Assembly: GCA_965213675.1 (NCBI GenBank)
Contig: CBDCAF010000019.1
Coordinates: 1 to 64,000, forward strand
DNA from: an uncultured Candidatus Binatia bacterium
GTDB lineage: Bacteria > Desulfobacterota > Binatia > UBA9968 > JAJDTQ01
Length of the DNA: 64,000 nt
Reading direction: 5' to 3'
How positions within the stretch are numbered: position 1 is the stretch's first letter; each line of letters starts with the position of its first letter. Under the pieces are notes generated by a model. It was given only the letters and a program-made list of their open reading frames with translations. It was not told where the DNA came from and made no database searches. Made by a program: the position numbers and the translations under genes. Of this stretch, positions 1 through 64,000 are shown in pieces.

Positions 1-7
1 CCTCCCT

Positions 8-517
8 TTACCCGTCCGGGAACCACCCCGGAATCCCAAAATTGTCTCCCGCCCCCGCAAATCCCATCCCAAAACCACAAATCGCCGACCCCTGTTCGAT
101 ACCATCGGAAGGCCCCTCTATAAGGGAACCCTCTTTCTTACACCCTTGGGTAGTAGTACTAAGGGGTTCGGTTGTGTCCGATTGAAAACTATAGGGGTTT
201 CCCCAAACGCACTTGCCCGCCCTGATCCGGTCCAGGTGGTACTTGACCGTTGAAACGGCCATGCCGACATCTTGGGCGATTTGACGGAATGTGAAGCACA
301 TATCGCGGAGGATCGCGCAACGCCAGACGCGGGCGCGGTAGGCGTCGATAACGCTGCGTGTCGCGGAACCCCAATGTCGCCGGATGGCTCGCCGGGACTG
401 AACCTTGCTGTCCCGGCTGGCGTAGACGGATGGGGTTGGTGGAGGCACGGCGTCAGGGTCCAGGACCCGCTTTGCCGTCTCCAGGTTCTTGAGGATTTGC
501 GCCCAATTCTCGGTCAC
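8..517 (-). CDS. HTH DNA-binding protein
   Basis: 169 aa ORF containing FTFRQIAQDVGMAVSTVKYHL, a sigma70-r4/LuxR-like helix-turn-helix. Confidence 0.55.
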   Translation of the reverse strand: MTENWAQILKNLETAKRVLDPDAVPPPTPSVYASRDSKVQSRRAIRRHWGSATRSVIDAYRARVWRCAILRDMCFTFRQIAQDVGMAVSTVKYHLDRIRAGKCVWGNPYSFQSDTTEPLSTTTQGCKKEGSLIEGPSDGIEQGSAICGFGMGFAGAGDNFGIPGWFPDG

Positions 518-644
518 GTTGACACGTTATCCCACGGGACCGGAAACTTCAACCGGCAGGGAGACGGGACCCGTCCCTTTTTTCCCGACTTGTTTTCGGC
601 TAGAATCGCCCAAACCTCGTGAATCTGTACATCAGGAGGGCGCA

Positions 645-809
645 ATGATAAATCCAGGTGCCATCGTATTCTCGATCTTTACACTGTTCTGCATGGGGTC
701 GCTTTTGGTCGTGGGACTGCTTGACCTCCATCATGTGCTTTTTGGGATATTCGGGGTTGCGGGTTTCTTTTGCGGGTTGGCGACGATCATCTTGTGGGGT
801 GACAGTTGA
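645..809 (+). CDS. small two-TM membrane protein
   Basis: AGGAGG RBS then ATG at 645; 54 aa, two hydrophobic segments. Confidence 0.55.
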   Translation: MINPGAIVFSIFTLFCMGSLLVVGLLDLHHVLFGIFGVAGFFCGLATIILWGDS

Positions 810-975
810 CCTACCACTGTCCGAACTGTTCCGCACCACTCACTGTGTCCGTGTGCAAGCGACGTTGTGAGCGGTGCGGGTATTTCGAGGATTGCAGCGA
901 AGGGAACACATGGGGGTGGCGGCGTAAGCCCCGATTCCACCGCTAACCTATTGTTTTGGGAATTATAAAGAATAC

Positions 976-1004
976 TTGACAACCGCTCCGTGATCCTGTA
1001 CGCT
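976..1004 (+). promoter_or_regulatory. sigma70-type promoter of the transposase, -35 overlapping the left IR
   Basis: TTGACA(976)-N17-TACGCT(999). Confidence 0.6.
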
Positions 1005-1032
1005 CTCTACATCAACTGAAGGGAGAGAGGCA

Positions 1033-2016
1033 ATGGGCAAGCAGAAGGCACCGGGCAAGGCATACAGGCAGGGGTTGTCAGTTTTCGAGCTGTTCGAGAT
1101 GTTCCCCGACGAAGGGGCGGCGCGTCGTTGGTTCGAGGGCGTCCGCTGGGTCGCCGGTCGCTATTGCGGACATTGCGGTTCCACGAACACTAGTGAGGTT
1201 CCCAATGAGAAGCCGATGCCGTACTGGTGCACGGATTGTCGCAAGTATTTCAGTGTCAAGGTTGGGACACCGATGCAGTCCAGCAAGCTCTCGCTCCGCA
1301 AGTGGGTTGTCGCCATGTACCTGATGAGTACCAGTCTGAAGGGCGTTTCCTCCATGAAGATTCACCGGGATCTAAAGGTGAGCCAGCCCACGGCGTGGTT
1401 CATGATTCACCGCATCCGCGAGGCTTGGAACATGGAGGGTGACAAGCCGTTCCGTGGACCCGTCGAAGTGGACGAAGCTTACATCGGTGGCAAGGAGAAG
1501 AACAAGCACGAATCCAAGAAGATGAAGGCGGGACGGGGGGCGGTTGGCAAGGCTGCCGTGGTGGGCATGAAGGACCGGGACACCAACCGCGTCAGCGCCG
1601 CTGTAGTCGAGAGCACGGACAGCCCGACCCTACAGGGTTTCGTCAAGGAACAAACCGCCCCCAGGGCGCGGGTGTTCACCGACGAGCACAAATCTTATAA
1701 GGGTCTGCCGAACCACCAGACGGTCAAGCACAGTGTCGGCGAATACGTGGACGGCATGGCGCACACCAACGGCATCGAGTCTTTTTGGGCTACGCTGAAG
1801 CGCGGCTACCACGGCACGTATCACAAGATGAGCACGAAGCACCTACAGCGCTACGTCAACGAGTTCTCGGGACGCCACAACGTTCGGACCCGCAACACCT
1901 TGGATCAAATGGCGGTTATCGCCCGTGGGTTCACCGGCAAGCGGCTACGGCTTGCTGACCTGATCGCCACGCCGGACTTGGATGTGCCCCAGGCTGGGAA
2001 CAGCGACGTTTTTTAG
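1033..2016 (+). CDS. IS1595-family (ISXO2-like) DDE transposase
   Basis: Zn ribbon CGHC..CTDC, HTH, VEVDEAY, TDEH, HTNGIESFW and YVNEFSGRHN motifs. Confidence 0.95.
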   Translation: MGKQKAPGKAYRQGLSVFELFEMFPDEGAARRWFEGVRWVAGRYCGHCGSTNTSEVPNEKPMPYWCTDCRKYFSVKVGTPMQSSKLSLRKWVVAMYLMSTSLKGVSSMKIHRDLKVSQPTAWFMIHRIREAWNMEGDKPFRGPVEVDEAYIGGKEKNKHESKKMKAGRGAVGKAAVVGMKDRDTNRVSAAVVESTDSPTLQGFVKEQTAPRARVFTDEHKSYKGLPNHQTVKHSVGEYVDGMAHTNGIESFWATLKRGYHGTYHKMSTKHLQRYVNEFSGRHNVRTRNTLDQMAVIARGFTGKRLRLADLIATPDLDVPQAGNSDVF

Positions 2017-2461
2017 ATTGAAGCGGTTGACCCTCAAGTTGCGCTCCATCTGCACCGCCGCTCGCCGGATCATCGCGTCATGAACACGCAGTCGTTTCGT
2101 AAGTTCCGTCACCGCCCGATCTAATCGGAGATCGTAACGGTTCGGCATCAACTCCCGTTTGGGCTGTGGTTGATAGTGGTCCGTCGCGAGGTCCAGACGA
2201 TACTCGAACTCCGCTTGTGTCAGGTGAGGCATCATGCCCTCCTCTTTTGGTAAAGGAGGGCCGCTTGACAGGAGGCATACCTGTGCGGTACAAGGAAGGA
2301 ACCGTTGTCACACGGATTCCGACCTTGTGGCCCTCCGGGCCAGAAAGCCAGCGCCTCTCGTGGGTGCTGGCTTTTGTCATTCCGGCCAGTGTACCAACAT
2401 TCCCCGGTTCCGCAAGTTTCAAGTTGACACCCGCGCCGCATTCGTCCTAGACGTTGAGCTT

Positions 2462-3700
2462 ATGGCCGTTCCGAATTGGGCAAACCGAACGCTGTGGACC
2501 GGGGATAACCTGGATATAATGCGGGGGATGAACTCCGCGTCCGTGGACCTCATCTACCTGGACCCGCCGTTCAACTCCAAGGCCGACTACAGTGCGCCAA
2601 TTGGTTCCGAAGCCGCTGGTGCGGCCTTCAAGGATACATGGACACTAGATGACGTGGACGAAGCATGGCACGGCGAAATAGCCGACCGCGAACCAGCGCT
2701 GTACGCCATCATCGACGCTGCCGGACTCGCCCACAGCGCCAGCATGAAGTCCTATCTGATTATGATGGCAGTCCGGCTCATGGAGATGAAGCGCGTTCTT
2801 AAGGGAACCGGCTCCATTTATCTGCACTGTGACCAAACGGCAAGCCACTACCTCAAAATGTTAATGGACACCGTGTTTGGGAGGGACCGTTACCGTAACG
2901 AAATCACATGGTACTACATGAACAAGCTCGGAACGGGCGGGCGCGTGTTCGACCGTCAGCACGATACCCTTCTGTGGTACTCAGGGGACGACTACTCGTT
3001 TCACGTACTGAAGGAACCCGTTAAGCTCGCCAAACCGCAACCAGTTACCAAAAAGATAAAAGGTGTGCGGGTTTGGCTGCGAGACGATAAGGGCAAGCGG
3101 CTGTACCGGCATAGCACCACCAAGCGAATTGGCGACGTGTGGCCCATGCCGATTATTAATCCAATGTCGAAGGAACGCACGGGCTACCCTACTCAAAAGC
3201 CGCTCGCTCTTCTGGAGCGCGTTATCAATGCTAGTTCCGACAACGGACAGGTAATCCTAGACCCTTTCTGCGGGTGCGCCACGGCCTGTGTTGCCGCTGA
3301 GAAGCTCGGACGGCAGTGGGTAGGGATTGACCTATCACCGAAAGCCGCCGACCTCGTAAAGCTCCGGCTACGGAAGGAGATGGGGCTGTTTTACGATATC
3401 GAGCACCGGCGAGACATTCCGCGCCGCTTGGATCAAGGCAAGGCACCGAGCTACAAGACACACAAGCACACCCTCTTTGGCGTCCAGGAAGGACTCTGCG
3501 CCGGGTGCCGGGTCGCCTTCCCGTTCCGTAACATGACGATTGACCACGTGGTGCCACAGTCCAAGAGCGGGACGGATCACCTAATCAATCTGCAACTGCT
3601 TTGTGGTGCCTGTAACTCGATGAAGGGAACCCGGAGCCAAGAAGAATTTATCGCGGCACTTGTGCGGGAAGGACTGCGACAGCAAGGAGCGAGGACATGA
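2462..3700 (+). CDS. N6A/N4C DNA methyltransferase fused to C-terminal HNH nuclease domain
   Basis: GDNL, YLDPPF, YPTQKP and LDPFCGCAT motifs; C-terminal CAGC..IDHVVP..NLQLLCGACNSMKG; probable start is ATG 2462. Confidence 0.9.
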   Translation: MAVPNWANRTLWTGDNLDIMRGMNSASVDLIYLDPPFNSKADYSAPIGSEAAGAAFKDTWTLDDVDEAWHGEIADREPALYAIIDAAGLAHSASMKSYLIMMAVRLMEMKRVLKGTGSIYLHCDQTASHYLKMLMDTVFGRDRYRNEITWYYMNKLGTGGRVFDRQHDTLLWYSGDDYSFHVLKEPVKLAKPQPVTKKIKGVRVWLRDDKGKRLYRHSTTKRIGDVWPMPIINPMSKERTGYPTQKPLALLERVINASSDNGQVILDPFCGCATACVAAEKLGRQWVGIDLSPKAADLVKLRLRKEMGLFYDIEHRRDIPRRLDQGKAPSYKTHKHTLFGVQEGLCAGCRVAFPFRNMTIDHVVPQSKSGTDHLINLQLLCGACNSMKGTRSQEEFIAALVREGLRQQGART

Positions 3701-3852
3701 CAACCGCCAACCCGAAGAAGAAGCCCGAACATCGCGACATGCCGAAAGACCCGCGTCTGCTGGCAAAGGCCATGTTCAGTGTGGCGGATCGGAAGATTGA
3801 GAAGAGAGAAGGACGGGCAGCAGAGAAGAAGACCGCTGCCCAGGGGCGCTAG
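3697..3852 (+). CDS. small basic IS passenger protein
   Basis: ATGA overlap with MTase stop, GAGGA RBS; MTTANPKKKPEHRDMPKDPRLLAKAMF..., 51 aa. Confidence 0.5.
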   Translation: MTTANPKKKPEHRDMPKDPRLLAKAMFSVADRKIEKREGRAAEKKTAAQGR

Positions 3853-3964
3853 GTTCGCAACATCCCAGCTTACCGGCGCGAACCAGCGCCGTCAAGTATT
3901 CTTTATAATTCCCATTGTTTTTATTGCGTTTAGGGGGTGGCGGGGAATCAGGGATAGGTCTCTC

Positions 3965-4210
3965 TCATTTTCCGGCCTTCCTCTGCTTTGCACTCCGCCT
4001 GTCCTTGGGGTTCCCGACAAAGACCCGCTTCTTGCGGTTGCGGTGTCCGTCAGCCCGCCGCAGGCTGCCATCATCCTGCATGATGTACGTCGCGGACCCC
4101 ACTTTCAGTTCCTTGCCCGCGTACTTCTTCCGTATCGCAATCTTCGCTTGCTCGAACTCCGCTGTCGTGATTCTCGGTTCCCTCGGTTTCGGGGAGTGTT
4201 CTTTCTTCAT
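3965..4210 (-). CDS. hypothetical basic protein
   Basis: 81 aa, AGGAGG-like RBS, last gene of a leftward run. Confidence 0.55.
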   Translation of the reverse strand: MKKEHSPKPREPRITTAEFEQAKIAIRKKYAGKELKVGSATYIMQDDGSLRRADGHRNRKKRVFVGNPKDRRSAKQRKAGK

Positions 4211-4742
4211 CCTTGTGCCTCCTTAGAAGTTGGTGGACCCGCTGCCGGGTCATGCCGAACTTTTCGCTTGCCGCATTGACACCATCCTGTTGCACAAGTG
4301 CGTCAAGCGCCTTGACTCGTTCCGCCGTCCACAACGGCTTGATGCTGTTCCGCATAGCCGCCGCCGCGCAGTCAACGCTACAGGTTCTCTTGCGACCAAA
4401 GACGATGTTCCCGCACGTCCGGCACGATCCCGAACGCCGGCGTGTCAACTTCACCCGGCTGGCATACCTCCACCCGTTGTAGGTGTGTTCCTTACTGTCC
4501 CTGTTCGTTTGCCGGTGTGATTCATACTCGCACCGGAAAAGTGCCACGCCCTTGTTATCGACGTGGTGCAGGTAGTTCCGTGCGTCACGGGACCGACGCC
4601 AGAACACAAGCTCCTGCCAGTTTGCAATAGCCTCGGTCCATTCCCCCACTTGGTACAGCCTCTTGCCGGGTCCCTTCAGACTTTGGAACACCCCCGGCAC
4701 ATGCGTCTCCCTTACCAGCTTCCAGCCCTCCTTGACCTTCAT
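4071..4742 (-). CDS. phage protein (paralogue of 34933 and 35336 domains) with Zn finger and HTH
   Basis: N-terminus MKVKEGWKLV..LYQVGEWT..LFRCEYE; CRTC..TCSVDC; ASEKFGMTRQRVHQLL. Confidence 0.6.
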   Translation of the reverse strand: MKVKEGWKLVRETHVPGVFQSLKGPGKRLYQVGEWTEAIANWQELVFWRRSRDARNYLHHVDNKGVALFRCEYESHRQTNRDSKEHTYNGWRYASRVKLTRRRSGSCRTCGNIVFGRKRTCSVDCAAAAMRNSIKPLWTAERVKALDALVQQDGVNAASEKFGMTRQRVHQLLRRHKDEERTLPETEGTENHDSGVRASEDCDTEEVRGQGTESGVRDVHHAG

Positions 4743-5125
4743 GGTGTGTTTCCTCCCCCGAAAATGTAGTCCGCGTGTTTCTCGATAAGGTCGGCGATTT
4801 CCGAGAAGGTAAGTTCACCATCGTTCGCTTCTGCCAAGTCCTCAAATATGGAGTCCTCTGGTAGTTCTACCTGCCTACTCCTGTGGCTGATTCCAAGCCA
4901 CTCGGATACAGCCGGGTGCAGGTAGGAGAAGCTGATAAAGGGACCGGATTTGTAATCGTAGAGTATGTCCTCGCCATCGCTTGGTATCCACTCCCCAACC
5001 TTGGAAATGTCCGACGCCACACCCAAGCAACAGAACTTGTCACCAGATCGCAGGGCACCCTTATTTTGCTTGTATATGCCGCTTCGCAATGCGGCTAGCC
5101 ATGTTTTCCCGTTCTCTGTAATCAT
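4739..5125 (-). CDS. conserved phage hypothetical protein
   Basis: WLAALRSGIYKQ..FCCLGV..ND..TFSEIADLIE pattern common in phages; AGGAGG RBS. Confidence 0.7.
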   Translation of the reverse strand: MITENGKTWLAALRSGIYKQNKGALRSGDKFCCLGVASDISKVGEWIPSDGEDILYDYKSGPFISFSYLHPAVSEWLGISHRSRQVELPEDSIFEDLAEANDGELTFSEIADLIEKHADYIFGGGNTP

Positions 5126-5150
5126 CTGCCTTCCTCCTGGTTGATAATCC

Positions 5151-5225
5151 TTGCCTTGCCTCGCCCAGCCCAGCCTTGCCTTGCCTTGCCTTGCCTAGCA
5201 GCACCTTGCCCCGCCATGCAGCGCC
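5151..5225 (-). ncRNA. orphan GGY-NN pentamer array (putative guide RNA, VIPR-like)
   Basis: 15 in-phase pentamers on the minus strand (13 GGY, 2 TGC variants), directly downstream of a promoter. Confidence 0.65.
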
Positions 5226-5244
5226 AAATCTAGTTGAAGTCAAC

Positions 5245-5273
5245 ACCCTATAGCGGTTTTTGGGGGATGTCAA
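5245..5273 (-). promoter_or_regulatory. sigma70-type promoter driving the orphan array and leftward genes
   Basis: Minus strand TTGACA(5273-5268)-N17-TAGGGT(5250-5245), same boxes as at 40246-40274. Confidence 0.7.
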
Positions 5274-5295
5274 GACCCCCCCCGTGTAATCGTGT

Positions 5296-5460
5296 CCGTG
5301 GTGGTGGTGCCGTGGTTGCGTTCGACTCGCACCACGTCACGCCATGCACTGCCCGTGGTGGTGGTGGTGTGGTGGTGCCGTGGTGGTGGTGGTGTGGTGG
5401 TTGCGTCTCCGAGTAGCAGACGGCATGGACAACAGGTTAGTGGTGTGGTGGTGGCGTGAC
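5296..5460. repeat. GTG-rich low-complexity repeat tract
   Basis: Repeated CCGTGGTGGTGGTG and (GTG)n runs. Confidence 0.7.
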
Positions 5461-5543
5461 GGCATGGACACGGCACGATCCAGCCTGGATAGCAACCATG
5501 CGTTTGAGAACGCCATGCAATAAGTGACGGAGTGGTTGCGTAC

Positions 5544-5675
5544 AGGTGGCAGGTTATTGACTAGGGGTTTGCGTATGGGTTGCGGACTATTGACCAACAG
5601 GTTGCTTATGGGTTGCTGATTGTGGACTAGGGGTTTGACAATGGCACGTTGATTATGGACTAGGGGTTTGCTTAG
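5544..5675. repeat. 4 x 33-bp imperfect direct repeats (iteron-like)
   Basis: Units start at 5544, 5577, 5610 and 5643; core GACTAGGGGTTTG in three of the four. Confidence 0.8.
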
Positions 5676-5896
5676 CTCGTGGTGGTTGTCAACCCCATAG
5701 TTGAAAACGTCATGCAGTACCAGACGGCACATTCAATTGTGCGATAGGGGTTGACAAACGAGCAGTACGGTATTGGGTGGCCTTCAGTAGGCCGGACAGG
5801 TACTAAACCATTAGGCACCTTCGTAAAGTGCCGTGTCGTGGATTCTACAGCCTTGCCTCTAAGTATGCGAAATCGTTAAGGAATTTGGCCTTAAAC

Positions 5897-5927
5897 TGTT
5901 GATAACTTGTGGATAACCTGTTGATAA
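5897..5927 (-). promoter_or_regulatory. three tandem DnaA boxes with 11-bp period
   Basis: TGTTGATAA, TGTGGATAA (perfect TTATCCACA on minus strand), TGTTGATAA. Confidence 0.7.
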
Positions 5928-6079
5928 CTTAGGGGTTTCCGGCTTGGATAGGTGATTTGGTGCTTAAATCGACGCTAAGGCACCCTCAAATGTGGGTCTT
6001 GAAGGCCGTTTTGACGTCAATCCCTGTAGCTGATTTGGCGTTTTTCTTGCCTTGAGCGCAAAAAAACTACTATAGGTCC

Positions 6080-6109
6080 TTGACATGGTATGCTGTCCTG
6101 TAGTAGATT
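6080..6109 (+). promoter_or_regulatory. early promoter 1
   Basis: A-tract upstream, TTGACA-N18-TAGATT. Confidence 0.6.
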
Positions 6110-6157
6110 GACGGTAAATCAAGGCTTGGGCCAAAGGTTCATTAACTAGGGGGAAAG

Positions 6158-6361
6158 ATGGCGATAGAGGACACACTGATACGAGAGACGCTGGCGAGAT
6201 TGTCACGGGCAACGGATGGCAACATGGCGACGATCCAGGCAGAGATTGACGCGCACAATGGTGACGCCGGCGCAGCTTTCCGCGCTATCGGAGAACGTGC
6301 GCAGGTAGACGTGATAGCGCGGATTGAAGCCGCTAAGGCACGTCTGGCGGTACGGTCTTAG
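6158..6361 (+). CDS. small early protein
   Basis: 67 aa, purine-rich RBS, follows promoter 1. Confidence 0.6.
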   Translation: MAIEDTLIRETLARLSRATDGNMATIQAEIDAHNGDAGAAFRAIGERAQVDVIARIEAAKARLAVRS

Positions 6362-6437
6362 CTGACCTTGGCGTCAATGGCCTATAGGGAAATCGGCATT
6401 TTTCTGCCTCAAGCTGCAAAAAAATTACTATAGGGGG

Positions 6438-6466
6438 TTGACATCTAGGGTTCGGCGTAGTAGATT
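6438..6466 (+). promoter_or_regulatory. early promoter 2 (duplicate of promoter 1 block)
   Basis: A-tract upstream, TTGACA-N17-TAGATT. Confidence 0.65.
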
Positions 6467-6521
6467 GACTTATTGATTGATGGCGGGCCGCACGGCCCAC
6501 AACCTAGATGGGAGCTCGGAA

Positions 6522-6749
6522 ATGGTCTACACACTCTCGAACCTGTCCCAGACAGACCGTATGCGGATACGCACCGTACAACAAATTCGTCCTGTGACGG
6601 ATACCGCGATCCGCTCACTCGAAATGGTCGCCGTGTCGGCAACCGGCGAATTGGTGTTGGTGCTCGTAACCCATGCGAGTAGGCGCATCCGGCGCAAAGC
6701 GACTTTGGATGATGTCCAAGCATCGGGCTTGAGGCTCTTGGGTTCATAG
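6522..6749 (+). CDS. small early protein
   Basis: GGGAG RBS, ATG 6522. Confidence 0.55.
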   Translation: MVYTLSNLSQTDRMRIRTVQQIRPVTDTAIRSLEMVAVSATGELVLVLVTHASRRIRRKATLDDVQASGLRLLGS

Positions 6750-6861
6750 CCCTGGATCATTGCGAGTTGCGCCCGGTTCCATAATCGGGCGCTTCTCGGA
6801 GTTATCCAGCTTCGTCGGCCCCGTGACCGTTTCGCGGAAATGTGAAAAAATGGAGGCAGAC

Positions 6862-7158
6862 ATGGAACGCATTGATAGGGAAACCGCAGATCATCCGATA
6901 GTGGAAGTGTTCGGCCTTGACCGCACTGGATACGAGACCTTGACCCGCAATCTGGGGGCGCACTACATCGACTGCGCCGGACATCCCGTGCAGAAACTGG
7001 AATGGGATGGCGAGCGCCCTATCTATCGGTTCGAAAAGGGCGTGAACCCCGTTGCGGCGCGCGCCGACATGAGCGCGATGCGCGCGCGGTTGCAGTCCGA
7101 GGCGCGCGCGAAGCGTGTGCAGCTCAACCCGGATGGATCGCACTCGGACTTGCGATAG
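6862..7158 (+). CDS. small early protein
   Basis: GGAGG RBS within an intergenic repeat, ATG 6862. Confidence 0.6.
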   Translation: MERIDRETADHPIVEVFGLDRTGYETLTRNLGAHYIDCAGHPVQKLEWDGERPIYRFEKGVNPVAARADMSAMRARLQSEARAKRVQLNPDGSHSDLR

Positions 7159-7256
7159 TTGCGCCTTGGTGCTGCCCGCGCGGCACCTTAGCGGAGCAAT
7201 CAGCTTCACCGGCCCCGTGACGGATTCACGGGAATTTGAAAAAATGGAGGCATGAT

Positions 7257-7499
7257 ATGACACCTGACGGAATCGCAAAGCTTAAGCGTCTCGCCAACGG
7301 GGGCGGGCCTTGTGCTGCCCGTGCGGCAAGAATTCTAGAGAGAGAGAAAGATGTGGTCGGTTACGCGCAAAGGACCACGGGTAAGACGTTCTGCCTCGAT
7401 TGTGGCCCACGGCAATGGTGGGATTATTTGTTGTTGCGCGGTGATAGGTGGGATTTTGATTTGTTTTGTGTCGATTGTGACGCGGATATTCATGTCTAG
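7257..7499 (+). CDS. small early Zn-binding protein
   Basis: GGAGG RBS; CLDC and CVDC pairs. Confidence 0.6.
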   Translation: MTPDGIAKLKRLANGGGPCAARAARILEREKDVVGYAQRTTGKTFCLDCGPRQWWDYLLLRGDRWDFDLFCVDCDADIHV

Positions 7500-7612
7500 G
7501 CCGATTTTTGCGCTTTGGTGCCGTCGCCATGTCGGCACCTTAGCGGAGCAATCCAGCACCAACGGTCCCGTGGCAGAATCACGGGAATGTGAAAAAATCA
7601 GGGGGGATCGAT

Positions 7613-7840
7613 ATGGAACGACGCGAGATAGAGAAGCTGATAGCCAGAGTTGAGGGACCCCTTACCCTTCGCTTTGACAGTCAGAGCGAAGCTGAAACGG
7701 CACTCGGCGAGATTCAGGCCGTTCACAACCACGCAAATCTTTGGGTATCCCGTCACGGCAAGAACGGGCAATACGTGATCGCGACCATTGACGTTATCGG
7801 GCGACTACTGTTCGTGCGCAGGGGCGAAACTACGGGGTAA
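7613..7840 (+). CDS. small early protein
   Basis: G-rich RBS at the end of an intergenic repeat, ATG 7613. Confidence 0.6.
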   Translation: MERREIEKLIARVEGPLTLRFDSQSEAETALGEIQAVHNHANLWVSRHGKNGQYVIATIDVIGRLLFVRRGETTG

Positions 7841-7893
7841 ACTAGCCGTGGGAACTTCGCCGAAATTTGAAAATTTAAGGAAAGGAGGAAACC

Positions 7894-8019
7894 ATGTCCA
7901 AGTACAAGGATCGCCACCGCGCGGCAAAGGGACCGGCTACACAGCCGGAACGGACAGCGGTCAAGCAGCAAAAGACCGCGACCGCGCGACGGGAACGGCA
8001 ACACGCGCGTCGGAAGTAG
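7894..8019 (+). CDS. small basic peptide
   Basis: AAAGGAGG RBS; MSKYKDRHRAAK..., 41 aa. Confidence 0.45.
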   Translation: MSKYKDRHRAAKGPATQPERTAVKQQKTATARRERQHARRK

Positions 8020-8103
8020 CGCGTTGCCGTTGGTGCGGACATCGGCTAGCTCGGGATGGCGAAACAGCCGAACACGATGTCTGCTTGATCGGCCAGACGG
8101 CCT

Positions 8104-8472
8104 TTAGGTTTGGCGGCGACGGGTGTTAAGTTCAAGATAACGAGACGCCCGCCCGCCATTCCACGAACCCCGCTGTACAGGTGGCCCAACAGGTTCGTAA
8201 ACCTGTCCATCGGATGTGACCACTTCAACGTCATGGGCGACGTTAGGCCGGTCCCGGATGGTCCAGATAGTAAGCCCTACGAGCACCGTGGCCTGTTCCT
8301 CGTAGGACGTGTAAGGTGCTCGGTCCCGCCGGTTAGCTAGGACACGGGCACCCCAATCAGGTTGCGTTACCCTGCCATACCTGTCTTGTGTGGCTTCGGG
8401 CCGGTCAGCCGGATTGCGAATCGTGACCAACTCGGTAAGCGCCGGCGGATGGTATCTTGGGTATCGGTCCAT
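8104..8472 (-). CDS. head closure / head-tail adaptor
   Basis: VTIR..DRYGR..W..RR..TIR..GQVYE..YLEL pattern resembling SPP1 gp16-type stoppers. Confidence 0.6.
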   Translation of the reverse strand: MDRYPRYHPPALTELVTIRNPADRPEATQDRYGRVTQPDWGARVLANRRDRAPYTSYEEQATVLVGLTIWTIRDRPNVAHDVEVVTSDGQVYEPVGPPVQRGSWNGGRASRYLELNTRRRQT

Positions 8473-8505
8473 GAAGAACGGGGAGAAATTTGAAAAAATT
8501 TTCGG

Positions 8506-8862
8506 TTAGTACCCTTCGAGAATCACGGTCCCGGTAAAGTAGCGTTCCCCGTCCCACCTGTCCGCCGCCTGTTGAAGTGCAACCTTCCCGTCCCTAACCC
8601 GGCAATCGCGCGTCTCCCCGTCAAGGTCCCGGAAGTTGAACCAAGTGTGGCTGTTATCGTCTATCCACGACTCAAAGCTGGCAAGGTTGGACTCTTTCAC
8701 GTCAACCCGGAATTCCCGTAAGCGTAGCGGCTTCGTATTGATCCGTTTTTGTTCGATATAGCCGTCTTGCATTTCGGTACGTCGAACGTTCGCTTCTCTG
8801 TCCGTCCCGTAGTCATTACGAATGACTTGACAGAGATTATAGGGCCAGTCGCGAGTTGCCAT
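8506..8862 (-). CDS. minor tail / distal tail protein (lambda gpM-like)
   Basis: 118 aa; WP..RTEMQDG..QKR..FESWI..WFNFRD pattern. Confidence 0.55.
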   Translation of the reverse strand: MATRDWPYNLCQVIRNDYGTDREANVRRTEMQDGYIEQKRINTKPLRLREFRVDVKESNLASFESWIDDNSHTWFNFRDLDGETRDCRVRDGKVALQQAADRWDGERYFTGTVILEGY

Positions 8863-9407
8863 TACAGGATAGGTCCGTCACCGAGTCGCCGAAGTCCCGT
8901 GAACTTGTGGATCATGTCTGACTGTTCGAAGAACTCGCGCATCCATAAAATGACTTCGGTTTTCCACTTCTCCGGGACAGTATCCACGCCAAGCGTCAAC
9001 ACCACCCTGAACCCGGTGGAAGTCAACCGAACAGGCCAACCGTCCGCCGGGGGATACAACAGGGTGTAGGAGTTTCGTTCCTCCATTCGTCCCAAGTCGG
9101 CAACGTCTATCGTGCCGCTAGGGACCTCTCGCCGTTTTTGGGTAGCTTCCCAATAGGTGACGTTCGTAATGGCCTTGACGTGGACTTCAGGAATCACAAG
9201 AGCGCCATCTGGATAAACGCTTGTAGGCCAGAGCGTGTAGTCAGTGGACACGTCAAGCAACGGGTATCCAAATCTGTCTTGAACGTGCGCAACGGCGGAC
9301 TTGATCGCCTGTTCAATCCGCGCGTCAAGGTCCGTCCGATCTTCCTCTATGGAAAGCTGTATCTTCGCTTCGCCCGTGTTCAGGATTTCGGTAGCTGTGA
9401 ACGGCAT
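8862..9407 (-). CDS. head-tail connector (gp6-like)
   Basis: EAKIQLSI..D..IEQAIKSA..GYPL..LGVDTVPEKWK..ILW. Confidence 0.7.
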   Translation of the reverse strand: MPFTATEILNTGEAKIQLSIEEDRTDLDARIEQAIKSAVAHVQDRFGYPLLDVSTDYTLWPTSVYPDGALVIPEVHVKAITNVTYWEATQKRREVPSGTIDVADLGRMEERNSYTLLYPPADGWPVRLTSTGFRVVLTLGVDTVPEKWKTEVILWMREFFEQSDMIHKFTGLRRLGDGPIL

Positions 9408-9411
9408 GGCG

Positions 9412-9600
9412 TCACCCACATAGGCGCTTGCGCAGTTCGTTGTGCGCAAGGATCGCTTTGGCTGTCGGTTCGCTGAATAGGTCCGTGTCGGACACCCGGA
9501 TGTACTCGGTCAGTGCGCAATAGTCATGCACTTTGTCAACGTTGCCAGTCGCGGCGCAACCTGTCAGTAGCAGCACCACTATCAAGGCTTGAAATCTCAT
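9412..9600 (-). CDS. o-spanin-like lipoprotein
   Basis: Lipobox LLLTGC; overlaps the preceding TM protein; follows the endolysin. Confidence 0.6.
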   Translation of the reverse strand: MRFQALIVVLLLTGCAATGNVDKVHDYCALTEYIRVSDTDLFSEPTAKAILAHNELRKRLCG

Positions 9601-9790
9601 AGCCGATGCCTTCCTTGATTTCCAGGTCCCGCCGCATCCGGCTCAAGAACTTGGCTTCCATTGCCCGTGCTTGGGCGCGGGAACCAGCCCGATGAAAACC
9701 AAACAACACCAGTAGCACCGCCAGAGCACCACCACAGTAGGCTATCAGCTTGGCTTGCGACCAACCCAACAAGCCAAGAATCAAGCTCAT
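9536..9790 (-). CDS. i-spanin-like membrane protein
   Basis: N-terminal TM followed by a charged helix. Confidence 0.55.
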   Translation of the reverse strand: MSLILGLLGWSQAKLIAYCGGALAVLLVLFGFHRAGSRAQARAMEAKFLSRMRRDLEIKEGIGYEISSLDSGAATDRLRRDWQR

Positions 9791-10515
9791 CGCAGTTCCT
9801 TGTTTCGATCATCAATCCGTGCGTACAGGACCAACCCCACACCAACGAGGATGATTGCAGTCTGCACCCACGTTGGAACCGGCAGGCTTTTCAGTATCTC
9901 CGAAAACCAGCCAAGCTGTTCGGGGTCCTGGATAAGGTCTTGCGCGGCAACGAGGATAGCACCCCATCCGGCCAACAGTCCGCCTGCCATCGTGCGGGAT
10001 TTCTTCAGCGGCTTCACGTCCGGCTTGTCCATCCCGGCCTTCAGCATGGCGCGGTCAAGGGTCGCGTCGTCGTAAGGTTGGCAGCCGTTCTCCATGCGAA
10101 CGATAGCACAAAGCACCTTCCGCATGGTGGTCCAGTCCATAAGGTCAATGACCGCCTTGCGGGGGATACCCGTGGCTTGAGACATTACGTTCGCGTAGTT
10201 GTCGCCGTTTTCTTCGTCCCACCGTTGGCAGATTTCGTCCACCGTATCAATCGGCGACCCGTCCTTGGCTACACGGTCAGCCGAATAGGTCATCAGCGTG
10301 ACAACGATGGCGCGAAGGCCGCTCGAAGCCTTCTTGAACCGGAAGAACGTGCGCCCGGACAGTGTGTTCTTGACAACGGGCGGGTTGTCCAGGCCATGCC
10401 ACTGATCCCGCGTGAATATCAGGTTGCCGGGGTTGTTGTGCCGAATCCCGAACGGGACTGACTCAAACTTCTGTTCCTTGCGGCCCATGCGGGCAGCGCG
10501 TCCTTGTGGGGTCAC
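9787..10515 (-). CDS. putative endolysin / lysozyme-like protein with C-terminal TM helices
   Basis: GIRHNNPGNL motif and AIVRMENG; C-terminal KSRT plus two TM segments. Confidence 0.65.
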   Translation of the reverse strand: MTPQGRAARMGRKEQKFESVPFGIRHNNPGNLIFTRDQWHGLDNPPVVKNTLSGRTFFRFKKASSGLRAIVVTLMTYSADRVAKDGSPIDTVDEICQRWDEENGDNYANVMSQATGIPRKAVIDLMDWTTMRKVLCAIVRMENGCQPYDDATLDRAMLKAGMDKPDVKPLKKSRTMAGGLLAGWGAILVAAQDLIQDPEQLGWFSEILKSLPVPTWVQTAIILVGVGLVLYARIDDRNKELR

Positions 10516-10793
10516 TTGCTACCTCCCTTGTCAAGCACAAGGCGAGCACCCGCAAGGAGCTTGGCGTCGGCTCGTGCTTCATCTAGCGTTATCCATCCCT
10601 GTACACTGGAAATGGCAACGGTCCTACCCATCGAGTCCACGATAAAGAATCGCCATCTGCCACCCCGCCCTTGTCGAAACACTATCCTGAACAAGGTCGT
10701 TCGCTTGCGCAGTATCTCGTGTTCCAGGATCATACCCAAGAAGAACGCAACAAGGGCCACAAGGCCAATCACAATAGCCTGTTCAATTGGCAT
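10512..10793 (-). CDS. membrane protein with DUF1508/YegP-like domain
   Basis: TM, then GRWRFFIV..GRTVAISS.QGW..EA. Confidence 0.5.
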   Translation of the reverse strand: MPIEQAIVIGLVALVAFFLGMILEHEILRKRTTLFRIVFRQGRGGRWRFFIVDSMGRTVAISSVQGWITLDEARADAKLLAGARLVLDKGGSK

Positions 10794-11112
10794 GACTTTC
10801 CTCCAATTTGGGTGCCAGCTTTTTAATGTCGTAGAACTTCAGGCGGGAGTTGGGAACGCTTAGGTATTCGATGTGTGTACCGTTGGGCATTTGGAACACC
10901 GTGCAGCGTAGTCCTATGGAAATGACAATGGCCCGCGTATCGTTGATTTCCACGGGTTCAAAGCAGCGGAAACCACGCCGGCGAAATGCCAGTCCTTCCG
11001 CTATGTCGTTCGCTAACCCTCGTATGTATATTCCCACAACGAGCACCACAACAATTGCGATGATCGGTGTGAGAAACTGGCTAACGGACAGTTCAAATTC
11101 AGCTAGTGTCAA
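10783..11112 (-). CDS. MscS beta-domain-like small membrane protein
   Basis: TM helix, then VEINDTRAIVISIGLRCT..VPNSRL. Confidence 0.5.
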   Translation of the reverse strand: MTLAEFELSVSQFLTPIIAIVVVLVVGIYIRGLANDIAEGLAFRRRGFRCFEPVEINDTRAIVISIGLRCTVFQMPNGTHIEYLSVPNSRLKFYDIKKLAPKLEESHAN

Positions 11113-11435
11113 ACCTTGATTCTTTCTTCGGCGACGTGTCCCTTGAGAATAGCAGCGACTTCAATCAGCGGGTCGCGGATGTCCTTCATAAGGAATATCA
11201 TTTCCTTATGCTCTGCCGCTTGCGCTTTTCGTGTCTCCACTATCTCATTCATCAACTCCCGATGTTCTCGGTGGCTTTCCGATGCTATCCGTTCAAGGTC
11301 GTGGACTATGCGTTCCAACGACCTAAGCACCTGTTCCTGCCGCGATTCCATGCGGATGAAAAACACAACAGCGACAACTGCAACCGACGCGATAGCAAGT
11401 GACAATCCGATAATCTCAAGGCTTAGTTCGACCAT
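11109..11435 (-). CDS. TM plus coiled-coil protein (holin-like candidate)
   Basis: N-terminal TM, charged coiled coil, located in the lysis cluster. Confidence 0.45.
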   Translation of the reverse strand: MVELSLEIIGLSLAIASVAVVAVVFFIRMESRQEQVLRSLERIVHDLERIASESHREHRELMNEIVETRKAQAAEHKEMIFLMKDIRDPLIEVAAILKGHVAEERIKV

Positions 11436-11450
11436 TTCGCCCCTCGTGCC

Positions 11451-13118
11451 CTAGAACCCGACGGTCATTCCCGCCCCCAATTTCGACCGCCCCTGTGCCC
11501 CAACTCCACCAGCCACCTGCGCGGTAATGTTATCGTGCAACTTCCAATGGAACCCCAAAGCTCCTGCAACATCGCCGTCTCGTGTCGAACCTACACCAAC
11601 CGACATTGACGCCATTCGCGTCGGATCATGGCGGAGTTGATCCATAGCCACGCCGATTGCCCCGTCAATGTCCTGGTTTTTCCACCGCCGCTGTTCCGCC
11701 ATCCGGTGCGCGTCTGCCTTCGCCGATTCAGCCACGATGGCAGCCGCAATGGTTTTCTGTCCCGCCGCCAAGGTCACTTGATTTTGAGACAACTGTTGAC
11801 GCGCACCAACGGCTTCAGACAGTGCCGCGTCCACATCGTCAAAGCGATTAACCGTTACCATCGTCAGTTCGCCGTCCTCTCCCTCCACTTCCTCTTGCCG
11901 TGTCACCAGCGCCGTCATGTGGTCCCGAACGCCAACGGCTTCGTCCACAACCGCACTGCGGGTAGCAATGGCTTCGTCGGATACGAACTGCCGGGTTGTT
12001 CCGGCTTCGTCGGATACCTTCGTCCGTGTGGCAATCGCTTCGTCCGATACCACCTGCCGGGTTGCCTTGGCTTCGTCGGATACCACCTGCCGTGTCCCCG
12101 TGTGCGCCGTGGTGACGTGTTCGCGGGTCTTGCCTGCCTCGGTAGTCACTACCGTGTCAACGTGGCTTCTCGTAGCCGTGGCTTCGTTGGTGACGTGCTG
12201 GCGTGTACCGGCGGCGTCCGCCGTGGTGGCTTCTTCAACGGGAATCGGGGTCGGTTCGGTAGCGGGTTCCGTAACCGGGTCCGTGTTGGCAAGTGCGGCA
12301 AGTGCGCTATCGAGGGAATCGAAACGGTCAGTCAGGGACGATACCAAGTCACGGGTAGCGACCGCTTCAGTGGTGACGTGCTCGGTGATGGGTGCCGTTG
12401 ATTCGTCAATCTGCATGGTCAGCGCGTCGAACTGTTCAACGGCCTTCATCCGGGTAGTTTCGTGTTCAGCCGTGACCAAATCCTTCGTTTCCGTTTGGTC
12501 AAGGGTATGGCCTTCGAGGGACGAAGTGATGAAGTCGCGGGTCTTGTCTCCTTCGAGTATGGTCAGTTCGTCGGACTCGATGATGTTCCGGTCGATCATG
12601 TTCAGCTTGTCGGCAATGGGCATGACATCGCGCCGCACCCACTCGTTATTCTCGTCAAGTTCCGTGTAGTAGACACCATCCGCATCCTTCAACAGGGCTA
12701 CATCGTCCTTCCCGTACAGACCAAGGGAAAGGTTATCGTGGACCATAGACGAAAGACTCGACGCCTTCAACGAATACGTCGCGGCACGGTTGGCGTCTTT
12801 CCCAAGGTTGTAAACGTAGTGCCGGTTGTCTGCCGTATCGTCTGCGTTCACGTCACGCAGGATGTAATACTTGTTGTTGGTTGCATCGAGCTTCAGATGT
12901 CCACGGTCCTCGAACGAACCAAGATCGAACAAGGCACCTTGCAGTACCCGCAATTCGGACTTCAGCGTCTCGGTATCGAGCTTGATAGTAAGATGGTCGG
13001 CTTGAGCATGGGCATCACCGTCACCTATCATGCCACAGGTGGATATGACCATCATTGCGAACAGCACGGTTGCGGCACTAAGGGCTTTCATAATATCGCC
13101 CAACCACAAGCGTTTCAT
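11451..13118 (-). CDS. trimeric autotransporter adhesin-like protein (YadA anchor)
   Basis: Signal peptide ending AHA; 11-aa VSDEA.ATRQ repeats; C-terminal GAIGVAM..SVGVG..GALGF..GAGMTVGF ending in Phe. Confidence 0.75.
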   Translation of the reverse strand: MKRLWLGDIMKALSAATVLFAMMVISTCGMIGDGDAHAQADHLTIKLDTETLKSELRVLQGALFDLGSFEDRGHLKLDATNNKYYILRDVNADDTADNRHYVYNLGKDANRAATYSLKASSLSSMVHDNLSLGLYGKDDVALLKDADGVYYTELDENNEWVRRDVMPIADKLNMIDRNIIESDELTILEGDKTRDFITSSLEGHTLDQTETKDLVTAEHETTRMKAVEQFDALTMQIDESTAPITEHVTTEAVATRDLVSSLTDRFDSLDSALAALANTDPVTEPATEPTPIPVEEATTADAAGTRQHVTNEATATRSHVDTVVTTEAGKTREHVTTAHTGTRQVVSDEAKATRQVVSDEAIATRTKVSDEAGTTRQFVSDEAIATRSAVVDEAVGVRDHMTALVTRQEEVEGEDGELTMVTVNRFDDVDAALSEAVGARQQLSQNQVTLAAGQKTIAAAIVAESAKADAHRMAEQRRWKNQDIDGAIGVAMDQLRHDPTRMASMSVGVGSTRDGDVAGALGFHWKLHDNITAQVAGGVGAQGRSKLGAGMTVGF

Positions 13119-13453
13119 TTGTTGCCTCCGTTAGACGCGCACTTGTCCCAAGCGTCGCGCCATTCCTTCAATGTCAGGATAGCTACACGCGCAAGTTTGG
13201 CAGTCACCAAATTGTTGTCCTCTGCCGCTGTCCATGCACTCGCGAACTCGCTGCGTTTCGTCGGCTTTTTGGGCCACGATGAACGCTGTAACCATGCTTG
13301 GAGTCCGGCGATTTCTTTTGTAGAAATAGGTTTCGCCGGACACGGTACTGAAACGCGAATAGTTCGCGCGACTGGCGGTTCCGGTTCCGGCGTTGGTGCC
13401 GTTGCGCAACCCGCCAAGAAGATGCATGTCAAAGCAAGCAGTCGTTTCCACAC
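13115..13453 (-). CDS. lipoprotein
   Basis: Lipobox FLAGC, Pro-rich linker. Confidence 0.65.
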   Translation of the reverse strand: MWKRLLALTCIFLAGCATAPTPEPEPPVARTIRVSVPCPAKPISTKEIAGLQAWLQRSSWPKKPTKRSEFASAWTAAEDNNLVTAKLARVAILTLKEWRDAWDKCASNGGNK

Positions 13454-13680
13454 GGTTCAGGTCCTTCCCCCGTCAAGATATTGCAATCCTTGTGACAGAA
13501 TTGCGGTTTGGGTTTCGCCGCTGGCGGTGGTGTTTTAGGGGCAACTGTCGCCCTAGGTGTGACGGACTTGGCAGGCTCGGTGGGTGTAGGTGGTTGGCTA
13601 TTGACCCCGACACGTTCGGCAGTCAGGCCAACAATCAGCACCACCGCCGCGACGATACAGAAAACGATTAGCCGGTTCAT
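13429..13680 (-). CDS. small exported or membrane Pro-rich protein
   Basis: N-terminal hydrophobic segment, C-terminal Cys cluster. Confidence 0.5.
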   Translation of the reverse strand: MNRLIVFCIVAAVVLIVGLTAERVGVNSQPPTPTEPAKSVTPRATVAPKTPPPAAKPKPQFCHKDCNILTGEGPEPCGNDCLL

Positions 13681-13689
13681 TGGGTGTCC

Positions 13690-16620
13690 TTAAACTGCCC
13701 CGCTTTCTTGGATAGCTTCGATAATAGCTTCTTTACCATCCTCGGTCAATCCGTTCACCGACACGGATTCAGCCTGTCCACCCCCCTCAATCCCTTCAAT
13801 CAACCGTGCGCCATCGTAGAAGGTCAGCGGCACGACGCTAGGATACACTACCACTTCTGGCAAGGGATCGCTTACCCCTGTCACCGTTGCTTCCTTGACG
13901 TTGGGGTTGTCGGTTGTCAGTTCCCCGTTTGAATCGTGGACAAGGACACCCTGGATTGCATGTCGGAACTCCCCGTCCGCGAGTCCCGCTATTTCGTGTT
14001 CGGACTGAAGCAGGCTGGTTTCTTGCCGACTCGGATGTCGAATCACATGGGTATGCTGAAACTCTGCAATGGCCCGTGCAAACTCTTGTGTCGCCTTGGC
14101 CGTCTCAAACAGCGCGTTGGTCTGTACCCCGTTCAGGTTGTAGAGGGTCACACTATTCTCGACTCGCTTGCAATCGACCTCGTAGCGCAAGAAGGTGGGA
14201 GTCACCGATGTAACCACCAACGTGCCCGTGGGCACTTCCGTGATTTCGTCGGCGAATGGGGTCAGTTGGGGTTCGAGCACAATGTCGTGCTGTCCATACC
14301 CAATATTGGTTATCTCCCTATAGATGCTGTTGTATCCAGGACACGCCCACACAAGCCGGTAGGTGTGGTTGTGCATCAACCCGGCAAAGACGTGGCTGGT
14401 TTGGCCTGTAGCGGACGTTTCGCTAGCGGCTACTACTGCCCCACTCGCAACCCGGTACAGTGTCACGCGGGCGGGATGGGACGTAGGACCGGCCACCATG
14501 CCGGTGACGTTGATCTGCACTGCCAAGACCGCGTTTGAACCAGCCGACACATGGTTGGGTGTATCGGTCAGGATGGTGGTGGTTGCCGACCCCACGTTTT
14601 CAACCGTAAGCGTGTGGCCCGTAACCCCGTTTACAGTAATGGTCGTGGGACTGTTGTGGGTGACAAACAGGACTGCGTTTGAAAGCAGGTGAAGGCCGTT
14701 TATCGGGTTGTCGGTGTCAATGGTGCCGTTGACTTCCGTTGTGTCGATAGTGCAATTCGGTATGGGACCGTTGAATCTAATTCCCGCACCAGCGCCATAG
14801 GACTGTCCGGCTTGTGCAGGCAGTTTGACCTTCACTTCATTCTGCGCGGGGTTCAGTTCAACCCCTTTTGTCAAATCTGACTGATTGAACAGGATTTCCC
14901 CCGCTGAATTATTCAGACGGAAGATTCCACCGCCGAATGCGGGTTGCAAGTCATTCCAATCAGACCATGCTTCCGATGCCGCAGTATTGGTGACTTCCAA
15001 GGCCCACATTGTCTGCCGGTAGAGGGAATGTGAAGTAGCTACATTCGCGCCATCGTAGTCGGTTTTGGCGGCTGTTCGTGCGGCAAGAACAGCGGCCGCC
15101 GTAGTACCGAACCCCTCGTCATAGGAAATAACTATATCGCCGTCCCAATTACCGTAAGCGCGATTGAGGAAGGGATAGGTCAGCGTTTGCGCACCGTGGG
15201 GCGGGAGATACCCGGCAATGAACAGCCGCCATGTGGCCGTAGAACAGCACCAGTATCCAAGATTTGCTTCATCCCCCATTGTGCGGGTCCACGCCCACGG
15301 CAACCGCACATGGTCGCGCACAAGGTCGGTCCTGCCGGTTTCTGGCCGCGCCCGTGTCCAGGGGTCGGTCCATGAAATCTCGCCGTCCGTAGCGTCAAGC
15401 GTAACCCCGAAATCATCGCCACTTTCCATGAATGGTGCTGTCGTGTTGGTAACAGAACCGGGGAAGTCGGCATAGGTGACAGTTCCCAACAGGACATCAA
15501 ACAAGATTGAACCGTTGTTGTGTTTGACGGGTTCGTTATTGGTCCCGATAAAGCGTGGCTTCCATTTGTAAGCTAACCGCAGTAGTCCGCGATAGTGTGC
15601 TCGTGCGGTTGGAGTATCGCCAATGTATGTCATGGCAACTCCGTTGACGCTATTCCCTGTGGTCACAACCGTATTGCGTTGGGTCCCGATGATTCCGAGA
15701 ATATCGAAAAAGGATTCGCGACGATTCACGGTAAGGGTTCTGCTCGACGATTGAATATCCCGCATTTCCACGGTCAAGCCATTGTCGCCAGCCGGAAGTC
15801 CCGCCCGCTTGTTTGCTACGGGTCCCGTCAACAAGCCACCAAAAACAAAGTTGTCGAATCTCCCCCCGAAGAAATAGGCGGTGAACGGCGTAGTGCTTGC
15901 CACTGAAATAGAACCCCCCGGCCTTGCATCCCGAACTTCGTAGTTACGGGGTTGACTGTCCGGGTGAAGGAACAGGTGTGCCGATGATGTGTGGTCACTT
16001 ACGTTGACTAGGCCGACTCTGTAGCCTCGTTGAAACGAGTATAACGCGAAGTTGGCGGGCACTTGATCGTTGGTTCCGGTTTCGTTTGCAGACCAATCAT
16101 AGGTAGGTCCGCCATCTGACAGGATGGTCGTGTTGCCGCCTTGATTCAGCCATGCGCTGTTGCGGTTGAAGGGTCCATAGATACGCTGTTCTTCATCCCG
16201 GTTGCGGACAATGATTAGCGTATTGCCGCTCAACAATCGCGCCCGCCTGTTGCCGGTCAGGACTTCCGTGGCTGTTGCGCCAAAGGCACGAAACACCAAC
16301 CCGGAACCGTTCGACAATCCCGTACCGGACGATAGGATGTCAACGTTCGTGTTGCGTAGGTCCAGCGTGACGTTGCGACTGAACAGGATGAACGTGCGCA
16401 GAATGTAAGTGAACCCCGGCAAAACTTCACTTAGCCACGTCTGGTTTGAATCCAGTGCGTTCAAGCCGGTCAGTATGTCGCCCATCGTGATTAAGTCGGC
16501 GATGTCCGCTGTCTGATCGGATGTGACGTTGATAAAGTCGGTTGCAGGCTGGCCGCGTACCAGAATGCCACGGTTGGCCGGTGTCAGTGTGCCGGATATG
16601 TGTGCGTATGAGATCGTCAT
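13690..16620 (-). CDS. large beta-rich virion structural protein
   Basis: 976 aa, T/N/G-rich, in the late operon. Confidence 0.6.
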   Translation of the reverse strand: MTISYAHISGTLTPANRGILVRGQPATDFINVTSDQTADIADLITMGDILTGLNALDSNQTWLSEVLPGFTYILRTFILFSRNVTLDLRNTNVDILSSGTGLSNGSGLVFRAFGATATEVLTGNRRARLLSGNTLIIVRNRDEEQRIYGPFNRNSAWLNQGGNTTILSDGGPTYDWSANETGTNDQVPANFALYSFQRGYRVGLVNVSDHTSSAHLFLHPDSQPRNYEVRDARPGGSISVASTTPFTAYFFGGRFDNFVFGGLLTGPVANKRAGLPAGDNGLTVEMRDIQSSSRTLTVNRRESFFDILGIIGTQRNTVVTTGNSVNGVAMTYIGDTPTARAHYRGLLRLAYKWKPRFIGTNNEPVKHNNGSILFDVLLGTVTYADFPGSVTNTTAPFMESGDDFGVTLDATDGEISWTDPWTRARPETGRTDLVRDHVRLPWAWTRTMGDEANLGYWCCSTATWRLFIAGYLPPHGAQTLTYPFLNRAYGNWDGDIVISYDEGFGTTAAAVLAARTAAKTDYDGANVATSHSLYRQTMWALEVTNTAASEAWSDWNDLQPAFGGGIFRLNNSAGEILFNQSDLTKGVELNPAQNEVKVKLPAQAGQSYGAGAGIRFNGPIPNCTIDTTEVNGTIDTDNPINGLHLLSNAVLFVTHNSPTTITVNGVTGHTLTVENVGSATTTILTDTPNHVSAGSNAVLAVQINVTGMVAGPTSHPARVTLYRVASGAVVAASETSATGQTSHVFAGLMHNHTYRLVWACPGYNSIYREITNIGYGQHDIVLEPQLTPFADEITEVPTGTLVVTSVTPTFLRYEVDCKRVENSVTLYNLNGVQTNALFETAKATQEFARAIAEFQHTHVIRHPSRQETSLLQSEHEIAGLADGEFRHAIQGVLVHDSNGELTTDNPNVKEATVTGVSDPLPEVVVYPSVVPLTFYDGARLIEGIEGGGQAESVSVNGLTEDGKEAIIEAIQESGAV

Positions 16621-17804
16621 GGTGGATCAAGGGTTGTTGAAGGGGATACTATGGTTACTTCAATGGTCAGGGCTATGCCTCTAAAGATGTCGTCCTGTAT
16701 CACGGCAGGGTATGAAAAGGTTTCGCCCACTTCGCCAGTGACTGTTAGCCATATTGGATTGGCACCAGAACTGCTACTGACAAGCCCATCTAGATTGTCG
16801 TCTAAAAAAAGATGGGCTAGGCCATATTGATTTCTGATCCCGGCATTAAATGACCGCGCTTCTCCTGAATGCGCATTCCGACTTATGATCGGTCCTGCTG
16901 AAATCAACTCGTTTTCATATATGATTCCGGTGAAATTGGGGTGAGTTCGATCAATTGCCTTCACCTGTCCATTGAAAAGTGCGCCGTCTCTCGATGTGCC
17001 ATCTCTCGATGTTTCACGTATGAAAACCGTTATAGGTGTTGATTCAGGATGGTAAATCTGGACGATGGTTTCGGAGTCATAAAAGAATTCCGTCTCGCCG
17101 TCCGCGTTCTTCCTAATAATCAGCTGACGGCCCTTAAGTGAACGGAATAGTCCCTCCGCAGTACCATCATCCGCTAGGGCTGTGATGGCATTCACCGGCG
17201 TGGTAACAATCCTGCCTCCCCGTTGTGAACGAATCAGAATCCCGGTTGCACCTGTTCCGAACTGAACGCGAACGCTGCTTATCCCCGTGTCTCCCCACCC
17301 AAGGTCATTCTCCCGTATCACTGTCGCACGTAGGGTAATGGTGCCCGTACCGCTACCCGGACTCGAATCAGTAACGGAGACAACTTTGAGTAGGTCGTCT
17401 CCATTGTCGTTCGTATGGGTAATCGTGATTAGGTCGCCACTCTCAAGGAGAGCTACCAACGCACGATCATCGGGGTCGGACACGGCATAGAGCCAATGGA
17501 TTGTCGTCTTGCCGTCCGATGTGAATTCTTGCGAACCGGGTTCTTCGTCCAACGCGAACATGGTTTGCAGGATGGCGAGATAATCGGCGGCGGATGCAAC
17601 GGTGCCACCACGAAGCGCGATGGCTTCAACGGTAACGTCCTCGTGTCCTTCGTAGTCGGACAGTTCGGGTGTGGAAAGGTGGGTTGGTTTGTCAGGTGCC
17701 GCTACAGACAAGCGAACGCGGCGAGTGTTGGAACCACGAACAACAGCTATTTCGTCGTTCTCTTGCCTATCCGTTAGTTCAGTAAGGCTAGTGAAGTCAG
17801 GCAT
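16617..17804 (-). CDS. virion structural / fibre-like protein
   Basis: 395 aa, coupled to the next gene; MPDFTSLTEL..DEIAVV fibre-type N-terminus. Confidence 0.55.
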   Translation of the reverse strand: MPDFTSLTELTDRQENDEIAVVRGSNTRRVRLSVAAPDKPTHLSTPELSDYEGHEDVTVEAIALRGGTVASAADYLAILQTMFALDEEPGSQEFTSDGKTTIHWLYAVSDPDDRALVALLESGDLITITHTNDNGDDLLKVVSVTDSSPGSGTGTITLRATVIRENDLGWGDTGISSVRVQFGTGATGILIRSQRGGRIVTTPVNAITALADDGTAEGLFRSLKGRQLIIRKNADGETEFFYDSETIVQIYHPESTPITVFIRETSRDGTSRDGALFNGQVKAIDRTHPNFTGIIYENELISAGPIISRNAHSGEARSFNAGIRNQYGLAHLFLDDNLDGLVSSSSGANPIWLTVTGEVGETFSYPAVIQDDIFRGIALTIEVTIVSPSTTLDPP

Positions 17805-17939
17805 TGTCCTTAATGATGGCCGACCGCCCGCAATTGATCCTTTTCACTCGATGAAAGCGATTGCCCCGGACATCAGCATCACGGGCTTTTCCCGATGTGT
17901 CGGCCAGGACACCGGCAGGAAGGCGGGGCAATTCGCATA

Positions 17940-20900
17940 CTACACTCCCGGCCAGTCAATTTCAACGTCCGTGGGCCACACCAGCCGTCCCGTGACTCCC
18001 GGCCAATTCAGGAAGTCTGATTCGACCTCAAGGTGGGAGTTTGCCAACCCGGACCCGGAGAACGTCCCGGACAGTGAGACACCTTCCGGGTGCGATACGG
18101 CGGCGCTTGAACTGCCCAACCCGGACCCGGACAGCGTTGCGTCTATCCGCACGTCCGGCGGTTGTGTAACGTGCAGATTGGAGTTGCCTAGTCCGCTGCC
18201 GGTCGCGGTGACAACCAATTCCACCGGGTTCATAACGTCAAGCGTGGAGACGCTAAGGCCGGAACCCTGGAAGGTCCCTGCTATGAAAATCGACGGCACA
18301 TTGTCAACGTGTAGGGCGACTTCGATAACACTCAAGATGGCTGTAGCCGTCCCTGGATTTAGGTCAGAGCGGAAGTCGGTAAAGAAGTCGAATACGTCGC
18401 CGGCGGATGTAACCGTGTTCCCGTTGATCGTCGAAGTGAACACGGATGTCCACGGATGGCCGAAGTCAATATCATGGCCCTTCCAACGGATGTGCAGGCT
18501 AAGGTCTGTCCTCATCCGTTGTTCGACCGAACTGGCAGACTTCAGCACCAACCGGAACGTCCCATCGTCGTTCAGTGTAAAAGACGTTACGCCGGGAACA
18601 CCGGGACGTGGTGTGTGGAACCAATCGTCCGGGAATAGTCCGTCGATGTTCTCCCAGGTGATACTCCGCCGGGTTCCAACTGTGTTTGCCCCCATGTCCG
18701 CAACGAACTGTTCGCTGATAGAACTGCCCGCAAGGAACATGCCGGACATTCGCACATCTTCAGGGTGAAAGTAGTCAAGGCTGGACGAACCCAACCCGCT
18801 ACCTTGACCGAGTACCTTCAAGCGAATATCAGCCGGTTGGGCAACGGAGAAATTCGAGACGGACACGCCGGACGCGGCAAGGTCGGCGGCTATGCGAACG
18901 TCTGCCGGTGCGGCGTGACCGAGCGAACTGCTACCGATACCGCTGCCGGTCGCGCTTACCGCCATCCGTACATCGGCAGGCTGCACAACGGTCAGGTTCG
19001 ATGTCCCGATACCGCTGCCCGTCGCGGAGACTTCAAGGTTGACTTCCAGGTTGTCAACGGACAAGGAACTGTTGCCAAGGCCCGCGCCCGTAGCTGCTAC
19101 CTCAAGCTGTACGTCTGCCGGTTGTGCTACCTCGATAGTGGACGATCCAACACCGTCCGCCGTATCGGATGCCTCAAGCCGCACGTCACCGGGTTGTTCG
19201 ACGGTCAGGTTTGATACGGACAGCCCGCTGCCCGTAGCGGAGACTTCAAGGAGAGTTTCGGCAGGTTGGGCAACCTCAAGATTCGAGACACCCAAGCCGC
19301 TACCCGTGGCCGATACTTCTAGCCGGACATCGACGGGCTGTTCCACCGTCAGGTTCGAGACTTCCAACCCGCTGCCCGTAGCCGATACCTCAAGGCGTAT
19401 ATCCCCCGGCTGAACCACGCCGAAGTTGGAAACGCCCAACCCGCTGCCCGTGGCGAGTACTGCCAAAGCAACGTCACCGGGTTGTGTCACTTCGATGGTG
19501 GACGATCCAGCGCCGTCCGCAGAATCCGACGCTTCAATGCGAACGTCCGCAGGTTGCGTCACTCCCAGGTTGGAGACGGAAAGGCCGCTGCCCGTGGCGC
19601 TGGCTTCAATGGGTACGTCAACCGGCTGCACTACCTCAATAGTGGACGATCCAATACCGTCCGCAGAGTCGGACACTTCAAGCCGTTGGTCGCCCGCTTG
19701 ATCCACTCCCAGGTTCGATACGGACAGACCGCTACCCGTGGGGGCAACTTCAAGGCGGATGTCGGTGGGTTGTGCAACCCCAAGGTTCGAGACGGACAGG
19801 CCGCTACCCGTGGCGGCAACCTCAAGCGAGACATCGGCAGGCTGAACCACCGTCAGGTTCGACGATCCGATACCCGTGCCCGTGGCGCTGACTGCAATCA
19901 CCACGTCACCCGGCTGATCCACTTCGATGGTACTCTCGCCGACGCCATCCCCGCTGAACGTCCCTTCAATCCGGGAATCGCTCGGCTGAACCAGATTCAG
20001 ATTCGCCGTACCCAACCCGGACCCGGCAAAGGTCCCTTCGATTCGGATGTCGTGATTGTCAACGAGAATATTGGAACGAGCGGTTCCAACGCCAAGTGCA
20101 AGGGTTTCGAGTCTAACGTCGCCCGGATTCACCACCAGAAACGAACTTGCCGCCAGTCCGGTGCCCAAGAACGTGCCTTCAACGCGGTTCTCCGGGTTGT
20201 GAACGGACAGGAGGACAGCGCCGGTCCCGGACACCACGGCGGCAACCTCAAGGCGGATGTCGGCAGGCTGGACCACCGCCAAGGCGGACACCGAGAGTCC
20301 GCTGCCGGTAAACGTCTCGGATAGCCGGACATCTTCCGGGTGCAGGTGGTCCAGGTCTGATATGCCCAACCCCATACCGGCAAACAGGCCGTCGATTCGG
20401 ATGTCAGCGGGCTGCGCGACGGCAAGGTGGGAGATACTAAGCCCGGAACCCATCAGGAACGCCGCCAGATCGACGCTAGGCGGGTTTAAAACGCTAAGGG
20501 TAGCTTCACCTATCCCCGTACCTTGCGGAAGGGCTACGAGGGAGACAGGGCCAATGTCCAGGCGGGAGAATGCAATGCCGTACCCCTGGAGCAAGCACTC
20601 TAGGAGGATCGCGTGTTGTTCGTGGTCCGGTATCTCTGCCGGAAGGCCGACGAACACGACCCGGCGATAGATTCGCTGCTTGAGGCTGCTATCGGTAGCC
20701 GATTCGAAATAGTCGGCTAGTTTATGTGTGGTGTATTCAGAAATCGACGCAAGAACATCGTCGCCCAGGATGTCCGCGCCGTCCGCCGACAAAGCCGTGC
20801 AGTACAACTCGAAGAAGCGGATAGAAGGGTCAAGGGGTCCGTCAAGGATGTGCGGGCGCTGGTTCCCTGCCGTCCGGTACAGGACAGCCGGTGCTAGTTC

Positions 20901-20984
20901 TTCCCCTTGTGGCAGGCGTCCACGCCACACGGGTAGGCCCGTTTCGGCGCGAATCTGTTGTCGCAGGTAGTGTTCAGTTCGCAC
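17940..20984 (-). CDS. tail terminator-like domain fused to long 24-aa repeat region
   Basis: N-terminal LPQ..PAVLY..FELYC; more than 20 repeats of QPxDVRLEVSATGSGLxxSNLxV. Confidence 0.65.
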   Translation of the reverse strand: MRTEHYLRQQIRAETGLPVWRGRLPQGEELAPAVLYRTAGNQRPHILDGPLDPSIRFFELYCTALSADGADILGDDVLASISEYTTHKLADYFESATDSSLKQRIYRRVVFVGLPAEIPDHEQHAILLECLLQGYGIAFSRLDIGPVSLVALPQGTGIGEATLSVLNPPSVDLAAFLMGSGLSISHLAVAQPADIRIDGLFAGMGLGISDLDHLHPEDVRLSETFTGSGLSVSALAVVQPADIRLEVAAVVSGTGAVLLSVHNPENRVEGTFLGTGLAASSFLVVNPGDVRLETLALGVGTARSNILVDNHDIRIEGTFAGSGLGTANLNLVQPSDSRIEGTFSGDGVGESTIEVDQPGDVVIAVSATGTGIGSSNLTVVQPADVSLEVAATGSGLSVSNLGVAQPTDIRLEVAPTGSGLSVSNLGVDQAGDQRLEVSDSADGIGSSTIEVVQPVDVPIEASATGSGLSVSNLGVTQPADVRIEASDSADGAGSSTIEVTQPGDVALAVLATGSGLGVSNFGVVQPGDIRLEVSATGSGLEVSNLTVEQPVDVRLEVSATGSGLGVSNLEVAQPAETLLEVSATGSGLSVSNLTVEQPGDVRLEASDTADGVGSSTIEVAQPADVQLEVAATGAGLGNSSLSVDNLEVNLEVSATGSGIGTSNLTVVQPADVRMAVSATGSGIGSSSLGHAAPADVRIAADLAASGVSVSNFSVAQPADIRLKVLGQGSGLGSSSLDYFHPEDVRMSGMFLAGSSISEQFVADMGANTVGTRRSITWENIDGLFPDDWFHTPRPGVPGVTSFTLNDDGTFRLVLKSASSVEQRMRTDLSLHIRWKGHDIDFGHPWTSVFTSTINGNTVTSAGDVFDFFTDFRSDLNPGTATAILSVIEVALHVDNVPSIFIAGTFQGSGLSVSTLDVMNPVELVVTATGSGLGNSNLHVTQPPDVRIDATLSGSGLGSSSAAVSHPEGVSLSGTFSGSGLANSHLEVESDFLNWPGVTGRLVWPTDVEIDWPGV

Positions 20985-20989
20985 ATCGG

Positions 20990-22348
20990 TTAGCTAACGT
21001 CCGGGAATGTAGTGGGTCCGCCGGTCAGGTATCGTGATGGTCCACCCTCGCCCACGTAACGGAGTCGCCAGTCAAACGTCCCACCCGCGTCCGGGACACT
21101 GTTGGTCGTGACTGTCAAATCGCATTGCAGTGTGTTCGGATCAATCAGGTTCTCAACTACCGTGTCAACGGCAAGCGTTACCCAACTGGCTTCAGGCACT
21201 TGGTTGGCAACCCGATACTCGAATTCGTAGTCAGACGGAACCTCACTAACCGATTGCACGAAGTTGTGACAGTTCAGTTCCAACACCCAAGTCCGGCCGG
21301 TCGCGGTCTCATTGAAAAGGCTGAAGAACGGCGTGTCATTGCTAAAGGTTTCGGTGCCGGTCAAAACCCAATCCGTTTGCCAGCTTGGCCCAACATACCT
21401 AATTCGCGCACGAATGGTGCCACCTGTAAGGGGAACATCCGCCGTGCCGACAATGAAAGTCTCGCTACCCACATTAACGGCGACGTTTTCGGTTCCTATG
21501 GATTGCCATGCGCCGTTCTCAATTGAGATTTCGACTTCCCAATTGTCGTTGTCGGTAAACGCTGCAAAGTTATCGAAGTTACCCGTTATACGGAATCCAC
21601 GGTCAACTTGCGTCTCGTTTACGCCGGTCAAAACCGGAAGCGCATTTGTCGTGAACGGACTAGGCGAGGACCATGCACCTTCACGCCAAACCGTACCGCT
21701 TTCCTTCACTACGCGACGTACCCGCGTCTGATAAACTGTCGATGGATCAAGGCCGTCGATAGTGACACTTACCGATGTCCCGTCGCTGTTCTCGATGTAG
21801 TTGGACAGGGTTGTTGCTACAAGGTCGGCGGCGTCCCACGTTGTAGCACCGAACACGCGGACTTGGATTTCGAGTTGACCGAGCTCAATGTCTGCATCGG
21901 CTCCAGTCGTTATCCGCGCACTTACTCCACCGGTGTTGGGTATTAGTACCCATATCGTTTGAGCGGGCATGGCAAGAAGCTGGCCGGACACGTTGGCCCA
22001 ATTGCCCCAATGTCCCGCGTCGTTCCGCAATCGGACACGGAATTCCCACACCCCTTCACGTCGCGCTTCCGGGCGGCTTGCCAAAAAGCTGCCGTCAAAG
22101 TGGAAGGAAAGCACGTCACCGTCAAGGCCCATGTTGCTGTAGGCCGTCAACCCTTGCGCACGGTAACGCACCTGTGCCTGGACGATCTGATCCCCTTGGC
22201 CGATGTAGTTGGGATGCTGCCACGTCAGGATGATTTGGTGTACGTGGCCTGTAGCCGTCAGCGCCTCAACAAGGTCCGGCTCCAGTTCCGTGCGTACTAC
22301 TTCCTCAAACCCACTGAAGTAGTACAGAAAGTTTTGGGCGCTAGGCAT
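20990..22348 (-). CDS. fibronectin type III domain virion protein
   Basis: LTWQ..WEFRVR and TIDGLDPSTVYQTRVR..GAWS motifs. Confidence 0.7.
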   Translation of the reverse strand: MPSAQNFLYYFSGFEEVVRTELEPDLVEALTATGHVHQIILTWQHPNYIGQGDQIVQAQVRYRAQGLTAYSNMGLDGDVLSFHFDGSFLASRPEARREGVWEFRVRLRNDAGHWGNWANVSGQLLAMPAQTIWVLIPNTGGVSARITTGADADIELGQLEIQVRVFGATTWDAADLVATTLSNYIENSDGTSVSVTIDGLDPSTVYQTRVRRVVKESGTVWREGAWSSPSPFTTNALPVLTGVNETQVDRGFRITGNFDNFAAFTDNDNWEVEISIENGAWQSIGTENVAVNVGSETFIVGTADVPLTGGTIRARIRYVGPSWQTDWVLTGTETFSNDTPFFSLFNETATGRTWVLELNCHNFVQSVSEVPSDYEFEYRVANQVPEASWVTLAVDTVVENLIDPNTLQCDLTVTTNSVPDAGGTFDWRLRYVGEGGPSRYLTGGPTTFPDVS

Positions 22349-22349
22349 G

Positions 22350-22445
22350 TTACCTAGGCGGAGGCTGAAATTTGTCGGTCATGTAGAGGACGTAGATAAA
22401 GCCGATAACGGCCGCGATTCCAAGAATGGGAGAAATGATGTCCAT
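22350..22445 (-). CDS. 31-aa single-TM peptide
   Basis: MDIISPILGIAAVIGFIYVLYMTDKFQPPPR fills the gap between two late genes. Confidence 0.35.
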   Translation of the reverse strand: MDIISPILGIAAVIGFIYVLYMTDKFQPPPR

Positions 22446-22475
22446 AATGAAGGACACCATAACACACCGGGACGG

Positions 22476-24254
22476 CTACAGGAAAACCGCCCAGAACGAT
22501 GTGATGTTGGTGAGACCCGAACCTACAAGAACCTCCTGCACCAAGAGCGGCAACCCCGCACGTTTGTAAACCGCGCCAACTTCAGAGGGTGTCCATGTGT
22601 GACGGGCACCGTCCGCGTCAATAAACACCACCGTTGGGGTAGCGTCACTTCCAAGGTCGGCAATCTCGATGAAGAATTCAAAGGGTTCGCTAGGGTCAGA
22701 CGACCCGCCGTGGTAGGACCCGTTCGACCAAAGCTGCCAGTTCTCTATCCGCGTACCAAGCTGCCGCACTTGATAGCCGGTGAACTTCTTACCCGGACGG
22801 CTTAGGCGGTACTCGGTAGGGTACTGAAGGCCACGGAAGCGGAGTGTATATCCAGGCAAGCTGCGACCCGGACGCCACAACTGGTAGGTTTCATAGCGAA
22901 CACCACGGCGTTCATTCTGAATCCAGGTGTCGTTATGTTGAGCGTCGGCGGCAGGCAACGACGAACCCGAATCAGCGGTAACGCTAAATGAGTTATCGTC
23001 GGTGCGTGACGTAATGATGAAGTGCTGGCCTAGCGTCAACAGCCCAATGCGGTCGCCCACCTTGGCAAGAGGCAAACCGTCACCACCAACGGTCATTGTT
23101 CCGGTTGGCGCAACGGACGTAGAGAGTCCGGTGTACCGTGCGATTTCATGGTACGGGGAGTTGCTTGCTGCGGCTGTCGTGGTGTCGCCGGCGTCGTTCC
23201 ATGTGATAGCACTAACAGCTTCAACCGGGTCCCTATTGTATAGCCATGCTCCGTCATACCGTTCGTCCGGGCGGTCGCCATACCAAAAGATACCCCCGTC
23301 CGTCTGCACTAGTGCCCGTGTCCGGCTTGTGTAGTACAGGATACGCGGGCTTCCCGACAATGCCGCTGCGCTATCACCGGCATCGTCCCACGTAATCAGG
23401 CCGTGGTCTGCACCGGCTATGTCAAAAAGGTGGACGTTGCTAAGGCGTAGAGCCTCACTAGGCCGTTCGCCATTCGGCCATTCGATTGTACCGTCTACGC
23501 GAAGGACAGTTGTTTCATGTACGGCAGTTCCGATTTGCGTAAAGTAGGCGTCGGCATTGGAGATTGCGGCAACGGTATCGCCGGCGTCGTTCCATGTAAC
23601 AACACCACGATCTTCCATCGCTGTACCACCAAGGAGCTTGGCCCCGGTGATCCGTTCTTCCGGTCTCCCTTCACGCCAGATGATCTTTCCGTCCCTGCCT
23701 ATCCAGACGGCTTCACGAACGTAGGAGTAGACAAAGAAGTCCGTGGCATCAAGAACGGTAGATGGAACGGTGTCAGGTTCCTCACCATCATCGTCCCACG
23801 TTATAGCACCAACCAGCGTTCCGTCCGATTCGTGAAGTTGGGCACCTGTCTCGCGATAGACAGCTTCGGGCCGTTCATCCCATGTGAGATTAGCAACCCC
23901 TGTTCCCGGCGTGATTGTTACTTCTTCTTCGGACTCAACAAGCAGGAAGCTATCAGTGGCGGATGGACGTGCGGCAGCGGCAACGGTAATTTCAGCCGGG
24001 TCGCCCGTACCCCTCGCTATGGCAGTAGTTACGGCTGTTCCGTCCTCATCGACGTAACGAAGCTCATCATCACTTTGCAGGTCTTGTTCCGGCGGACGAT
24101 TGCCACGCCAGTCAATGACACCAGACGTGCCCCATCGGACTTCCTTGTCCACCGCTTCAAACTCAAGCAGGTGGGGGATGTCCGCAACCGTGACCAATCG
24201 GGCTCCCCGTGGTGGCCCGATTGGTCCGTTGAGCCTTCTAAGGTTACGGGGCAT
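22476..24254 (-). CDS. repeat-containing virion protein
   Basis: Repeated G.I.W.GxRP and ITWDDAGD units; directly after the capsid gene. Confidence 0.6.
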   Translation of the reverse strand: MPRNLRRLNGPIGPPRGARLVTVADIPHLLEFEAVDKEVRWGTSGVIDWRGNRPPEQDLQSDDELRYVDEDGTAVTTAIARGTGDPAEITVAAAARPSATDSFLLVESEEEVTITPGTGVANLTWDERPEAVYRETGAQLHESDGTLVGAITWDDDGEEPDTVPSTVLDATDFFVYSYVREAVWIGRDGKIIWREGRPEERITGAKLLGGTAMEDRGVVTWNDAGDTVAAISNADAYFTQIGTAVHETTVLRVDGTIEWPNGERPSEALRLSNVHLFDIAGADHGLITWDDAGDSAAALSGSPRILYYTSRTRALVQTDGGIFWYGDRPDERYDGAWLYNRDPVEAVSAITWNDAGDTTTAAASNSPYHEIARYTGLSTSVAPTGTMTVGGDGLPLAKVGDRIGLLTLGQHFIITSRTDDNSFSVTADSGSSLPAADAQHNDTWIQNERRGVRYETYQLWRPGRSLPGYTLRFRGLQYPTEYRLSRPGKKFTGYQVRQLGTRIENWQLWSNGSYHGGSSDPSEPFEFFIEIADLGSDATPTVVFIDADGARHTWTPSEVGAVYKRAGLPLLVQEVLVGSGLTNITSFWAVFL

Positions 24255-25807
24255 TAGTCTGTCGGTGCTTCGCCATTCGCCTTGAAGTTTACGATCCCTA
24301 CGAAGGCTTCGGGTCTCATAACGGCCAAGGCGCAGCGAACGCTACCTCGGATGCTGAACCGATAGGCTTGGAAATCGTCACTAATGTAACCCATTTCCAC
24401 CCGGACATCATGCCGCATGAAAAGGCAGATGAACATATCCGAGAAGTCACCCACGATTCCGCTGAACTTGTGATTTGCGATACCGTCGGTGGAAACGCCA
24501 TCAACCAGTTCGTTGTTGAGAACAACCCGCAGGCCCCAGGGCATCAAGAACATGGGACCGACTGGTCCGCCGGTGTAGTATCCACCCGCATCCGATTCGG
24601 ACTTGAGCATTTCCTTGTAGAGATTCGGCGTCAGGATGGCCGTGTTTGCCATCTGTTGACCTACCCATCCCGAACCCCAATCAGCCACCATGAACGCCGC
24701 GTCAATCAGGACGTTCCAAGGGTTTTTCAATTCCCTAAGGTCGGTCAGGGCACTGCCGGTAGTCGTCAACTTCAGTTTCTGCACGGCATTGTCAGCATCA
24801 TCGTTCGTAGCATTTCTGCCGTAGTACCCAATAAGCCCCCTCAAGTTTGGAGCTGTGCCAGTACCCGAAAGGATTTGCCTGTCCAATCGAGACTTGACAC
24901 CGTAGGGAACGCGCCGGTTAATGAAGTTTCTCATCTGCGGCTCGTCGTCCCATGCTTCCTCGGTGACGGCGACGTAATGCGAAATCCTGCGAATCAGCGC
25001 CTCGCGTTCCGTCACCGCGTAGGACGACCGATCTGCCAGTGCTTCCTCCGCTTTTTCCTTCGCGCTGTTGGTGTGTTCCGTTTCCTCAAGCCACTTCACG
25101 CTATCCTTGTTGGTCATAACAACAGGGATAAGGTCAGTTACCTGAAGGGGCCGCTCCCGGCTAGGAACTTCACCCGGCAACCGCACGGGGTACGGTTCAT
25201 AGTGTTGCAACTGTTGGGTATGGCCGAACACCCTAGCCATGAATTCCTCGCCCTCAATTTCTTGGGGCGCTTTCCAGTCCCACGAAGTATGTCCACCAGC
25301 ATTGAACTTGTCGCGCAAGCCCTCATCGAAGGACATCCCGTTTTCGGTCAAGTGGCCCTTCACTCCGTCGAACAATCGGATTTGGCGAGCGTTCGGGCGA
25401 TAAACCCCGTTCTGCATCCCGCCACCGTCCATGTGTTCGGGGGAGTAAGGACCATTGAAGTGCTGATCTTCCAGCGCCTTCTGCTTGCGTTCCAATTCCA
25501 GCTTGGGACGCATGGCAGCCCGAATGCCGCACAAGCGACTGTGCATTTCGAGCATTCGTTCGCCCCGCTCCTGCGCCGTTCCGCCCCACCGCGTAATCAG
25601 GTTCGCATCAAAGCGCCCGTCAGCCGTGGCTTCCGTCGCAATCTTGCGAAGCTCGGTGGCAAGTTCCTTGTCAGCCGCTTGGCACTCGCCAAGGCTCTTG
25701 TTGTCGAACTCGTGAAACGCCGCCACAACTGGCTCTTTGACTGTCACCATAAGCGGATTGACGTATCCACTGGAATCCTGAAGGGCTGCGCTAATTGCGT
25801 CAGGCAT
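24254..25807 (-). CDS. HK97-fold major capsid protein
   Basis: VTDLIPV, AKEKAE, LDRQILSGTGT..LRG, PWGLRVV, GDFS and RPEAFV motifs; N-terminal delta-like domain. Confidence 0.9.
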   Translation of the reverse strand: MPDAISAALQDSSGYVNPLMVTVKEPVVAAFHEFDNKSLGECQAADKELATELRKIATEATADGRFDANLITRWGGTAQERGERMLEMHSRLCGIRAAMRPKLELERKQKALEDQHFNGPYSPEHMDGGGMQNGVYRPNARQIRLFDGVKGHLTENGMSFDEGLRDKFNAGGHTSWDWKAPQEIEGEEFMARVFGHTQQLQHYEPYPVRLPGEVPSRERPLQVTDLIPVVMTNKDSVKWLEETEHTNSAKEKAEEALADRSSYAVTEREALIRRISHYVAVTEEAWDDEPQMRNFINRRVPYGVKSRLDRQILSGTGTAPNLRGLIGYYGRNATNDDADNAVQKLKLTTTGSALTDLRELKNPWNVLIDAAFMVADWGSGWVGQQMANTAILTPNLYKEMLKSESDAGGYYTGGPVGPMFLMPWGLRVVLNNELVDGVSTDGIANHKFSGIVGDFSDMFICLFMRHDVRVEMGYISDDFQAYRFSIRGSVRCALAVMRPEAFVGIVNFKANGEAPTD

Positions 25808-25875
25808 GGTTATATCTCCTAGATAAGTTCAACAACGAGTTGTTATTATCCCATTACACTGAACAACGCGCTTCG

Positions 25876-26205
25876 TCAAGCGGGTTTCGTTTCAGACTCA
25901 ACTTTGGCATCGCAACTAGCACAAGACAGTTCGTGAATCTGGTTCACGATGGCCGCTGCCTGCTTCTTTGGACCGGGGACGACGAATATGCGAGTTGCCA
26001 AATTCGCATGGGAACCGGATTCGGTTGTATCGTGATGGACCCTTAAGTGGGTGTCCCATTCGCCAGCCGGAACCAATTTTTCGTCTACGCGCTTCATTCG
26101 TTCAACATCAACAATTTCATCAATAAAGTCGATGTTGACATACCTTGTCGTCAGTTTTTTATGAGAATGTGTTTCCTCTGCTTTGATCTTCAGAAACTTT
26201 ACCAC
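25876..26205 (-). CDS. hypothetical protein
   Basis: 109 aa between protease and capsid; YVNIDFI motif. Confidence 0.55.
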   Translation of the reverse strand: MVKFLKIKAEETHSHKKLTTRYVNIDFIDEIVDVERMKRVDEKLVPAGEWDTHLRVHHDTTESGSHANLATRIFVVPGPKKQAAAIVNQIHELSCASCDAKVESETKPA

Positions 26206-26206
26206 C

Positions 26207-26962
26207 CTAACCCCTCATTCTAGCCGCTATCCGTGCAGCGGTATTCATAATCACTCGACTCGCTGCCGCACGGGCCATGTCGCTAGGTTCCGGTTCGGGG
26301 TCCGATTCCGGTTCCACGTCAAGCACCTTGCTCGCGTAACCGGCCTCTACTGCTTCCTTCGCGGAATACCACGTTTCTTCCTCCATCGCACTCAACACGG
26401 CTGCTTCCGGGGTACTGGTCCGCTTGGCAATCAAGGACTTGTAGTTATCAGTGTGTGCCTGAAGGCCGTTAATCGCTTGCCCGGACACCTTTTTCAGTTC
26501 AGCCACATCACCAGCCATGCCGATATAAGACCACGGATTGTGGATCATCACTAGCGTACCGTCACGCAAGTAACGATCATCCCCGGCCAACAGCGGAAGA
26601 ACCGCCGCCGACGCTACAAGGCCACGGCCTTCAGTCGTAATCTTCGTTCCGTTATCCATGCGAGCACGAAGGTCCGTGTAAAGCGTCAAACCCTCGGACA
26701 TCAAACCACCGGGGGAGTCGATGATAATTTTGTATGCAGACGCAGCGGCTTCGTCCATTGCCCGCGCAACCATCGCTGCCGACACGCCCCACCAATCATC
26801 AAGAGGACCCTGGATTCGCACAACCGCCATCCCGTCCTCGGTACTCAACCCCATGACTCCATCGCGGGATTCCCCGGCAAGGCATTGATATTCACGTCCG
26901 CTTCGTGTTGCCGCTGCCGCATATCGGTCATGCAGCTTTGCAAGCATTTCCTCGAATGTCAT
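26207..26962 (-). CDS. ClpP-like prohead protease
   Basis: IDSPGG, GLVASAA, VMIHNP and ETWYSAKEAVEAGYA motifs; AAGGAG RBS before ATG 26962. Confidence 0.9.
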   Translation of the reverse strand: MTFEEMLAKLHDRYAAAATRSGREYQCLAGESRDGVMGLSTEDGMAVVRIQGPLDDWWGVSAAMVARAMDEAAASAYKIIIDSPGGLMSEGLTLYTDLRARMDNGTKITTEGRGLVASAAVLPLLAGDDRYLRDGTLVMIHNPWSYIGMAGDVAELKKVSGQAINGLQAHTDNYKSLIAKRTSTPEAAVLSAMEEETWYSAKEAVEAGYASKVLDVEPESDPEPEPSDMARAAASRVIMNTAARIAARMRG

Positions 26963-26978
26963 AGCGGTTCTCCTTGGC

Positions 26979-27028
26979 TTGTCATGCCTTGCCACGCCAC
27001 GCCGCGCCTAGCCGTGCCTTGCATCGCC
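26979..27028 (-). ncRNA. orphan GGY-NN pentamer array between portal and protease
   Basis: GGCGA TGCAA GGCAC GGCTA GGCGC GGCGT GGCGT GGCAA GGCAT GACAA, in phase. Confidence 0.6.
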
Positions 27029-27032
27029 GCGC

Positions 27033-28331
27033 TTATGTCGGTTCAGCTTGTCCGCCACCATTTGACGGGGCACCTTTCGGGTCTTGTAGCTTGTCACTTT
27101 CAGGATCATCGTCTTGAATCATGCCCATGACAGCACGGGCTTCGTTCCGCGTCATAATACCAAAGTTTGCGGCTGCACGTCCAGTGGCTTCAATCTGTTC
27201 GGTCAAGGTTCCCAACGATACACTCGAAGTATCAGTATGAATGCGCAACCCCATCTTAAGATCGTCCGGCGACAATAACTTCCACGAAAGCTGGCTGTCA
27301 ATCAAACTTGTACGCAACTGAATCGTGTACCGCTCAAAATCAACGGCCTGTGCCTCGAACGTCCGGGACCGCATACCCTCGTGGTAATGACCGAGACGAA
27401 CGGGCGAGATCATAAATACCCGTGCAATATCCTCAAGACCCCACTTCAACAGTTCAATCAGTTGCAAATCATCGGCGGAGAATGCGTTAAGCTGTTCGAT
27501 CTTGAAACCGGGAGGCAACGTGGGAATCTTCCCGGACGTGGCCGCGCCCCTGTAGTCGCTTCGGACTTTCTCCACGACCTTGCGCCACGCTTCGTAGCTC
27601 GCTTGATAATCCTTATCGACCATTATCACGTTGCGCGAACTAAGGCCCTTGTTCAAAAGCTGTTGGTAGTGTTGGACCGTGGAAATCATCCCCTCGCCGA
27701 TGTTCGACGCCGCGAAGGCGATAGGCGAAGGTGAATATAGGCCATTGAATCCAGGACCGTTGAAAGACAGCGTACTGTGGGACGTAGTGCGTTGTTGCCG
27801 CGTTCCTACCGAACCCTGCCCCTCACTCCCTAGCAAATAAAGGTCGTACTCTTGATAGGGAGCATAACGGCTTTCCTTGAATTCGATTCGGTATGGTCTG
27901 GCCGGGACAAGTTCAATGGGTTCCTTGCCGGCGTAGCCACGTCTGATCCAAGCGTACCCGTTGCCCCGTGAAATCATGTCCCGAAAGATCATCGTCCAAC
28001 ACTGGACGGGATCAAGAATGCGGGACGGGAAATCCAGAATCATCTGAACCGGGTGTGATTCGGGTTGCCATGCCTTACCCACTTTCCGGCTGACACTACG
28101 GGGTAGCGTGGCTATCTGGTACGAGATAAGGGAGACGGCAAGGTAAGCAGCCGGGATGGCGTCGTAACGTCCGTTGTGGCCGGATGTGGCGTCCTGTGTG
28201 ATAAGGCGGGGGAGAAAGCCATCATCGGTCACAATAAGGTCTGGCGGACCTTCCGCTAGGTTGCGGTCGTTTTTGTAGACCGACCCACTGGCCGGGGTTG
28301 TACCCGTTAGCGCGTCACGAAGGGATTGCAT
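27033..28331 (-). CDS. HK97-family portal protein
   Basis: IATLP, RGNGYA, IARVFMISP and MTRNEAR motifs. Confidence 0.9.
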   Translation of the reverse strand: MQSLRDALTGTTPASGSVYKNDRNLAEGPPDLIVTDDGFLPRLITQDATSGHNGRYDAIPAAYLAVSLISYQIATLPRSVSRKVGKAWQPESHPVQMILDFPSRILDPVQCWTMIFRDMISRGNGYAWIRRGYAGKEPIELVPARPYRIEFKESRYAPYQEYDLYLLGSEGQGSVGTRQQRTTSHSTLSFNGPGFNGLYSPSPIAFAASNIGEGMISTVQHYQQLLNKGLSSRNVIMVDKDYQASYEAWRKVVEKVRSDYRGAATSGKIPTLPPGFKIEQLNAFSADDLQLIELLKWGLEDIARVFMISPVRLGHYHEGMRSRTFEAQAVDFERYTIQLRTSLIDSQLSWKLLSPDDLKMGLRIHTDTSSVSLGTLTEQIEATGRAAANFGIMTRNEARAVMGMIQDDDPESDKLQDPKGAPSNGGGQAEPT

Positions 28332-29953
28332 TAAACCGCCGTGACTGTCTCTTGACCGGATTCCAACATATCAGCCCAAAACTGGTCTATGGTTTGTTCT
28401 TCCGGTGGCATTCTCCATTGGCGTCCCATGCTAACGCTCATTACGCCAGCCTGCAAGGCATCAATCCTACCACGTTGACGGCCTTTGTCCAATTTGGGGT
28501 TGCCGTTGGAATCGTAGACTACAATCGCCTCTGAAATGGCAGAACGCATCAACAGGTTATCTTCCATGTGGAAAATAGAACCGCTGTCGTCGTCGCTAGA
28601 AGCCGATTCGAGGACTTCAGCCTGGAAGGCACGGACATCTTGGCTTCCCTGTTCTCCGTGACCTACCCGGCGCAAGTCTATCTGTTCGTACCAGTGATAC
28701 AGTCCCGCCGCTGATAGCGCCTGTTGCAGGTCTGCCTTTTTCCAGTTGTCTGCCGCCATACCCGCTATTTCCTGGCCTTGAATGTTCTCCATCATGTCGG
28801 CAAGGAACTTGCGGTTGTTCGTCGCGTAGCCATTGTAAAGCCGTAGTTCCCCGCGTCGATACATTTCCGCGTATCGGTCGCCAACGTGGTCTTGCTTGCC
28901 GCGTTCCTCTAGCGTCGGCTTCTTGGGAAGCGCCCCATGCGCCTCGAAGCGCCCTGATACCGGCCAATAAAAGCAGACAGCACTCATTGACCGACTGCCG
29001 CCGAAGTCAATTCCCACGAACACGGGTCCTTCGCGCTTGGCTGCCTTGGGCTTCACGATGTCATCCCAATATTCCAGTTCGACGATGGGACCGAACTTCT
29101 CGACTTCCGGGGTTCCCTTGTTCAATCGTTGCGCCCGCCAGAAAAGAATCTCCGTGCCGTTTTGTGCGCGTTTGAGATCGTCTAGTATCTGCTTCTTCAA
29201 CGATGGGATGTGATCCATGCTCGGATTCGCCTTGCGAACCACATCAATATCAAAGTCAGGATCGTCCTTCTCGGCGGCATAGATGGCACGGTTGTCTATG
29301 GTTTCGTCCTTGAGAAGCCGGGACCACCAGTGCATATCATCTTGCGCCTTAGTCCCAAGCAGCACGAACCGTGCATCCTCCTGCTTACCCAATGCACCTT
29401 TCAGCGCGTTGAACATTTCCTCGCCATCACTACCCTTTGACCATTGGGCCGGTTCGTCTCCGATGAACAAACCAGCCGCGAAGCCGTGTGACAACTTGGG
29501 ATCGCAACCGATAGCGTGAAGTTCCGTACCGTCCGGCAGGTAGCCAATGCTTCGCTTTTGCGTCGAATCCAGGACGCTCCACGGGTTCTTTTGTTTCTGA
29601 CTCCGTGCCGCTTGACGGTCCTCATCAATGCGCTTGGATATGTGCTGAAGGATTCGCTTGAAGCAAACCTTGGCTTGGGTAAGGCTGGCCGACACAAGAA
29701 TGGTGTCTCGCATCGGTTCGTAGAGAGCGCCGCCGGGTGTGATGGCCGTGGTGGCAATGGCGGCGATAAGCGCGGTTTTCCCGTTCCCCCTGGCAATGGT
29801 CAGTGCGCTAATATCCGCGACGCACAGTTCCTTGATAAATTCGATTTCCCACGGCAACAGTTCAAAGGGTTGACCGCGTAGGGGTCCCTCGACAATTTCT
29901 AGCGCACGGATTTCATCAATGATCTGATCCGCTAGGGCATTCCCTTTAAGCAT
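28331..29953 (-). CDS. terL: terminase large subunit
   Basis: LLPWE, Walker A ARGNGKT, Walker B FIGDE, KANPS, GIDFG and RIDALQA motifs. Confidence 0.92.
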   Translation of the reverse strand: MLKGNALADQIIDEIRALEIVEGPLRGQPFELLPWEIEFIKELCVADISALTIARGNGKTALIAAIATTAITPGGALYEPMRDTILVSASLTQAKVCFKRILQHISKRIDEDRQAARSQKQKNPWSVLDSTQKRSIGYLPDGTELHAIGCDPKLSHGFAAGLFIGDEPAQWSKGSDGEEMFNALKGALGKQEDARFVLLGTKAQDDMHWWSRLLKDETIDNRAIYAAEKDDPDFDIDVVRKANPSMDHIPSLKKQILDDLKRAQNGTEILFWRAQRLNKGTPEVEKFGPIVELEYWDDIVKPKAAKREGPVFVGIDFGGSRSMSAVCFYWPVSGRFEAHGALPKKPTLEERGKQDHVGDRYAEMYRRGELRLYNGYATNNRKFLADMMENIQGQEIAGMAADNWKKADLQQALSAAGLYHWYEQIDLRRVGHGEQGSQDVRAFQAEVLESASSDDDSGSIFHMEDNLLMRSAISEAIVVYDSNGNPKLDKGRQRGRIDALQAGVMSVSMGRQWRMPPEEQTIDQFWADMLESGQETVTAV

Positions 29954-29968
29954 AGCCTGACTAATACA

Positions 29969-30122
29969 CTAGCCATGCTTGGTTTGCAAAATCATTTGCT
30001 TATGTTGGCCGTACTCAACCGGCGGTGGTACATCCTGCCATGACATACTAGGCCACCTGCATAGTGCTTCCATTGTACGGCGTTCGCGACGGTCGCCCGT
30101 AACAGTCCAATATTTAACTTTA
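29969..30122 (-). pseudogene. 3' fragment of the IS-interrupted mom-like gene
   Basis: Removing the IS and one TSD joins ..RKPKV in frame to KYWTVTGDRRERRTMEALCRWPSMSW.. (48 aa) and a stop at 29969. Confidence 0.85.
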
Positions 30123-30139
30123 GGGAATTATAGACTTGT

Positions 30140-30352
30140 TTACCCAAGCCGCGAACGGATAGCCCGGTACTCGTCAAGGAGGGACTGCTGAAAGCCGGTT
30201 CGCGTTTCCAGCGGCCAAAGGGCATCAGCGTCCGCGAACAGCGCGTCCAGCTTGTCCGCCAGACGCGAACGCTGGTCGCCGGTCAGCATCGCCAAGGCGT
30301 CCCTCAAGACGCCTTTCGTGACGGCCAGTCGTGCCGCCGCTTCATCGCTCAC
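30140..30352 (-). CDS. small IS passenger protein
   Basis: GTGA overlap with the upstream peptide; 70 aa, helical. Confidence 0.4.
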   Translation of the reverse strand: MSDEAAARLAVTKGVLRDALAMLTGDQRSRLADKLDALFADADALWPLETRTGFQQSLLDEYRAIRSRLG

Positions 30353-30507
30353 TTGGTCTTGAGGAATCGCCAGTCTTTCTTGGGCGGGTTGCGCATGATG
30401 GTCTTGGCGACGGCTTCCGGGCTGGCGTTGATCTTGATCGGCTCCAGGTACTTCGGGGTGACCGGGCGGCCCATCGGCTTCTTGTCGGTGCTCTCGCGCT
30501 TGTTCAT
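30349..30507 (-). CDS. small basic IS passenger peptide
   Basis: ATGA overlap with the REase stop; MNKRESTDKKPMGRP..ASPEAVAKTIMRNPPKKDW. Confidence 0.5.
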   Translation of the reverse strand: MNKRESTDKKPMGRPVTPKYLEPIKINASPEAVAKTIMRNPPKKDWRFLKTK

Positions 30508-31376
30508 GGCGTTGCCCCCAGGGGTCGCAGCTTCTTGCGCAAGGCGCTCTCGAAGTCCTCACGCTTAACGGCATCGGCGGCCAGTAGCTTGTTAGCTGAC
30601 GCTTCCAACGGCAACACTTCCCAGTGGCGCGGCTGGATGCGGTAGTCATCGGATATGTCCAGGGTGAGCCAGACGATATCCCCTTCATTCAAGTCGTGCG
30701 AGGGTTGGGAAGTGTTGCCACCGATAGCCTCAAAGAATGCCGTGTCTACGGCCACGGCCATCTTTTTGCCCCACTGCCGAAGTGTTGGAATCTTCACCAA
30801 AAGTTGCGGCATGAGCCGCTTTGCGCTGGATGATCGCCAGTCCGGGCGCCGACGGACCGTAGGACCGGGCGGCAGGCGTCCGTTATCATCAGCCAAGAGT
30901 TGGAAGTCTGGCGTCATGCCCTTCCCGGAGAAGTAAACTGCTTGGATTTCCAGACCATACCACTCGGATGCCGCGTCATCCCCGGAGAGCACCAGGTCAA
31001 TCCGCCCAGCTCCGCGGTTCGTCTCCGGCGAACGCATGAAGGGCACTTCGGGGGCCACGTAGACATCACTGAAACCGACGATATCCGCAAGCCATCTATG
31101 GACTACTTTGTCCTGTTCAAACCGCTTGGGACACATGATGATAATCTGTCCTACGGGCTCACCGATCCGGTCAGCCAAATGGTCCCCGGTGTAAGGTCGA
31201 TAGTCCCGTTGCGAACAGACGCCGCCCTTCTTCCCACAGGGGCGCCCTGTCTGGAACGGGCATAGGGGCGGTGGCGCTTCTTCCAGGGCGGACTTGGCGA
31301 GTTCCCGGCGCCGTCGCACCGGCATCCCCCATAGGGGTTCGCCGTACCATTCGGCGATACCAAAGCGCTCGCTCAT
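30504..31376 (-). CDS. NotI-family restriction endonuclease
   Basis: Four-Cys CPF..CGKKGGVCS..CPKRF; GRIDLVL..LEIQAVYFSG; RPDWRSSSAKRLMPQL. Confidence 0.85.
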   Translation of the reverse strand: MSERFGIAEWYGEPLWGMPVRRRRELAKSALEEAPPPLCPFQTGRPCGKKGGVCSQRDYRPYTGDHLADRIGEPVGQIIIMCPKRFEQDKVVHRWLADIVGFSDVYVAPEVPFMRSPETNRGAGRIDLVLSGDDAASEWYGLEIQAVYFSGKGMTPDFQLLADDNGRLPPGPTVRRRPDWRSSSAKRLMPQLLVKIPTLRQWGKKMAVAVDTAFFEAIGGNTSQPSHDLNEGDIVWLTLDISDDYRIQPRHWEVLPLEASANKLLAADAVKREDFESALRKKLRPLGATP

Positions 31377-32242
31377 GCGAATATCCTTTCCCGCGTGATT
31401 ACCAGTTCGGGCAGATGGTTGTGGTGCGCATTTTTCATCGTCACTCGCACGGCGTGGAATCCATATTGATGCACCAATTCCACAATCTCGGGGGCGGCGT
31501 CGTAGGTCATCAGGAAGTCTGCGGAATGACGGGCCAAGGTTTTGAACAGGGCGGCATGGTCAACCGTGTTGTGGGCATAGAGCCGGTGACCGGGCCTTTT
31601 ACCGCTAGCCGCTGTATAGGGCGGGTCGAGGAATACCGCGACACTTTCCGTGCCGGTTAGCAGGTAATCCAGTATCCGGGCTCCGTCACCTTCCAAGAAG
31701 TGAATCTTGTCTGCGTGGCGCTCTATTTCTGCAATCCGGTGGACCAATGTCTCAGGATACCATCGAGACAGCACTCCCTTGCCATTCTCGCCGTTGCGCG
31801 TGAAGGATGCGCCAGGGGCCAAGATTCCCGCCCGCTTCGTGCGGTTCAGCACCAGCGTGCGAAACCCATGCTCGCCTGCTCCGGTGATCCCATTCTGTTC
31901 GAGATCCAAGAGTGTTTCTCGCGTCGGCGTGAACTGCGCAATCCATTCCCGGAGCATGGCCCCGTCTCTTAACGCGGCATGCCAAAAGGCCGCAACGTCG
32001 TGATCGATCTCGATCATAATGGCGCGATCAGTCAGGTCCTCCATGACGGCGGTAAGCGAGACGATCCCGCCGCCTGCGAACGGCTCCACCAGAGTCTTCG
32101 GCCTTGTGACCTTCAGCCACTCCCGGATGTGCGGAACGAGCCATGTTTTGCCGCCCGGATAGCGAAGCGGGCTACGCTGTGGCACCGTGGCGACGTTGAC
32201 GGCGGGGAAGCGTGACGTGGGGAATGCCACGCTAGAAGACAT
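31373..32242 (-). CDS. Dam-like (D12 class) DNA adenine methyltransferase
   Basis: SPLRYPGGK, EPFAGGG and FLDPPY motifs. Confidence 0.9.
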   Translation of the reverse strand: MSSSVAFPTSRFPAVNVATVPQRSPLRYPGGKTWLVPHIREWLKVTRPKTLVEPFAGGGIVSLTAVMEDLTDRAIMIEIDHDVAAFWHAALRDGAMLREWIAQFTPTRETLLDLEQNGITGAGEHGFRTLVLNRTKRAGILAPGASFTRNGENGKGVLSRWYPETLVHRIAEIERHADKIHFLEGDGARILDYLLTGTESVAVFLDPPYTAASGKRPGHRLYAHNTVDHAALFKTLARHSADFLMTYDAAPEIVELVHQYGFHAVRVTMKNAHHNHLPELVITRERIFA

Positions 32243-33221
32243 CGGAGCCTCCCGGATGCACGGCGGGCGCGGCAGTGGCGGTCAAGTCCGCGTAAGGCAG
32301 CCGCTTCCCGTCCATGCGATGTGCCGTGGTCGCCATCTGCGTCAGCGTGTTGTCTTGGCGCTGGTTGTGCCGCCCGGAGAACTCGTTGACGTAGCGACCC
32401 AGGTGCTTGGCGCTCATCTTGTGGTAAGTGCCGTGGTAGCCGCGCTTCAGCATCGACCAGAAGGACTCGATCCCGTTGGTGTGTGCCATGCCGTCCACGT
32501 ACTCGCCAACCGAGTGCTTGACGGCTTCATGGTTCGGGAGTCCGCGATAGGCGGCGTGTTCGTCGGTGTAGACCTTCGCCCCGTCGGCGGTGTGGTCCGC
32601 CACGAACCCTTGAAGTGTCGCCGTGGTGGTATCGTCCACTACAGTGGCGCTCACGGCGTTGGTGTCCCGATCCTTTGCCCCTACCACGGCGACCTTGCCC
32701 ACTGCGCCCCGCCCGGCGCGGAGCTTCTTCGAGGCATGCTTGTTCTTTTCCTTGCCGCCGATGTAGGTTTCGTCCACTTCCACCGGACCGGCAAACTCAC
32801 CCGCTTCGTCCTGGAATGTCTCGCGAATCCGCATCGCCATGAACCACGCAGACTTTTGGGAGATTCCCAAGTCCCGATGAAGCTTCATCGAGGAAACACC
32901 CTTCAGGTTGGTGGTCAACAGGTAGATGGCAATCATCCACTTTTGGCACCCGATAGGCGAGTTGTGCATCAGGGTTCCGGTCTTGACCGAGAAGTCCTTT
33001 CGGCAGTCCCGGCAACGGTAGGGTTGCGGCTTCCGGCTGGCTCTCTCGTGGATGTTGGCGGACTCGCATTCCGGGCAACGCGGCCCGTCCGACCAACGCC
33101 ACTCCGCAAACTGGCGTTCCGCCGTGGCGTCATCCGGGAACATCTTGAACAAATCGACGACCGAGAGTCCGATTCTGTAGTACTTGCCGGGTGCCTTGTG
33201 CGCCATCTTTCCTACCTCCAA
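32232..33221 (-). CDS. IS1595-family DDE transposase
   Basis: Paralogue of 1033-2016: CPEC..CRDC, VEVDETY, TDEH, HTNGIESFW, C-terminal SDVF. Confidence 0.95.
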   Translation of the reverse strand: MEVGKMAHKAPGKYYRIGLSVVDLFKMFPDDATAERQFAEWRWSDGPRCPECESANIHERASRKPQPYRCRDCRKDFSVKTGTLMHNSPIGCQKWMIAIYLLTTNLKGVSSMKLHRDLGISQKSAWFMAMRIRETFQDEAGEFAGPVEVDETYIGGKEKNKHASKKLRAGRGAVGKVAVVGAKDRDTNAVSATVVDDTTTATLQGFVADHTADGAKVYTDEHAAYRGLPNHEAVKHSVGEYVDGMAHTNGIESFWSMLKRGYHGTYHKMSAKHLGRYVNEFSGRHNQRQDNTLTQMATTAHRMDGKRLPYADLTATAAPAVHPGGSDVF

Positions 33222-33240
33222 CTTATGGAAGTAGTTTACC

Positions 33241-33486
33241 CTAGGCAGGGCGGGAAGTCAAGCCGGTTCGCTCGATTAGTTCGCTCAGGGCGATCATTTG
33301 TTGGGCAAGAGCCACCATCGCTTGTTCGTGGCGTTGGTCGGCTCGCCTTGTGCTTTCCTCCTCTCGCTTCGTGCGCGATTCGTTGGCTTCCCGCATCTGT
33401 TTCAGACCTTGGCTCAACAGGCGGTAATTGACGATGGTGCCAATAAGGATGGCAACGGGGGTTAGCCCGACCTGCAGGACTTCCAC
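33241..33486 (-). CDS. small membrane passenger protein of the IS
   Basis: AAAGGAAGG RBS; TM plus coiled coil. Confidence 0.5.
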   Translation of the reverse strand: MEVLQVGLTPVAILIGTIVNYRLLSQGLKQMREANESRTKREEESTRRADQRHEQAMVALAQQMIALSELIERTGLTSRPA

Positions 33487-33605
33487 GGGACCTTCCTTTC
33501 TCCGTGCTGACTTGACGGATTCGTCAACTTGACATACCGAGAAGGGTTACGGGGTGTCAATAGCCTATCGCACTTTTCGGCAATGTCTGGCTTGGGTAAA
33601 CTAGT

Positions 33606-34121
33606 CTATAATTCCCTAACTTTAGGCTTACGCCGCAAGGTCCCGACAATTCCCGACCTCGAAGCATCACGGGTATGCTTTCCACTGATAGGAATGTAAT
33701 CAAGGCGCGGCAATCTCCTTTCCATATCTGTCCATCCCGCATACCGCCAATTAGCGGCCCTGTAGACGTAGCCAAGGTGGCCCTGTGTGGTATCTGCGTA
33801 GCTCACCACAATGGCCGGCCGAAAAGCCCTAAGAGCCCGCGAGAGAAACCAAGTCTCGGTGTTGCGTGGCAATCGGTCGCTAACCCACAACCGATTCAAC
33901 TCAAAAACTACATCCGGTGATCGTGGGGCAACGGACACACGTAAATGGTGTGAGGCAGGGACGCCAAGGGTGATAATACCCTGTGGCTCGCCCCACCAAC
34001 TATCACGCAAGCAAAAGGCGTCGGATATGGACGGTTTCCGGTGTAAGTAGTGTTCGCGAATGATAATAATTGCCGCATCCGAACTTTTAATCCGTTCTAC
34101 AGTTAACTGTTGCCTCATCAT
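33606..34121 (-). pseudogene. mom: Mom-like DNA modification protein (GNAT fold), 5' part, truncated by the IS
   Basis: EHYLHR, FELNRLW, RNTETWFLS and VSYADTTQGHLGYVYRAANW motifs; the stop lies inside the IS end. Confidence 0.8.
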
Positions 34122-34498
34122 ACTTCCACCTGCACCCACGCTTCGTATCCCGATTCGTTGACCCGTCGTTCTAGTTCCACCTTCTTTCCGCACACCGTCA
34201 CCACCTTTCGTTCCCCCGTTGCAACGAAGGGCGCGGGTCGGTCCAAGTCCATATCGTTGTGCCCCCGCAACCTCCTTTGCTTTTCCTCCTTTCCCAACGG
34301 CCTGCGTTTTGCCTTCGCGGATCGTTCTCTAAGTCCACGTTCCGCTTCCCGCTGGCATTCCCACTTTTCACAACGGTAGTACATCAACCCACCAAGCCGA
34401 CGCGGGACCAACTCTCGAAGGTCGCCACACGTAGGACAAATCGGAGACCCACTCCCGGTAGTTCCACCCATGACCAGCTCCTTACTCCTTGCCTGCAA
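34118..34498 (-). CDS. hypothetical Zn-ribbon protein
   Basis: CPTC..CEKWEC; coupled to the mom-like gene. Confidence 0.5.
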   Translation of the reverse strand: MQARSKELVMGGTTGSGSPICPTCGDLRELVPRRLGGLMYYRCEKWECQREAERGLRERSAKAKRRPLGKEEKQRRLRGHNDMDLDRPAPFVATGERKVVTVCGKKVELERRVNESGYEAWVQVEV

Positions 34499-34973
34499 AC
34501 CACTGGCATTCAGTACACCACTTCGTTGTCCCTATCGGCCCGTCGCAATGAACGCATGTCGTTCCCTTGAGCTTTTTCCGTTCCCGATAACGGTAGTTGT
34601 ATAAGGGTGCGCTTGCCCGTTGTCGTTCCATGACATCCGGGTGCTGTTGCCGATACTGAAGGGCATACAGACGTTTCTTTTCAATCACTTCGGGTCGGCT
34701 GTTGTAATCCAGCATGTATTCTTGCCGGCGCTTACGTGCGTGTGGACGCTTGTTGTATTCCTTCAGATACGCGCCGTGCTTTTTGCGAAAAGTATCCTGC
34801 CGGACATATTCAGACCGGCGTTTCTTTACTTCCGGTCGGTTCCGGTACTCCCGCATGTATTCGCGGTGACGTTCCCTGTTTTCCGGTCGGTTCCGGTACT
34901 CTCGCCAACGTGCCCTGTCGCGAATCTTCTTCTCATCGTCCATTGCCATCTTGCTTAATACTCCTGACATCAC
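34482..34973 (-). CDS. Arg/Tyr-rich repeat protein with C-terminal Zn finger
   Basis: REYRNRPE repeats; CVHC..CTEC. Confidence 0.6.
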   Translation of the reverse strand: MMSGVLSKMAMDDEKKIRDRARWREYRNRPENRERHREYMREYRNRPEVKKRRSEYVRQDTFRKKHGAYLKEYNKRPHARKRRQEYMLDYNSRPEVIEKKRLYALQYRQQHPDVMERQRASAPLYNYRYRERKKLKGTTCVHCDGPIGTTKWCTECQWFAGKE

Positions 34974-35310
34974 TCCTTAGCGCCGTCAGCTTTATGCACT
35001 TTGCCAACACTGCACCGGGCGGCATATAGCATAGTTCCTCTTCGTAGGACGGATTGGTCCAGACTTTGGTTGCACTAGACGGTTCATATAAACACTCAAA
35101 CAGCAGATAATCGTCAGGGAACTCGAACTTTTTTACGTGTTGATATGCAGATCGAAGGTCCTCAAATAGCACCAAGGGGCCACATCCGGCTTTGGGGTAT
35201 GTCCAGTGGTGAAGGCTATATAGAACCTCTCCAAACCCACGCGCTACCGACATGCTCCACAGTTGACCCCACCTTCTTCGCACGATCTTGTATCCTATTT
35301 TCAGTGTCAT
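34933..35310 (-). CDS. phage protein, tandem paralogue B
   Basis: MTLKIGYKIV..WTYP..GPL..FECLYEPS..MPPGAVLAKC. Confidence 0.65.
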   Translation of the reverse strand: MTLKIGYKIVRRRWGQLWSMSVARGFGEVLYSLHHWTYPKAGCGPLVLFEDLRSAYQHVKKFEFPDDYLLFECLYEPSSATKVWTNPSYEEELCYMPPGAVLAKCIKLTALRSDVRSIKQDGNGR

Positions 35311-35335
35311 GCTTATCTCTCCCCCAAGACATCCT

Positions 35336-35707
35336 TTAGGAAAACGGCAAGGTTGAACCATCTTCGTCTGCCAGTATCTTTACGCACTTCGCCAGTACAG
35401 TACCGACTGGCATACGTTCTATGCCGGTAATCAGATGGGGTATCCACACGCTCTTTTCCCGCGACGGTTCGTATAAGCACTTAACGATACGGCAGGGTTG
35501 CTGTTTCAAGATAGGGCGATATGACCGCATACACTCATACGCACTGGAATAATCGTCGAACACAGTGATGGGACCGTATCCAATACACGGATATGTCCAC
35601 CTATCGCACTTATAGGTTAGCCACCCTGTCAACCCTTGTTTCGCCCATACGCTAACAAACTCCCCTTTGAGTTTCTGGACCACCTTGTATCCCGTTTTCA
35701 ATTCCAT
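35336..35707 (-). CDS. phage protein, tandem paralogue A
   Basis: MELKTGYKVV..WTYP..GPI..KCLYEPS..MPVGTVLAKC. Confidence 0.65.
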   Translation of the reverse strand: MELKTGYKVVQKLKGEFVSVWAKQGLTGWLTYKCDRWTYPCIGYGPITVFDDYSSAYECMRSYRPILKQQPCRIVKCLYEPSREKSVWIPHLITGIERMPVGTVLAKCVKILADEDGSTLPFS

Positions 35708-35709
35708 GC

Positions 35710-36015
35710 CTATTCCTCCCCCAGGACATCCTTCAGACACACGGCAAGGTCGTACCACCGGCCCTCGTATCCACATGCGTAGCACGGGTGATATGGGTAT
35801 TCCCACATGGGTTTTTCCTCCCCACAATTGACGCAGTAGGCATACGTTTCGTCCTCCATGCAACCGTCGCACAACCATGAACCGTGATAGTAGTACATGA
35901 CATCGGCAGGTGCGGACTGATCGCAGGTCCCGTCGCATGGGTACAGCCGTATGGGTATTTCATCCTTGCGCGGGGTTGCCATCCCGGTCATTGGCAATCC
36001 ATATGTTACTTCCAT
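35710..36015 (-). CDS. Cys-rich Zn-binding protein
   Basis: GGAGG RBS; four CxxC-type pairs. Confidence 0.6.
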   Translation of the reverse strand: MEVTYGLPMTGMATPRKDEIPIRLYPCDGTCDQSAPADVMYYYHGSWLCDGCMEDETYAYCVNCGEEKPMWEYPYHPCYACGYEGRWYDLAVCLKDVLGEE

Positions 36016-36024
36016 CGAAACCTC

Positions 36025-36330
36025 CTAGTCGAACTTCATTACGTTCTGCCGCCACTTCAACAGCCGTTCGTCTGTACCGTCCTCTTGCCTGTCACGAAAT
36101 TCATTCATGGACTTAAGGATGTGGCAGTCCCGGCACAACGCCTGCCAGTTGGTCTTGTCGTAAAACCGTTGTGGTGCCTTGTGAACCGGGATGATGTGAT
36201 CCAATTCGGCGGACTTCTTCACGATCCCGTGACGTTGACACTCCGCGCAAAGCGGGTGTGCCGCCATATAGTTCTTCCGTTCGCGAACGTATCGCGGACC
36301 CTTCCGTTCCTTGCGCGGGTCGAAGTTCAT
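36025..36330 (-). CDS. HNH endonuclease (packaging-associated type)
   Basis: PLCAEC..LDHIIP..NWQALCRDCH..KS. Confidence 0.88.
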   Translation of the reverse strand: MNFDPRKERKGPRYVRERKNYMAAHPLCAECQRHGIVKKSAELDHIIPVHKAPQRFYDKTNWQALCRDCHILKSMNEFRDRQEDGTDERLLKWRQNVMKFD

Positions 36331-36632
36331 TTTGTAATCTTGCTATACCTTAGAACCCTTCCGCTCACGGTGACAAGGTAGTCAGTTCGGGGAATCGGAC
36401 CACCCTCGCTAACAAACTTACCCGTGGCGTCAAGCTCCCCGATCTTGCGACCTATAAAGGGCTGCATCACCCTGAATATTTCCCTAAGCCCACCGTTCGA
36501 CAAGGTTACGCGAACAAACCCATCAACCGCACTCAAGTAAAGCGTGGCTTCCGTCTCCGTTAGGAAATTGTCAATACACGTATAGGGTTCCCGTAGTTCA
36601 AAAAGTTCAGTCATTTGCCTGCCTTCCTCCAA
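36327..36632 (-). CDS. hypothetical protein
   Basis: Coupled ORF in the leftward operon. Confidence 0.5.
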   Translation of the reverse strand: MEEGRQMTELFELREPYTCIDNFLTETEATLYLSAVDGFVRVTLSNGGLREIFRVMQPFIGRKIGELDATGKFVSEGGPIPRTDYLVTVSGRVLRYSKITK

Positions 36633-36835
36633 TTCGGCGTTAGTTCGTAGTGTTCGATCCGTGCGATTAACTCCGAATCGGACAACCCAAGTGACTTTGC
36701 AGCGGCATGGAATTGCGGTCCATACTCGTTCAGGGTCTTGATAATCAGCTCGCGTTCGGCAGTATCGGCCATATCATCAATGAGTTGTTTCCAACGCAAC
36801 CGGACGCGGCTTCGTGCTTCGTCGATACGGTTCAC
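36611..36835 (-). CDS. Fis-type HTH protein
   Basis: ERELIIKTLNEYG..AAAKSLGLS..L..RIEHYEL. Confidence 0.7.
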   Translation of the reverse strand: MNRIDEARSRVRLRWKQLIDDMADTAERELIIKTLNEYGPQFHAAAKSLGLSDSELIARIEHYELTPNWRKAGK

Positions 36836-36841
36836 TGGACA

Positions 36842-37078
36842 TCACCCATTATCCAAGGTGATGTATGTCTTGCTTGGGTCAACCCTTGTATGAAATGCAA
36901 TCGCCGCATTCCGATACGAAAGTGCCTCCAATAGGTAGTTGACGGCTTCAACCATGTCCTCTTTATTCTGTTCCACCGTCAACACGATTTCGTTTTGTGG
37001 ACGCCGGTATTTCCCCGTTGCGTTCAACATCAATACTGCTTTCATCGTAATGCTTCCTCTATCTTCCCACTTAGCCAA
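36842..37078 (-). CDS. hypothetical protein
   Basis: ORF in the leftward operon. Confidence 0.4.
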   Translation of the reverse strand: MAKWEDRGSITMKAVLMLNATGKYRRPQNEIVLTVEQNKEDMVEAVNYLLEALSYRNAAIAFHTRVDPSKTYITLDNG

Positions 37079-37362
37079 TCATCGGGACGCCACAAGTAGT
37101 ATTCAACGTAGGGTCCCGCGAATTCGACATGCCGTTCAAGCCGTTCACGCCAACGCTTTTGATCCTTCGTAATGGGTCCCGTGTCCGATTTCAGTTCTGC
37201 GTATACCGCTTTGCCAGCGCGAACCATGACCAAATCGGGGAAGCCCGGTTCGCTTCGGCGGCTATCGTATGTGTGGTAACAAAGCCAACCGCGCCATCGC
37301 GCTAGTTCGAGTACGCTGACTTGTAGCTCCTCTTCCGACATTAGACCTTGTTTTACAGGCAT
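37042..37362 (-). CDS. VRR-NUC domain nuclease
   Basis: SEEELQ..YHTYDSRRSEPGFPDLVM..AELKS..Q..W..LWRPDD. Confidence 0.85.
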   Translation of the reverse strand: MPVKQGLMSEEELQVSVLELARWRGWLCYHTYDSRRSEPGFPDLVMVRAGKAVYAELKSDTGPITKDQKRWRERLERHVEFAGPYVEYYLWRPDDWLSGKIEEALR

Positions 37363-37369
37363 TTTTTTA

Positions 37370-37600
37370 TTACCTTATCGAGTTCCGCCAAAGCCGCATA
37401 TTGGTCGAAGAACCTTGCCACGCCCTTTCGCACACCCTACAGGTTGCCTTCTCCCACTCATCGGTAATCAAGAGCGTAATGTCATCTTGGGTAGGAGGCA
37501 ACGTTCTGTTGGGATGCGGGAATTTCGCGTAATCCCATAGCCATTTACCGCAACAGCTTACCCAATCCCGCCTAAGATGCACCTTCCGTTTCTTACCCAT
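37370..37600 (-). CDS. small Zn-binding protein
   Basis: KVH..CG..ATCRVC. Confidence 0.55.
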   Translation of the reverse strand: MGKKRKVHLRRDWVSCCGKWLWDYAKFPHPNRTLPPTQDDITLLITDEWEKATCRVCERAWQGSSTNMRLWRNSIR

Positions 37601-37775
37601 GATCCCTCCATTCCTCCCTTATCCGACGAAGGAATTTTATGCAGCGAAGGCACGTTATTTCCGATTCCTTGTCGGTTCCCGAATCATGCGTCTCTCCCCA
37701 AGCACGACGAATTGGAGTGCCACAAACGCTACGTGCGGGCCAGAATAACTGCCGCATGTGTTTCTTCAATTTCAT
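37593..37775 (-). CDS. small Zn-binding protein
   Basis: H..VCG..ITCLRC, similar to the neighbouring gene. Confidence 0.5.
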   Translation of the reverse strand: MKLKKHMRQLFWPARSVCGTPIRRAWGETHDSGTDKESEITCLRCIKFLRRIREEWRDHG

Positions 37776-38899
37776 GCCTTTGCCCTACCTTTCCGCTGTC
37801 TAATCACGTAGGCCGTGATGTTATTGCGAATCTGCTTTGCCAGCGAAAGGTCAATCTCGTGTGCCATCTTCAGCATGTTCCATGACATCGGCGGGGCGTG
37901 TGGAAGCAGCGCCTTGTATTGTGCGAACGCGAACCGCCGCGCCTTGGGGATGTCCAGCGGGTAGCGTTTACAAGCGAAATACATAACCTGCCCCCACACA
38001 TCCATCGGTGACAGTCCCAAACGAACCCGCTTCCCCTTTGGCCCGATCTCGACCATTTCTTGACCGATCTCGCGAATGTCCTTTTTCGGGGCGGCTGCTT
38101 TTTTCTCCGGTTTCCACCCGCAATTCGGACATTCCTTGTGCCAGCGCAGCATTATCAATCCGCATTGCGGACATTCCATCGGAGACGTTGTAGGTTCATC
38201 CCGTGGCTTCTTGTCCTTGGCTTCCACTTCCGGCAACCCTTCAATGCCGTTCTCGTAGAAGTCCTCGATGTCATCCTGCATACGAATGTAGTTGCCGGAT
38301 TGATCCAATAGGACGCAATACTTCTTTCCCTCGTGCGGACGCATTCCGCGACCATACATCTGAATTACAGACGATAGGGATTTGCGGTACGCCCGCCGGT
38401 CGATAATCATTTCGGTGTCGGTGAAGTCCGCACCACGCTGAAGAACCTCACAACTTACAAGACCGCGAATCTCCCCGGCGCGGTAAGCTGCCACCTTCGC
38501 ACGTCTGTCACGGTCCTTATCGTCCAGGTAGGACAGTTGTTCACACGGGATACCTTCTTGGTTAAACCGCCGCACAACGTCCCTACCGTCCACAACAGAC
38601 GCAGAGAACACCAGGAATTTCGCGTTGCGACCAAAGAGCGCGTCACACTTCTCTCGATACTCCGGGACCATCCGCCCGATGATTGCTTGGGCCGCGTCGC
38701 CTGCCGAACCTGCTTCCAGTTCGCCGGAACTGGTCCGCTTGATTTTGCTTATATCGACGTGTTCGCAGCCGAATGGTCGCAACGGGACAAGCCACTTGTC
38801 CGCAATCAGTTCGTTCGTAGTACGAACGTTGACAACCCGTCCGTAGAACCCACTCAACTTGGGGTTGAACGGCGTGGCGGATAGACCTATGACCCGCAT
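37772..38899 (-). CDS. SF2 helicase, C-terminal part (motifs III-VI plus Zn finger)
   Basis: GLSATP, VLQRGADF, QMYGRGMR, CPQC..CPNC; has its own GGAAGGA RBS. Confidence 0.85.
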   Translation of the reverse strand: MRVIGLSATPFNPKLSGFYGRVVNVRTTNELIADKWLVPLRPFGCEHVDISKIKRTSSGELEAGSAGDAAQAIIGRMVPEYREKCDALFGRNAKFLVFSASVVDGRDVVRRFNQEGIPCEQLSYLDDKDRDRRAKVAAYRAGEIRGLVSCEVLQRGADFTDTEMIIDRRAYRKSLSSVIQMYGRGMRPHEGKKYCVLLDQSGNYIRMQDDIEDFYENGIEGLPEVEAKDKKPRDEPTTSPMECPQCGLIMLRWHKECPNCGWKPEKKAAAPKKDIREIGQEMVEIGPKGKRVRLGLSPMDVWGQVMYFACKRYPLDIPKARRFAFAQYKALLPHAPPMSWNMLKMAHEIDLSLAKQIRNNITAYVIRQRKGRAKA

Positions 38900-39117
38900 C
38901 GTCCTTCCAGTCTCGAAATTTCACGATCTATGTGGAACCGTGCTTTTCGCAAGTCCTCAAGATCGTCTCCGTCTGTCGGCTTTTTGCCAAAGCGCCAGAT
39001 ATACGCGATGGCATTCCCCAGGTTGAAATTGAATTCTTCAGTTACCTGAATGCACTCAATCCCACTTGGGTGCCATGTATAGTGTGGTGGGTGCGTTACG
39101 TTGTTATTTGCCATCAT
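38887..39117 (-). CDS. DUF3310 (SaV-like) protein
   Basis: VTHPPHY..IECI..FNLGNAIAYIWR.GKK..EDLRKARFHI. Confidence 0.85.
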   Translation of the reverse strand: MMANNNVTHPPHYTWHPSGIECIQVTEEFNFNLGNAIAYIWRFGKKPTDGDDLEDLRKARFHIDREISRLEGRCGS

Positions 39118-39580
39118 GGACTCCCATTACTATTGCCATGACATTCTTCATTTTGATTTTGCCCTTGTCTTGTGGCCGGTAAAAAACCACTCCCTCATTG
39201 CACATTATAGGTATTGGCGTTGCCTCAATGCTCAAACCATACAAGTGTAAGATGTGCCGAACATATTTTTCCTGAATGAACACCCTGTGCTGTCCACCCT
39301 CGCTAGGGAATCCAACTGCAACGTGCCAAGCTATCGGTTTCAACTCGACATCAGTGCGCAGTCCTACCTTTGGCAGTTTTTTGAAGATGTCCATGTCGAT
39401 CATGTTGGACGTGAACCTAAGTTCTTCTTTCCACTTTTCCCCTGCGGGCAAGCCGTGTCGGAGAATCATATGGTTGTTGGTAAACCAATCCCCGCGAACG
39501 GACCAAACGTGCGACACATTCGCAATCGCCTTGCCTGTCAGCTTGGCAGGCCCCAATTCCCGCCAGTTTTCCATTATCAT
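39104..39580 (-). CDS. hypothetical phage protein
   Basis: WFTNNHMI..FIQEKYV..AIVMGV; coupled by an ATGA overlap. Confidence 0.55.
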   Translation of the reverse strand: MIMENWRELGPAKLTGKAIANVSHVWSVRGDWFTNNHMILRHGLPAGEKWKEELRFTSNMIDMDIFKKLPKVGLRTDVELKPIAWHVAVGFPSEGGQHRVFIQEKYVRHILHLYGLSIEATPIPIMCNEGVVFYRPQDKGKIKMKNVMAIVMGVHDGK

Positions 39581-39993
39581 TCCATCCCTCCCAAAACCTT
39601 GAGAACCTTCCGGCGAATGATGTGACATTCGTCGATAATCACAAGGTCGAACTGTTCAAAAAAGCACTTCAGGTTTTGTTCAGACATCCTTTCAAGTGTC
39701 TGCGAAGAACACACCACAATCGGGGCTGTTACCCGGTGGCTGTTCCCGGCCTGAAGGACTCCGTGATACAGTCCGGCCTTTGTCAACGCCGCCGAAGTCT
39801 GGTCTACCAGAACCAAGCGGTCCACCAGAAAGCAGGCCCGCTTGCCGTTCTCGACAACCCGTTTCATCATGTCCACGGCGACCATCGTTTTCCCCGATCC
39901 CGTTGGGGAACAGAGAACTTGGTGGTTGAAGCCACGGCGCAAGCCTTCCCTCAAGGCTTCTTCAGCCTCTAGTTGGTAGGGTCGGAGCTCCAC
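39577..39993 (-). CDS. SF2 helicase, N-terminal part (motifs Q, I, II)
   Basis: LRPYQ, PTGSGKT and IIDECH, with a stop 14 codons after DECH. Confidence 0.85.
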   Translation of the reverse strand: MELRPYQLEAEEALREGLRRGFNHQVLCSPTGSGKTMVAVDMMKRVVENGKRACFLVDRLVLVDQTSAALTKAGLYHGVLQAGNSHRVTAPIVVCSSQTLERMSEQNLKCFFEQFDLVIIDECHIIRRKVLKVLGGME

Positions 39994-40187
39994 TAGTCCG
40001 CTTCCTCTAGGTCCTTCCTATGGATGGCAAGGCCACGGGCACTAACCATCCGGTACAAGTCCGTAATCCAATGTCTAGGGATTTGGCCGTTCCACACCCA
40101 GGACCGCACGGCACTTGCTGTGAGTCCGAGTTCGCGGGCAACGGCCTTCGTCCCACCTAGTCTGTCTAGGACGGTTGAGATTTTCAT
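39993..40187 (-). CDS. Cro-like HTH regulator
   Basis: LGGTKAVARELGLTASAVRSW..IP; ATG 40187 lies 7 nt after a -10 box (leaderless). Confidence 0.8.
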   Translation of the reverse strand: MKISTVLDRLGGTKAVARELGLTASAVRSWVWNGQIPRHWITDLYRMVSARGLAIHRKDLEEAD

Positions 40188-40194
40188 GCAAAAC

Positions 40195-40274
40195 CAGATA
40201 CCGGAAAGAAATTTCCCTGTCAACTACTTTTTTCCGTTGTAGTAGTTGACAAGGTAGGAAGGTGGTGGTAGGGT
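40195..40274. promoter_or_regulatory. divergent promoter pair with operator-like inverted repeat
   Basis: Left: TTGACA(40223)-N17-TATCTG. Right: TTGACA(40246)-N17-TAGGGT. IR TGTCAACTACT-N12-AGTAGTTGACA. Confidence 0.75.
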
Positions 40275-40314
40275 TCGCGTCAACGGTCAAGGCAGGTTGA
40301 ACTTGACTGGACAT

Positions 40315-40399
40315 GGCTAGGCCGGGCTAGGCGGGGCACGGCCCGGCATGGCACGGCAAGGCACGGTCAGGCAAGGCAGGGCAGGGCAAGGCATGGCAA
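40315..40399 (+). ncRNA. GGY-NN pentamer array 1 (putative guide RNA)
   Basis: 17 consecutive perfect GGYNN units. Confidence 0.75.
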
Positions 40400-40440
40400 C
40401 CACGATGAATGAACAGGAAAAACTAATTGGCTTATAAATT

Positions 40441-40600
40441 GACAAGACGTGGCAGGGCTCGGCAAGGCGCTACGAGGCAAGGCCGGGCTAGGCAGGGCTA
40501 GGTATGGCGTGGCAGGGTCAGGCAAGGCACGGCTAGACTAGGCAAGGTAAGGCGCGGTATGGCATGGCAAGGCAAGGCGCGGCGAGGCATGGCAAGGCAA
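40441..40600 (+). ncRNA. GGY-NN pentamer array 2 (putative guide RNA)
   Basis: 32 in-phase pentamers: 28 GGY and 4 GAC/TAC variants. Confidence 0.75.
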
Positions 40601-40649
40601 CCAGAAAGGAAGGGATGCACAACGGCAAATGACGCAGAACACGACACTT

Positions 40650-40704
40650 GACACGGCCGTGCTAGGCTCGGCGAGGCGCGGCTTGGTAGGGCAGGGCAAG
40701 GCAA
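40650..40704 (+). ncRNA. GGY-NN pentamer array 3 (putative guide RNA)
   Basis: 11 in-phase pentamers immediately before the RBS of the RAMP gene. Confidence 0.7.
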
Positions 40705-40725
40705 ACCAAGGAAGGAATCAGAACA

Positions 40726-41298
40726 ATGGAAATCGCAATCCGAGTGGAAGGCAAGTCACCGCTGTTGTTGCACCGTTTCACGGACGCGGCCCAGATGGCG
40801 GCAACCAACGGCACCCGGTCCAACATCACGACCGCACGGGAACCCCGCGAGGAAGCGGAAAGCCACCTGTACGTAGGCGAGGACGGGACGCTTATCGTTC
40901 CCTCCCCCAATATGTTCCGCTGCATCATCGACGCCGGCAAGTTCCACAAGGTCGGCAAATCCAAAATGACCACCGTCAAAAGCAGTTTGATCCCCGCCGC
41001 GCTGCTGATCGACCCGGCAGACGGCATTCCGATCCTCCACGACAAGCCCTGGACCGTGGACACGCGGCCCATCCGTATCCCGGCGAACGGTTCGCGGATT
41101 CTCCGTCACAGGCCGTGCTTTCACGATTGGGCCTTGGAATTCACGCTCACCTTGGACACCGACATCATTTCCCACAACACACTGCGTGACGTGGTAGACG
41201 ACGCAGGGAACAAGATCGGCTTGGGCGACTTCCGACCGGACACCAAGGGTCCGTTTGGTCGGTTCGTTGTCACGAACTGGATACCGTCTCAAAGGTAG
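40726..41298 (+). CDS. solo Cas7/RAMP-like RNA-binding protein (Vipr-like)
   Basis: Beta1 IRVEGKSPLLLH, VPSPNMFRCI helix, Arg-rich thumb DTRPIRIP..RILRHRP, WALEFTL, Gly-rich loop IGLGDFRP..GPFGRF. Confidence 0.75.
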   Translation: MEIAIRVEGKSPLLLHRFTDAAQMAATNGTRSNITTAREPREEAESHLYVGEDGTLIVPSPNMFRCIIDAGKFHKVGKSKMTTVKSSLIPAALLIDPADGIPILHDKPWTVDTRPIRIPANGSRILRHRPCFHDWALEFTLTLDTDIISHNTLRDVVDDAGNKIGLGDFRPDTKGPFGRFVVTNWIPSQR

Positions 41299-41314
41299 CC
41301 TGCCCTAGAACTAT

Positions 41315-41347
41315 GCCACGGCAGGGTTCGACAATCCCTGCCGTGGC
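41315..41347 (+). other. 12-bp perfect hairpin preceding array 4
   Basis: GCCACGGCAGGG-ttcgacaat-CCCTGCCGTGGC; no U-tract follows. Confidence 0.7.
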
Positions 41348-41394
41348 TTGGCTAGGCATGGTTGGGCAAGGCGCGGCAAGGCAAGGCTTGGCGT
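41345..41394 (+). ncRNA. GGY-NN pentamer array 4 (putative guide RNA)
   Basis: 10 consecutive perfect GGYNN units. Confidence 0.7.
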
Positions 41395-41415
41395 CAATCC
41401 GATGGAGCAATAGCT

Positions 41416-42108
41416 ATGAATGAAGCATGGACACCCGAAGCAGCCGCCCGACTCCGGGACTACCTAGCACGACCCGGCTACACAATCCCCGTGGGTCTGG
41501 GCACGGAAGATGCGGCGTGTTCCATAGCCGCCATCAACCTTGCCCTAAGCGGCGTAATGACCGACGACATACCGGAATGTATGAGTCTCGTGATCGGCGT
41601 GTGGGTAAGGACAATCCAGGACATGATGCCGGAAGCCATCCGTAACAGTCCTAAATGGATTGAGTTACTGCCCCTGGCGGCAGGCACAGGCAGGGAACAA
41701 GACTACGAACACAAGCGCCTCGACATGGTTCTCGATTGGATGTGGGGCACCGTCCTGCCCCAAAGCCAACTCGCTGCTAATCAAGAGGGTTGCGGCAGGC
41801 AATGGAAATCAATGTGTGCGGGGAGAACACAGTATCTTGCGGTAATTGCGTATATGGCTGCCGATCGGTGTGGCGCACTCAACTTGGCCCGCCGGGCCGA
41901 TAGCGCGAGAGAAGCTCGGAAGACTGCCCTGGCGCTCCAAAATTTCAAACCAACGTGGTCGAACACAAGTACATTTGTCGTCAAGGCGGTACAACAAGCG
42001 TGTCAAACTGCCATGCGGTCGCGCACATCACCAGCATGGGGCAACATTGACCCTGTAGGCATGTTGACCCGGCTTATTAACCTACCCGGAAGGAAAAACA
42101 ATGAGTGA
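41416..42108 (+). CDS. conserved phage hypothetical protein
   Basis: GGAG RBS; ACSIAAINLAL..DDIPECMS..LLPLAAGT. Confidence 0.65.
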   Translation: MNEAWTPEAAARLRDYLARPGYTIPVGLGTEDAACSIAAINLALSGVMTDDIPECMSLVIGVWVRTIQDMMPEAIRNSPKWIELLPLAAGTGREQDYEHKRLDMVLDWMWGTVLPQSQLAANQEGCGRQWKSMCAGRTQYLAVIAYMAADRCGALNLARRADSAREARKTALALQNFKPTWSNTSTFVVKAVQQACQTAMRSRTSPAWGNIDPVGMLTRLINLPGRKNNE

Positions 42109-42955
42109 AATCGTAGCACCCGGAGTGTACAACCTGAAAGAATCCGCCTATCTCGCCGACCCGTGTGATCTGCCTTCTTTGTCTGCCAGCATAGCGAAAA
42201 TCCTTTTGGAGAAGTCGCCGGACCACGCACGGTCGGCACACCCCAAGCTAGGCGGAAAATACGAACCCCACCACACCACGGAAAAGGATCTCGGTTCGGC
42301 CCTCCACTCCTTGATCCTCACCGAGGATTGGAAGCAAATCTCTGTTATCGACTACGCGGACTGGCGGACCAAGGCGGCGCGGGAATTGCGGGAAGAAGCA
42401 TACGAGACGGGCCACCACCCGATTCTCGCCAAGGACAGCCGGAGACTCGCGGAGATCGCACACGCGGTTTCCATCACGGGAATTATCGGTGGTTTCCCCG
42501 TTCCAGAGGAACGCCACATCGAACAGACGATGATCTTCCGCGAGTACGATGTGCCCATTCGATTCAAACCCGACTATCTCACGGTCGAAACCGATGGCCG
42601 GGTAAGGATCGTTGACCTAAAAACCACACAACTCCCCGCGACGCGCAACGGTTGGGGTCGCCGCCAGATTTTCGACTATCTGGTTCAGTGTGGCCTGTAT
42701 ACCCACGGCGCACGTCACCTGTTCGGTACGGATAACGTCACGTTTGATTTTGTCGTAGTCGAAACCAGTCCGCCGTATGGCATGGCCACAATGACCTTCG
42801 ATTCAATCGGCCATGCCCTCGCCGCAACTCTCGCGACACAGGCAATCAAGACGTGGGCAGATTGCCTCCTAAGCCAGGACTGGCCTAGCTACCCTGCGGA
42901 GACACTTACAATCGAAACCCCGCCGTGGATCATCACAGACAGGAAAGACGGATGA
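42101..42955 (+). CDS. RecE/exonuclease VIII-like PD-(D/E)xK nuclease
   Basis: LSAS, GSALHSLIL, KPDYL, IVDLKTT, Y.VQ..LY and FVVVE..PPY motifs. Confidence 0.85.
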   Translation: MSEIVAPGVYNLKESAYLADPCDLPSLSASIAKILLEKSPDHARSAHPKLGGKYEPHHTTEKDLGSALHSLILTEDWKQISVIDYADWRTKAARELREEAYETGHHPILAKDSRRLAEIAHAVSITGIIGGFPVPEERHIEQTMIFREYDVPIRFKPDYLTVETDGRVRIVDLKTTQLPATRNGWGRRQIFDYLVQCGLYTHGARHLFGTDNVTFDFVVVETSPPYGMATMTFDSIGHALAATLATQAIKTWADCLLSQDWPSYPAETLTIETPPWIITDRKDG

Positions 42956-43380
42956 AGCGCGAACACTACATGCTGACCTACTACGGAAATTCCGCAATGG
43001 TACGGCACCATGTATTTTCGTTCGCCCGCCGCAAGCGAATCCCGATTATCGAGGAACGGTTAGGAGCACCCTACGTAAATTACAAGGGAGATACAATCCG
43101 TTATCCCCATTGGGACGGCACCATGTTGGTAATCAAACACGATACCGACACCCTAGACATCCTGCATGAAATTGCGCACTGGATAGAAGCCCCAAAGGAC
43201 AGGTTGCACGAATTCAACTTTGGACTGGATACCGACCCCAACCTAGACGACCGGGAAAACCGTGCGATTCTAATAGAGAACGCGCTGATCGACTTATTGG
43301 AGTCGGTGATGGCCGAATCCAATGTCATTCTTTACCATTCACGGGTAGACAAACGCCGAAACGAAAGCGAGAGACCCTAA
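42952..43380 (+). CDS. HExxH metallopeptidase-like protein
   Basis: ILHEIAHW with a downstream E (RENRA). Confidence 0.5.
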   Translation: MKREHYMLTYYGNSAMVRHHVFSFARRKRIPIIEERLGAPYVNYKGDTIRYPHWDGTMLVIKHDTDTLDILHEIAHWIEAPKDRLHEFNFGLDTDPNLDDRENRAILIENALIDLLESVMAESNVILYHSRVDKRRNESERP

Positions 43381-44402
43381 TGTTTGTACCTGCATCCGAA
43401 ATCAAGCGTACCAAGCCGCTGCTTATGGCGTTCGAGGGAATGACCGGCAGCGGGAAAACCTACAGCGCACTGTTGCTTGCTCAAGCAATCGCCAAGGCGC
43501 GAGGCGGCGACGTGTTCGCCATCGACTCGGATAACGGGCGGATGATCGACTACGCCGAAGCCGCGACGCACTACCCACAACTGACTCCCTTCAAGTACCT
43601 GGAATTGACGGCACCATTCACAAGCGAAAAATACATAGCCGCCATTCAGGAAGCCGACGCGGCAGGAGCCGGTTGTATCGTCCTCGATTCCGTGTCCGAC
43701 GAATGGGACTCACAAGGCGGCGTGATTGACCGGCAACACGACACCGCTATCCGCATGGGCGAAGCGGCGAAAAAGCACCCATCGACCATGAACATGCCCG
43801 CGTGGGCCGAAGTCAAGGGACCACACAACGCATTTCTGGACGCCATGACCCGGATGAAGGCACCCTTGATCGTCTGCTTCCGCGCACGGGACAAGACCGG
43901 CGTGGACAAGCAGGGCAAGCCTATGCCACTAGGGATTCAGCCGGTCGGTGATCCCCGCATGGCACACATCTTCCGGTTCATTCTCCGCATGAATCAGTAC
44001 GGGAAAGGTGCATACTCGTCTGCCTCGAAATTCTACGGGCACGAAGCCCATGTGTTCCCGGAGAATGGGAAGGTGGACGCCGACGCGGCCCGCCGGTTGG
44101 TCGAAACCTTCTACACCGTCAAGCAAACACCCGCCGGCAAGTGGACGCCCGATCAAAACGGAGTCCTGCACTACAGCTTGGATAACCCAAACTCGACGGA
44201 AGCAAAGCGCGAACTGTTCCGCTACTTCACCGGCCTGTTGAACCCGGACGCGCTAGACACCGAGAGTAAGTGCAAGATCGCGATGAACATATCGCTGGCA
44301 AACCAAAAGCTGATTGACAATCTGCCAGAGTCCGGCCGAATGAAGGTCGCCCAAATGGTGTTCGACATCGAGAAGAAAGAAGGAGGGAAAAAGAATGGTT
44401 AA
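43380..44402 (+). CDS. Sak4-like AAA ATPase recombinase
   Basis: GMTGSGKTYSAL, IDSD and IVLDSVS..W motifs; lies between exonuclease and SSB. Confidence 0.85.
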   Translation: MFVPASEIKRTKPLLMAFEGMTGSGKTYSALLLAQAIAKARGGDVFAIDSDNGRMIDYAEAATHYPQLTPFKYLELTAPFTSEKYIAAIQEADAAGAGCIVLDSVSDEWDSQGGVIDRQHDTAIRMGEAAKKHPSTMNMPAWAEVKGPHNAFLDAMTRMKAPLIVCFRARDKTGVDKQGKPMPLGIQPVGDPRMAHIFRFILRMNQYGKGAYSSASKFYGHEAHVFPENGKVDADAARRLVETFYTVKQTPAGKWTPDQNGVLHYSLDNPNSTEAKRELFRYFTGLLNPDALDTESKCKIAMNISLANQKLIDNLPESGRMKVAQMVFDIEKKEGGKKNG

Positions 44403-44793
44403 TATCGTTGTCTTGGTTGGCAACTTGGGCAAGGACCCCGAAGTGCGGCACACCACCAACGGGAACGCGGTTGCCAACTTCTCTATAGCGACATCCGAGA
44501 AGTGGGGCGACGGATCAAACCTACAGGAACGCACCACATGGCATAACATCGTCGTGTGGGGCAAGCAGGCCGAATCTTGCGGCAAATACTTGTCCAAGGG
44601 CAAAAAGGTATTCATCCAGGGCAGAATCCAGGTGCGCGAGTACGAACATGAAGGCAAGACCCGCTACATTACGGAGATCGTCGCACGGGACGTGAAGTTT
44701 CTTACTCCACGGAACGAGGCCGAACCCCACCAGGAAAGCATCCCGGAACCGTGGGCCAAGCCGGTAGACATCAACGACGACATCCCATTCTAG
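44395..44793 (+). CDS. ssb: single-stranded DNA-binding protein
   Basis: VLVGNLGKDPE, WHNIVVWG and C-terminal DDIPF. Confidence 0.95.
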   Translation: MVNIVVLVGNLGKDPEVRHTTNGNAVANFSIATSEKWGDGSNLQERTTWHNIVVWGKQAESCGKYLSKGKKVFIQGRIQVREYEHEGKTRYITEIVARDVKFLTPRNEAEPHQESIPEPWAKPVDINDDIPF

Positions 44794-44801
44794 GAGGGAG
44801 C

Positions 44802-44891
44802 ATGTACGAAGTGGCGTTCTTTCTCACACTGTTGAGCGCACTAATTTGGATTGCGCTCGTAACTGCGGAGATTCTCGACGATGACATTTAG
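44802..44891 (+). CDS. 29-aa single-TM peptide
   Basis: GGAGG RBS; MYEVAFFLTLLSALIWIALVTAEILDDDI. Confidence 0.4.
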   Translation: MYEVAFFLTLLSALIWIALVTAEILDDDI

Positions 44892-44940
44892 AGGCGGGGC
44901 AGGAAGCGAGACAACCGAAATACAGGGCCAAACGGTCCTA

Positions 44941-45180
44941 ATGAGATTCCTTATCCTGCACGAAGGATGGGCAGTAGACAACGTTGGTTGGGTGACAACC
45001 GATGGCAGGATTTGGACTACAATCGAAGGCAAGATGAACGAAATCAGACCACAAGATATGGAGTACCTTTTCAAACAATCTATGGAATTCAACGAAGGGT
45101 TGGTAGACGCAATCCGGTTGTCCAGGGAAATGAAAGAGCGCATTAACGACGACGATGAAGATAACGCGCTGTTTGAGTAG
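44941..45180 (+). CDS. hypothetical protein
   Basis: ORF in the rightward operon. Confidence 0.5.
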   Translation: MRFLILHEGWAVDNVGWVTTDGRIWTTIEGKMNEIRPQDMEYLFKQSMEFNEGLVDAIRLSREMKERINDDDEDNALFE

Positions 45181-45188
45181 GAGGAACC

Positions 45189-45425
45189 ATGCGCTACATC
45201 AGAGTCAATGACTATGACTACGTACTAATCGGTGACTCCGCTAGTGCCGATGAAATCCTTTATTCATGGCTTTGGATGAAAAAGAAGCCAAAATCTCCAA
45301 AGGATCGTGCAGGCTGGCAAGTCATTCGGTTAAGCGCGAACGGAACAGGCGTCGTCGTTGCACCCCATAAGAGCCCAGTCGGTTACGCCGACTTCGAGAT
45401 TATCGAAGTCGGCGATAACGCATAA
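45189..45425 (+). CDS. hypothetical protein
   Basis: AGGAGG RBS, 78 aa. Confidence 0.55.
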   Translation: MRYIRVNDYDYVLIGDSASADEILYSWLWMKKKPKSPKDRAGWQVIRLSANGTGVVVAPHKSPVGYADFEIIEVGDNA

Positions 45426-45444
45426 CCGCTAGGGAACTAGCCCC

Positions 45445-46641
45445 ATGAAAGTCTTGTCTGTCTGTTCTGGTATTGGTGCCGACGCGGTTGCATGGCACAA
45501 ACTTGGCTGGACAACCGCAGCATTCGCCGAAATTGAACCCCACGCCGCGACGGTGTTGCGTCACCATTACCCGAATGTCCCGAACCACGGAGACTTTACT
45601 ACGATCAAGGGACACGAATATGGATCAATTGACCTTATTGTCGGCGGAACCCCCTGCCAGTCCTTCTCAATCGCGGGACTCCGCAAGGGAATGGATGATA
45701 ACCGTGGCAACCTGGCCCTCCAGTTTATCCGACTTGTTGATCGAATCCGCCCCCGTTGGGTCGTTTGGGAGAATGTCCCAGGAGTGTTCTCGGCAATTAC
45801 CAACGACACGACCGATCCAAACAGATCAACTGAAACACATGCATTCGCCTGCATCCTGGCCGGATTTCAGAAATTCGGGTATGGGTTCGCCTACCGAACT
45901 TTGGACGCTCAATTTGTGCGAGTGGAATCTCACCCTCGTGCCGTCCCACAGCGACGGCGCCGTGTGTTCCTTGTCGGACATATTGGAGACTGGCGCCCAC
46001 CTACAGCGGTACTCTTTGAGCCCAAAGGCTTGCGTCGGAATCCTGCGCCGCGCAGAAAACCGAGGCAAGAAGTTGCCGGAACATTTAGCGCGCGTCCTTC
46101 AGGCGGTGGCGGTCTCGGAACCGATTTCAAGTGCGCCGGGGGCTTAGTCACCAGAGAAGTAGCACCGGCCCTAGACGCCCACGGTTCAGGATATTCTGAT
46201 TTCCAAACAAACGGCGGGCTTATCGGATACGGCGTAAGGACGGACGGGCCACGGGACGTGTCCACCAGTCTGAACGCGCATGGTCAACGACTGGACTTCG
46301 ATACAGAAACGTTTGTCATGCAGGAACGCTTAGAGACCCCGAATCCCGATAGCGGCCCTAACGGCAAGGGCTGGCGTGGGGATGGGGTTGCATTCACTAT
46401 CGAAGCTCGAAGCAAACCGCAGTCCGTAGCAACATCAACTGTTCGCCGAATCACACCGACCGAAGCAGAACGGTTAATGGGACTACCGGATAATTACACG
46501 CTTGTCCCGTACAAAGGCAAGCCGATGGCCGATGGTCCACGCTACAAGTTGCTTGGCAACTCAATCGCCATCAACTGCCTATCGTGGATCGGCCAACGGA
46601 TTGCCATGTTTGAATCCCTCGATACCTTCAGTGAAGCCTAG
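45445..46641 (+). CDS. C5 DNA cytosine methyltransferase
   Basis: CSGIG, GGTPCQSFS, WENVPG, PQRRRRVF, ERLMGLPD and LGNS motifs. Confidence 0.95.
   Translation: MKVLSVCSGIGADAVAWHKLGWTTAAFAEIEPHAATVLRHHYPNVPNHGDFTTIKGHEYGSIDLIVGGTPCQSFSIAGLRKGMDDNRGNLALQFIRLVDRIRPRWVVWENVPGVFSAITNDTTDPNRSTETHAFACILAGFQKFGYGFAYRTLDAQFVRVESHPRAVPQRRRRVFLVGHIGDWRPPTAVLFEPKGLRRNPAPRRKPRQEVAGTFSARPSGGGGLGTDFKCAGGLVTREVAPALDAHGSGYSDFQTNGGLIGYGVRTDGPRDVSTSLNAHGQRLDFDTETFVMQERLETPNPDSGPNGKGWRGDGVAFTIEARSKPQSVATSTVRRITPTEAERLMGLPDNYTLVPYKGKPMADGPRYKLLGNSIAINCLSWIGQRIAMFESLDTFSEA
45620..46147 (+). CDS. nested alternative-frame polypeptide of the C5 MTase (beta-subunit-like)
   Basis: AAGGGA RBS, ATG 45620; CSLSDILE..RYSLSPKACVGILRRAENRGKKLP. 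Confidence 0.6.
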   Translation: MDQLTLLSAEPPASPSQSRDSAREWMITVATWPSSLSDLLIESAPVGSFGRMSQECSRQLPTTRPIQTDQLKHMHSPASWPDFRNSGMGSPTELWTLNLCEWNLTLVPSHSDGAVCSLSDILETGAHLQRYSLSPKACVGILRRAENRGKKLPEHLARVLQAVAVSEPISSAPGA

Positions 46642-47438
46642 AGCTTCCGCATCTGTTCCACTACGGGGTCCCACCGTGCCCAACCCCGATCCGAATACTT
46701 CTCCGCTTCGGCGAGGGTCATGGGCATTTCGCCCGTGTCCTCGCCGAACGCCGACAAAGCCCGCAACCAACGCTTCACATGGACCTTGCCATTATGGGCT
46801 TCCCGCGAGTAGCGCCGCATGTCCCGCTTCAGCCGGTCCAGTGCCTTGTCCACCCCCGTAGCAGCCTTCTCAATCTCAACCCACGTCATTGACACGGGCA
46901 AGGGGTCGCCGTAGCGCCTCTCGAACTTGTTGTAATAGTCGGCCCAGATGGCATCACGCATTGCCGGCGTGACTTCCATGTTCAGATCGCGGGACAAACT
47001 CTCGCACTTGGGCAGGCCATTTTCCTCGTAATCGTCGAACTCGAAGAACCACAAAGCCTTGTGCGGCGGATGAACCGGATTCGCGCCCAGGTTCTCGGTG
47101 TACTTCCACGGGAACCGTTCGAAATCCGCCCGTGTAGCTTCCTCCTGCGCGTCCCACGCGGCTTCCATTTCCAGCCGCCTACGTTCCCATTCCTCGTGTC
47201 CCTTCGTCGCCACTCCTAGTCCCATGTACTCGTGCCATGTGGCATCGTCCCAAGTGGACTTGTCCTGCTTCGCAAGTTCGCGGTCCCGGTCGGCCTGTTC
47301 CTTTTCCCACCTTTCATCCGCCTTCCTCATTGCCGCTTCCCGTTCCTCAAGGCGACGTTCAAACTCCGCACCCGTCGCTTCGTCCACATAGGCTGCCCAC
47401 TGTTCATCGGTCCAGTTGAGATCGCCTTTCATGGTCAA
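46638..47438 (-). CDS. hypothetical acidic Trp-rich helical protein
   Basis: 266 aa with duplicated WTDEQW / WDDATW motif. Confidence 0.6.
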   Translation of the reverse strand: MTMKGDLNWTDEQWAAYVDEATGAEFERRLEEREAAMRKADERWEKEQADRDRELAKQDKSTWDDATWHEYMGLGVATKGHEEWERRRLEMEAAWDAQEEATRADFERFPWKYTENLGANPVHPPHKALWFFEFDDYEENGLPKCESLSRDLNMEVTPAMRDAIWADYYNKFERRYGDPLPVSMTWVEIEKAATGVDKALDRLKRDMRRYSREAHNGKVHVKRWLRALSAFGEDTGEMPMTLAEAEKYSDRGWARWDPVVEQMRKL

Positions 47439-47682
47439 TCCTTTCTCTTTCGCTACGAATTGGACTGCGGAGCTTTTCAGCGATGATCTTGTCTAGCTTC
47501 TTCTCTTGTTCCGCGAACATCGCAACCATGTTTTGATTCATTCCATCAATGCGCTTCGTAAGCCGATCTTCCATCCCTTGAATATCGGCCCGAATATCAT
47601 TCAGCAACGAGTCTGCACCTTCCAAGAGTACGCCTCGGATAGCATTAGCCAACCGGCCCACGCTATCTGTTGAGTCTACCAT
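47404..47682 (-). CDS. coiled-coil protein
   Basis: IRADIQGMEDRLTKRIDGM heptads. Confidence 0.55.
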   Translation of the reverse strand: MVDSTDSVGRLANAIRGVLLEGADSLLNDIRADIQGMEDRLTKRIDGMNQNMVAMFAEQEKKLDKIIAEKLRSPIRSERERIDHERRSQLDR

Positions 47683-47694
47683 CCCTATTTCTCT

Positions 47695-47853
47695 CTACAG
47701 AAACATGAATGTCAGAACTACCCCAATGGCGGTGACGCCCGCGCCCACATACAGCGCCCTGATTATGTCCCACGTCAGGGTGGCCGTAATGGCGTATGCC
47801 GCCGACCCGAGCGCCACCGACCCCAGCACGGCAAGAAATCCCAGGAGCGTCAC
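47695..47853 (-). CDS. small two-TM protein
   Basis: 52 hydrophobic aa from GTG 47853. Confidence 0.45.
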   Translation of the reverse strand: MTLLGFLAVLGSVALGSAAYAITATLTWDIIRALYVGAGVTAIGVVLTFMFL

Positions 47854-47854
47854 G

Positions 47855-48247
47855 TCACTTCTCTCGGCGCCAGAGGATGACCACGCGGATGATCGTGACC
47901 ACTCCCGGCATGTCAAGTTCCGTCGCCACACCAACAACACAATCCACCTTCGTCCGACCCATTCGCGGCCCCTTGGTAGACGTGACCCATTCGCTGTTCG
48001 GCATTTTCGTGGCCGTGGCGGTGATGGCACGGGGGATCAACAGCATGTCTCCGTCCAGTTGCGCCCGCGCCGGGACCTTCTTGGTATACGGGACCGGCAA
48101 AGCGTTCGCGATTTCAGCGTCGCGTTCCGCCGTCACGCCTTCCGCCATCTCTTGCGCGTATGCCTGTAATCCCTCATTGTCCGACTTTGACACACACTGC
48201 GTTTCTTCCATGATTCGGCTAACTACATCATCATATCGGTTATCCAT
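47855..48247 (-). CDS. hypothetical protein
   Basis: GGAGG RBS, 130 aa. Confidence 0.55.
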   Translation of the reverse strand: MDNRYDDVVSRIMEETQCVSKSDNEGLQAYAQEMAEGVTAERDAEIANALPVPYTKKVPARAQLDGDMLLIPRAITATATKMPNSEWVTSTKGPRMGRTKVDCVVGVATELDMPGVVTIIRVVILWRREK

Positions 48248-48260
48248 GTTATCCTCCGTT

Positions 48261-48746
48261 TCAAATCCAAAGAGAATTGTCCGTCACGTCAATTGCCCTT
48301 ACTGCATCAGCCGTGGTCGCCTTTTCCAGCTTCCGTTTGATCTCCGCGTACTTACCCCTTAGCCGTTCCCGTTCCGTGTCTTGGGAAGGCGTGTGGCCGT
48401 CCCTAAGCCGCAACTGAATCTCATCGTCCAGGCTCGTTTCCCCGTATGCTTCCATGATACGCCTAGACCCTTCTAGCCGCAACTCCCCTGTTTTGAACAC
48501 GACAAGCGCACCATGTTGACCGGCCAACAGCGTTGACCAAAGCGGTTTCGAGGATGCACCCGTATCAAACTCGACCAACGGATCATCGTCAGCTACTTCA
48601 AAGTTGACAACCGGCGGGTTCCACCGGCATTCCGCCCATTCTTCTTCGGTAAAGGTCCTTTTCCCCGGTCGAATGCCGTGGGGGAGTATCAAGCCTTCAT
48701 GTTCTACCAACCAACTGAACGTCTCGCCTGTAAATATAATACTCAT
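48261..48746 (-). CDS. tail fibre assembly chaperone-like protein
   Basis: KPLW..; C-terminal LEKATTADAVRAID..W; lies after the tail genes. Confidence 0.5.
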   Translation of the reverse strand: MSIIFTGETFSWLVEHEGLILPHGIRPGKRTFTEEEWAECRWNPPVVNFEVADDDPLVEFDTGASSKPLWSTLLAGQHGALVVFKTGELRLEGSRRIMEAYGETSLDDEIQLRLRDGHTPSQDTERERLRGKYAEIKRKLEKATTADAVRAIDVTDNSLWI

Positions 48747-49225
48747 GGTGATGGTCTATTCGTCGATATTGAACCCGTGGGGTCAGTAACTCCCCATATT
48801 TGCCGTACCCAAGCGGTCGTGTTGGAACCTGTACTGATAGTGAATCCAGTACTACTGACACTCGTAATACGACCCGTCATGTCCTCCGTGCTTCGTATAC
48901 CAGACGCTAGATAAATTATCTGGCCTGTCCTGCCAATACTCGATGTTCTTATGCCGGTTGAACCCCATCGCCTATTAGACCCACCCCCTTGCGTCGCGGC
49001 TGCTACGAAGTAGATGTAGTCATATGTAGTTACGATGTTGAGGCTCATGCCTATTCGTTTACCAGCCGACCCCACAAACACACCGTCTGCATCACCGTCG
49101 TTCACCAACGAATCATATAGGAGCTGCCACTCTCGCGGTCCTTGCGGTCCTATAGGACCGACCGCGCCCCTTGGGCCAACCCCCCCCGCCGGCCCCGTGA
49201 TGTCATGTTGGTATTCCCAACCCAT
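48743..49225 (-). CDS. short collagen-repeat fibre protein
   Basis: GPAGGVGPRGAVGPIGPQGPR. Confidence 0.6.
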   Translation of the reverse strand: MGWEYQHDITGPAGGVGPRGAVGPIGPQGPREWQLLYDSLVNDGDADGVFVGSAGKRIGMSLNIVTTYDYIYFVAAATQGGGSNRRWGSTGIRTSSIGRTGQIIYLASGIRSTEDMTGRITSVSSTGFTISTGSNTTAWVRQIWGVTDPTGSISTNRPSP

Positions 49226-49758
49226 CAGCTACTCGAAAAGGATGCACCCGGCGATGAATCGTGATACCAGCGTACAATGCTTCGCCGAATACCCTTCTTG
49301 ACCGGCAACACTGAATGCCAGTAGTCAGCCGGGAATACCAACATTTCATTAGGCTTCAGATCGACCGTCACTTTCGGTTGCAGCCGTCCGGGGTCCTGTA
49401 GCGTTACTTCGCCACCTTCCTTCGCGCGTTGAATCAAGTAGATAACCGAAATGGTGCGGGACTTATCCAGCGTCTTTCCGGCTATCAACTGATCTTGGTG
49501 TTCTGGACTGTATTGGTCAACAGCGTAATGGGTTGCAAGGACATTCGTTTCCTCGTCCGCGTGACAACCAAGCTGTTCCGCGAATAGGATGACATGGAAT
49601 CGAAGCCACTTGTTTGTGAAACGTGGAATAGTTGTCCACCCTTCCGAACTGTAGTTGTTGCCACGCGCCGTGTAGGTGACATCCGCAACCGCCTTACGGA
49701 ATTGCCCCTTGAACGGCGATGGTGCTGCTTCGATATGTTCATATGTCAAGGCCATCAC
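49225..49758 (-). CDS. 2OG-Fe(II) oxygenase
   Basis: HQD, RTISVI, EGGE and VFP..WHSVLPVKKGIRRSIV motifs. Confidence 0.85.
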   Translation of the reverse strand: MMALTYEHIEAAPSPFKGQFRKAVADVTYTARGNNYSSEGWTTIPRFTNKWLRFHVILFAEQLGCHADEETNVLATHYAVDQYSPEHQDQLIAGKTLDKSRTISVIYLIQRAKEGGEVTLQDPGRLQPKVTVDLKPNEMLVFPADYWHSVLPVKKGIRRSIVRWYHDSSPGASFSSS

Positions 49759-49764
49759 ATGATC

Positions 49765-52700
49765 CTATGCGCTTGGCGTGTACTGTAGGCGGAAGGTAGC
49801 ACCATCCTCGCCGCCAGCAATTATCGAATCAACTATAGTGTCTATCGTGCTGCCAGCATCCGTGAAGGTCAAATTAGTACGATCTCCGATAGGCACTCCC
49901 GTCAAGGTGACGCTATTCGAACCTCGCGTAACCGTTAACATCAAGTCCGGTAGTATTGTTGCAAGAGGACCTTCCGTTGCTGAAAAGCTTGTGCCATCCG
50001 CGTTTTCCAGAAATACGGACGCTTCGTTGGAAGACGCATGGTCCTCATTCGTAAGGGAAACTGCCCATACTCGCCACGCCTCATTATGTCGCGAAAACGC
50101 AGCCCCGATGTTTGGACTATCCTCAAAATAGTTTACCTGATTGCTCAGAACTTGCGCACTAGGGTCCGACCACGTTATATCGAAGCCGGTATCCGGTGGC
50201 GGGTCCGCTGCCGTTGTGCTCGTTGTTGTTTGCGGGGAATCGTCACTACGATCTGTTCGCGCCGCGTAGGTTGTTCCTTGCCACCCAACATAGGCAACGT
50301 AATATGTGGTGTCCGCGCTTAGTCCTGAAATACTCCATGCCGTACCACTCGTAACGTCCACGAAGCTATCTGAATCGCTTATGACGTTGTTTGTACTGGC
50401 GTACACGCGATAACCGTCAGCACCAGCCAACGCGGAAAATGTGCCGGACAGAGTATCCGCCGTTCTCCCTGTAACCGGCGGGGCAGTATCCGGGTCGGCA
50501 AGTGCTGTCACCGGCGGCGGATCGGCGGTAAAGGCATAACTATCAGCAGCGGACCAAGGCCCTTGATCGCCACCACCATTCGCTGCGGTCGTAAATCGTG
50601 CCCGTGCGTAAACCGTACCCGTTCTATCCGCTAAGGGAATCGTCGCTGTATGGCCAACGCCTTCGGTGTTATCGTAGAGACTCGACGGACTTGAGAAGCC
50701 CGCATTGTCGTCATACTGGAACTCCGCAAACCAGTTGTCCGTAGTAGTATTAACACGAAGAACGCCAGTTGACAGAACATCCATACCAATTGGCGTCGGT
50801 ATCACCACTGCCGCTGCCATTGTTGTCACAGTCTCGGCTGGCGAAACAGGCGTGGTATCCGTCCCGTCTGTTGCTTCGTATACAACGTTGTATGCGGTCT
50901 CCGCAGTCAAACCCGTGATTTCCCAACTTGTACCAGTAACGTCTACATGGGGGTCGTTTGTGCTGTATATCTCGTTCGTACTCGCATAAACGGTATAACC
51001 CGTTGCGCCAGTCACCGCCGTTATCGTTCCCGATATACTCGTTGAACCTATGGTCGATACGGTTGGCGCGTTTGCCGGTGCGGTCGTTTCGTCGAATGTA
51101 CCCACTGGCGGCGGGTCGCCGCTGAATGCCGGTATTGTTATCGTTACAGTGGCAGACCACGTACCAGTTCCAAGACGAACCCTTGCATACCAAGTCCCGG
51201 ACACCCTGGATATAGTCCGGGAACGAGTGCTCGCTGAAGAAACGTTCACGCCGGAACTAAAGTCAGATTGTGCTGAATACTGAAGCTCATAGCTACCACT
51301 GCCGACATTCGTCCATGACAACACCACAGTTCCCGTGCCGCCACTCGTTGTAGGTGCCGTAATAGTACCCACTGACAAGGTTGGTGCGCCGGATGGCGGT
51401 TGGGGCGGTTGTGGTGGTGGGTCCGTGGGACCGGACGGTTCCCCGTAGTCCGCTAGTTGATCTCCCGTCTCCCGCCGATACACGTATCCATTATCAGTCC
51501 GAAAGTAGAAGTCTCCAACCTCGCCAAGGTCCGCCGCCGGCCTGCCACTCCCCGAATGCCAAACCGAACCCGCGCCGCCTTGGTCAATGTCGATTATCTT
51601 AACCCACGTACCAGACTGCTTTTGATAGACACTCCCCGCTGTCTCCCCTGACCCCTCAAGAAAGAAGAACTGGCCGTCCGTGCCTATACTGCCAGTTGGT
51701 ACCGTGTCTCCGGTCAACCATGCGTTCGTACCATCGAGGCCATTCAAGTTGATCCGAAACGTCCACGTCGCCACACCTGTCTTTTCGTAGACGTTCCCTT
51801 GCGTCGTGCCCGTCCCTGTCACAATCGCGAAGTCACCAACTCCACCCAAGCTGTTAGACGGCGGACCACTCGCAATGTTGTGCCATTCCGTACCTAACGA
51901 AAAGGTCGCCCACAACGCGGGAGTCCCAAAGTCACCATACAAAGTGGTAGTGCCCTTCTTGCGGACAGCTACCCACTCCCAACGGTTAGACGCATCTACG
52001 CCGGTAGGATCATCCGTCCACCCGGTAGGCACATGATCCCGCGCGTTCTTTTGTGCAGTACTAGTAGCCGGTGCCGATGGCTTCGTATCCGTTGTCGTGC
52101 GTCGGTAGATAAATTCTTCCGCAACCCCATCTTCCGCAAAAACAGACCATAGCTTCGGGGCACTCCAATTACCCCACGTCGAAGCACCACTCGCACGTCG
52201 CCGCGTAGAAACCCACTCAAAGCGATTCGTCCCGTCCGGTCCTGCCGGATCGTCCGACCACCCTGTAGGCACATGATCGTCCGTGTTTACAGACGTGGGT
52301 GTTCCCGGTGCCGTGTTCGCTGTAGTTCGACGGTATATCCATTCTTGACTTGCACCATCCTCTGCAAACCGCGTCCACAATTGTGGTGTCGAAAAGTCGC
52401 TCCAGGCCGTACCCCCTTGAGTACGAGTCCGCTTTGCTACCCACTCAAACTTGTTCGTCGAATCCGGTCCTGCCGGATCATCCGACCATCCTGTAGGCAC
52501 ATAATTGTTCATTGCCATTTGGTCGGCTGAACTGTCCGGCTTATCCGGCCTTGCGTTCGTTGCAGTGCGCTGAAAGATGAACTCAATACCCGCACCATCA
52601 TTGCCTTGACCATAAACGGCCCATAGCTTGGGAACGCTCCAATTGCCCCACGTTTGGGCGATACCTGCCGCACGTCTCCGGGTAGCTACCCACTCAAACG

Positions 52701-55700
52701 GCGTGTCAGCATCTACTCCGGTAGGATCATCCGTCCAGCTTGTCGGTACATGGTCATCGGTATTGACAGACGCGGGTGCTGTCAGCGCCGTGTCCGTAGC
52801 AGTACGACGATAAATCCATTCCTGGCTTGAACCATCACTCCCTAGTTCGGTCCACAACCTAGGAGTGCTCCAACTCCCCCAACGCGCGTTGTGTCCCGTT
52901 GCGCGTCGCCTAGTGCTTACCCACTCAAACGGATTCGTCGCGTTGGGACCTGTCGGATCATCGGACCATCCCACCGGAATCGCATCGTCCACATTCTCTG
53001 AAGCAGGTGCCGATGGTGCCGTGTTCGTTGCTGTCCGACGATAAATCCATTCTTGAACCGCACCATCCCGTCCCAACGTGCTCCATAGCTTCGGGGCACT
53101 CCAATTGCCCCACGTCTCCCCAAGCCGGTAACGCAACGACACCCATTCAAACGGATTCGTCGCGTTGGGACCGACTGGATCATCAGACCATCCCGCCGGA
53201 ACCGCATCGTCCGCATTCACCGATGTAGGCGTGGACGGCGCTGTACTTGTCGCCGTGCGTTGGAAGATAATCTCGAAGTTCGCACCATCCGCGAACAGCA
53301 CCCACTTCGTACTATCCGTTCCCGGCGTGTTGTTCAGATTGTCGTTGACTTCCGACTTCCAAACCGCGTTACGCCAGAACACCAAGTCCCGGTCAGTGTA
53401 CGTTACCGTGCTAGACCATCTGCCTCGGTATCTGAAACCCAATGCTATCGAGAAACGCGCCCACAAGGCAGGCGTCCCGAACTTGCCCCAGGTGGTTCCC
53501 CCACGGTTGAACTTCCGTTCACTTACCCATTCGTGGGAATTCGCTTCATCCGGTCCCGTGGGGTTATCCGTCCACCCATCCGGCACCACATCGTTACGCC
53601 CATCTTCGGCTTCCGATGTAGTCGGCGCGTCCGGTTTGGTGCCTGTCGTGCGACGAAACACGAACTCTTGTCCGGCACCATCTTCACCGTAACGCGCCCA
53701 CAAAGCAGGTGTCCCGAACTTCGCGTAGCTTCCGGGTCCGCTCGATAGCCGCAACGAAGCCCACTCAAACTTGTTAGTCGAATCTACACCAGCGGGATCA
53801 TCCGACCATCCTGTCGGTACATGATCCGGCGTTGCATCTTCCGTGGCCGTGGTATTCGGGGCGGCTGGCTTTGTGTTCGTCGTAGTCCGGCGAAAGATGA
53901 ACTCCGGTCCACCCTTGCCATCCTCCGTCACCATTGCCCACCGGCTACTATCCGTTCCCGGTTCGACCGTATTGTTATCGACCAAGGACACCCACAACTT
54001 CAACTTGTGGCGAACGACATCATTCCGGTTGTAGGTTGTACCGTTATTCCACGTTCCCTCGAATGAGAAACCGCCGTAGACAGACCATAGCTTCGGGACG
54101 CTCCAATTCCCCCACGGTGGATTATGCCCCTGTCCACGCCGCCGCGTCGTTACCCATTCAAACGGCAACGATACGGTTGGACCGGCAGGATCATCCGTCC
54201 AGTTCAGCGGAATATGATCGTCCGTGTTTACCGATGTAGGCGTGTCCGGCGTCACCTGCATTGTTGTGCGCCGGTATATCCATTCTTGACTAGCCCCGTC
54301 TCTCCCTAGTTCCGTCCATAGTTTAGGGACACTCCAATTCCCCCATGAAGCATTGCGACCAAGCGGCTTGCGTCGTGTCGCTACCCACTCAAACGGCAAT
54401 ACGCTTGTCGGTCCTGCCGGATCATCCGTCCATCCGGTCGGCACATGATCGTCCGTGTTTACAGACGTAGGTGTTCCCGGTGCCGTGTTGTTCGCTGTTC
54501 GTTGGTATATCCATTCTTGCGTTGCGCCGTCCTGTCCTGTCTCCGCCCACAAGGCAGGTGCGCTCCATGCACCCCACGTCAACCCCTCGCGGAACCGCAT
54601 GGACAGCCATTCAAACGGCTTCGTGCCATCCGGTCCAACAGGATCGTCCGTCCACCCATCCGGCACGTTATCATCTTCATCTACGGATGTTGGTGTCGCC
54701 GGAACCGTTCGCATTTCGGTTCGCGTAAAGATGATCTCAAAGACAGACGAATCCGTGAACAACACCCACACATCATCATCTGTTCCCGGTTCGACGCCCG
54801 TACTATCCGCCAAGGCAAGCCACACAACGTGCCGATGGGTAACAAGATCGTTGACAAAGAAATCATCGGTCGCGTTCCACATGCCCCGGTAATCGAACGC
54901 CAGAACTTGTCCGAACGCGGGGAACTCCACGTCCCGCAAGTAGGCCGGCGTTGTGCGGCCGAATCGGTTGGAAAACGCTACAACCCCAACGTCGAACGTT
55001 CCTTCCGGCGGAAGGTCCTCGGTCTCGTATGGGCTGGCCGTCAACAGTCCGCCATGCAAACGTGTCATGGCCGTGAACGCGGACCCCGATGTACCGTAGC
55101 GCAGTTCGTATCCCGCCGCTCCGTCCCTGTCCTCCCACGTAAACCGCCTGATACCGCCATCCCCAATTGTGGCGGCAAATCCCGCCAGCGGTTCCATGAA
55201 CGCGGGCACACGCGGGTCAATTAGTTCATGTGCCAGATCGGACGTTCGCGCGTCGTAGTATCCTTCGTGTTCATCCCGCGCGGTAAACCTGTAACGACCG
55301 CCCCCGGTACTCTCGATTTGTGTAACGCGCACCTTCTCGTTGACAGTACCGGACGGGAACAACTGAATTCGATAATCATACGGAGTATCAACAACCCGTT
55401 CGGCTACGTCCGGCATCGCGTCGGCCAACACCACGTCACTACCCATGCGGGTGAACGCGCTTGAATGGACCGTCCGCAACGTACCCGGTACTGTCACCCA
55501 GGCCGTGCCCTGTTCGTATTGCGCATCAAACGTTGGCGTCAATGTCTGCCGGTCAGAACTGATAGCGAACAACCGGCCCCCGACACTCTTGCCAAGCAAG
55601 CCATTCGCCATCCCAACAACGTCACCAACCCCGATTCCAGCGAACCCTTCCTCGGTCATTTCCCACTGAACCGCACGAAGATGAAAGAAGTTTGCAGCCG

Positions 55701-57669
55701 CCGCACGGTTGCATTCTTTCGCCGCCGCCAACCCGGACGTGATACCCTCCAACCGTATTTGTACCGGGTTCTCCCCGGTGACGGTCCTGTTGGGTACGGG
55801 ACGCCTTACTTCGTTTTCCTCATAACCCGAATCCCGGTCAACGAACGTGCATACGATCTCATCCGCAAGGTTCTCAATGTCATAGGTAATCGACAACGAA
55901 CCCGCCACGATGTTCGCCGGCGTCACAACCGCCGTAACCGGACGATTCGCTTCCTCCCAAATGACACTGTACTTGCCACCGTCAAGCGACACGCGGCCCC
56001 ATCCCGCTTGCGCTATCAGTGCGGCAACCTGATCTTCGTCCCGGCCATCCTCAAGGACTATGTTGAATTCCAACCCCTGATCCGTGCAATGTTCCGCGAA
56101 CTCGCGAACCTTTGGAATGTCTATCAGCGTGTCCGGCAGACCATAGCCGAACGCTATGCCGCCATACACAACATCACCCAAGGAATAGGTTGTGCCCGTT
56201 GCCCATTTGGATTTCGTTTCGGGCGCGGCACCTACCATCTTCACCCAATAGGTTTGATCGTAGTCCCGTCGCGGATCATGTCCCGCGTTGCTATTCCCCT
56301 TGGACATCCACGAAACGTGCGCACCCCTGTACCACCAAAGCAGGATGTCGCCGGGGTTGCTTGTGTCCTGGTTGGGAACCCACGTTGAACCGTCCCAACT
56401 AGGAATTCTCTGCGACACATGCGCGTTGACTCTATCCAGGCTGCCGGACAACTGCCCCGTCGCACGTATTCGCAACGCAACGGGGTTCCGTCCCGCGTAG
56501 TTCGCCTTCGCGTCCTGGTATGCCTTGAACTGGACAGCCGCCTTGCGCGTCGTGCGGGTATCGTCCTCATCAATGGCCGGGAATCCCATTTCATTCCCGT
56601 CTGCCGTACCCACCCGAATAATCTCCGCCTGAACATCGTATGAGTTGGGTGACAGCATCCGGCTGCGAACAGTCTTACGAACCGGATTGCGACCCTTGCT
56701 TCCCCCCGGCGTGTCAATACGTTCAACTCCCGCCGACACCCATGCCGATGTACCGGCAACGCGATAACGCAACGCATAGTCTATGTAGCGTCCACGCAAC
56801 TTCCCCTTGTCCGATACGTCATACGCTTGCGACACCAAATCCCACGCCACGCGCGTTGTCTTGTCGGCGGTCGTGCGGGTGATGGTTACTGTATCCTCGG
56901 AGAACTCCCCCCCCTCAATTGTATCGACGTTCTCATGTACCAACGTGATACGGGACACCTGCGCCTGTCGTTCGACCTCATCGAACTCTGATAGTAGCGT
57001 CTCCCCGATACGTTCCTGTCCAATAAGGATGTCACCAAGCCCGTAATCAAATATCTGGTTAAGGTACTGTTCGTTGTCACCGTCGAATTCGCTGTACGGT
57101 TGGGATGCAATATCCGGGAACACACGGTGCTGTCCCATGACCAACAGCATCGGATCGTGCCGCCGTACCCGGTTCGATCCACCCGAAAGGGTATACTGCG
57201 GGGCGGGTTGACTCGTTCCTTCAAGTTCCGGCAGGCGAGGCGGGAAAATCACGTTGTAAAGCAGCATCCCCGCAACGCCAAGTCCGGCTGTCAGAATCGA
57301 CGTTCCCAACGCGCCCAAGCCCAACACCGGACCAAGAATGCCACCAACCAACAACGCACCTACCACCACACCAAGCGCACCAAGCGCCCGCGCAATCCCC
57401 CCTTGCGCTATCGCCCGCACCTGCACAACGTCATCCGCGAATACCCGAACCTTTGTCCATTCGGACATCGGAACCATTCGGCCATTCACCGACGCTACCG
57501 CCACCTGTCCACGCAATACCGAATCGTCTATCGCTTCCGCCAAAGACGTGCCGGGATAGCAAGCCACCCACATTCGGCCTTCACTGGAAAGCGGGTGAGG
57601 CCAGACATCTATTGTTGCAAACATCGGCACATCAACCCTAAGTGCCGATGTTTGTTCAATCAGTTCCAA
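49765..57669 (-). CDS. tail tip / host specificity protein (gpI-like plus gpJ-like) with repeat, CBM-like and FN3 extensions
   Basis: N-terminal ubiquitin-like domain and TM; G.HRVFP, TSNP, FVDRDSGYE; 11 W[ST]D[DN]P repeats; FN3 domains. Confidence 0.85.
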   Translation of the reverse strand: MELIEQTSALRVDVPMFATIDVWPHPLSSEGRMWVACYPGTSLAEAIDDSVLRGQVAVASVNGRMVPMSEWTKVRVFADDVVQVRAIAQGGIARALGALGVVVGALLVGGILGPVLGLGALGTSILTAGLGVAGMLLYNVIFPPRLPELEGTSQPAPQYTLSGGSNRVRRHDPMLLVMGQHRVFPDIASQPYSEFDGDNEQYLNQIFDYGLGDILIGQERIGETLLSEFDEVERQAQVSRITLVHENVDTIEGGEFSEDTVTITRTTADKTTRVAWDLVSQAYDVSDKGKLRGRYIDYALRYRVAGTSAWVSAGVERIDTPGGSKGRNPVRKTVRSRMLSPNSYDVQAEIIRVGTADGNEMGFPAIDEDDTRTTRKAAVQFKAYQDAKANYAGRNPVALRIRATGQLSGSLDRVNAHVSQRIPSWDGSTWVPNQDTSNPGDILLWWYRGAHVSWMSKGNSNAGHDPRRDYDQTYWVKMVGAAPETKSKWATGTTYSLGDVVYGGIAFGYGLPDTLIDIPKVREFAEHCTDQGLEFNIVLEDGRDEDQVAALIAQAGWGRVSLDGGKYSVIWEEANRPVTAVVTPANIVAGSLSITYDIENLADEIVCTFVDRDSGYEENEVRRPVPNRTVTGENPVQIRLEGITSGLAAAKECNRAAAANFFHLRAVQWEMTEEGFAGIGVGDVVGMANGLLGKSVGGRLFAISSDRQTLTPTFDAQYEQGTAWVTVPGTLRTVHSSAFTRMGSDVVLADAMPDVAERVVDTPYDYRIQLFPSGTVNEKVRVTQIESTGGGRYRFTARDEHEGYYDARTSDLAHELIDPRVPAFMEPLAGFAATIGDGGIRRFTWEDRDGAAGYELRYGTSGSAFTAMTRLHGGLLTASPYETEDLPPEGTFDVGVVAFSNRFGRTTPAYLRDVEFPAFGQVLAFDYRGMWNATDDFFVNDLVTHRHVVWLALADSTGVEPGTDDDVWVLFTDSSVFEIIFTRTEMRTVPATPTSVDEDDNVPDGWTDDPVGPDGTKPFEWLSMRFREGLTWGAWSAPALWAETGQDGATQEWIYQRTANNTAPGTPTSVNTDDHVPTGWTDDPAGPTSVLPFEWVATRRKPLGRNASWGNWSVPKLWTELGRDGASQEWIYRRTTMQVTPDTPTSVNTDDHIPLNWTDDPAGPTVSLPFEWVTTRRRGQGHNPPWGNWSVPKLWSVYGGFSFEGTWNNGTTYNRNDVVRHKLKLWVSLVDNNTVEPGTDSSRWAMVTEDGKGGPEFIFRRTTTNTKPAAPNTTATEDATPDHVPTGWSDDPAGVDSTNKFEWASLRLSSGPGSYAKFGTPALWARYGEDGAGQEFVFRRTTGTKPDAPTTSEAEDGRNDVVPDGWTDNPTGPDEANSHEWVSERKFNRGGTTWGKFGTPALWARFSIALGFRYRGRWSSTVTYTDRDLVFWRNAVWKSEVNDNLNNTPGTDSTKWVLFADGANFEIIFQRTATSTAPSTPTSVNADDAVPAGWSDDPVGPNATNPFEWVSLRYRLGETWGNWSAPKLWSTLGRDGAVQEWIYRRTATNTAPSAPASENVDDAIPVGWSDDPTGPNATNPFEWVSTRRRATGHNARWGSWSTPRLWTELGSDGSSQEWIYRRTATDTALTAPASVNTDDHVPTSWTDDPTGVDADTPFEWVATRRRAAGIAQTWGNWSVPKLWAVYGQGNDGAGIEFIFQRTATNARPDKPDSSADQMAMNNYVPTGWSDDPAGPDSTNKFEWVAKRTRTQGGTAWSDFSTPQLWTRFAEDGASQEWIYRRTTANTAPGTPTSVNTDDHVPTGWSDDPAGPDGTNRFEWVSTRRRASGASTWGNWSAPKLWSVFAEDGVAEEFIYRRTTTDTKPSAPATSTAQKNARDHVPTGWTDDPTGVDASNRWEWVAVRKKGTTTLYGDFGTPALWATFSLGTEWHNIASGPPSNSLGGVGDFAIVTGTGTTQGNVYEKTGVATWTFRINLNGLDGTNAWLTGDTVPTGSIGTDGQFFFLEGSGETAGSVYQKQSGTWVKIIDIDQGGAGSVWHSGSGRPAADLGEVGDFYFRTDNGYVYRRETGDQLADYGEPSGPTDPPPQPPQPPSGAPTLSVGTITAPTTSGGTGTVVLSWTNVGSGSYELQYSAQSDFSSGVNVSSASTRSRTISRVSGTWYARVRLGTGTWSATVTITIPAFSGDPPPVGTFDETTAPANAPTVSTIGSTSISGTITAVTGATGYTVYASTNEIYSTNDPHVDVTGTSWEITGLTAETAYNVVYEATDGTDTTPVSPAETVTTMAAAVVIPTPIGMDVLSTGVLRVNTTTDNWFAEFQYDDNAGFSSPSSLYDNTEGVGHTATIPLADRTGTVYARARFTTAANGGGDQGPWSAADSYAFTADPPPVTALADPDTAPPVTGRTADTLSGTFSALAGADGYRVYASTNNVISDSDSFVDVTSGTAWSISGLSADTTYYVAYVGWQGTTYAARTDRSDDSPQTTTSTTAADPPPDTGFDITWSDPSAQVLSNQVNYFEDSPNIGAAFSRHNEAWRVWAVSLTNEDHASSNEASVFLENADGTSFSATEGPLATILPDLMLTVTRGSNSVTLTGVPIGDRTNLTFTDAGSTIDTIVDSIIAGGEDGATFRLQYTPSA

Positions 57670-58037
57670 CGATAGAATCCCTCAATAGTCAGATGTAGCC
57701 GCTTCAAGTCACGTACCCGCGTCAAGATGCTACCCGTACCCTTGACACTATGGAGCACTGACTCATACTCATTCACGTAAAGACCAATGTGCGAACCCCG
57801 GAGAACGCTGTTGCCAACTACGCCCATCAAGACCCCATCAAGGTCCTGAACGGCGGACACGGGATAAGCAACATCCCTTGCCATGTCCTTGACCCGTTCA
57901 ACCGGCGAACGCAACCATTCCATTTCAGTCGGCAGCGGAACAACCTTGCCTATTTCCTGTTCCAATACATGCCGAACAAACCATACACAATCATGTTCCG
58001 CGTCATAGGGAATACCTACCCACTTCATACTCCACAT
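57660..58037 (-). CDS. NlpC/P60 tail assembly protein (gpK-like)
   Basis: WVGIPY..DCVWFV..HIGLY..VLHS..IEGFYRW. Confidence 0.85.
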   Translation of the reverse strand: MWSMKWVGIPYDAEHDCVWFVRHVLEQEIGKVVPLPTEMEWLRSPVERVKDMARDVAYPVSAVQDLDGVLMGVVGNSVLRGSHIGLYVNEYESVLHSVKGTGSILTRVRDLKRLHLTIEGFYRWN

Positions 58038-59584
58038 CAAAACAACCCCGGCGATTCGACCGGCGTATGTCGCAACTTGACCCCGGAACGCCTCCGTCCT
58101 GACCGTCCTACCAGTTTGATTTGCACAACGTCCTCCACCACCTTCGTTGTTCCAACAGCCAAACCCGGAACCCGCCATACCACCGTACTCTCATCTTCGC
58201 TTGCATGTGGCGGAATGACCTTCATAAGCGTCATTATAGCCCCGGACCCACCCTGTGTTTCCTCCAAAACGTCCATCAATGCCTCGCCCACATTGTCAAC
58301 CTCAATAGTAGCTTCCGGGATTTCCCCCGTTGCCTGTTGTGGTTCAACTGCACCAAAGGCTACCGGCTGATACGTGTCGCCTTCAATCACATGCTCAACC
58401 ACATCCGCCACAATCCTAACCGGCGATGTCAAATCATCATGTTCGATTATCATGGCAAACAACGGGTTCTCGCCACCCAAACCACGCGCATCAACCCTAT
58501 GCCTTATTTCCGGGTCCGGCGGCAGTTGACCAATGAACAAACGCGAACCGCCAATGCCCTCGCCCTGCAACAACGCACTTAGCAGCCGCGCATGTGGACG
58601 CCATTCTTCGGGAACACTCCAATCGGTTGCCCGCCAAAACACGGGACCAGCCGTGTATATCAATTCCCGTTGCGACCGCCACACGCTCATTGTCGCCGTA
58701 GCCGCCAACACCGTCCGTGTCCACCCGCTAGGCAGGTGGTTCTCATTCGTAGTGCCGCCGGTCGGCTGGCCGGGACCGATCAAGTCTCCCAGGATATAGA
58801 TGTATTCAGTTGTGGTTGTCGTGTTATCAAGCCGCAACACGCTGGTTGCAAGGCCCGTAGCCGACATCAATGCCGAAAGGAGAACGTCGCCGGGTGCTGC
58901 TACTTCAGGATGGGATATGCCAAGACCGGCACCTGTAACAGTCGCTTCAAGTCTAACGTCAACAGGTTGAACAAGCGACAACTGGCTTTCGCCCAAGCCC
59001 GCACCTGTCGCCGTGACTTCCATAAACACGGGTTGCGCAACGGACAAGTCGGACGTGGAAATGCCAACGCCCGCGAACAACCCCTGCATTCGCACGTCGC
59101 CGGGATGTACGACATTGAACAATGACGTACCAAGGCCAGCCCCACTAAATGTGCCCTCAAGAAGTGTATCAACCGACGCTTCGATTCGCAGGACGTAATC
59201 AGTCTCATTGCCCTGATCCGCCAACCACCGGGACCATACGGCGTTAACGGAACCCAATCTTGGCCGTGGCAACGTATAGTTCGCAGACGACCCCCCTGTT
59301 CCAACGCACTCAAACAGGACAGCTTCCGTACTATCGTTATAGTCCTCGATGATCTGAATAACGCCGGCTGTCTCAACCGCCGTCTTGAAGTCACCCCCAC
59401 TAAGAACCAGAACTATAGTCGAACTACTAACTACAATGCTTACAAGAAGCGCACCCGTCTCGCCGAACTCCCCCAACGGATAGTTCGCTGCGTTCCCGTC
59501 CACCAGCGGCCGGGTGACGAATCCCGCGCCACCCGGCACCGATGTAAGCCGTCCAACATTTAGACCTATGACTTGTTCGGCCAT
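58037..59584 (-). CDS. DUF1833 / gpL-like tail protein with N-terminal repeat extension
   Basis: C-terminal IEHDDL..PVRIV..YQPVAF..EIPEATIEVDNV..PGLF. Confidence 0.75.
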   Translation of the reverse strand: MAEQVIGLNVGRLTSVPGGAGFVTRPLVDGNAANYPLGEFGETGALLVSIVVSSSTIVLVLSGGDFKTAVETAGVIQIIEDYNDSTEAVLFECVGTGGSSANYTLPRPRLGSVNAVWSRWLADQGNETDYVLRIEASVDTLLEGTFSGAGLGTSLFNVVHPGDVRMQGLFAGVGISTSDLSVAQPVFMEVTATGAGLGESQLSLVQPVDVRLEATVTGAGLGISHPEVAAPGDVLLSALMSATGLATSVLRLDNTTTTTEYIYILGDLIGPGQPTGGTTNENHLPSGWTRTVLAATATMSVWRSQRELIYTAGPVFWRATDWSVPEEWRPHARLLSALLQGEGIGGSRLFIGQLPPDPEIRHRVDARGLGGENPLFAMIIEHDDLTSPVRIVADVVEHVIEGDTYQPVAFGAVEPQQATGEIPEATIEVDNVGEALMDVLEETQGGSGAIMTLMKVIPPHASEDESTVVWRVPGLAVGTTKVVEDVVQIKLVGRSGRRRSGVKLRHTPVESPGLF

Positions 59585-60369
59585 TACGCATCAACCGTGA
59601 ATCCAATCGTTATCATACTGATCGGAAACGAGATCGTCGCGCCAATACGCGGATCATCGGGGTCATTATCAAAAGCGTCTTTCCAGAGCACTTGAGCCGC
59701 ATCCGTATTCCCGTCCCGCAAGGCCACCCACATCAAGTCCGGCAAGTCAGTTGTCTGTACGCCCCACGATATAACAGCGTTGTTCTGTACCTTGTTTGTC
59801 TCATCGGCAACCGCCGTCCACACGGTGTCAGCTACCTCAACAAAGCCGCCTTGCCTGTTCGACCCGTCCGTGCCGGGGTCCGCACTATGCAGAGAGAGAT
59901 AGCGCGTTCCGCTAACCAACCCCGCCTCGAAAGCCGCCTTTGACCCCATCGCGGTAACGGCACCACCCACCAAGGATAACCGCAATGCGCTGGCGTTAAA
60001 CCCGAATCGAGAACCCAATACAGGCGTTCCCGGATTCCCCGTCAAGTCAGCCTGCCACAACAGCACGGGGTTGTTCGTATCGTCGCTATCGTCCGTTGTC
60101 TCAAACGGCTTATCCCACAAGAACATATCGGTGGGAGACGCGCTGTAATCAGACGATGGATCGGAAAAGTTCATCGCGGCAGTATTCTGCGCAATCCCCG
60201 TGTCGTTACGGGTCCACGCGCTCAACCCACTAACCGCAATACGCGCATACGTTCCGCCGGTGTTCTCCGCGTACTCGGTACTATCGCCCGTGCCAACGCC
60301 GATATACAGCGCACGGTTCAACAGTCCGCCCTTCAATGCGTAAACAGCACCCGGTGTCTTGAGTCCCAT
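59584..60369 (-). CDS. virion tail protein with duplicated domain
   Basis: Two copies of LY[IL]..NxA.I.F..LWD..VLW..G..F. Confidence 0.65.
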   Translation of the reverse strand: MGLKTPGAVYALKGGLLNRALYIGVGTGDSTEYAENTGGTYARIAVSGLSAWTRNDTGIAQNTAAMNFSDPSSDYSASPTDMFLWDKPFETTDDSDDTNNPVLLWQADLTGNPGTPVLGSRFGFNASALRLSLVGGAVTAMGSKAAFEAGLVSGTRYLSLHSADPGTDGSNRQGGFVEVADTVWTAVADETNKVQNNAVISWGVQTTDLPDLMWVALRDGNTDAAQVLWKDAFDNDPDDPRIGATISFPISMITIGFTVDA

Positions 60370-60373
60370 TTCC

Positions 60374-63300
60374 TTATCCCCTTGCCATTTCGCGAACCAC
60401 TTGAGTCAACGGCCCTTTCCGTGACAAGTGTTTCGTAAAAACATCTAGTACAATACCCTCTGGCGTTACGCTGGCCCGCGTTTCAGTTACTTCTTGCGGC
60501 GTACCCTCGTTGTGCAGGTTAACAGTTACCGGCGGGTTCGTGTTGTTTCCGCCTCGTTGTGCCGGTGCCGAACCGCTGCCGCCAACCCCACCACCATGAT
60601 AGCGCGGCAACCGGCTAACCCACGATTCCATTTCCTTGTAGTTCGTGGCCCCAAAGTTCCACCTGTGACGCGGGTCCCGTCTTGTAATGACTTCCTCATC
60701 ATCGAGAATGATGGCAAACCGTTCACGCGCCCGCAATGGCGACTTCACGTTGCGATATTGCGCTTGCGGAAACCCCTGTAGCGGGTGCTTGCCGGAATGT
60801 GCAAGATCGAACCGCCGGAACCCCGGCAAGTGACTGCCTATCCCCCCGGTATGACCTACCCCTACACCCAACCCCGGCAACCCCAATGCACCAAGACCCG
60901 CAAATACCGACCGCAAGATGATCGCACGAAGTATCGCCTGCGCAATCCCCTGGAGCATGTTCTCAATCAATTCCGAAAAGTTCAAGTTGGCCTGCACCAA
61001 GCCCTCGGCCAACCCACTTGAGAACTGATCTATGCTAGACGCGATAGGACCGGAAAAGTGATCCACGAAACTTGCGGAGAACTCACCTATGCCGCCACGG
61101 GCAGACGCCAACACGCCATCAAGCCGTTCCGCCTGGATACGCAACGCTTCCAACGGCGAGATAAACGACGCGGCCCCCGCTTCTTGCAACGCGCCTACTA
61201 GCCGTTCATATTCTTCGCGGAGTCCACGCAAGCGTTCCTGCAATTGAGCCGACGCGTTCGCTTCAGCCTCGGTTGCCCGTATCTCCCGTTCCACTTGCGC
61301 CAAGCGTTCAACTACAGCCGCTATGCCGCCTCGGTCAGCACGGACGGCCTCAAGCTGAAGTTCAACCCGGCGTTCCTGCAATCCCTCAAGCCGGATTTCC
61401 GCCTCCGCACGTCTCCGGGTAGCAGCCGCTAGTGCATCGCTGTAAGCGTTGTTCGCTTCTTGAGCAAGCCGCAAACCTGCCGCTTCCTGTTGAGACGCCG
61501 CCGCCAACTCCCGCGCCTGCCGACCGGCACGTTCCTGCACCAACGTCCGTTCCCGCAAGCCTGCCAACAAGTCCGCCGCACCCGTGTCCGGTTCCGCTTG
61601 AACGGGTTGGCGAGCTTCAGCCAAGCGGTCCAGGGCGCGACGAACTTCAGTCTGTTGTTCGCCGAACTCCGCGCTTCTTGCCGCGACATCCCCAAACCGT
61701 TGCGCCAAGTCCGCAAGCGCCGGGTTCGTTGCCCCCAGGGTCCGCAACAAGCCCGTCAATTCGTCCCGTTGCGCCCGCAACTCCGTCACGGTTCTTTGAG
61801 TACTGATTGCCAGTTCTTGGGAGACTTCAGCATCCCGGCCCGTCTCCCGCGTAGCATCCTCCAGGTGCGCGACAAGCAGGGCTTCCGCCGTCCCTAGTTC
61901 CTCGGTCACGCGGCTAAGGTCTGTCCGCAACCGGATTCGTTCGTCCTCTTGCCGGTTCAGTTCCTCCGCCACGGCCTGTTGACGTGCCGCACCAACCGTA
62001 TCCGCCGGCGTCACCTGCCGTTGCAAAAGGTCCCGTTCTAGCCGTGCCGCTTCCTGTTGCCGTGCCAACAGCGGATCGTCCACCGCGTCACGGGCCGGAA
62101 CAACCCGCGCGTCCGCCAAATCCCGCTGAAACTGCACGGTTTGATCCAGGACCCGGTTGTACTCGACGATGGCCGCTGTCCGCATACGTGTGGCCTGCGC
62201 TTCCTGTGCAGCCACACGCGCCTCGTTCTCGATTGCCGCGACGTAACCCCTTATCACGGGGTCAGACGCGCCATAGACGGCCAGAGAGTCCCTTAAGGCA
62301 CGAATCTGGTTTTGTAGGGTCGCTTCCTGCCGGACAAGCGCGTTAAGTTGGCTTCGTGCGGCTTCCGCCGAACTGTCCGTCGCTTGGTCTACGGCGTCCT
62401 GCGCCCGCAACCGTGCCTCGGTCACGTCCGTCAATTCCGTCTCGGCCTGTTCCAACTCCCGGCCAAGCTGCAACCGTTCCCGCGTCACGTCATTCAGGAC
62501 CGCGAATCGCGCCCGTCCACCGGCGGCGTCTACTTCCCCAAGGTCCGCAATCGCCCGCCGTTGGTCGGCTTCTTCGCGCAAGAGAACCAGCCGGTCACGC
62601 AACTCATTCTGCGCGTCGGCCAAGTCCCTGCGCGGTTCAAAAGCAACAGCCGACGCCGCACGAAATTCCTCAAGTTCCGTTCTGCCTCGTTCGAGCGCAT
62701 TGTGGTATTCCCGTAACGCCCTCTCCGCTTCCGCAAAGTCCGCCGCCTGCCGCTCAAGGGCAGCGTTCGCCGTCTCAAGCCGCATCCGCGCCGATTCAAG
62801 TTCGGGGTTCAGACTGTCTAGCGCCCGCTGGTAATCGAGCAAGCTGACAATAACCGCATCTATCCGTTGGAATTCCTGTTCCAACGCCCGCAACCGTGCG
62901 GGTGCCTCATCATCGTCGCCGCTATCAATATCCTCACGGGCAACGGCAATCTGCCGGGACACAAGCAACTGTTGTTGTTGCGCGTCCAACAATTCCCGTT
63001 GCGTACCTTCTCGCAACCGCGCTACACGTCCGGCAGCCTGTTGTTGCCGTTCGAGTACCGCCGCCTCGGTTTCCGTTAGCCCAATGCGACGTTCCCGGAA
63101 CTCAAGTTCGCGTTCGGATACAATCGCAAGTTCCTCGATGGCACGGATTTCATCGCGGACACTACCCGCCGCCTGTACGTCGCTAATCGGGCTGACTTGG
63201 CTACGTTGCGCCTGTTGTAACTGTTGCGCTTGGTCTGCCCCTCGTTGAAGCGCGGCAGCGGCACGAATCCGAGTCAGCGTTTCATCTTCAATCCGCAACC

Positions 63301-64000
63301 GCTGGTTAGCCGCATCTACCGCCGCTTGGGCCGTTTCTACCGCCCGTTCTTGTGCCGCGACTTGCTTCTCAAGGTTCAACAGTAGCTTGTCAGCTTCCTC
63401 GCGTTCCTTCGATTTGATTTCGAGAAGGCCGGAATTTACAAGGTCCTGTTGCGCATCCCGTTCCGCCGTGGTGGCGTCAAGGGACGCTTGTGCAGCCGCC
63501 AACGCTTCGGCCCGGCGGTCCTGTTCCACCTGAAACGCTCGCCTGACAGCCGCTTCCAGTCGCGCATATTCCGTTGTCGCGCCGGCCACTTCCAGGGAGA
63601 ACTGAACCATCCCCCGCGTTGCTCTGTCGGTTTGACTCGCAAGTGTCGTTTCATAGAACCTCGCAATCTCACTTGCCGCGATAAGGGCTTCCCTGTTGAC
63701 ACTCTCCCGCGCTTCTTGCGCACGGTCCCGTTGTCGGTTCTGTTCCTCGGTCGCAACCGCTTCCTGTTCACGAAGTCCCTGGATATAAACTGCCGTTGCT
63801 TCCCGCTGTTCCCGCAACGCGTCAATCCGGGCTTGGTTCTGTTGACGTTGCGGCGAATCACCCGGTCCACGAAACGTCCGGCGTTCCCGTACTGCTATCT
63901 CCTGGTCCAGGTTGTTCAGTTCAGTTCGAAGAACCCGAATCTGCTGTTGCCGTGCCGTCAACTGTAGGTCGATTTCACCCCGGCCTAGTTGGTCGATTCC
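60374..64000 (-). CDS. tail tape measure protein (5' end outside window)
   Basis: Long A/E/R/Q-rich helical ORF open to the window edge; C-terminal HTGG..RYHGGG..VTVNLHN. Confidence 0.85.
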   Translation of the reverse strand, partial: GIDQLGRGEIDLQLTARQQQIRVLRTELNNLDQEIAVRERRTFRGPGDSPQRQQNQARIDALREQREATAVYIQGLREQEAVATEEQNRQRDRAQEARESVNREALIAASEIARFYETTLASQTDRATRGMVQFSLEVAGATTEYARLEAAVRRAFQVEQDRRAEALAAAQASLDATTAERDAQQDLVNSGLLEIKSKEREEADKLLLNLEKQVAAQERAVETAQAAVDAANQRLRIEDETLTRIRAAAALQRGADQAQQLQQAQRSQVSPISDVQAAGSVRDEIRAIEELAIVSERELEFRERRIGLTETEAAVLERQQQAAGRVARLREGTQRELLDAQQQQLLVSRQIAVAREDIDSGDDDEAPARLRALEQEFQRIDAVIVSLLDYQRALDSLNPELESARMRLETANAALERQAADFAEAERALREYHNALERGRTELEEFRAASAVAFEPRRDLADAQNELRDRLVLLREEADQRRAIADLGEVDAAGGRARFAVLNDVTRERLQLGRELEQAETELTDVTEARLRAQDAVDQATDSSAEAARSQLNALVRQEATLQNQIRALRDSLAVYGASDPVIRGYVAAIENEARVAAQEAQATRMRTAAIVEYNRVLDQTVQFQRDLADARVVPARDAVDDPLLARQQEAARLERDLLQRQVTPADTVGAARQQAVAEELNRQEDERIRLRTDLSRVTEELGTAEALLVAHLEDATRETGRDAEVSQELAISTQRTVTELRAQRDELTGLLRTLGATNPALADLAQRFGDVAARSAEFGEQQTEVRRALDRLAEARQPVQAEPDTGAADLLAGLRERTLVQERAGRQARELAAASQQEAAGLRLAQEANNAYSDALAAATRRRAEAEIRLEGLQERRVELQLEAVRADRGGIAAVVERLAQVEREIRATEAEANASAQLQERLRGLREEYERLVGALQEAGAASFISPLEALRIQAERLDGVLASARGGIGEFSASFVDHFSGPIASSIDQFSSGLAEGLVQANLNFSELIENMLQGIAQAILRAIILRSVFAGLGALGLPGLGVGVGHTGGIGSHLPGFRRFDLAHSGKHPLQGFPQAQYRNVKSPLRARERFAIILDDEEVITRRDPRHRWNFGATNYKEMESWVSRLPRYHGGGVGGSGSAPAQRGGNNTNPPVTVNLHNEGTPQEVTETRASVTPEGIVLDVFTKHLSRKGPLTQVVREMARG

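Follow-up and report, generated by a model that had tools for sequence, protein, structure and literature searches.

The stretch of phage DNA analysed in this work (64 kb, further called the window) carries on its minus strand, at positions 5151-5225, a tract of 15 GGY-NN pentamers, which is probably a vrRNA gene, that is, one encoding a guide RNA of the VIPR system of the same phage. VIPR (Viral Interference Programmable Repeat), which silences by means of RNA guides in a CRISPR-like manner, was first reported in 2026 (10.64898/2026.04.26.720920); this kind of feature is already known, and the 5151-5225 array adds a member to it. A preliminary description had taken the array for a co-regulated guide acting in trans, and the homology to VIPR argues for this reading. 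The novelty is modest and concerns the arrangement: a VIPR-positive phage apparently keeps scattered vrRNA genes at distances of 14 and 35 kb from vipr, on the strand opposite to it and just before start codons. In the accessible parts of the three 2026 VIPR preprints we found no vrRNA genes placed tens of kb from vipr in a VIPR-positive phage, and likewise no duplicated promoter, no arrays inside a head-assembly operon and no tails overlapping ribosome-binding sites.

According to the accessible parts of the discovery preprint, VIPR systems are mostly borne by phages or prophages and consist of Vipr, a protein of approximately 20 kDa, and of vrRNAs, in which 9-16 GGY/NN repeats precede a tail; the DNA target is specified by the NN bases, with one base skipped per unit (10.64898/2026.04.26.720920). 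As reported there, the natural targets are competing prophages and satellites, and self-targets never reach an 80% NN match (10.64898/2026.04.26.720920). The published callers, as far as they are described in these parts, require at least four GGY-NN units. The structural preprint presents the Vipr filament as helical, with one protomer per repeat (10.64898/2026.04.26.720927), and in type II systems of Escherichia phage SUSP1 and of a Pseudomonas fulva prophage the vrRNA co-purifies with Vipr; structures, the skip rule and silencing assays come from the SUSP1 VIPR (10.64898/2026.04.26.720920, 10.64898/2026.04.26.720927). VIPR is proposed in these sources to pre-date CRISPR and has been studied so far in elements of E. 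coli and Pseudomonas, while the window provides a complete VIPR example from a distant, uncultured-type clade. The discovery pipeline, as outlined in the accessible text, examined 20-kb windows around vipr (10.64898/2026.04.26.720920), and therefore dispersed guides would have been missed and guide repertoires under-counted.

A purpose-written scanner reads the 5151-5225 array as 15 pentamers in one register (score 12), 75 nt without any indel, with 12 GGC, one GGT and two TGC triplets and two GGCAA units at the end. This output is identical to the unit string given in the preliminary description, whose coordinates and distances are also correct. AA accounts for 7 of the 15 NN dinucleotides, four GGCAA units stand in a row and so do two GGCTG units; Tandem Repeats Finder picks up only the regular 3' part of the array (5149-5196, period 5), and Rfam 15 gives zero matches across the entire window. 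The array is not attributable to chance: in 200 first-order Markov surrogates of the window the maximal score was 5, against 12 observed. Its guide is low in information, and the AA-rich NN string with four consecutive AA suggests slippage. The NN strings of the six arrays found in the window share pairwise identities of 0.44-0.67. That of 5151-5225, said earlier to be unlike all others, reaches at best 0.67 over 9 units, with the AA-rich 3' end of the array at 40451-40600, and no more than 0.56 in the remaining comparisons.

The contig to which the window belongs (C20, 70.6 kb) is a tailed-phage genome with 56% GC, compared to approximately 65% for other contigs, so that the assembly may not represent the host of the phage. 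As to the host taxon, the best relative of RecA (Geomonas) is 80% identical. PHROG matches identify the large terminase (28331-29953), portal (27033-28331), head protease (26207-26962) and major head protein (24254-25807), as well as tail genes (49.7-64 kb) and a replication and recombination module (37.7-46.6 kb). Within the latter lies the main VIPR locus on the plus strand, where the array scan reports three arrays upstream of the vipr gene (40726-41298): 17 units at 40315-40399, 30 units at 40451-40600, possibly comprising several vrRNAs, and 10 units at 40655-40704, ending 21 nt before the vipr start codon. Downstream of vipr, 10 further units on the same strand (41345-41394) end 21 nt short of the start ATG of a 230-aa gene, possibly an accessory one. 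The remaining two arrays, 5151-5225 and a 9-unit one at 26984-27028 (minus), are dispersed, 35 and 14 kb from vipr, respectively, both opposite to the vipr strand; from 5151-5225 to the gene at 40726 we measured 35.5 kb, in agreement with the 35 kb stated before. The 26984-27028 array, located inside the late operon, fills the gap from the portal stop codon to the head-protease start, leaving 4 nt on one side and 21 nt before the head-protease ATG on the other. All six arrays lie on the sense strand and each ends 5-25 nt before an ATG, three of them exactly 21 nt before a real gene start. When the whole assembly (4.53 Mb, 21 contigs) was scanned, arrays scoring at least 7 were confined to the phage contig, apart from one perfect microsatellite, and otherwise only four short runs scoring 5-6 were noted.

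The microsatellite, (GGCTC)31, is placed in the host chromosome at G000:C1:3713838-3713992 (L001 1501-1655), seemingly in an intergenic position, and formally it is a GGY-NN array with NN = TC. Perfect (GGCTC)n tracts are present in at least four congeneric genomes as well, with the copy number ranging from about 8 to about 60.

Upstream of the array a promoter-like TTGACA-N17-TAGGGT site spans 5245-5273 on the minus strand (TTGACA at 5273-5268 and TAGGGT at 5250-5245, 17 nt apart). A pattern scan located the second copy at 40246-40274 (plus), where it heads the main VIPR locus. These are exactly the two matches to TTGACA-N(16-18)-TAGGGT in the window, each upstream of an array, as the claim of common -35 and -10 boxes implied, with 0.01 matches expected and two or more reached in 0 of 100 shuffles. 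A generic sigma-70 scan reports neither site, since TAGGGT agrees with TATAAT at only three of six positions, and for this reason the sites are named here putative promoters. The leader separating the -10 box from the first pentamer (5226-5244, minus) is 19 nt long, close to the 20 nt estimated earlier, and contains GTTGAC; by eye it resembles the approximately 19 nt which precede the 40315 array, while a MAFFT alignment of the promoter regions was uninformative. The only 8-mers common to both promoter upstream regions are GTTGACAA and CCA/GGT repeat runs.

Further observations concern the surroundings of the two sites. The spacer of the main-locus promoter contains GGTGGTGG. A small Cro/YdaS-like helix-turn-helix gene (39993-40187, minus; the ATG at 40187 gives about 64 aa) is divergent from the main VIPR locus, and several GTTGAC/GTCAAC motifs located in between could be operators. 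On the other side, approximately 680 bp upstream of the promoter of the 5151-5225 array (5280-5960) are filled with repeats and hold no convincing gene; the repeats comprise a 25-nt GGT/GTG unit in two copies (5353-5401), a 33-nt unit in 2.5 copies (5555-5637) and an 11-nt unit in three copies (5897-5930). This repeat-rich segment may serve as an origin or in regulation.

The gene at 40726-41298 (plus) encodes a protein of 190 aa, which matches phrog_4652 (E 8.2e-24) and has zero matches in Pfam. The sole family of PDB sequences matched by it is that of chain 36pp_D, 'SUSP1 Vipr protein' (phmmer E 8e-11), and a profile of 21 homologues matches the same chain at E 1.9e-11, spanning residues 5-187 of 202. 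The AlphaFold2 model (pLDDT 83) has a predicted Cas7/Csm3-like fold of the RAMP type, which is marked by an RRM core, a glycine-rich loop and a thumb: in Foldseek the top matches listed (E about 1e-5) are chains of the Csm3/Cas7 type from type III and VII CRISPR complexes, and 60 matches at E of 0.001 or lower have TM values of 0.4-0.55. Together with the homology to SUSP1 Vipr this bears out the early assignment of the gene to RAMPs. In the accessible part of the structural preprint, the SUSP1 Vipr contacts to G1, G2 and Y3 are ascribed to H17, R138, D177, W178 and R179 (10.64898/2026.04.26.720927). In the HMMER alignment these correspond to H16, R129, D168, F169 and R170, four of them identical and one being an aromatic swap; among the 21 homologues R129, D168 and R170 are invariant and F169 nearly so, and the G-loop motif is invariant too. 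On these grounds the product is, as judged by homology, a Vipr/RAMP protein with conserved GGY-holding residues. In cultured-phage records 156 homologues were found, the best in a Gordonia phage (32% identical), and all 15 records listed are annotated as hypothetical protein.

A leader bound by a TRAP-like or CsrA-like protein, or a G-quadruplex, was the first reading of the array and it was superseded by the Vipr homology and the VIPR preprints. In the Bacillus trp leader TRAP-binding (G/U)AG triplets occur about every 5 nt, one per subunit of an oligomeric protein, beside a translation start; TRAP itself is a ring whose fold is unrelated, and there is no guide information in its repeats.

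Homologues of the Vipr protein were followed in two collections. On 23 viral contigs, where they are 48-61% identical, same-strand arrays stand beside vipr in 16 loci, a weak opposite-strand run is the only one in 1 locus and 6 have none. In contigs taken from one genome per species, 57 loci encode a Vipr homologue and 38 of them have at least one array; the closest relatives (55-63% identity) come from Planctomycetota, Magnetococcales and Desulfobacterota assemblies. Because arrays accompany vipr homologues so often (16/23 viral and 38/57 genomic loci), they appear to be functional units and not local low-complexity DNA, as had been argued from the window. The arrays of the genomic loci share the strand of vipr in 90 of 90 cases and stay within approximately 5 kb of it (flanks of up to 10 kb were examined), and opposite-strand arrays such as those of our phage were not seen up to 10 kb from vipr at any of the 57 loci. 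The large terminase (28331-29953) and exonuclease (42101-42955) have no relatives in the viral contig collection when searched with the same tool as Vipr. With Vipr relatives at 55-63% identity across phyla and none for these two proteins, the VIPR cassette looks far more conserved than the phage backbone, or else more mobile.

A total of 127 distinct arrays of relatives have a median of 13 units. Their last two to three units are biased towards AA (33-56%), while units further upstream use all 16 dinucleotides, and the commonest triplet following an array is GGA (33/127). The ending of the 5151-5225 array, two GGCAA units and then GGA, matches this typical form. Locus L024 has 12 tandem arrays, each of which ends with GGCAA followed by a GGATTTTAG-type tail. 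Tandem runs of 9-14 arrays with short conserved tails were observed at L024 2143-2944, L052 347-2041 and L060 6044-7005, the tails being of GGTTTTTT(C)GAGGGG type in L052 and of GGTTCTTCC type in L060; such runs are far longer than the four vrRNAs described for SUSP1 in the accessible text.

Arrays distant from vipr were looked for by whole-record scans of five related viral records. Record G005 has one approximately 15 kb from vipr, in the packaging operon, immediately before the portal gene (13-14 units; the terminase and portal families of G005 are unrelated to those of our phage). As an array is thereby found in head-assembly operons of both phages, the arrangement may be a recurring one. 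In the host family (28 genomes, one genus) a Vipr-like gene is present in just one other genome, G029, where on a 41.6-kb contig (G029:C5) arrays flank the gene and a further array lies 17 kb away. Considering G005 and G029:C5, this phage is not the only element with arrays far from vipr. The Vipr-like frame of G029:C5 is 28% identical and sits within a 403-aa open frame, and the arrays of this contig (19508-19621, 20950-21092 and 37769-37862; L099, L100) consist of blocks offset by one base, with junctions sharing a G, resembling what the accessible part of the discovery preprint calls 'staggered arrays with overlapping vrRNAs' (10.64898/2026.04.26.720920).

When compared with the type II vrRNAs of SUSP1 and the Pseudomonas fulva prophage, as far as the preprints set them out, the 5151-5225 array is made of the same GGY-NN pentamers with conserved GGY and variable NN. 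Its 15 units fall within the 9-16 range, a small Vipr is encoded by the same phage and the GGY-contacting residues are conserved; one array lies directly upstream of vipr with others downstream, and no self-target is present. Differences are also clear. Vipr is here only distantly related to that of SUSP1 (E 8e-11); in place of the pseudoknot tail published for the SUSP1 clade there are short tails, rich in purines, which overlap ribosome-binding sites; and, unlike in the SUSP1 and P. fulva systems as described in the preprints, arrays are found also at 14 and 35 kb from vipr, on the strand opposite to it. With class 1 CRISPR crRNA on a Cas7 backbone the system shares an RNA guide in a RAMP filament and periodic base flipping, but it has neither a repeat-spacer array nor cas genes, and a VIPR guide, unlike crRNA, is non-contiguous according to the preprints: two bases are read per 5-nt unit and the target is read at a 3-nt period.

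The array had also been called an orphan. Solo, or orphan, vrRNAs are known, from the accessible part of the relevant preprint, on F5 satellites and VIPR-null SUSP1-like phages, i.e. on elements without vipr (10.64898/2026.10.15.759431). Like them, the 5151-5225 array is apart from the vipr operon, and Vipr would come in trans. Yet solo-vrRNA elements, as presented there, lack vipr and borrow or attack a rival's system, and their vrRNAs sit where vipr-vap1 was deleted or in non-coding DNA of satellites (10.64898/2026.10.15.759431), whereas our phage encodes its own Vipr on the same contig, and its array is headed by a second copy of the putative main-locus promoter and runs into a gene. Since the phage carries vipr, we regard 5151-5225 as a dispersed vrRNA of a VIPR-positive phage and not as a solo or orphan one.

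The mechanism which we propose for this guide would proceed as follows. A sigma-70-type promoter at 5273-5245, co-regulated with that of the main locus, would start the RNA near 5238, and Vipr protomers from the 40726 gene would coat the array RNA, one per pentamer. Each GGY would be held in pockets of the protein with the two NN bases exposed, so arranged that the filament could read double-stranded DNA by its NN bases, skipping every third target base, and block transcription in a competitor, be it a phage, a prophage or a satellite. The guide, of about 90-110 nt, would derive, by cutting or protection, from the 5' leader of an mRNA continuing into the downstream 128-aa gene. By analogy we infer that 5151-5225 is transcribed, loaded by Vipr and directed at a target, and that the rules of the distant SUSP1 clade apply to this Vipr. 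Of the five sequencing runs listed, none is recorded as RNA, and the one guessed to be RNA contains next to nothing of the window.

Targets were searched with the fraction of matched NN positions as a score (the published scheme), shuffled guides as the null and 80% as the threshold for self-targets and natural targets alike. In the assembly, with skip rules of 0-3 nt, nothing went beyond shuffled guides, the best 1-nt-skip match of 21/30 (70%) being equal to shuffled maxima. In the phage itself the best 1-nt-skip match was 19/30 (63%; P 0.65 against 200 shuffles), and in 93 related VIPR loci (1.02 Mb) it was 20/30, below the shuffled mean. Sub-guides of 9 units gave nothing beyond the null on 5.49 Mb (assembly plus related VIPR loci), and no cross-targeting was found between the guide and the VIPR element G029:C5. 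One candidate, L039, was rejected as a target: a sub-guide matched there at 16/18, yet the full guide only at 20/30. The gapped search with the NN string, proposed in the preliminary description as a check, did not produce any match above shuffled guides in the 5.49 Mb. The 5151-5225 guide has no self-target at 80% NN match or above in the phage (63%) or the assembly (70%), in agreement with natural vrRNAs as published in the accessible text (10.64898/2026.04.26.720920). The missing target says little, as the 5.49 Mb searched are the assembly and related VIPR loci and targets would rather be expected in congeneric genomes, IMG/VR and metagenomes.

The array is followed by a 3' tail (5126-5150, minus), which begins with GGATT, includes a purine-rich Shine-Dalgarno-like stretch and ends at the ATG (5125) of the first gene downstream, encoding a 128-aa DUF8296-like protein of phrog_18067 (4739-5125, minus). 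By eye, a purine-rich CCA-R-G-R-AGGA-like stretch is common to the tails of all six arrays, and it doubles, to judge by its sequence, as a putative ribosome-binding site. A same-strand scan revealed no terminator-like site between the array and the 128-aa gene; the RNA therefore probably runs on into this gene, which is thus probably co-transcribed with the array. A 7-bp hairpin is predicted at 5120-5149 with the start codon in its 3' arm (-7 kcal/mol, z -2.4, 5 of 200 shuffles equally good). It is predicted for the tail of this array only; the other five tails are predicted to be unstructured and no structure is common to the six. An invariable tail after the repeats, structured in the SUSP1 clade, is a mark of vrRNAs.

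Overlap between the tail and the ribosome-binding site of the gene that follows makes a role in cis possible, and this leads to the first alternative, in which the array binds Vipr with a local or stoichiometric role and its NN bases have no DNA target. A Vipr filament beside the ribosome-binding site would then control translation of the 128-aa gene, or the array would act as a sink buffering free Vipr. Such an explanation fits the position of the six arrays 5-25 nt before an ATG, three of them at exactly 21 nt from a real gene start, the predicted pairing of the first bases of the tail with the start codon, the low information of the NN content and the lack of a target in 5.49 Mb. Pure binding of protein, however, does not explain why NN is hypervariable among the 127 arrays, and vrRNAs located upstream of vipr work as guides in the accessible part of the discovery preprint (10.64898/2026.04.26.720920). 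Homologues of the 128-aa gene are without an array in 4 of 4 other viral loci, so the array is not travelling with the gene, and in locus L067 arrays precede, by eye, terminator-like hairpins and T-runs instead of genes. Taking both sides into account, we consider the cis or sink role unlikely.

A combined arrangement can be envisaged as well, in which the vrRNAs of this Vipr clade are embedded in 5' leaders of separate transcription units and the Vipr filament formed there is a translational operator for the gene downstream. The operator function is suggested by the overlap of the tail with the ribosome-binding site and by the predicted pairing of 5120-5149 with the start codon, and the arrangement as a whole seems to us rather unlikely. 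If it is true, a unit with the early-type promoter that the main locus also has and the late head-assembly operon would yield different guides at different times, and guide production would be coupled in cis with gene control. Guides that may belong to early and late transcription units and stand against start codons are in any case a lead on the timing and processing of guides.

The second alternative to a working vrRNA gene is a decaying or inert copy, formed when main-locus material together with the promoter was duplicated, GGCAA was expanded by slippage and function was lost. The four consecutive GGCAA and two consecutive GGCTG units, the two degenerate TGC units and the resemblance of promoter boxes and leader to the main locus are what such a history would leave. 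The 75 nt, however, stay in perfect register with no indel. Internal degeneracy is, moreover, common in working vrRNAs according to the published caller, as the accessible text has it (10.64898/2026.04.26.720920). With the promoter boxes intact and the 3' end of the form typical for the clade, we find this explanation very unlikely. That the array is unrelated to VIPR, being a two-tier G-quadruplex, a generic G-rich leader or chance low-complexity DNA, is hardly conceivable: GG-N3 spacing can in principle form two-quartet quadruplexes, but a quadruplex has no need of the pyrimidine conserved at the third position, arrays and vipr occur together across phyla, on one strand in 90/90 cases (genomic loci), and chance is excluded by the surrogates (maximum 5 vs 12).

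Several other features of the phage were recorded in the course of annotation. A phrog_16 DNA helicase (37772-39993, minus) is in two pieces, the N-terminal one at 39577-39993 and the C-terminal one at 37772-38899; between them is a 174-aa ORF (39104-39628) with no PHROG match, possibly a mobile ORF that was inserted there, an intron or an intein. Two phrog_25593 paralogues (1033-2016, plus, and 32232-33221, minus) are each located beside a DNA methyltransferase gene, and a Mom-like DNA modification gene is present at 33606-34193.

Follow-up and report, generated by a model that had tools for sequence, protein, structure and literature searches.

What kind of system is formed by a gene for a small Cas7-like protein that is flanked by arrays of pentamers, in which the first three bases are nearly always GGC or GGT (GGY) and the last two (NN) vary? 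The gene lies in a 64,000-nt stretch of DNA, referred to here as the window, and the terminase, portal, protease, capsid and tail protein genes of its contig (PHROGs) provide a viral context. VIPR (Viral Interference Programmable Repeat) systems, as described in two preprints, consist of a small RAMP protein and GGY/NN-repeat guide RNAs (vrRNAs) that read DNA with each third base skipped and silence its transcription (bioRxiv 10.64898/2026.04.26.720920, 10.64898/2026.04.26.720927). Since the window combines a small Cas7-like protein with putative guide-RNA arrays of GGY/NN pentamers, the locus is very probably a phage-encoded VIPR system, and thus of a kind already described in 2026, to which it is a divergent and somewhat unusual addition. 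An earlier note on this DNA had made the same attribution, and the two preprints, together with the homology to the Vipr protein of phage SUSP1, bear it out.

The Cas7-like protein and its neighborhood

The candidate vipr gene is an open reading frame on the plus strand (40726-41298) whose 190-aa product would be Vipr, a RAMP protein with a single RRM domain and a relative of Cas7, judging from its sequence and predicted structure. A phmmer search aligned residues 49-182 with PDB entry 36pp_D, annotated as SUSP1 Vipr protein (E 8e-11, 44.8-45.3 bits), and the full length of the protein matched phrog_4652 (E 8e-24). Matches were found by tblastn in 163 phage records, among them felixounaviruses, with an identity of ~27-28% to the SUSP1-like felixounavirus homologues. 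Just one of 27 congeneric genomes carries a Vipr-like gene (28% identity). The AF2 model of the window protein (pLDDT 80.2, pTM 0.77) has a Cas7-like fold, as the earlier note had anticipated from sequence hallmarks; Foldseek returned 64 PDB matches for it at E <= 0.001, and the Cas7 family occupied the top rows.

The preprints give H17, R138, D177, W178 and R179 as the GGY-binding residues of SUSP1 Vipr and describe a structure in which one GGY is held jointly by two neighbouring protomers (bioRxiv 10.64898/2026.04.26.720920, 10.64898/2026.04.26.720927), an arrangement that differs from the one subunit per GGY proposed in the earlier note. SUSP1 residues R138, D177, W178 and R179 correspond to R129, D168, F169 and R170 of the window protein in the phmmer alignment, with positions counted from the alignment itself, and all 20 of the 20 clade members compared have these four residues unchanged. 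SUSP1 H17 falls outside the aligned stretch; the window protein has H16, and most of its relatives have N. The pyrimidine-pocket residues E71 and M72 of SUSP1 Vipr, which correspond to P61 and N62, are not conserved.

Divergently oriented from vipr are a Cro/YdaS-like HTH gene (39993-40223, minus strand) and a ResIII helicase gene represented by its N-terminal part (39577-39993, minus strand), both recognized with Pfam and PHROGs. A ResIII helicase gene is located 3' of vipr on the same strand at 14 of 23 viral relatives' loci, whereas in the window it is split and on the opposite strand. A promoter-like motif, TTGACA-N17-TAGGGT, precedes the first array (40246-40274, plus strand), and its only other exact copy in the window precedes a distant array (5245-5273, minus strand), such that each copy of this 12-base bipartite sequence is shortly 5' of an array. 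The promoter claimed for this region is present as a sequence with a perfect -35 element, but the -10 element of the copy at 40246-40274 is weak (3/6) and a sigma-70 and terminator scan of 39900-41700 yielded 0 sites. Between the vipr stop codon and the array that follows is a perfect 12-bp hairpin (41315-41347, plus strand; 12 pairs and a 9-nt loop by RNA folding), which, like the 190-aa gene, had been described correctly before. It is not followed by a U tract, and the terminator scan made no call there.

The 230-aa gene immediately 3' of this region (41416-42108, plus strand) occupies the position expected for a vap accessory gene. Its product has no significant match to a Pfam, PHROG, NCBIfam or PADLOC family, the best NCBIfam hit being a sub-threshold one to IscA (17 bits against a cut-off of 150.6 bits), and its 474 homologues are hypothetical proteins. 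The model of the protein is all-alpha (pLDDT 88.2) and gave 0 PDB fold matches at E <= 0.001, and the gene is beside vipr at 0 of the 23 viral relatives' loci. A 66,472-base ENA contig, probably from the nearest sibling phage, encodes four paralogues of the 230-aa protein. No vap gene was recognized at the window locus. The description of the vipr gene as solo is only roughly right, since the 230-aa gene may be an accessory. The window also conforms to the description of a locus free of a CRISPR array and other cas genes: 0 of its 73 ORFs matched a core Cas protein model (PADLOC, E <= 1e-5), the sole Cas-labelled match was to a generic PADLOC model for a Cas-associated 2OG oxygenase, and a tandem-repeat scan detected no CRISPR-like repeat-spacer array.

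Organization of the pentamer arrays

Four arrays surround vipr on the plus strand, and two more, on the minus strand, are located elsewhere on the phage; all six would serve as templates for vrRNAs. Array A1 (40315-40399) has 17 units, all GGY, with 9 distinct NN pairs, and ends in GGCAT GGCAA followed by CCA. Array A2 (40451-40600) has 30 in-phase units, of which 28 are GGY; to arrive at the 32 units given previously, GACAA and GACGT (40441-50) have to be counted as well. Its two deviant units, TACGA (40471-75) and GACTA (40536-40), divide it into stretches of 4, 12 and 12 units, and it probably comprises more than one vrRNA. The tandem-repeat scan found internal periods of 25 and 45 nt in A2, which point to block duplications, and its low-complexity 3' half (NN pairs AA AA GC AT AT AA AA GC GA AT AA AA) may be decayed. 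Array A3 (40650-40704; 11 units, 9 of them GGY) ends 21 nt 5' of the vipr start codon, and the purine-rich ACCAAGGAAGG that separates the two looks like a ribosome-binding site. Array A4 (41345-41394) has 10 units, all GGY, and ends 21 nt 5' of the ATG of the 230-aa gene. The unit counts and NN strings of A1, A3 and A4 agree with those reported in the earlier note.

That note had recognized the four arrays near vipr and missed those on the minus strand. Array A5 (5151-5225; 15 units, 13 of them GGY) is 35.5 kb from vipr and 26 nt 5' of the ATG of gene 5125-4742. A 33-nt iteron-looking repeat is close to it, at 5555-5637. Array A6 (26984-27028; 9 units, 8 of them GGY) is 13.7 kb from vipr and occupies the gap between the portal stop codon (27033) and the protease ATG (26962). 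A marginal run of 5 units on the minus strand (5329-5353), also overlooked before, came from a permissive scan and was dropped as an array because runs of 5-7 units are common genome background under the same rule.

Within the six arrays GGY makes up 85 of 92 units (77 GGC and 8 GGT; 64 of 68 in A1-A4, 40315-41394), with an entropy of 0.2-0.4 bit for positions 1-3 as opposed to 1.7-1.8 bit for positions 4-5, in keeping with the earlier description of nearly constant GGC/GGT and variable NN. Each array has 7-11 distinct NN pairs, and AA accounts for 27 of the 92. The longest strict run was 17 units in the window and 3-4 units in 100 block shuffles of it, so the arrays are not products of chance. 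Variable arrays of at least 9 units are confined to this contig within the 4.53-Mb assembly, the other 4.46 Mb having none that is comparable. The assembly has just one other long pentamer run, (GGCTC)31 on contig C1, a homogeneous microsatellite, and this tract on the host chromosome raises the idea that the phage tracts are likewise functionless slippage microsatellites or by-products of base composition. We find this idea scarcely credible, given that the microsatellite is homogeneous while the phage arrays are diverse in their NN pairs, that shuffled runs do not exceed 4 units, and that arrays accompany members of the Vipr family across phyla.

The co-occurrence was evident from the loci of relatives, in line with the earlier expectation that homologues would be flanked by arrays. 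Same-strand arrays of at least 6 units are present at 18 of 23 IMG/VR loci of vipr relatives, and same-strand arrays of at least 7 units are present at 34 of 54 genome loci; 5 of the viral and 20 of the genomic relatives have no array by the criteria used. The same script, as a positive control, found arrays of 11-12 units beside the Vipr homologue of a SUSP1-like felixounavirus. When whole records of five relatives were scanned, one had a distant array, ~15 kb from vipr. Arrays directly before a gene are also seen in relatives, namely both arrays of locus L024 and the arrays 5' of the helicase gene in L009 and L013.

Arrays at the genome loci keep strictly to the vipr strand, with opposite-strand ones at 0 of 54, and this bears on whether the tracts could instead be double-stranded DNA sites, such as iterons or operators for the adjacent Cro-like regulator. 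A divergent regulatory region containing an HTH gene next to A1-A3, and iteron-looking repeats near A5, would be compatible with such sites. Binding sites of this kind are highly improbable nonetheless: besides the strand bias (34 against 0 of 54), one array is within a late structural operon, the hypervariable positions 4-5 are unfit for a fixed binding site, and the NN strings of the clade spell genes of other phages when one base is skipped.

The array 3' ends share only short motifs (GGCAA GGCAA, then CCA, [TA]CCAAGG or GGATT) and lead by way of purine-rich sequence to the next start codon. The conserved ~40-nt pseudoknot tail of the SUSP1 type is absent 3' of the window arrays, and Rfam yielded nothing relevant. 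Four of the six arrays (A3, A4, A5 and A6) end 21-26 nt 5' of a start codon, from which a purine-rich site separates them, and together with the same layout in L024, L009 and L013 this suggests that arrays might act in cis, in addition to or in place of guiding in trans. In that case vipr, the 230-aa gene, gene 5125-4742 and the protease gene would be tuned in their translation or stability, either by Vipr filaments on the mRNA or by the cleavage releasing vrRNAs. We consider a cis role of this sort unlikely, since the same arrangement would arise from densely packed phage genes if vrRNAs were simply cut from polycistronic transcripts, and the guides of the clade clearly have trans targets.

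The one-base-skip rule and candidate targets

Whether NN strings spell gapped targets could be answered for the clade of the window protein. We compared 98 pooled clade guides with 570,804 bases and with three shuffles, and counted windows matching at 16/18 or better. When one base was skipped there were 115 such windows, 15 of them perfect, compared with a total of 40 in the three shuffles (~13 per shuffle). No excess was seen with no skipped base (14 windows, 32 in the three shuffles) or with two (8 windows, 27 in the three shuffles). The 49 matches of at least 17/18 came from 13 guides and fell in 25 loci, never in the guide's own locus (0/49), and in 34 of them the NN bases coincided with codon positions 1-2 on the sense strand, which leaves the skipped base in the wobble position. 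The targeted ORFs encode ResIII/DEAD helicase, AAA_24 and DUF669 proteins of sibling phages. In the Walker-A region of the helicase, for example, a guide of L009 agrees with three rivals at 20/20, whatever the wobble base, and with the corresponding site in the helicase gene of L009 itself at 14/18. The effective guide block in the clade is 9-10 units. The one-base-skip rule is therefore reproduced with guides of this clade, and the analysis is an independent, purely computational reproduction of the one-base-skip code, wobble alignment and self-avoidance. It also suggests a class of targets, the replication and recombination genes of sibling phages.

By homology with the solved SUSP1 system, the window arrays would be transcribed and processed into vrRNAs, and Vipr protomers would polymerise on each transcript, one per pentamer, sequestering the GGY bases. 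Four sequencing runs, all from one study, contain this DNA, and no RNA run is listed among them. The exposed NN bases would pair with double-stranded DNA while skipping each third base, and the bound filament would stop transcription of the target. Since the clade guides target replication and recombination genes of sibling phages, the role of such a system is likely the exclusion of competing phages.

The earlier proposal that NN strings spell a gapped target thus holds for the clade guides, but for the six window arrays no target exceeded the shuffled background in any of the collections searched. Within the assembly (skips of 0-3, 5-unit seeds, 20 shuffles) matches were at the null level except for arrays matching themselves at skip 3; the best match of 9-unit windows in all contigs but C1 was 15/18, equal to the null, and self-targeting on the phage's own contig reached 13-14/16 at best, which is the chance level. 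Related loci (L002-L078) gave only 14-15/16, a noise level, and a codon-level BLOSUM scan for protein-level matches showed no excess. Exact scans had 0 matches in IMG/VR (A1 units 1-10, two windows of A3, A2 units 6-15, and A6) and 0 in metagenomes (A1 units 1-11 and A2 units 6-16). In the 28 family genomes, 0 had a match to 17 or 12 units of A1 or to 12 units of A2a with up to 3 mismatches, and 0 had a match to 9 units of A1, A2a, A3, A4 or A6 with up to 1 mismatch. At the class level, 0 of 401 genomes matched, and a control pattern gave 2.

Two apparent hits were rejected as chance: an in-phase match to a VRR-NUC-like gene on the same contig (37042-37362) was 13/16 with mismatching flanks, and a single exact IMG/VR match to all 10 units of A4 was on a contig of 38% GC, off the wobble phase and with no second guide converging on it. 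Two other matches may be taken as leads. A5 matches one homologous site in a branched-chain amino-acid permease gene in 3 of the 28 family genomes (17/18, antisense, in wobble phase), and the carrier's own permease orthologue matches at 13/18; as one event in six such searches, this is compatible with chance and serves as a lead only. A weak lead comes from the 3' half of A1, which, compared in phase with 62 foreign vipr genes, matches best at the TTQKSSMI motif (14/16, maximum of 13 in 20 shuffles); the 5' half would require changes at invariant residues.

A lesser but serious possibility is that the locus is a VIPR system in which some or all arrays are decaying or idle, their targets being extinct or unsampled and parts of them duplicated filler. 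The lack of a target for all six arrays in the collections searched would fit such a history, as would the frequency of AA among the NN pairs (27/92) and the 25- and 45-nt internal duplications of A2. The phage is, moreover, nearly devoid of sampled relatives; its AAA protein has 4 distant relatives in IMG/VR, and a search of 50,697 phage records with its terminase gave 0 matches (E <= 1e-20). However, vipr has an uninterrupted frame with every checked residue conserved, GGY has been kept in 85 of 92 units, a lack of targets is expected when the kin of the phage are unsampled, and the scans of the collections accepted exact matches only.

For this Vipr clade we tentatively raise, as an unlikely extension, the idea that the arrays are dual-use elements scattered over the phage genome that combine trans silencing with cis coupling. 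In trans, a guide would silence the rival allele of a replication gene, and the phage would retain a resistant allele, often beside the guide; if this were true, the arrays would make sibling phages incompatible in an allele-specific manner. In cis, arrays before ribosome-binding sites, including the one in the portal-protease junction, would link the expression of vipr and late genes with vrRNA release or Vipr loading.

Comparison with known RNA-guided systems

The closest known systems are the type II VIPR systems of Escherichia phage SUSP1 and a Pseudomonas fulva prophage, and the preprints distinguish seven types, with vrRNAs of 9-16 repeats that have a conserved structured 3' tail and a vap gene typically beside vipr (bioRxiv 10.64898/2026.04.26.720920, 10.64898/2026.04.26.720927). 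The window locus shares with these two a Vipr protein of ~190-200 aa, the thumb arginine and the G-loop (GDWRP in SUSP1, GDFRP in the window), as well as phage-borne, same-strand GGY/NN arrays on both sides of vipr in a region without a CRISPR array or cas genes. Guides of its clade likewise skip one base at the codon wobble position and do not target themselves. The similarity to the SUSP1 protein is distant, however, and Y is C in 77 of 85 window units but mostly T in the felixounavirus control. The window arrays lack the ~40-nt pseudoknot tail of SUSP1-type arrays, and two of them, at 17 and 30 units, exceed the published range (the latter may be two 12-unit vrRNAs), the others having 9-15 units. 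In further contrast to SUSP1 and P. fulva, no vap1-like gene was recognized, arrays are also found 13.7 and 35.5 kb from vipr, and the clade targets helicase, AAA_24 and DUF669 genes of sibling phages rather than satellites or lysogeny regulators.

Solo (orphan) vrRNAs, according to a further preprint, occur in satellites and VIPR-null phages (bioRxiv 10.64898/2026.10.15.759431). As described there, they resemble the window's distant arrays in being apart from any vipr on a mobile element and in matching self less well than rivals, but the phage with A5 and A6 has retained a vipr of its own, and one of these two arrays is within a head-morphogenesis operon.

The window protein is only 9-14% identical to Cas7 and Csm3 of Class 1 CRISPR effectors in structural alignments, and the window has no partner Cas proteins, CRISPR array or spacers. 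The VIPR period is 5 nt for the guide and 3 nt for the target, whereas both are 6 in CRISPR systems, and its published activity is DNA silencing rather than RNA cleavage. VIPR, a class of RNA-guided DNA recognition known for only months, is a proposed ancestor of the CRISPR RAMP proteins. The locus contributes to this class a divergent member whose phage lineage has been poorly sampled, with GGC-dominated arrays that are long and in part distant from vipr, no tail of the SUSP1 type and no recognizable accessory gene. The short 3' ends of the arrays and the effective guide block of 9-10 units are practical leads for engineering and classifying VIPR systems.

Arrays around vipr and elsewhere in the window

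The plus-strand stretch at 40246-41394 opens with the motif TTGACA-N17-TAGGGT, which is followed by the GGY/NN arrays A1 (17 pentamers, 40315-40399), A2 (40451-40600) and A3 (11 units, 40650-40704), the 190-codon gene vipr (40726-41298), a perfect 12-bp hairpin seen on RNA folding (41315-41347), and a fourth array, A4 (10 units, 41345-41394). The sequence bears out this layout, which the earlier note had described, except in the length of A2: the array is present, with 30 in-phase pentamers of which two are degenerate, and the 32 units first given are reached only by counting two preceding GAC units. An array scan revealed two further arrays that had been overlooked, both on the minus strand and far from vipr. 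A5 (15 units, 5225-5151) is preceded by the window's one other exact copy of TTGACA-N17-TAGGGT, and a gene (5125-4742) begins 26 nt past it, while A6 (9 units, 27028-26984) takes up the 70 nt that separate the portal stop from the protease start. A run of five units at 5353-5329 (minus strand) falls within background and was dropped.

With all arrays pooled, GGY is found in 85 of 92 units, and entropy within the unit rises from 0.2-0.4 bit over positions 1-3 to 1.7-1.8 bit over positions 4-5. The longest strict run in 100 block shuffles of the window was at most 4 units. The sole comparable run in the rest of the genome is a homogeneous (GGCTC)31 microsatellite on the host chromosome (contig C1, 3713838-3713992), outside the window, which is a useful contrast to the arrays because true slippage repeats are uniform.

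The spacers contain mini-ORFs of 10 codons after A1 (40405-40437) and 5 codons after A2 (40615-40632), the latter preceded by a ribosome-binding-like GGAAGGG. Upstream of A5 lies a large non-coding region (5230-5700) in which a 33-nt repeat is present 2.5 times (5555-5637), the motif CAAACCCCTAGTCCA recurs, and a tract rich in GTG/CCA has a period of 3 (5353-5401). These repeats may be iterons or operators, and they had no guide matches under the skip rule described below.

Vipr and its relatives

Vipr, the RAMP/Cas7-like product of vipr, had no family in Pfam, NCBIfam or PADLOC, and its PHROGs match was to phrog_4652 (E 8e-24), a group whose function is unknown. A sequence search of solved structures returned 36pp_D, the 'SUSP1 Vipr protein' (E 8e-11). 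According to the structure paper, SUSP1 residues R138, D177, W178 and R179 hold the two guanines and the pyrimidine. Counted by position in the printed 36pp_D alignment, these correspond to R129, D168, F169 and R170 of the window protein, all four of which are invariant across a 20-member clade alignment. The non-target-strand contacts K82, G87 and K88 correspond to K72, G77 and K78; SUSP1 E71 and M72 are not conserved in the window Vipr, and H17 is beyond the aligned region.

IMG/VR holds 23 loci with Vipr relatives (48-61% identity), and same-strand arrays of at least 6 units adjoin the gene in 18 of them. A genome search limited to one genome per species gave 54 loci (26-63% identity) from metagenome-assembled genomes labelled Planctomycetota, Magnetococcales, Desulfovibrionaceae, candidate phyla radiation and others; an array of at least 7 units lay on the same strand in 34 of the 54 and on the opposite strand in none. 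One relative (L017) carries twelve consecutive arrays of 8-15 units each at 2143-2944, separated by the spacer GGATTTTAG. In another (L041), fourteen lie upstream of the gene. Among five relatives whose whole records were scanned, one had a distant array, some 15 kb away from vipr.

Arrays of the clade mostly end in AA AA (GGCAA GGCAA), followed by a [TA]CCAAGG-like or GGATT sequence that often leads directly into the ribosome-binding site of the next gene. In a SUSP1-like felixounavirus, used as a positive control, the same script found three arrays of 11-12 units, mostly GGT, each followed by a conserved tail of about 40 nt. Compared with this control, the window's arrays lack the SUSP1-type tail.

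The skip code at clade level

Published accounts describe Vipr as a RAMP of about 20 kDa and its guide RNAs (vrRNAs) as runs of 9-16 YNNGG repeats that end in a structured 3' tail and whose NN bases recognise double-stranded DNA with one base skipped per repeat, mostly at codon wobble positions; the systems are reported to silence transcription without a PAM and without self-targeting (10.64898/2026.04.26.720920, 10.64898/2026.04.26.720927). We took as guides the NN strings of all 98 arrays of at least 9 units from the collected relatives' loci and the phage contig, and slid 9-unit windows of them across the 570,804 bases of these same sequences, skipping 0, 1 or 2 target bases per repeat and using shuffles of unit order as the control. 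Skipping one base gave 115 diagonals matching at least 16 of 18 positions (66 at 16, 34 at 17 and 15 perfect), versus 40 in three shuffles together (39 at 16 and 1 at 17). The corresponding counts were 14 versus 32 for skip 0 and 8 versus 27 for skip 2.

The 49 matches of at least 17/18, whose homologous targets are not independent, came from 13 guides and fell in 25 loci, never in the guide's own locus. Read on the sense strand of the longest open frame, NN occupied the first two codon positions in 34 of the 49. Nine representative target frames encode two ResIII/DEAD helicases, two AAA_24 ATPases, two DUF669 proteins and three proteins without a family, and these target classes belong to the replication/recombination module that also houses vipr. 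The clearest case is a guide located just upstream of its own phage's helicase gene (L009), which agrees at 20/20 positions with the Walker-A region, DNPCVVIPTAGGKTP, in the helicases of three other phages despite differing wobble bases; L009's own helicase, DNPAIVLPTAAGKTL at the same site, matches at 14/18. The matched block spans about 9-10 units of a guide. The last two units were matched in full in 16 of 98 cases and the remaining units in 420 of 628. The AA AA ends thus act like a handle rather than as part of the guide.

The phage, its guides and comparison with known systems

The window covers the opening 64,000 bases of a contig of 70,608 bases (56% G+C), part of a 4.53-Mb assembly in which the main chromosome is 65.7% G+C. 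PHROG matches indicate that the contig carries a tailed phage, with genes for the large terminase, portal, head protease, major head protein, adaptor, tail proteins, spanin, SSB, an exonuclease VIII-like nuclease, a helicase and several DNA methyltransferases. The anti-restriction load is heavy for a single phage, with three DNA methyltransferases and a Mom-like modification protein (2234-3700, 31373-32242, 33606-34193 and 45445-46641); of the methyltransferases, one has a fused HNH nuclease domain and one is similar to PD-Lambda-5_B. Within a 1014-aa ORF (17940-20984), 72-nt tandem repeats form two sets (19282-19451 and 19708-19862), which probably encode a repeated domain in a tail or fibre protein.

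None of the collections searched held a convincing target for the window's own guides. The carrier's assembly and the related loci gave none above shuffled controls at the nucleotide or codon level, eight exact scans of viral and metagenome collections gave no matches, and mismatch-tolerant searches of 28 to 401 related genomes gave none in nine of ten. An exact-scan match of A4 in a 38% G+C contig was out of phase and not convincing. The exception was A5, units 1-9 of which matched a branched-chain amino-acid permease gene in 3 of 27 congeneric genomes, at one conserved antisense site in wobble phase (17/18, against 13/18 in the orthologue of the carrier). As a single event in six such searches, this possible target is a lead and not a finding. 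Because the phage has almost no sampled kin (its AAA protein had four distant matches, and its terminase matched none of 50,697 phage records), the lack of targets counts only weakly against function, and it also agrees with published reports that VIPR systems do not target themselves.

By position, the gene after A4 (41416-42108) is a candidate VIPR accessory (vap) gene. Its 230-aa product had no family in four libraries and is one of a large group of hypothetical proteins, most of them viral. Its homologues have a conserved N-terminal half with invariant C35, C55, W108 and W130, and paralogues number up to four per contig, on contigs of 66,472, 34,466 and 9,843 bases. The predicted model is confident and all-helical (pLDDT 88.2), with no PDB match at E <= 0.001, and the gene is missing from all 23 viral relatives' loci. 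In 14 of those 23, a ResIII helicase lies downstream of vipr, and such helicases are themselves targets of sibling guides. The window's ResIII/DEAD helicase (37772-39993, minus strand) is on the strand opposite vipr and in two pieces, an N-terminal one of 138 aa (39577-39993; phrog_16 positions 271-392) and a C-terminal one of 375 aa (37772-38899; positions 408-682). Between them are two small ORFs, of 174 aa without a family and of 76 aa matching 'nucleotide kinase' PHROGs, and the arrangement looks like an insertion into the gene.

The homology and fold of Vipr, the arrays, their linkage to the gene and the clade-level code, all observed here, support the earlier note's recognition of a VIPR system from raw sequence, which was correct. 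The evidence best supports an ordinary VIPR system that works in the published way. We infer expression, processing, binding and silencing at the window locus: array transcripts would be coated by Vipr, with R129, D168, F169 and R170 of neighbouring protomers sequestering the GGY bases, the NN bases would read a gapped DNA site, and the filament would block transcription of a competitor's gene. The value of the locus lies in the code confirmed at clade level and in the unusual placement of its arrays.

The VIPR papers (the two cited above, 10.64898/2026.10.15.759431 and 10.64898/2026.10.21.760802) describe seven types that differ in their vap genes, 664 loci, arrays that can be staggered or separated by ribozymes, and solo vrRNAs carried by satellites or by phages from which vipr has been lost (10.64898/2026.10.15.759431). 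Compared with the characterised type II systems, the window locus differs in repeat composition and array length, its arrays lack the tail, it has no recognisable vap gene, and its phage has scattered arrays, one of them within a late operon. These five differences are variations within a family that its authors already call diverse.
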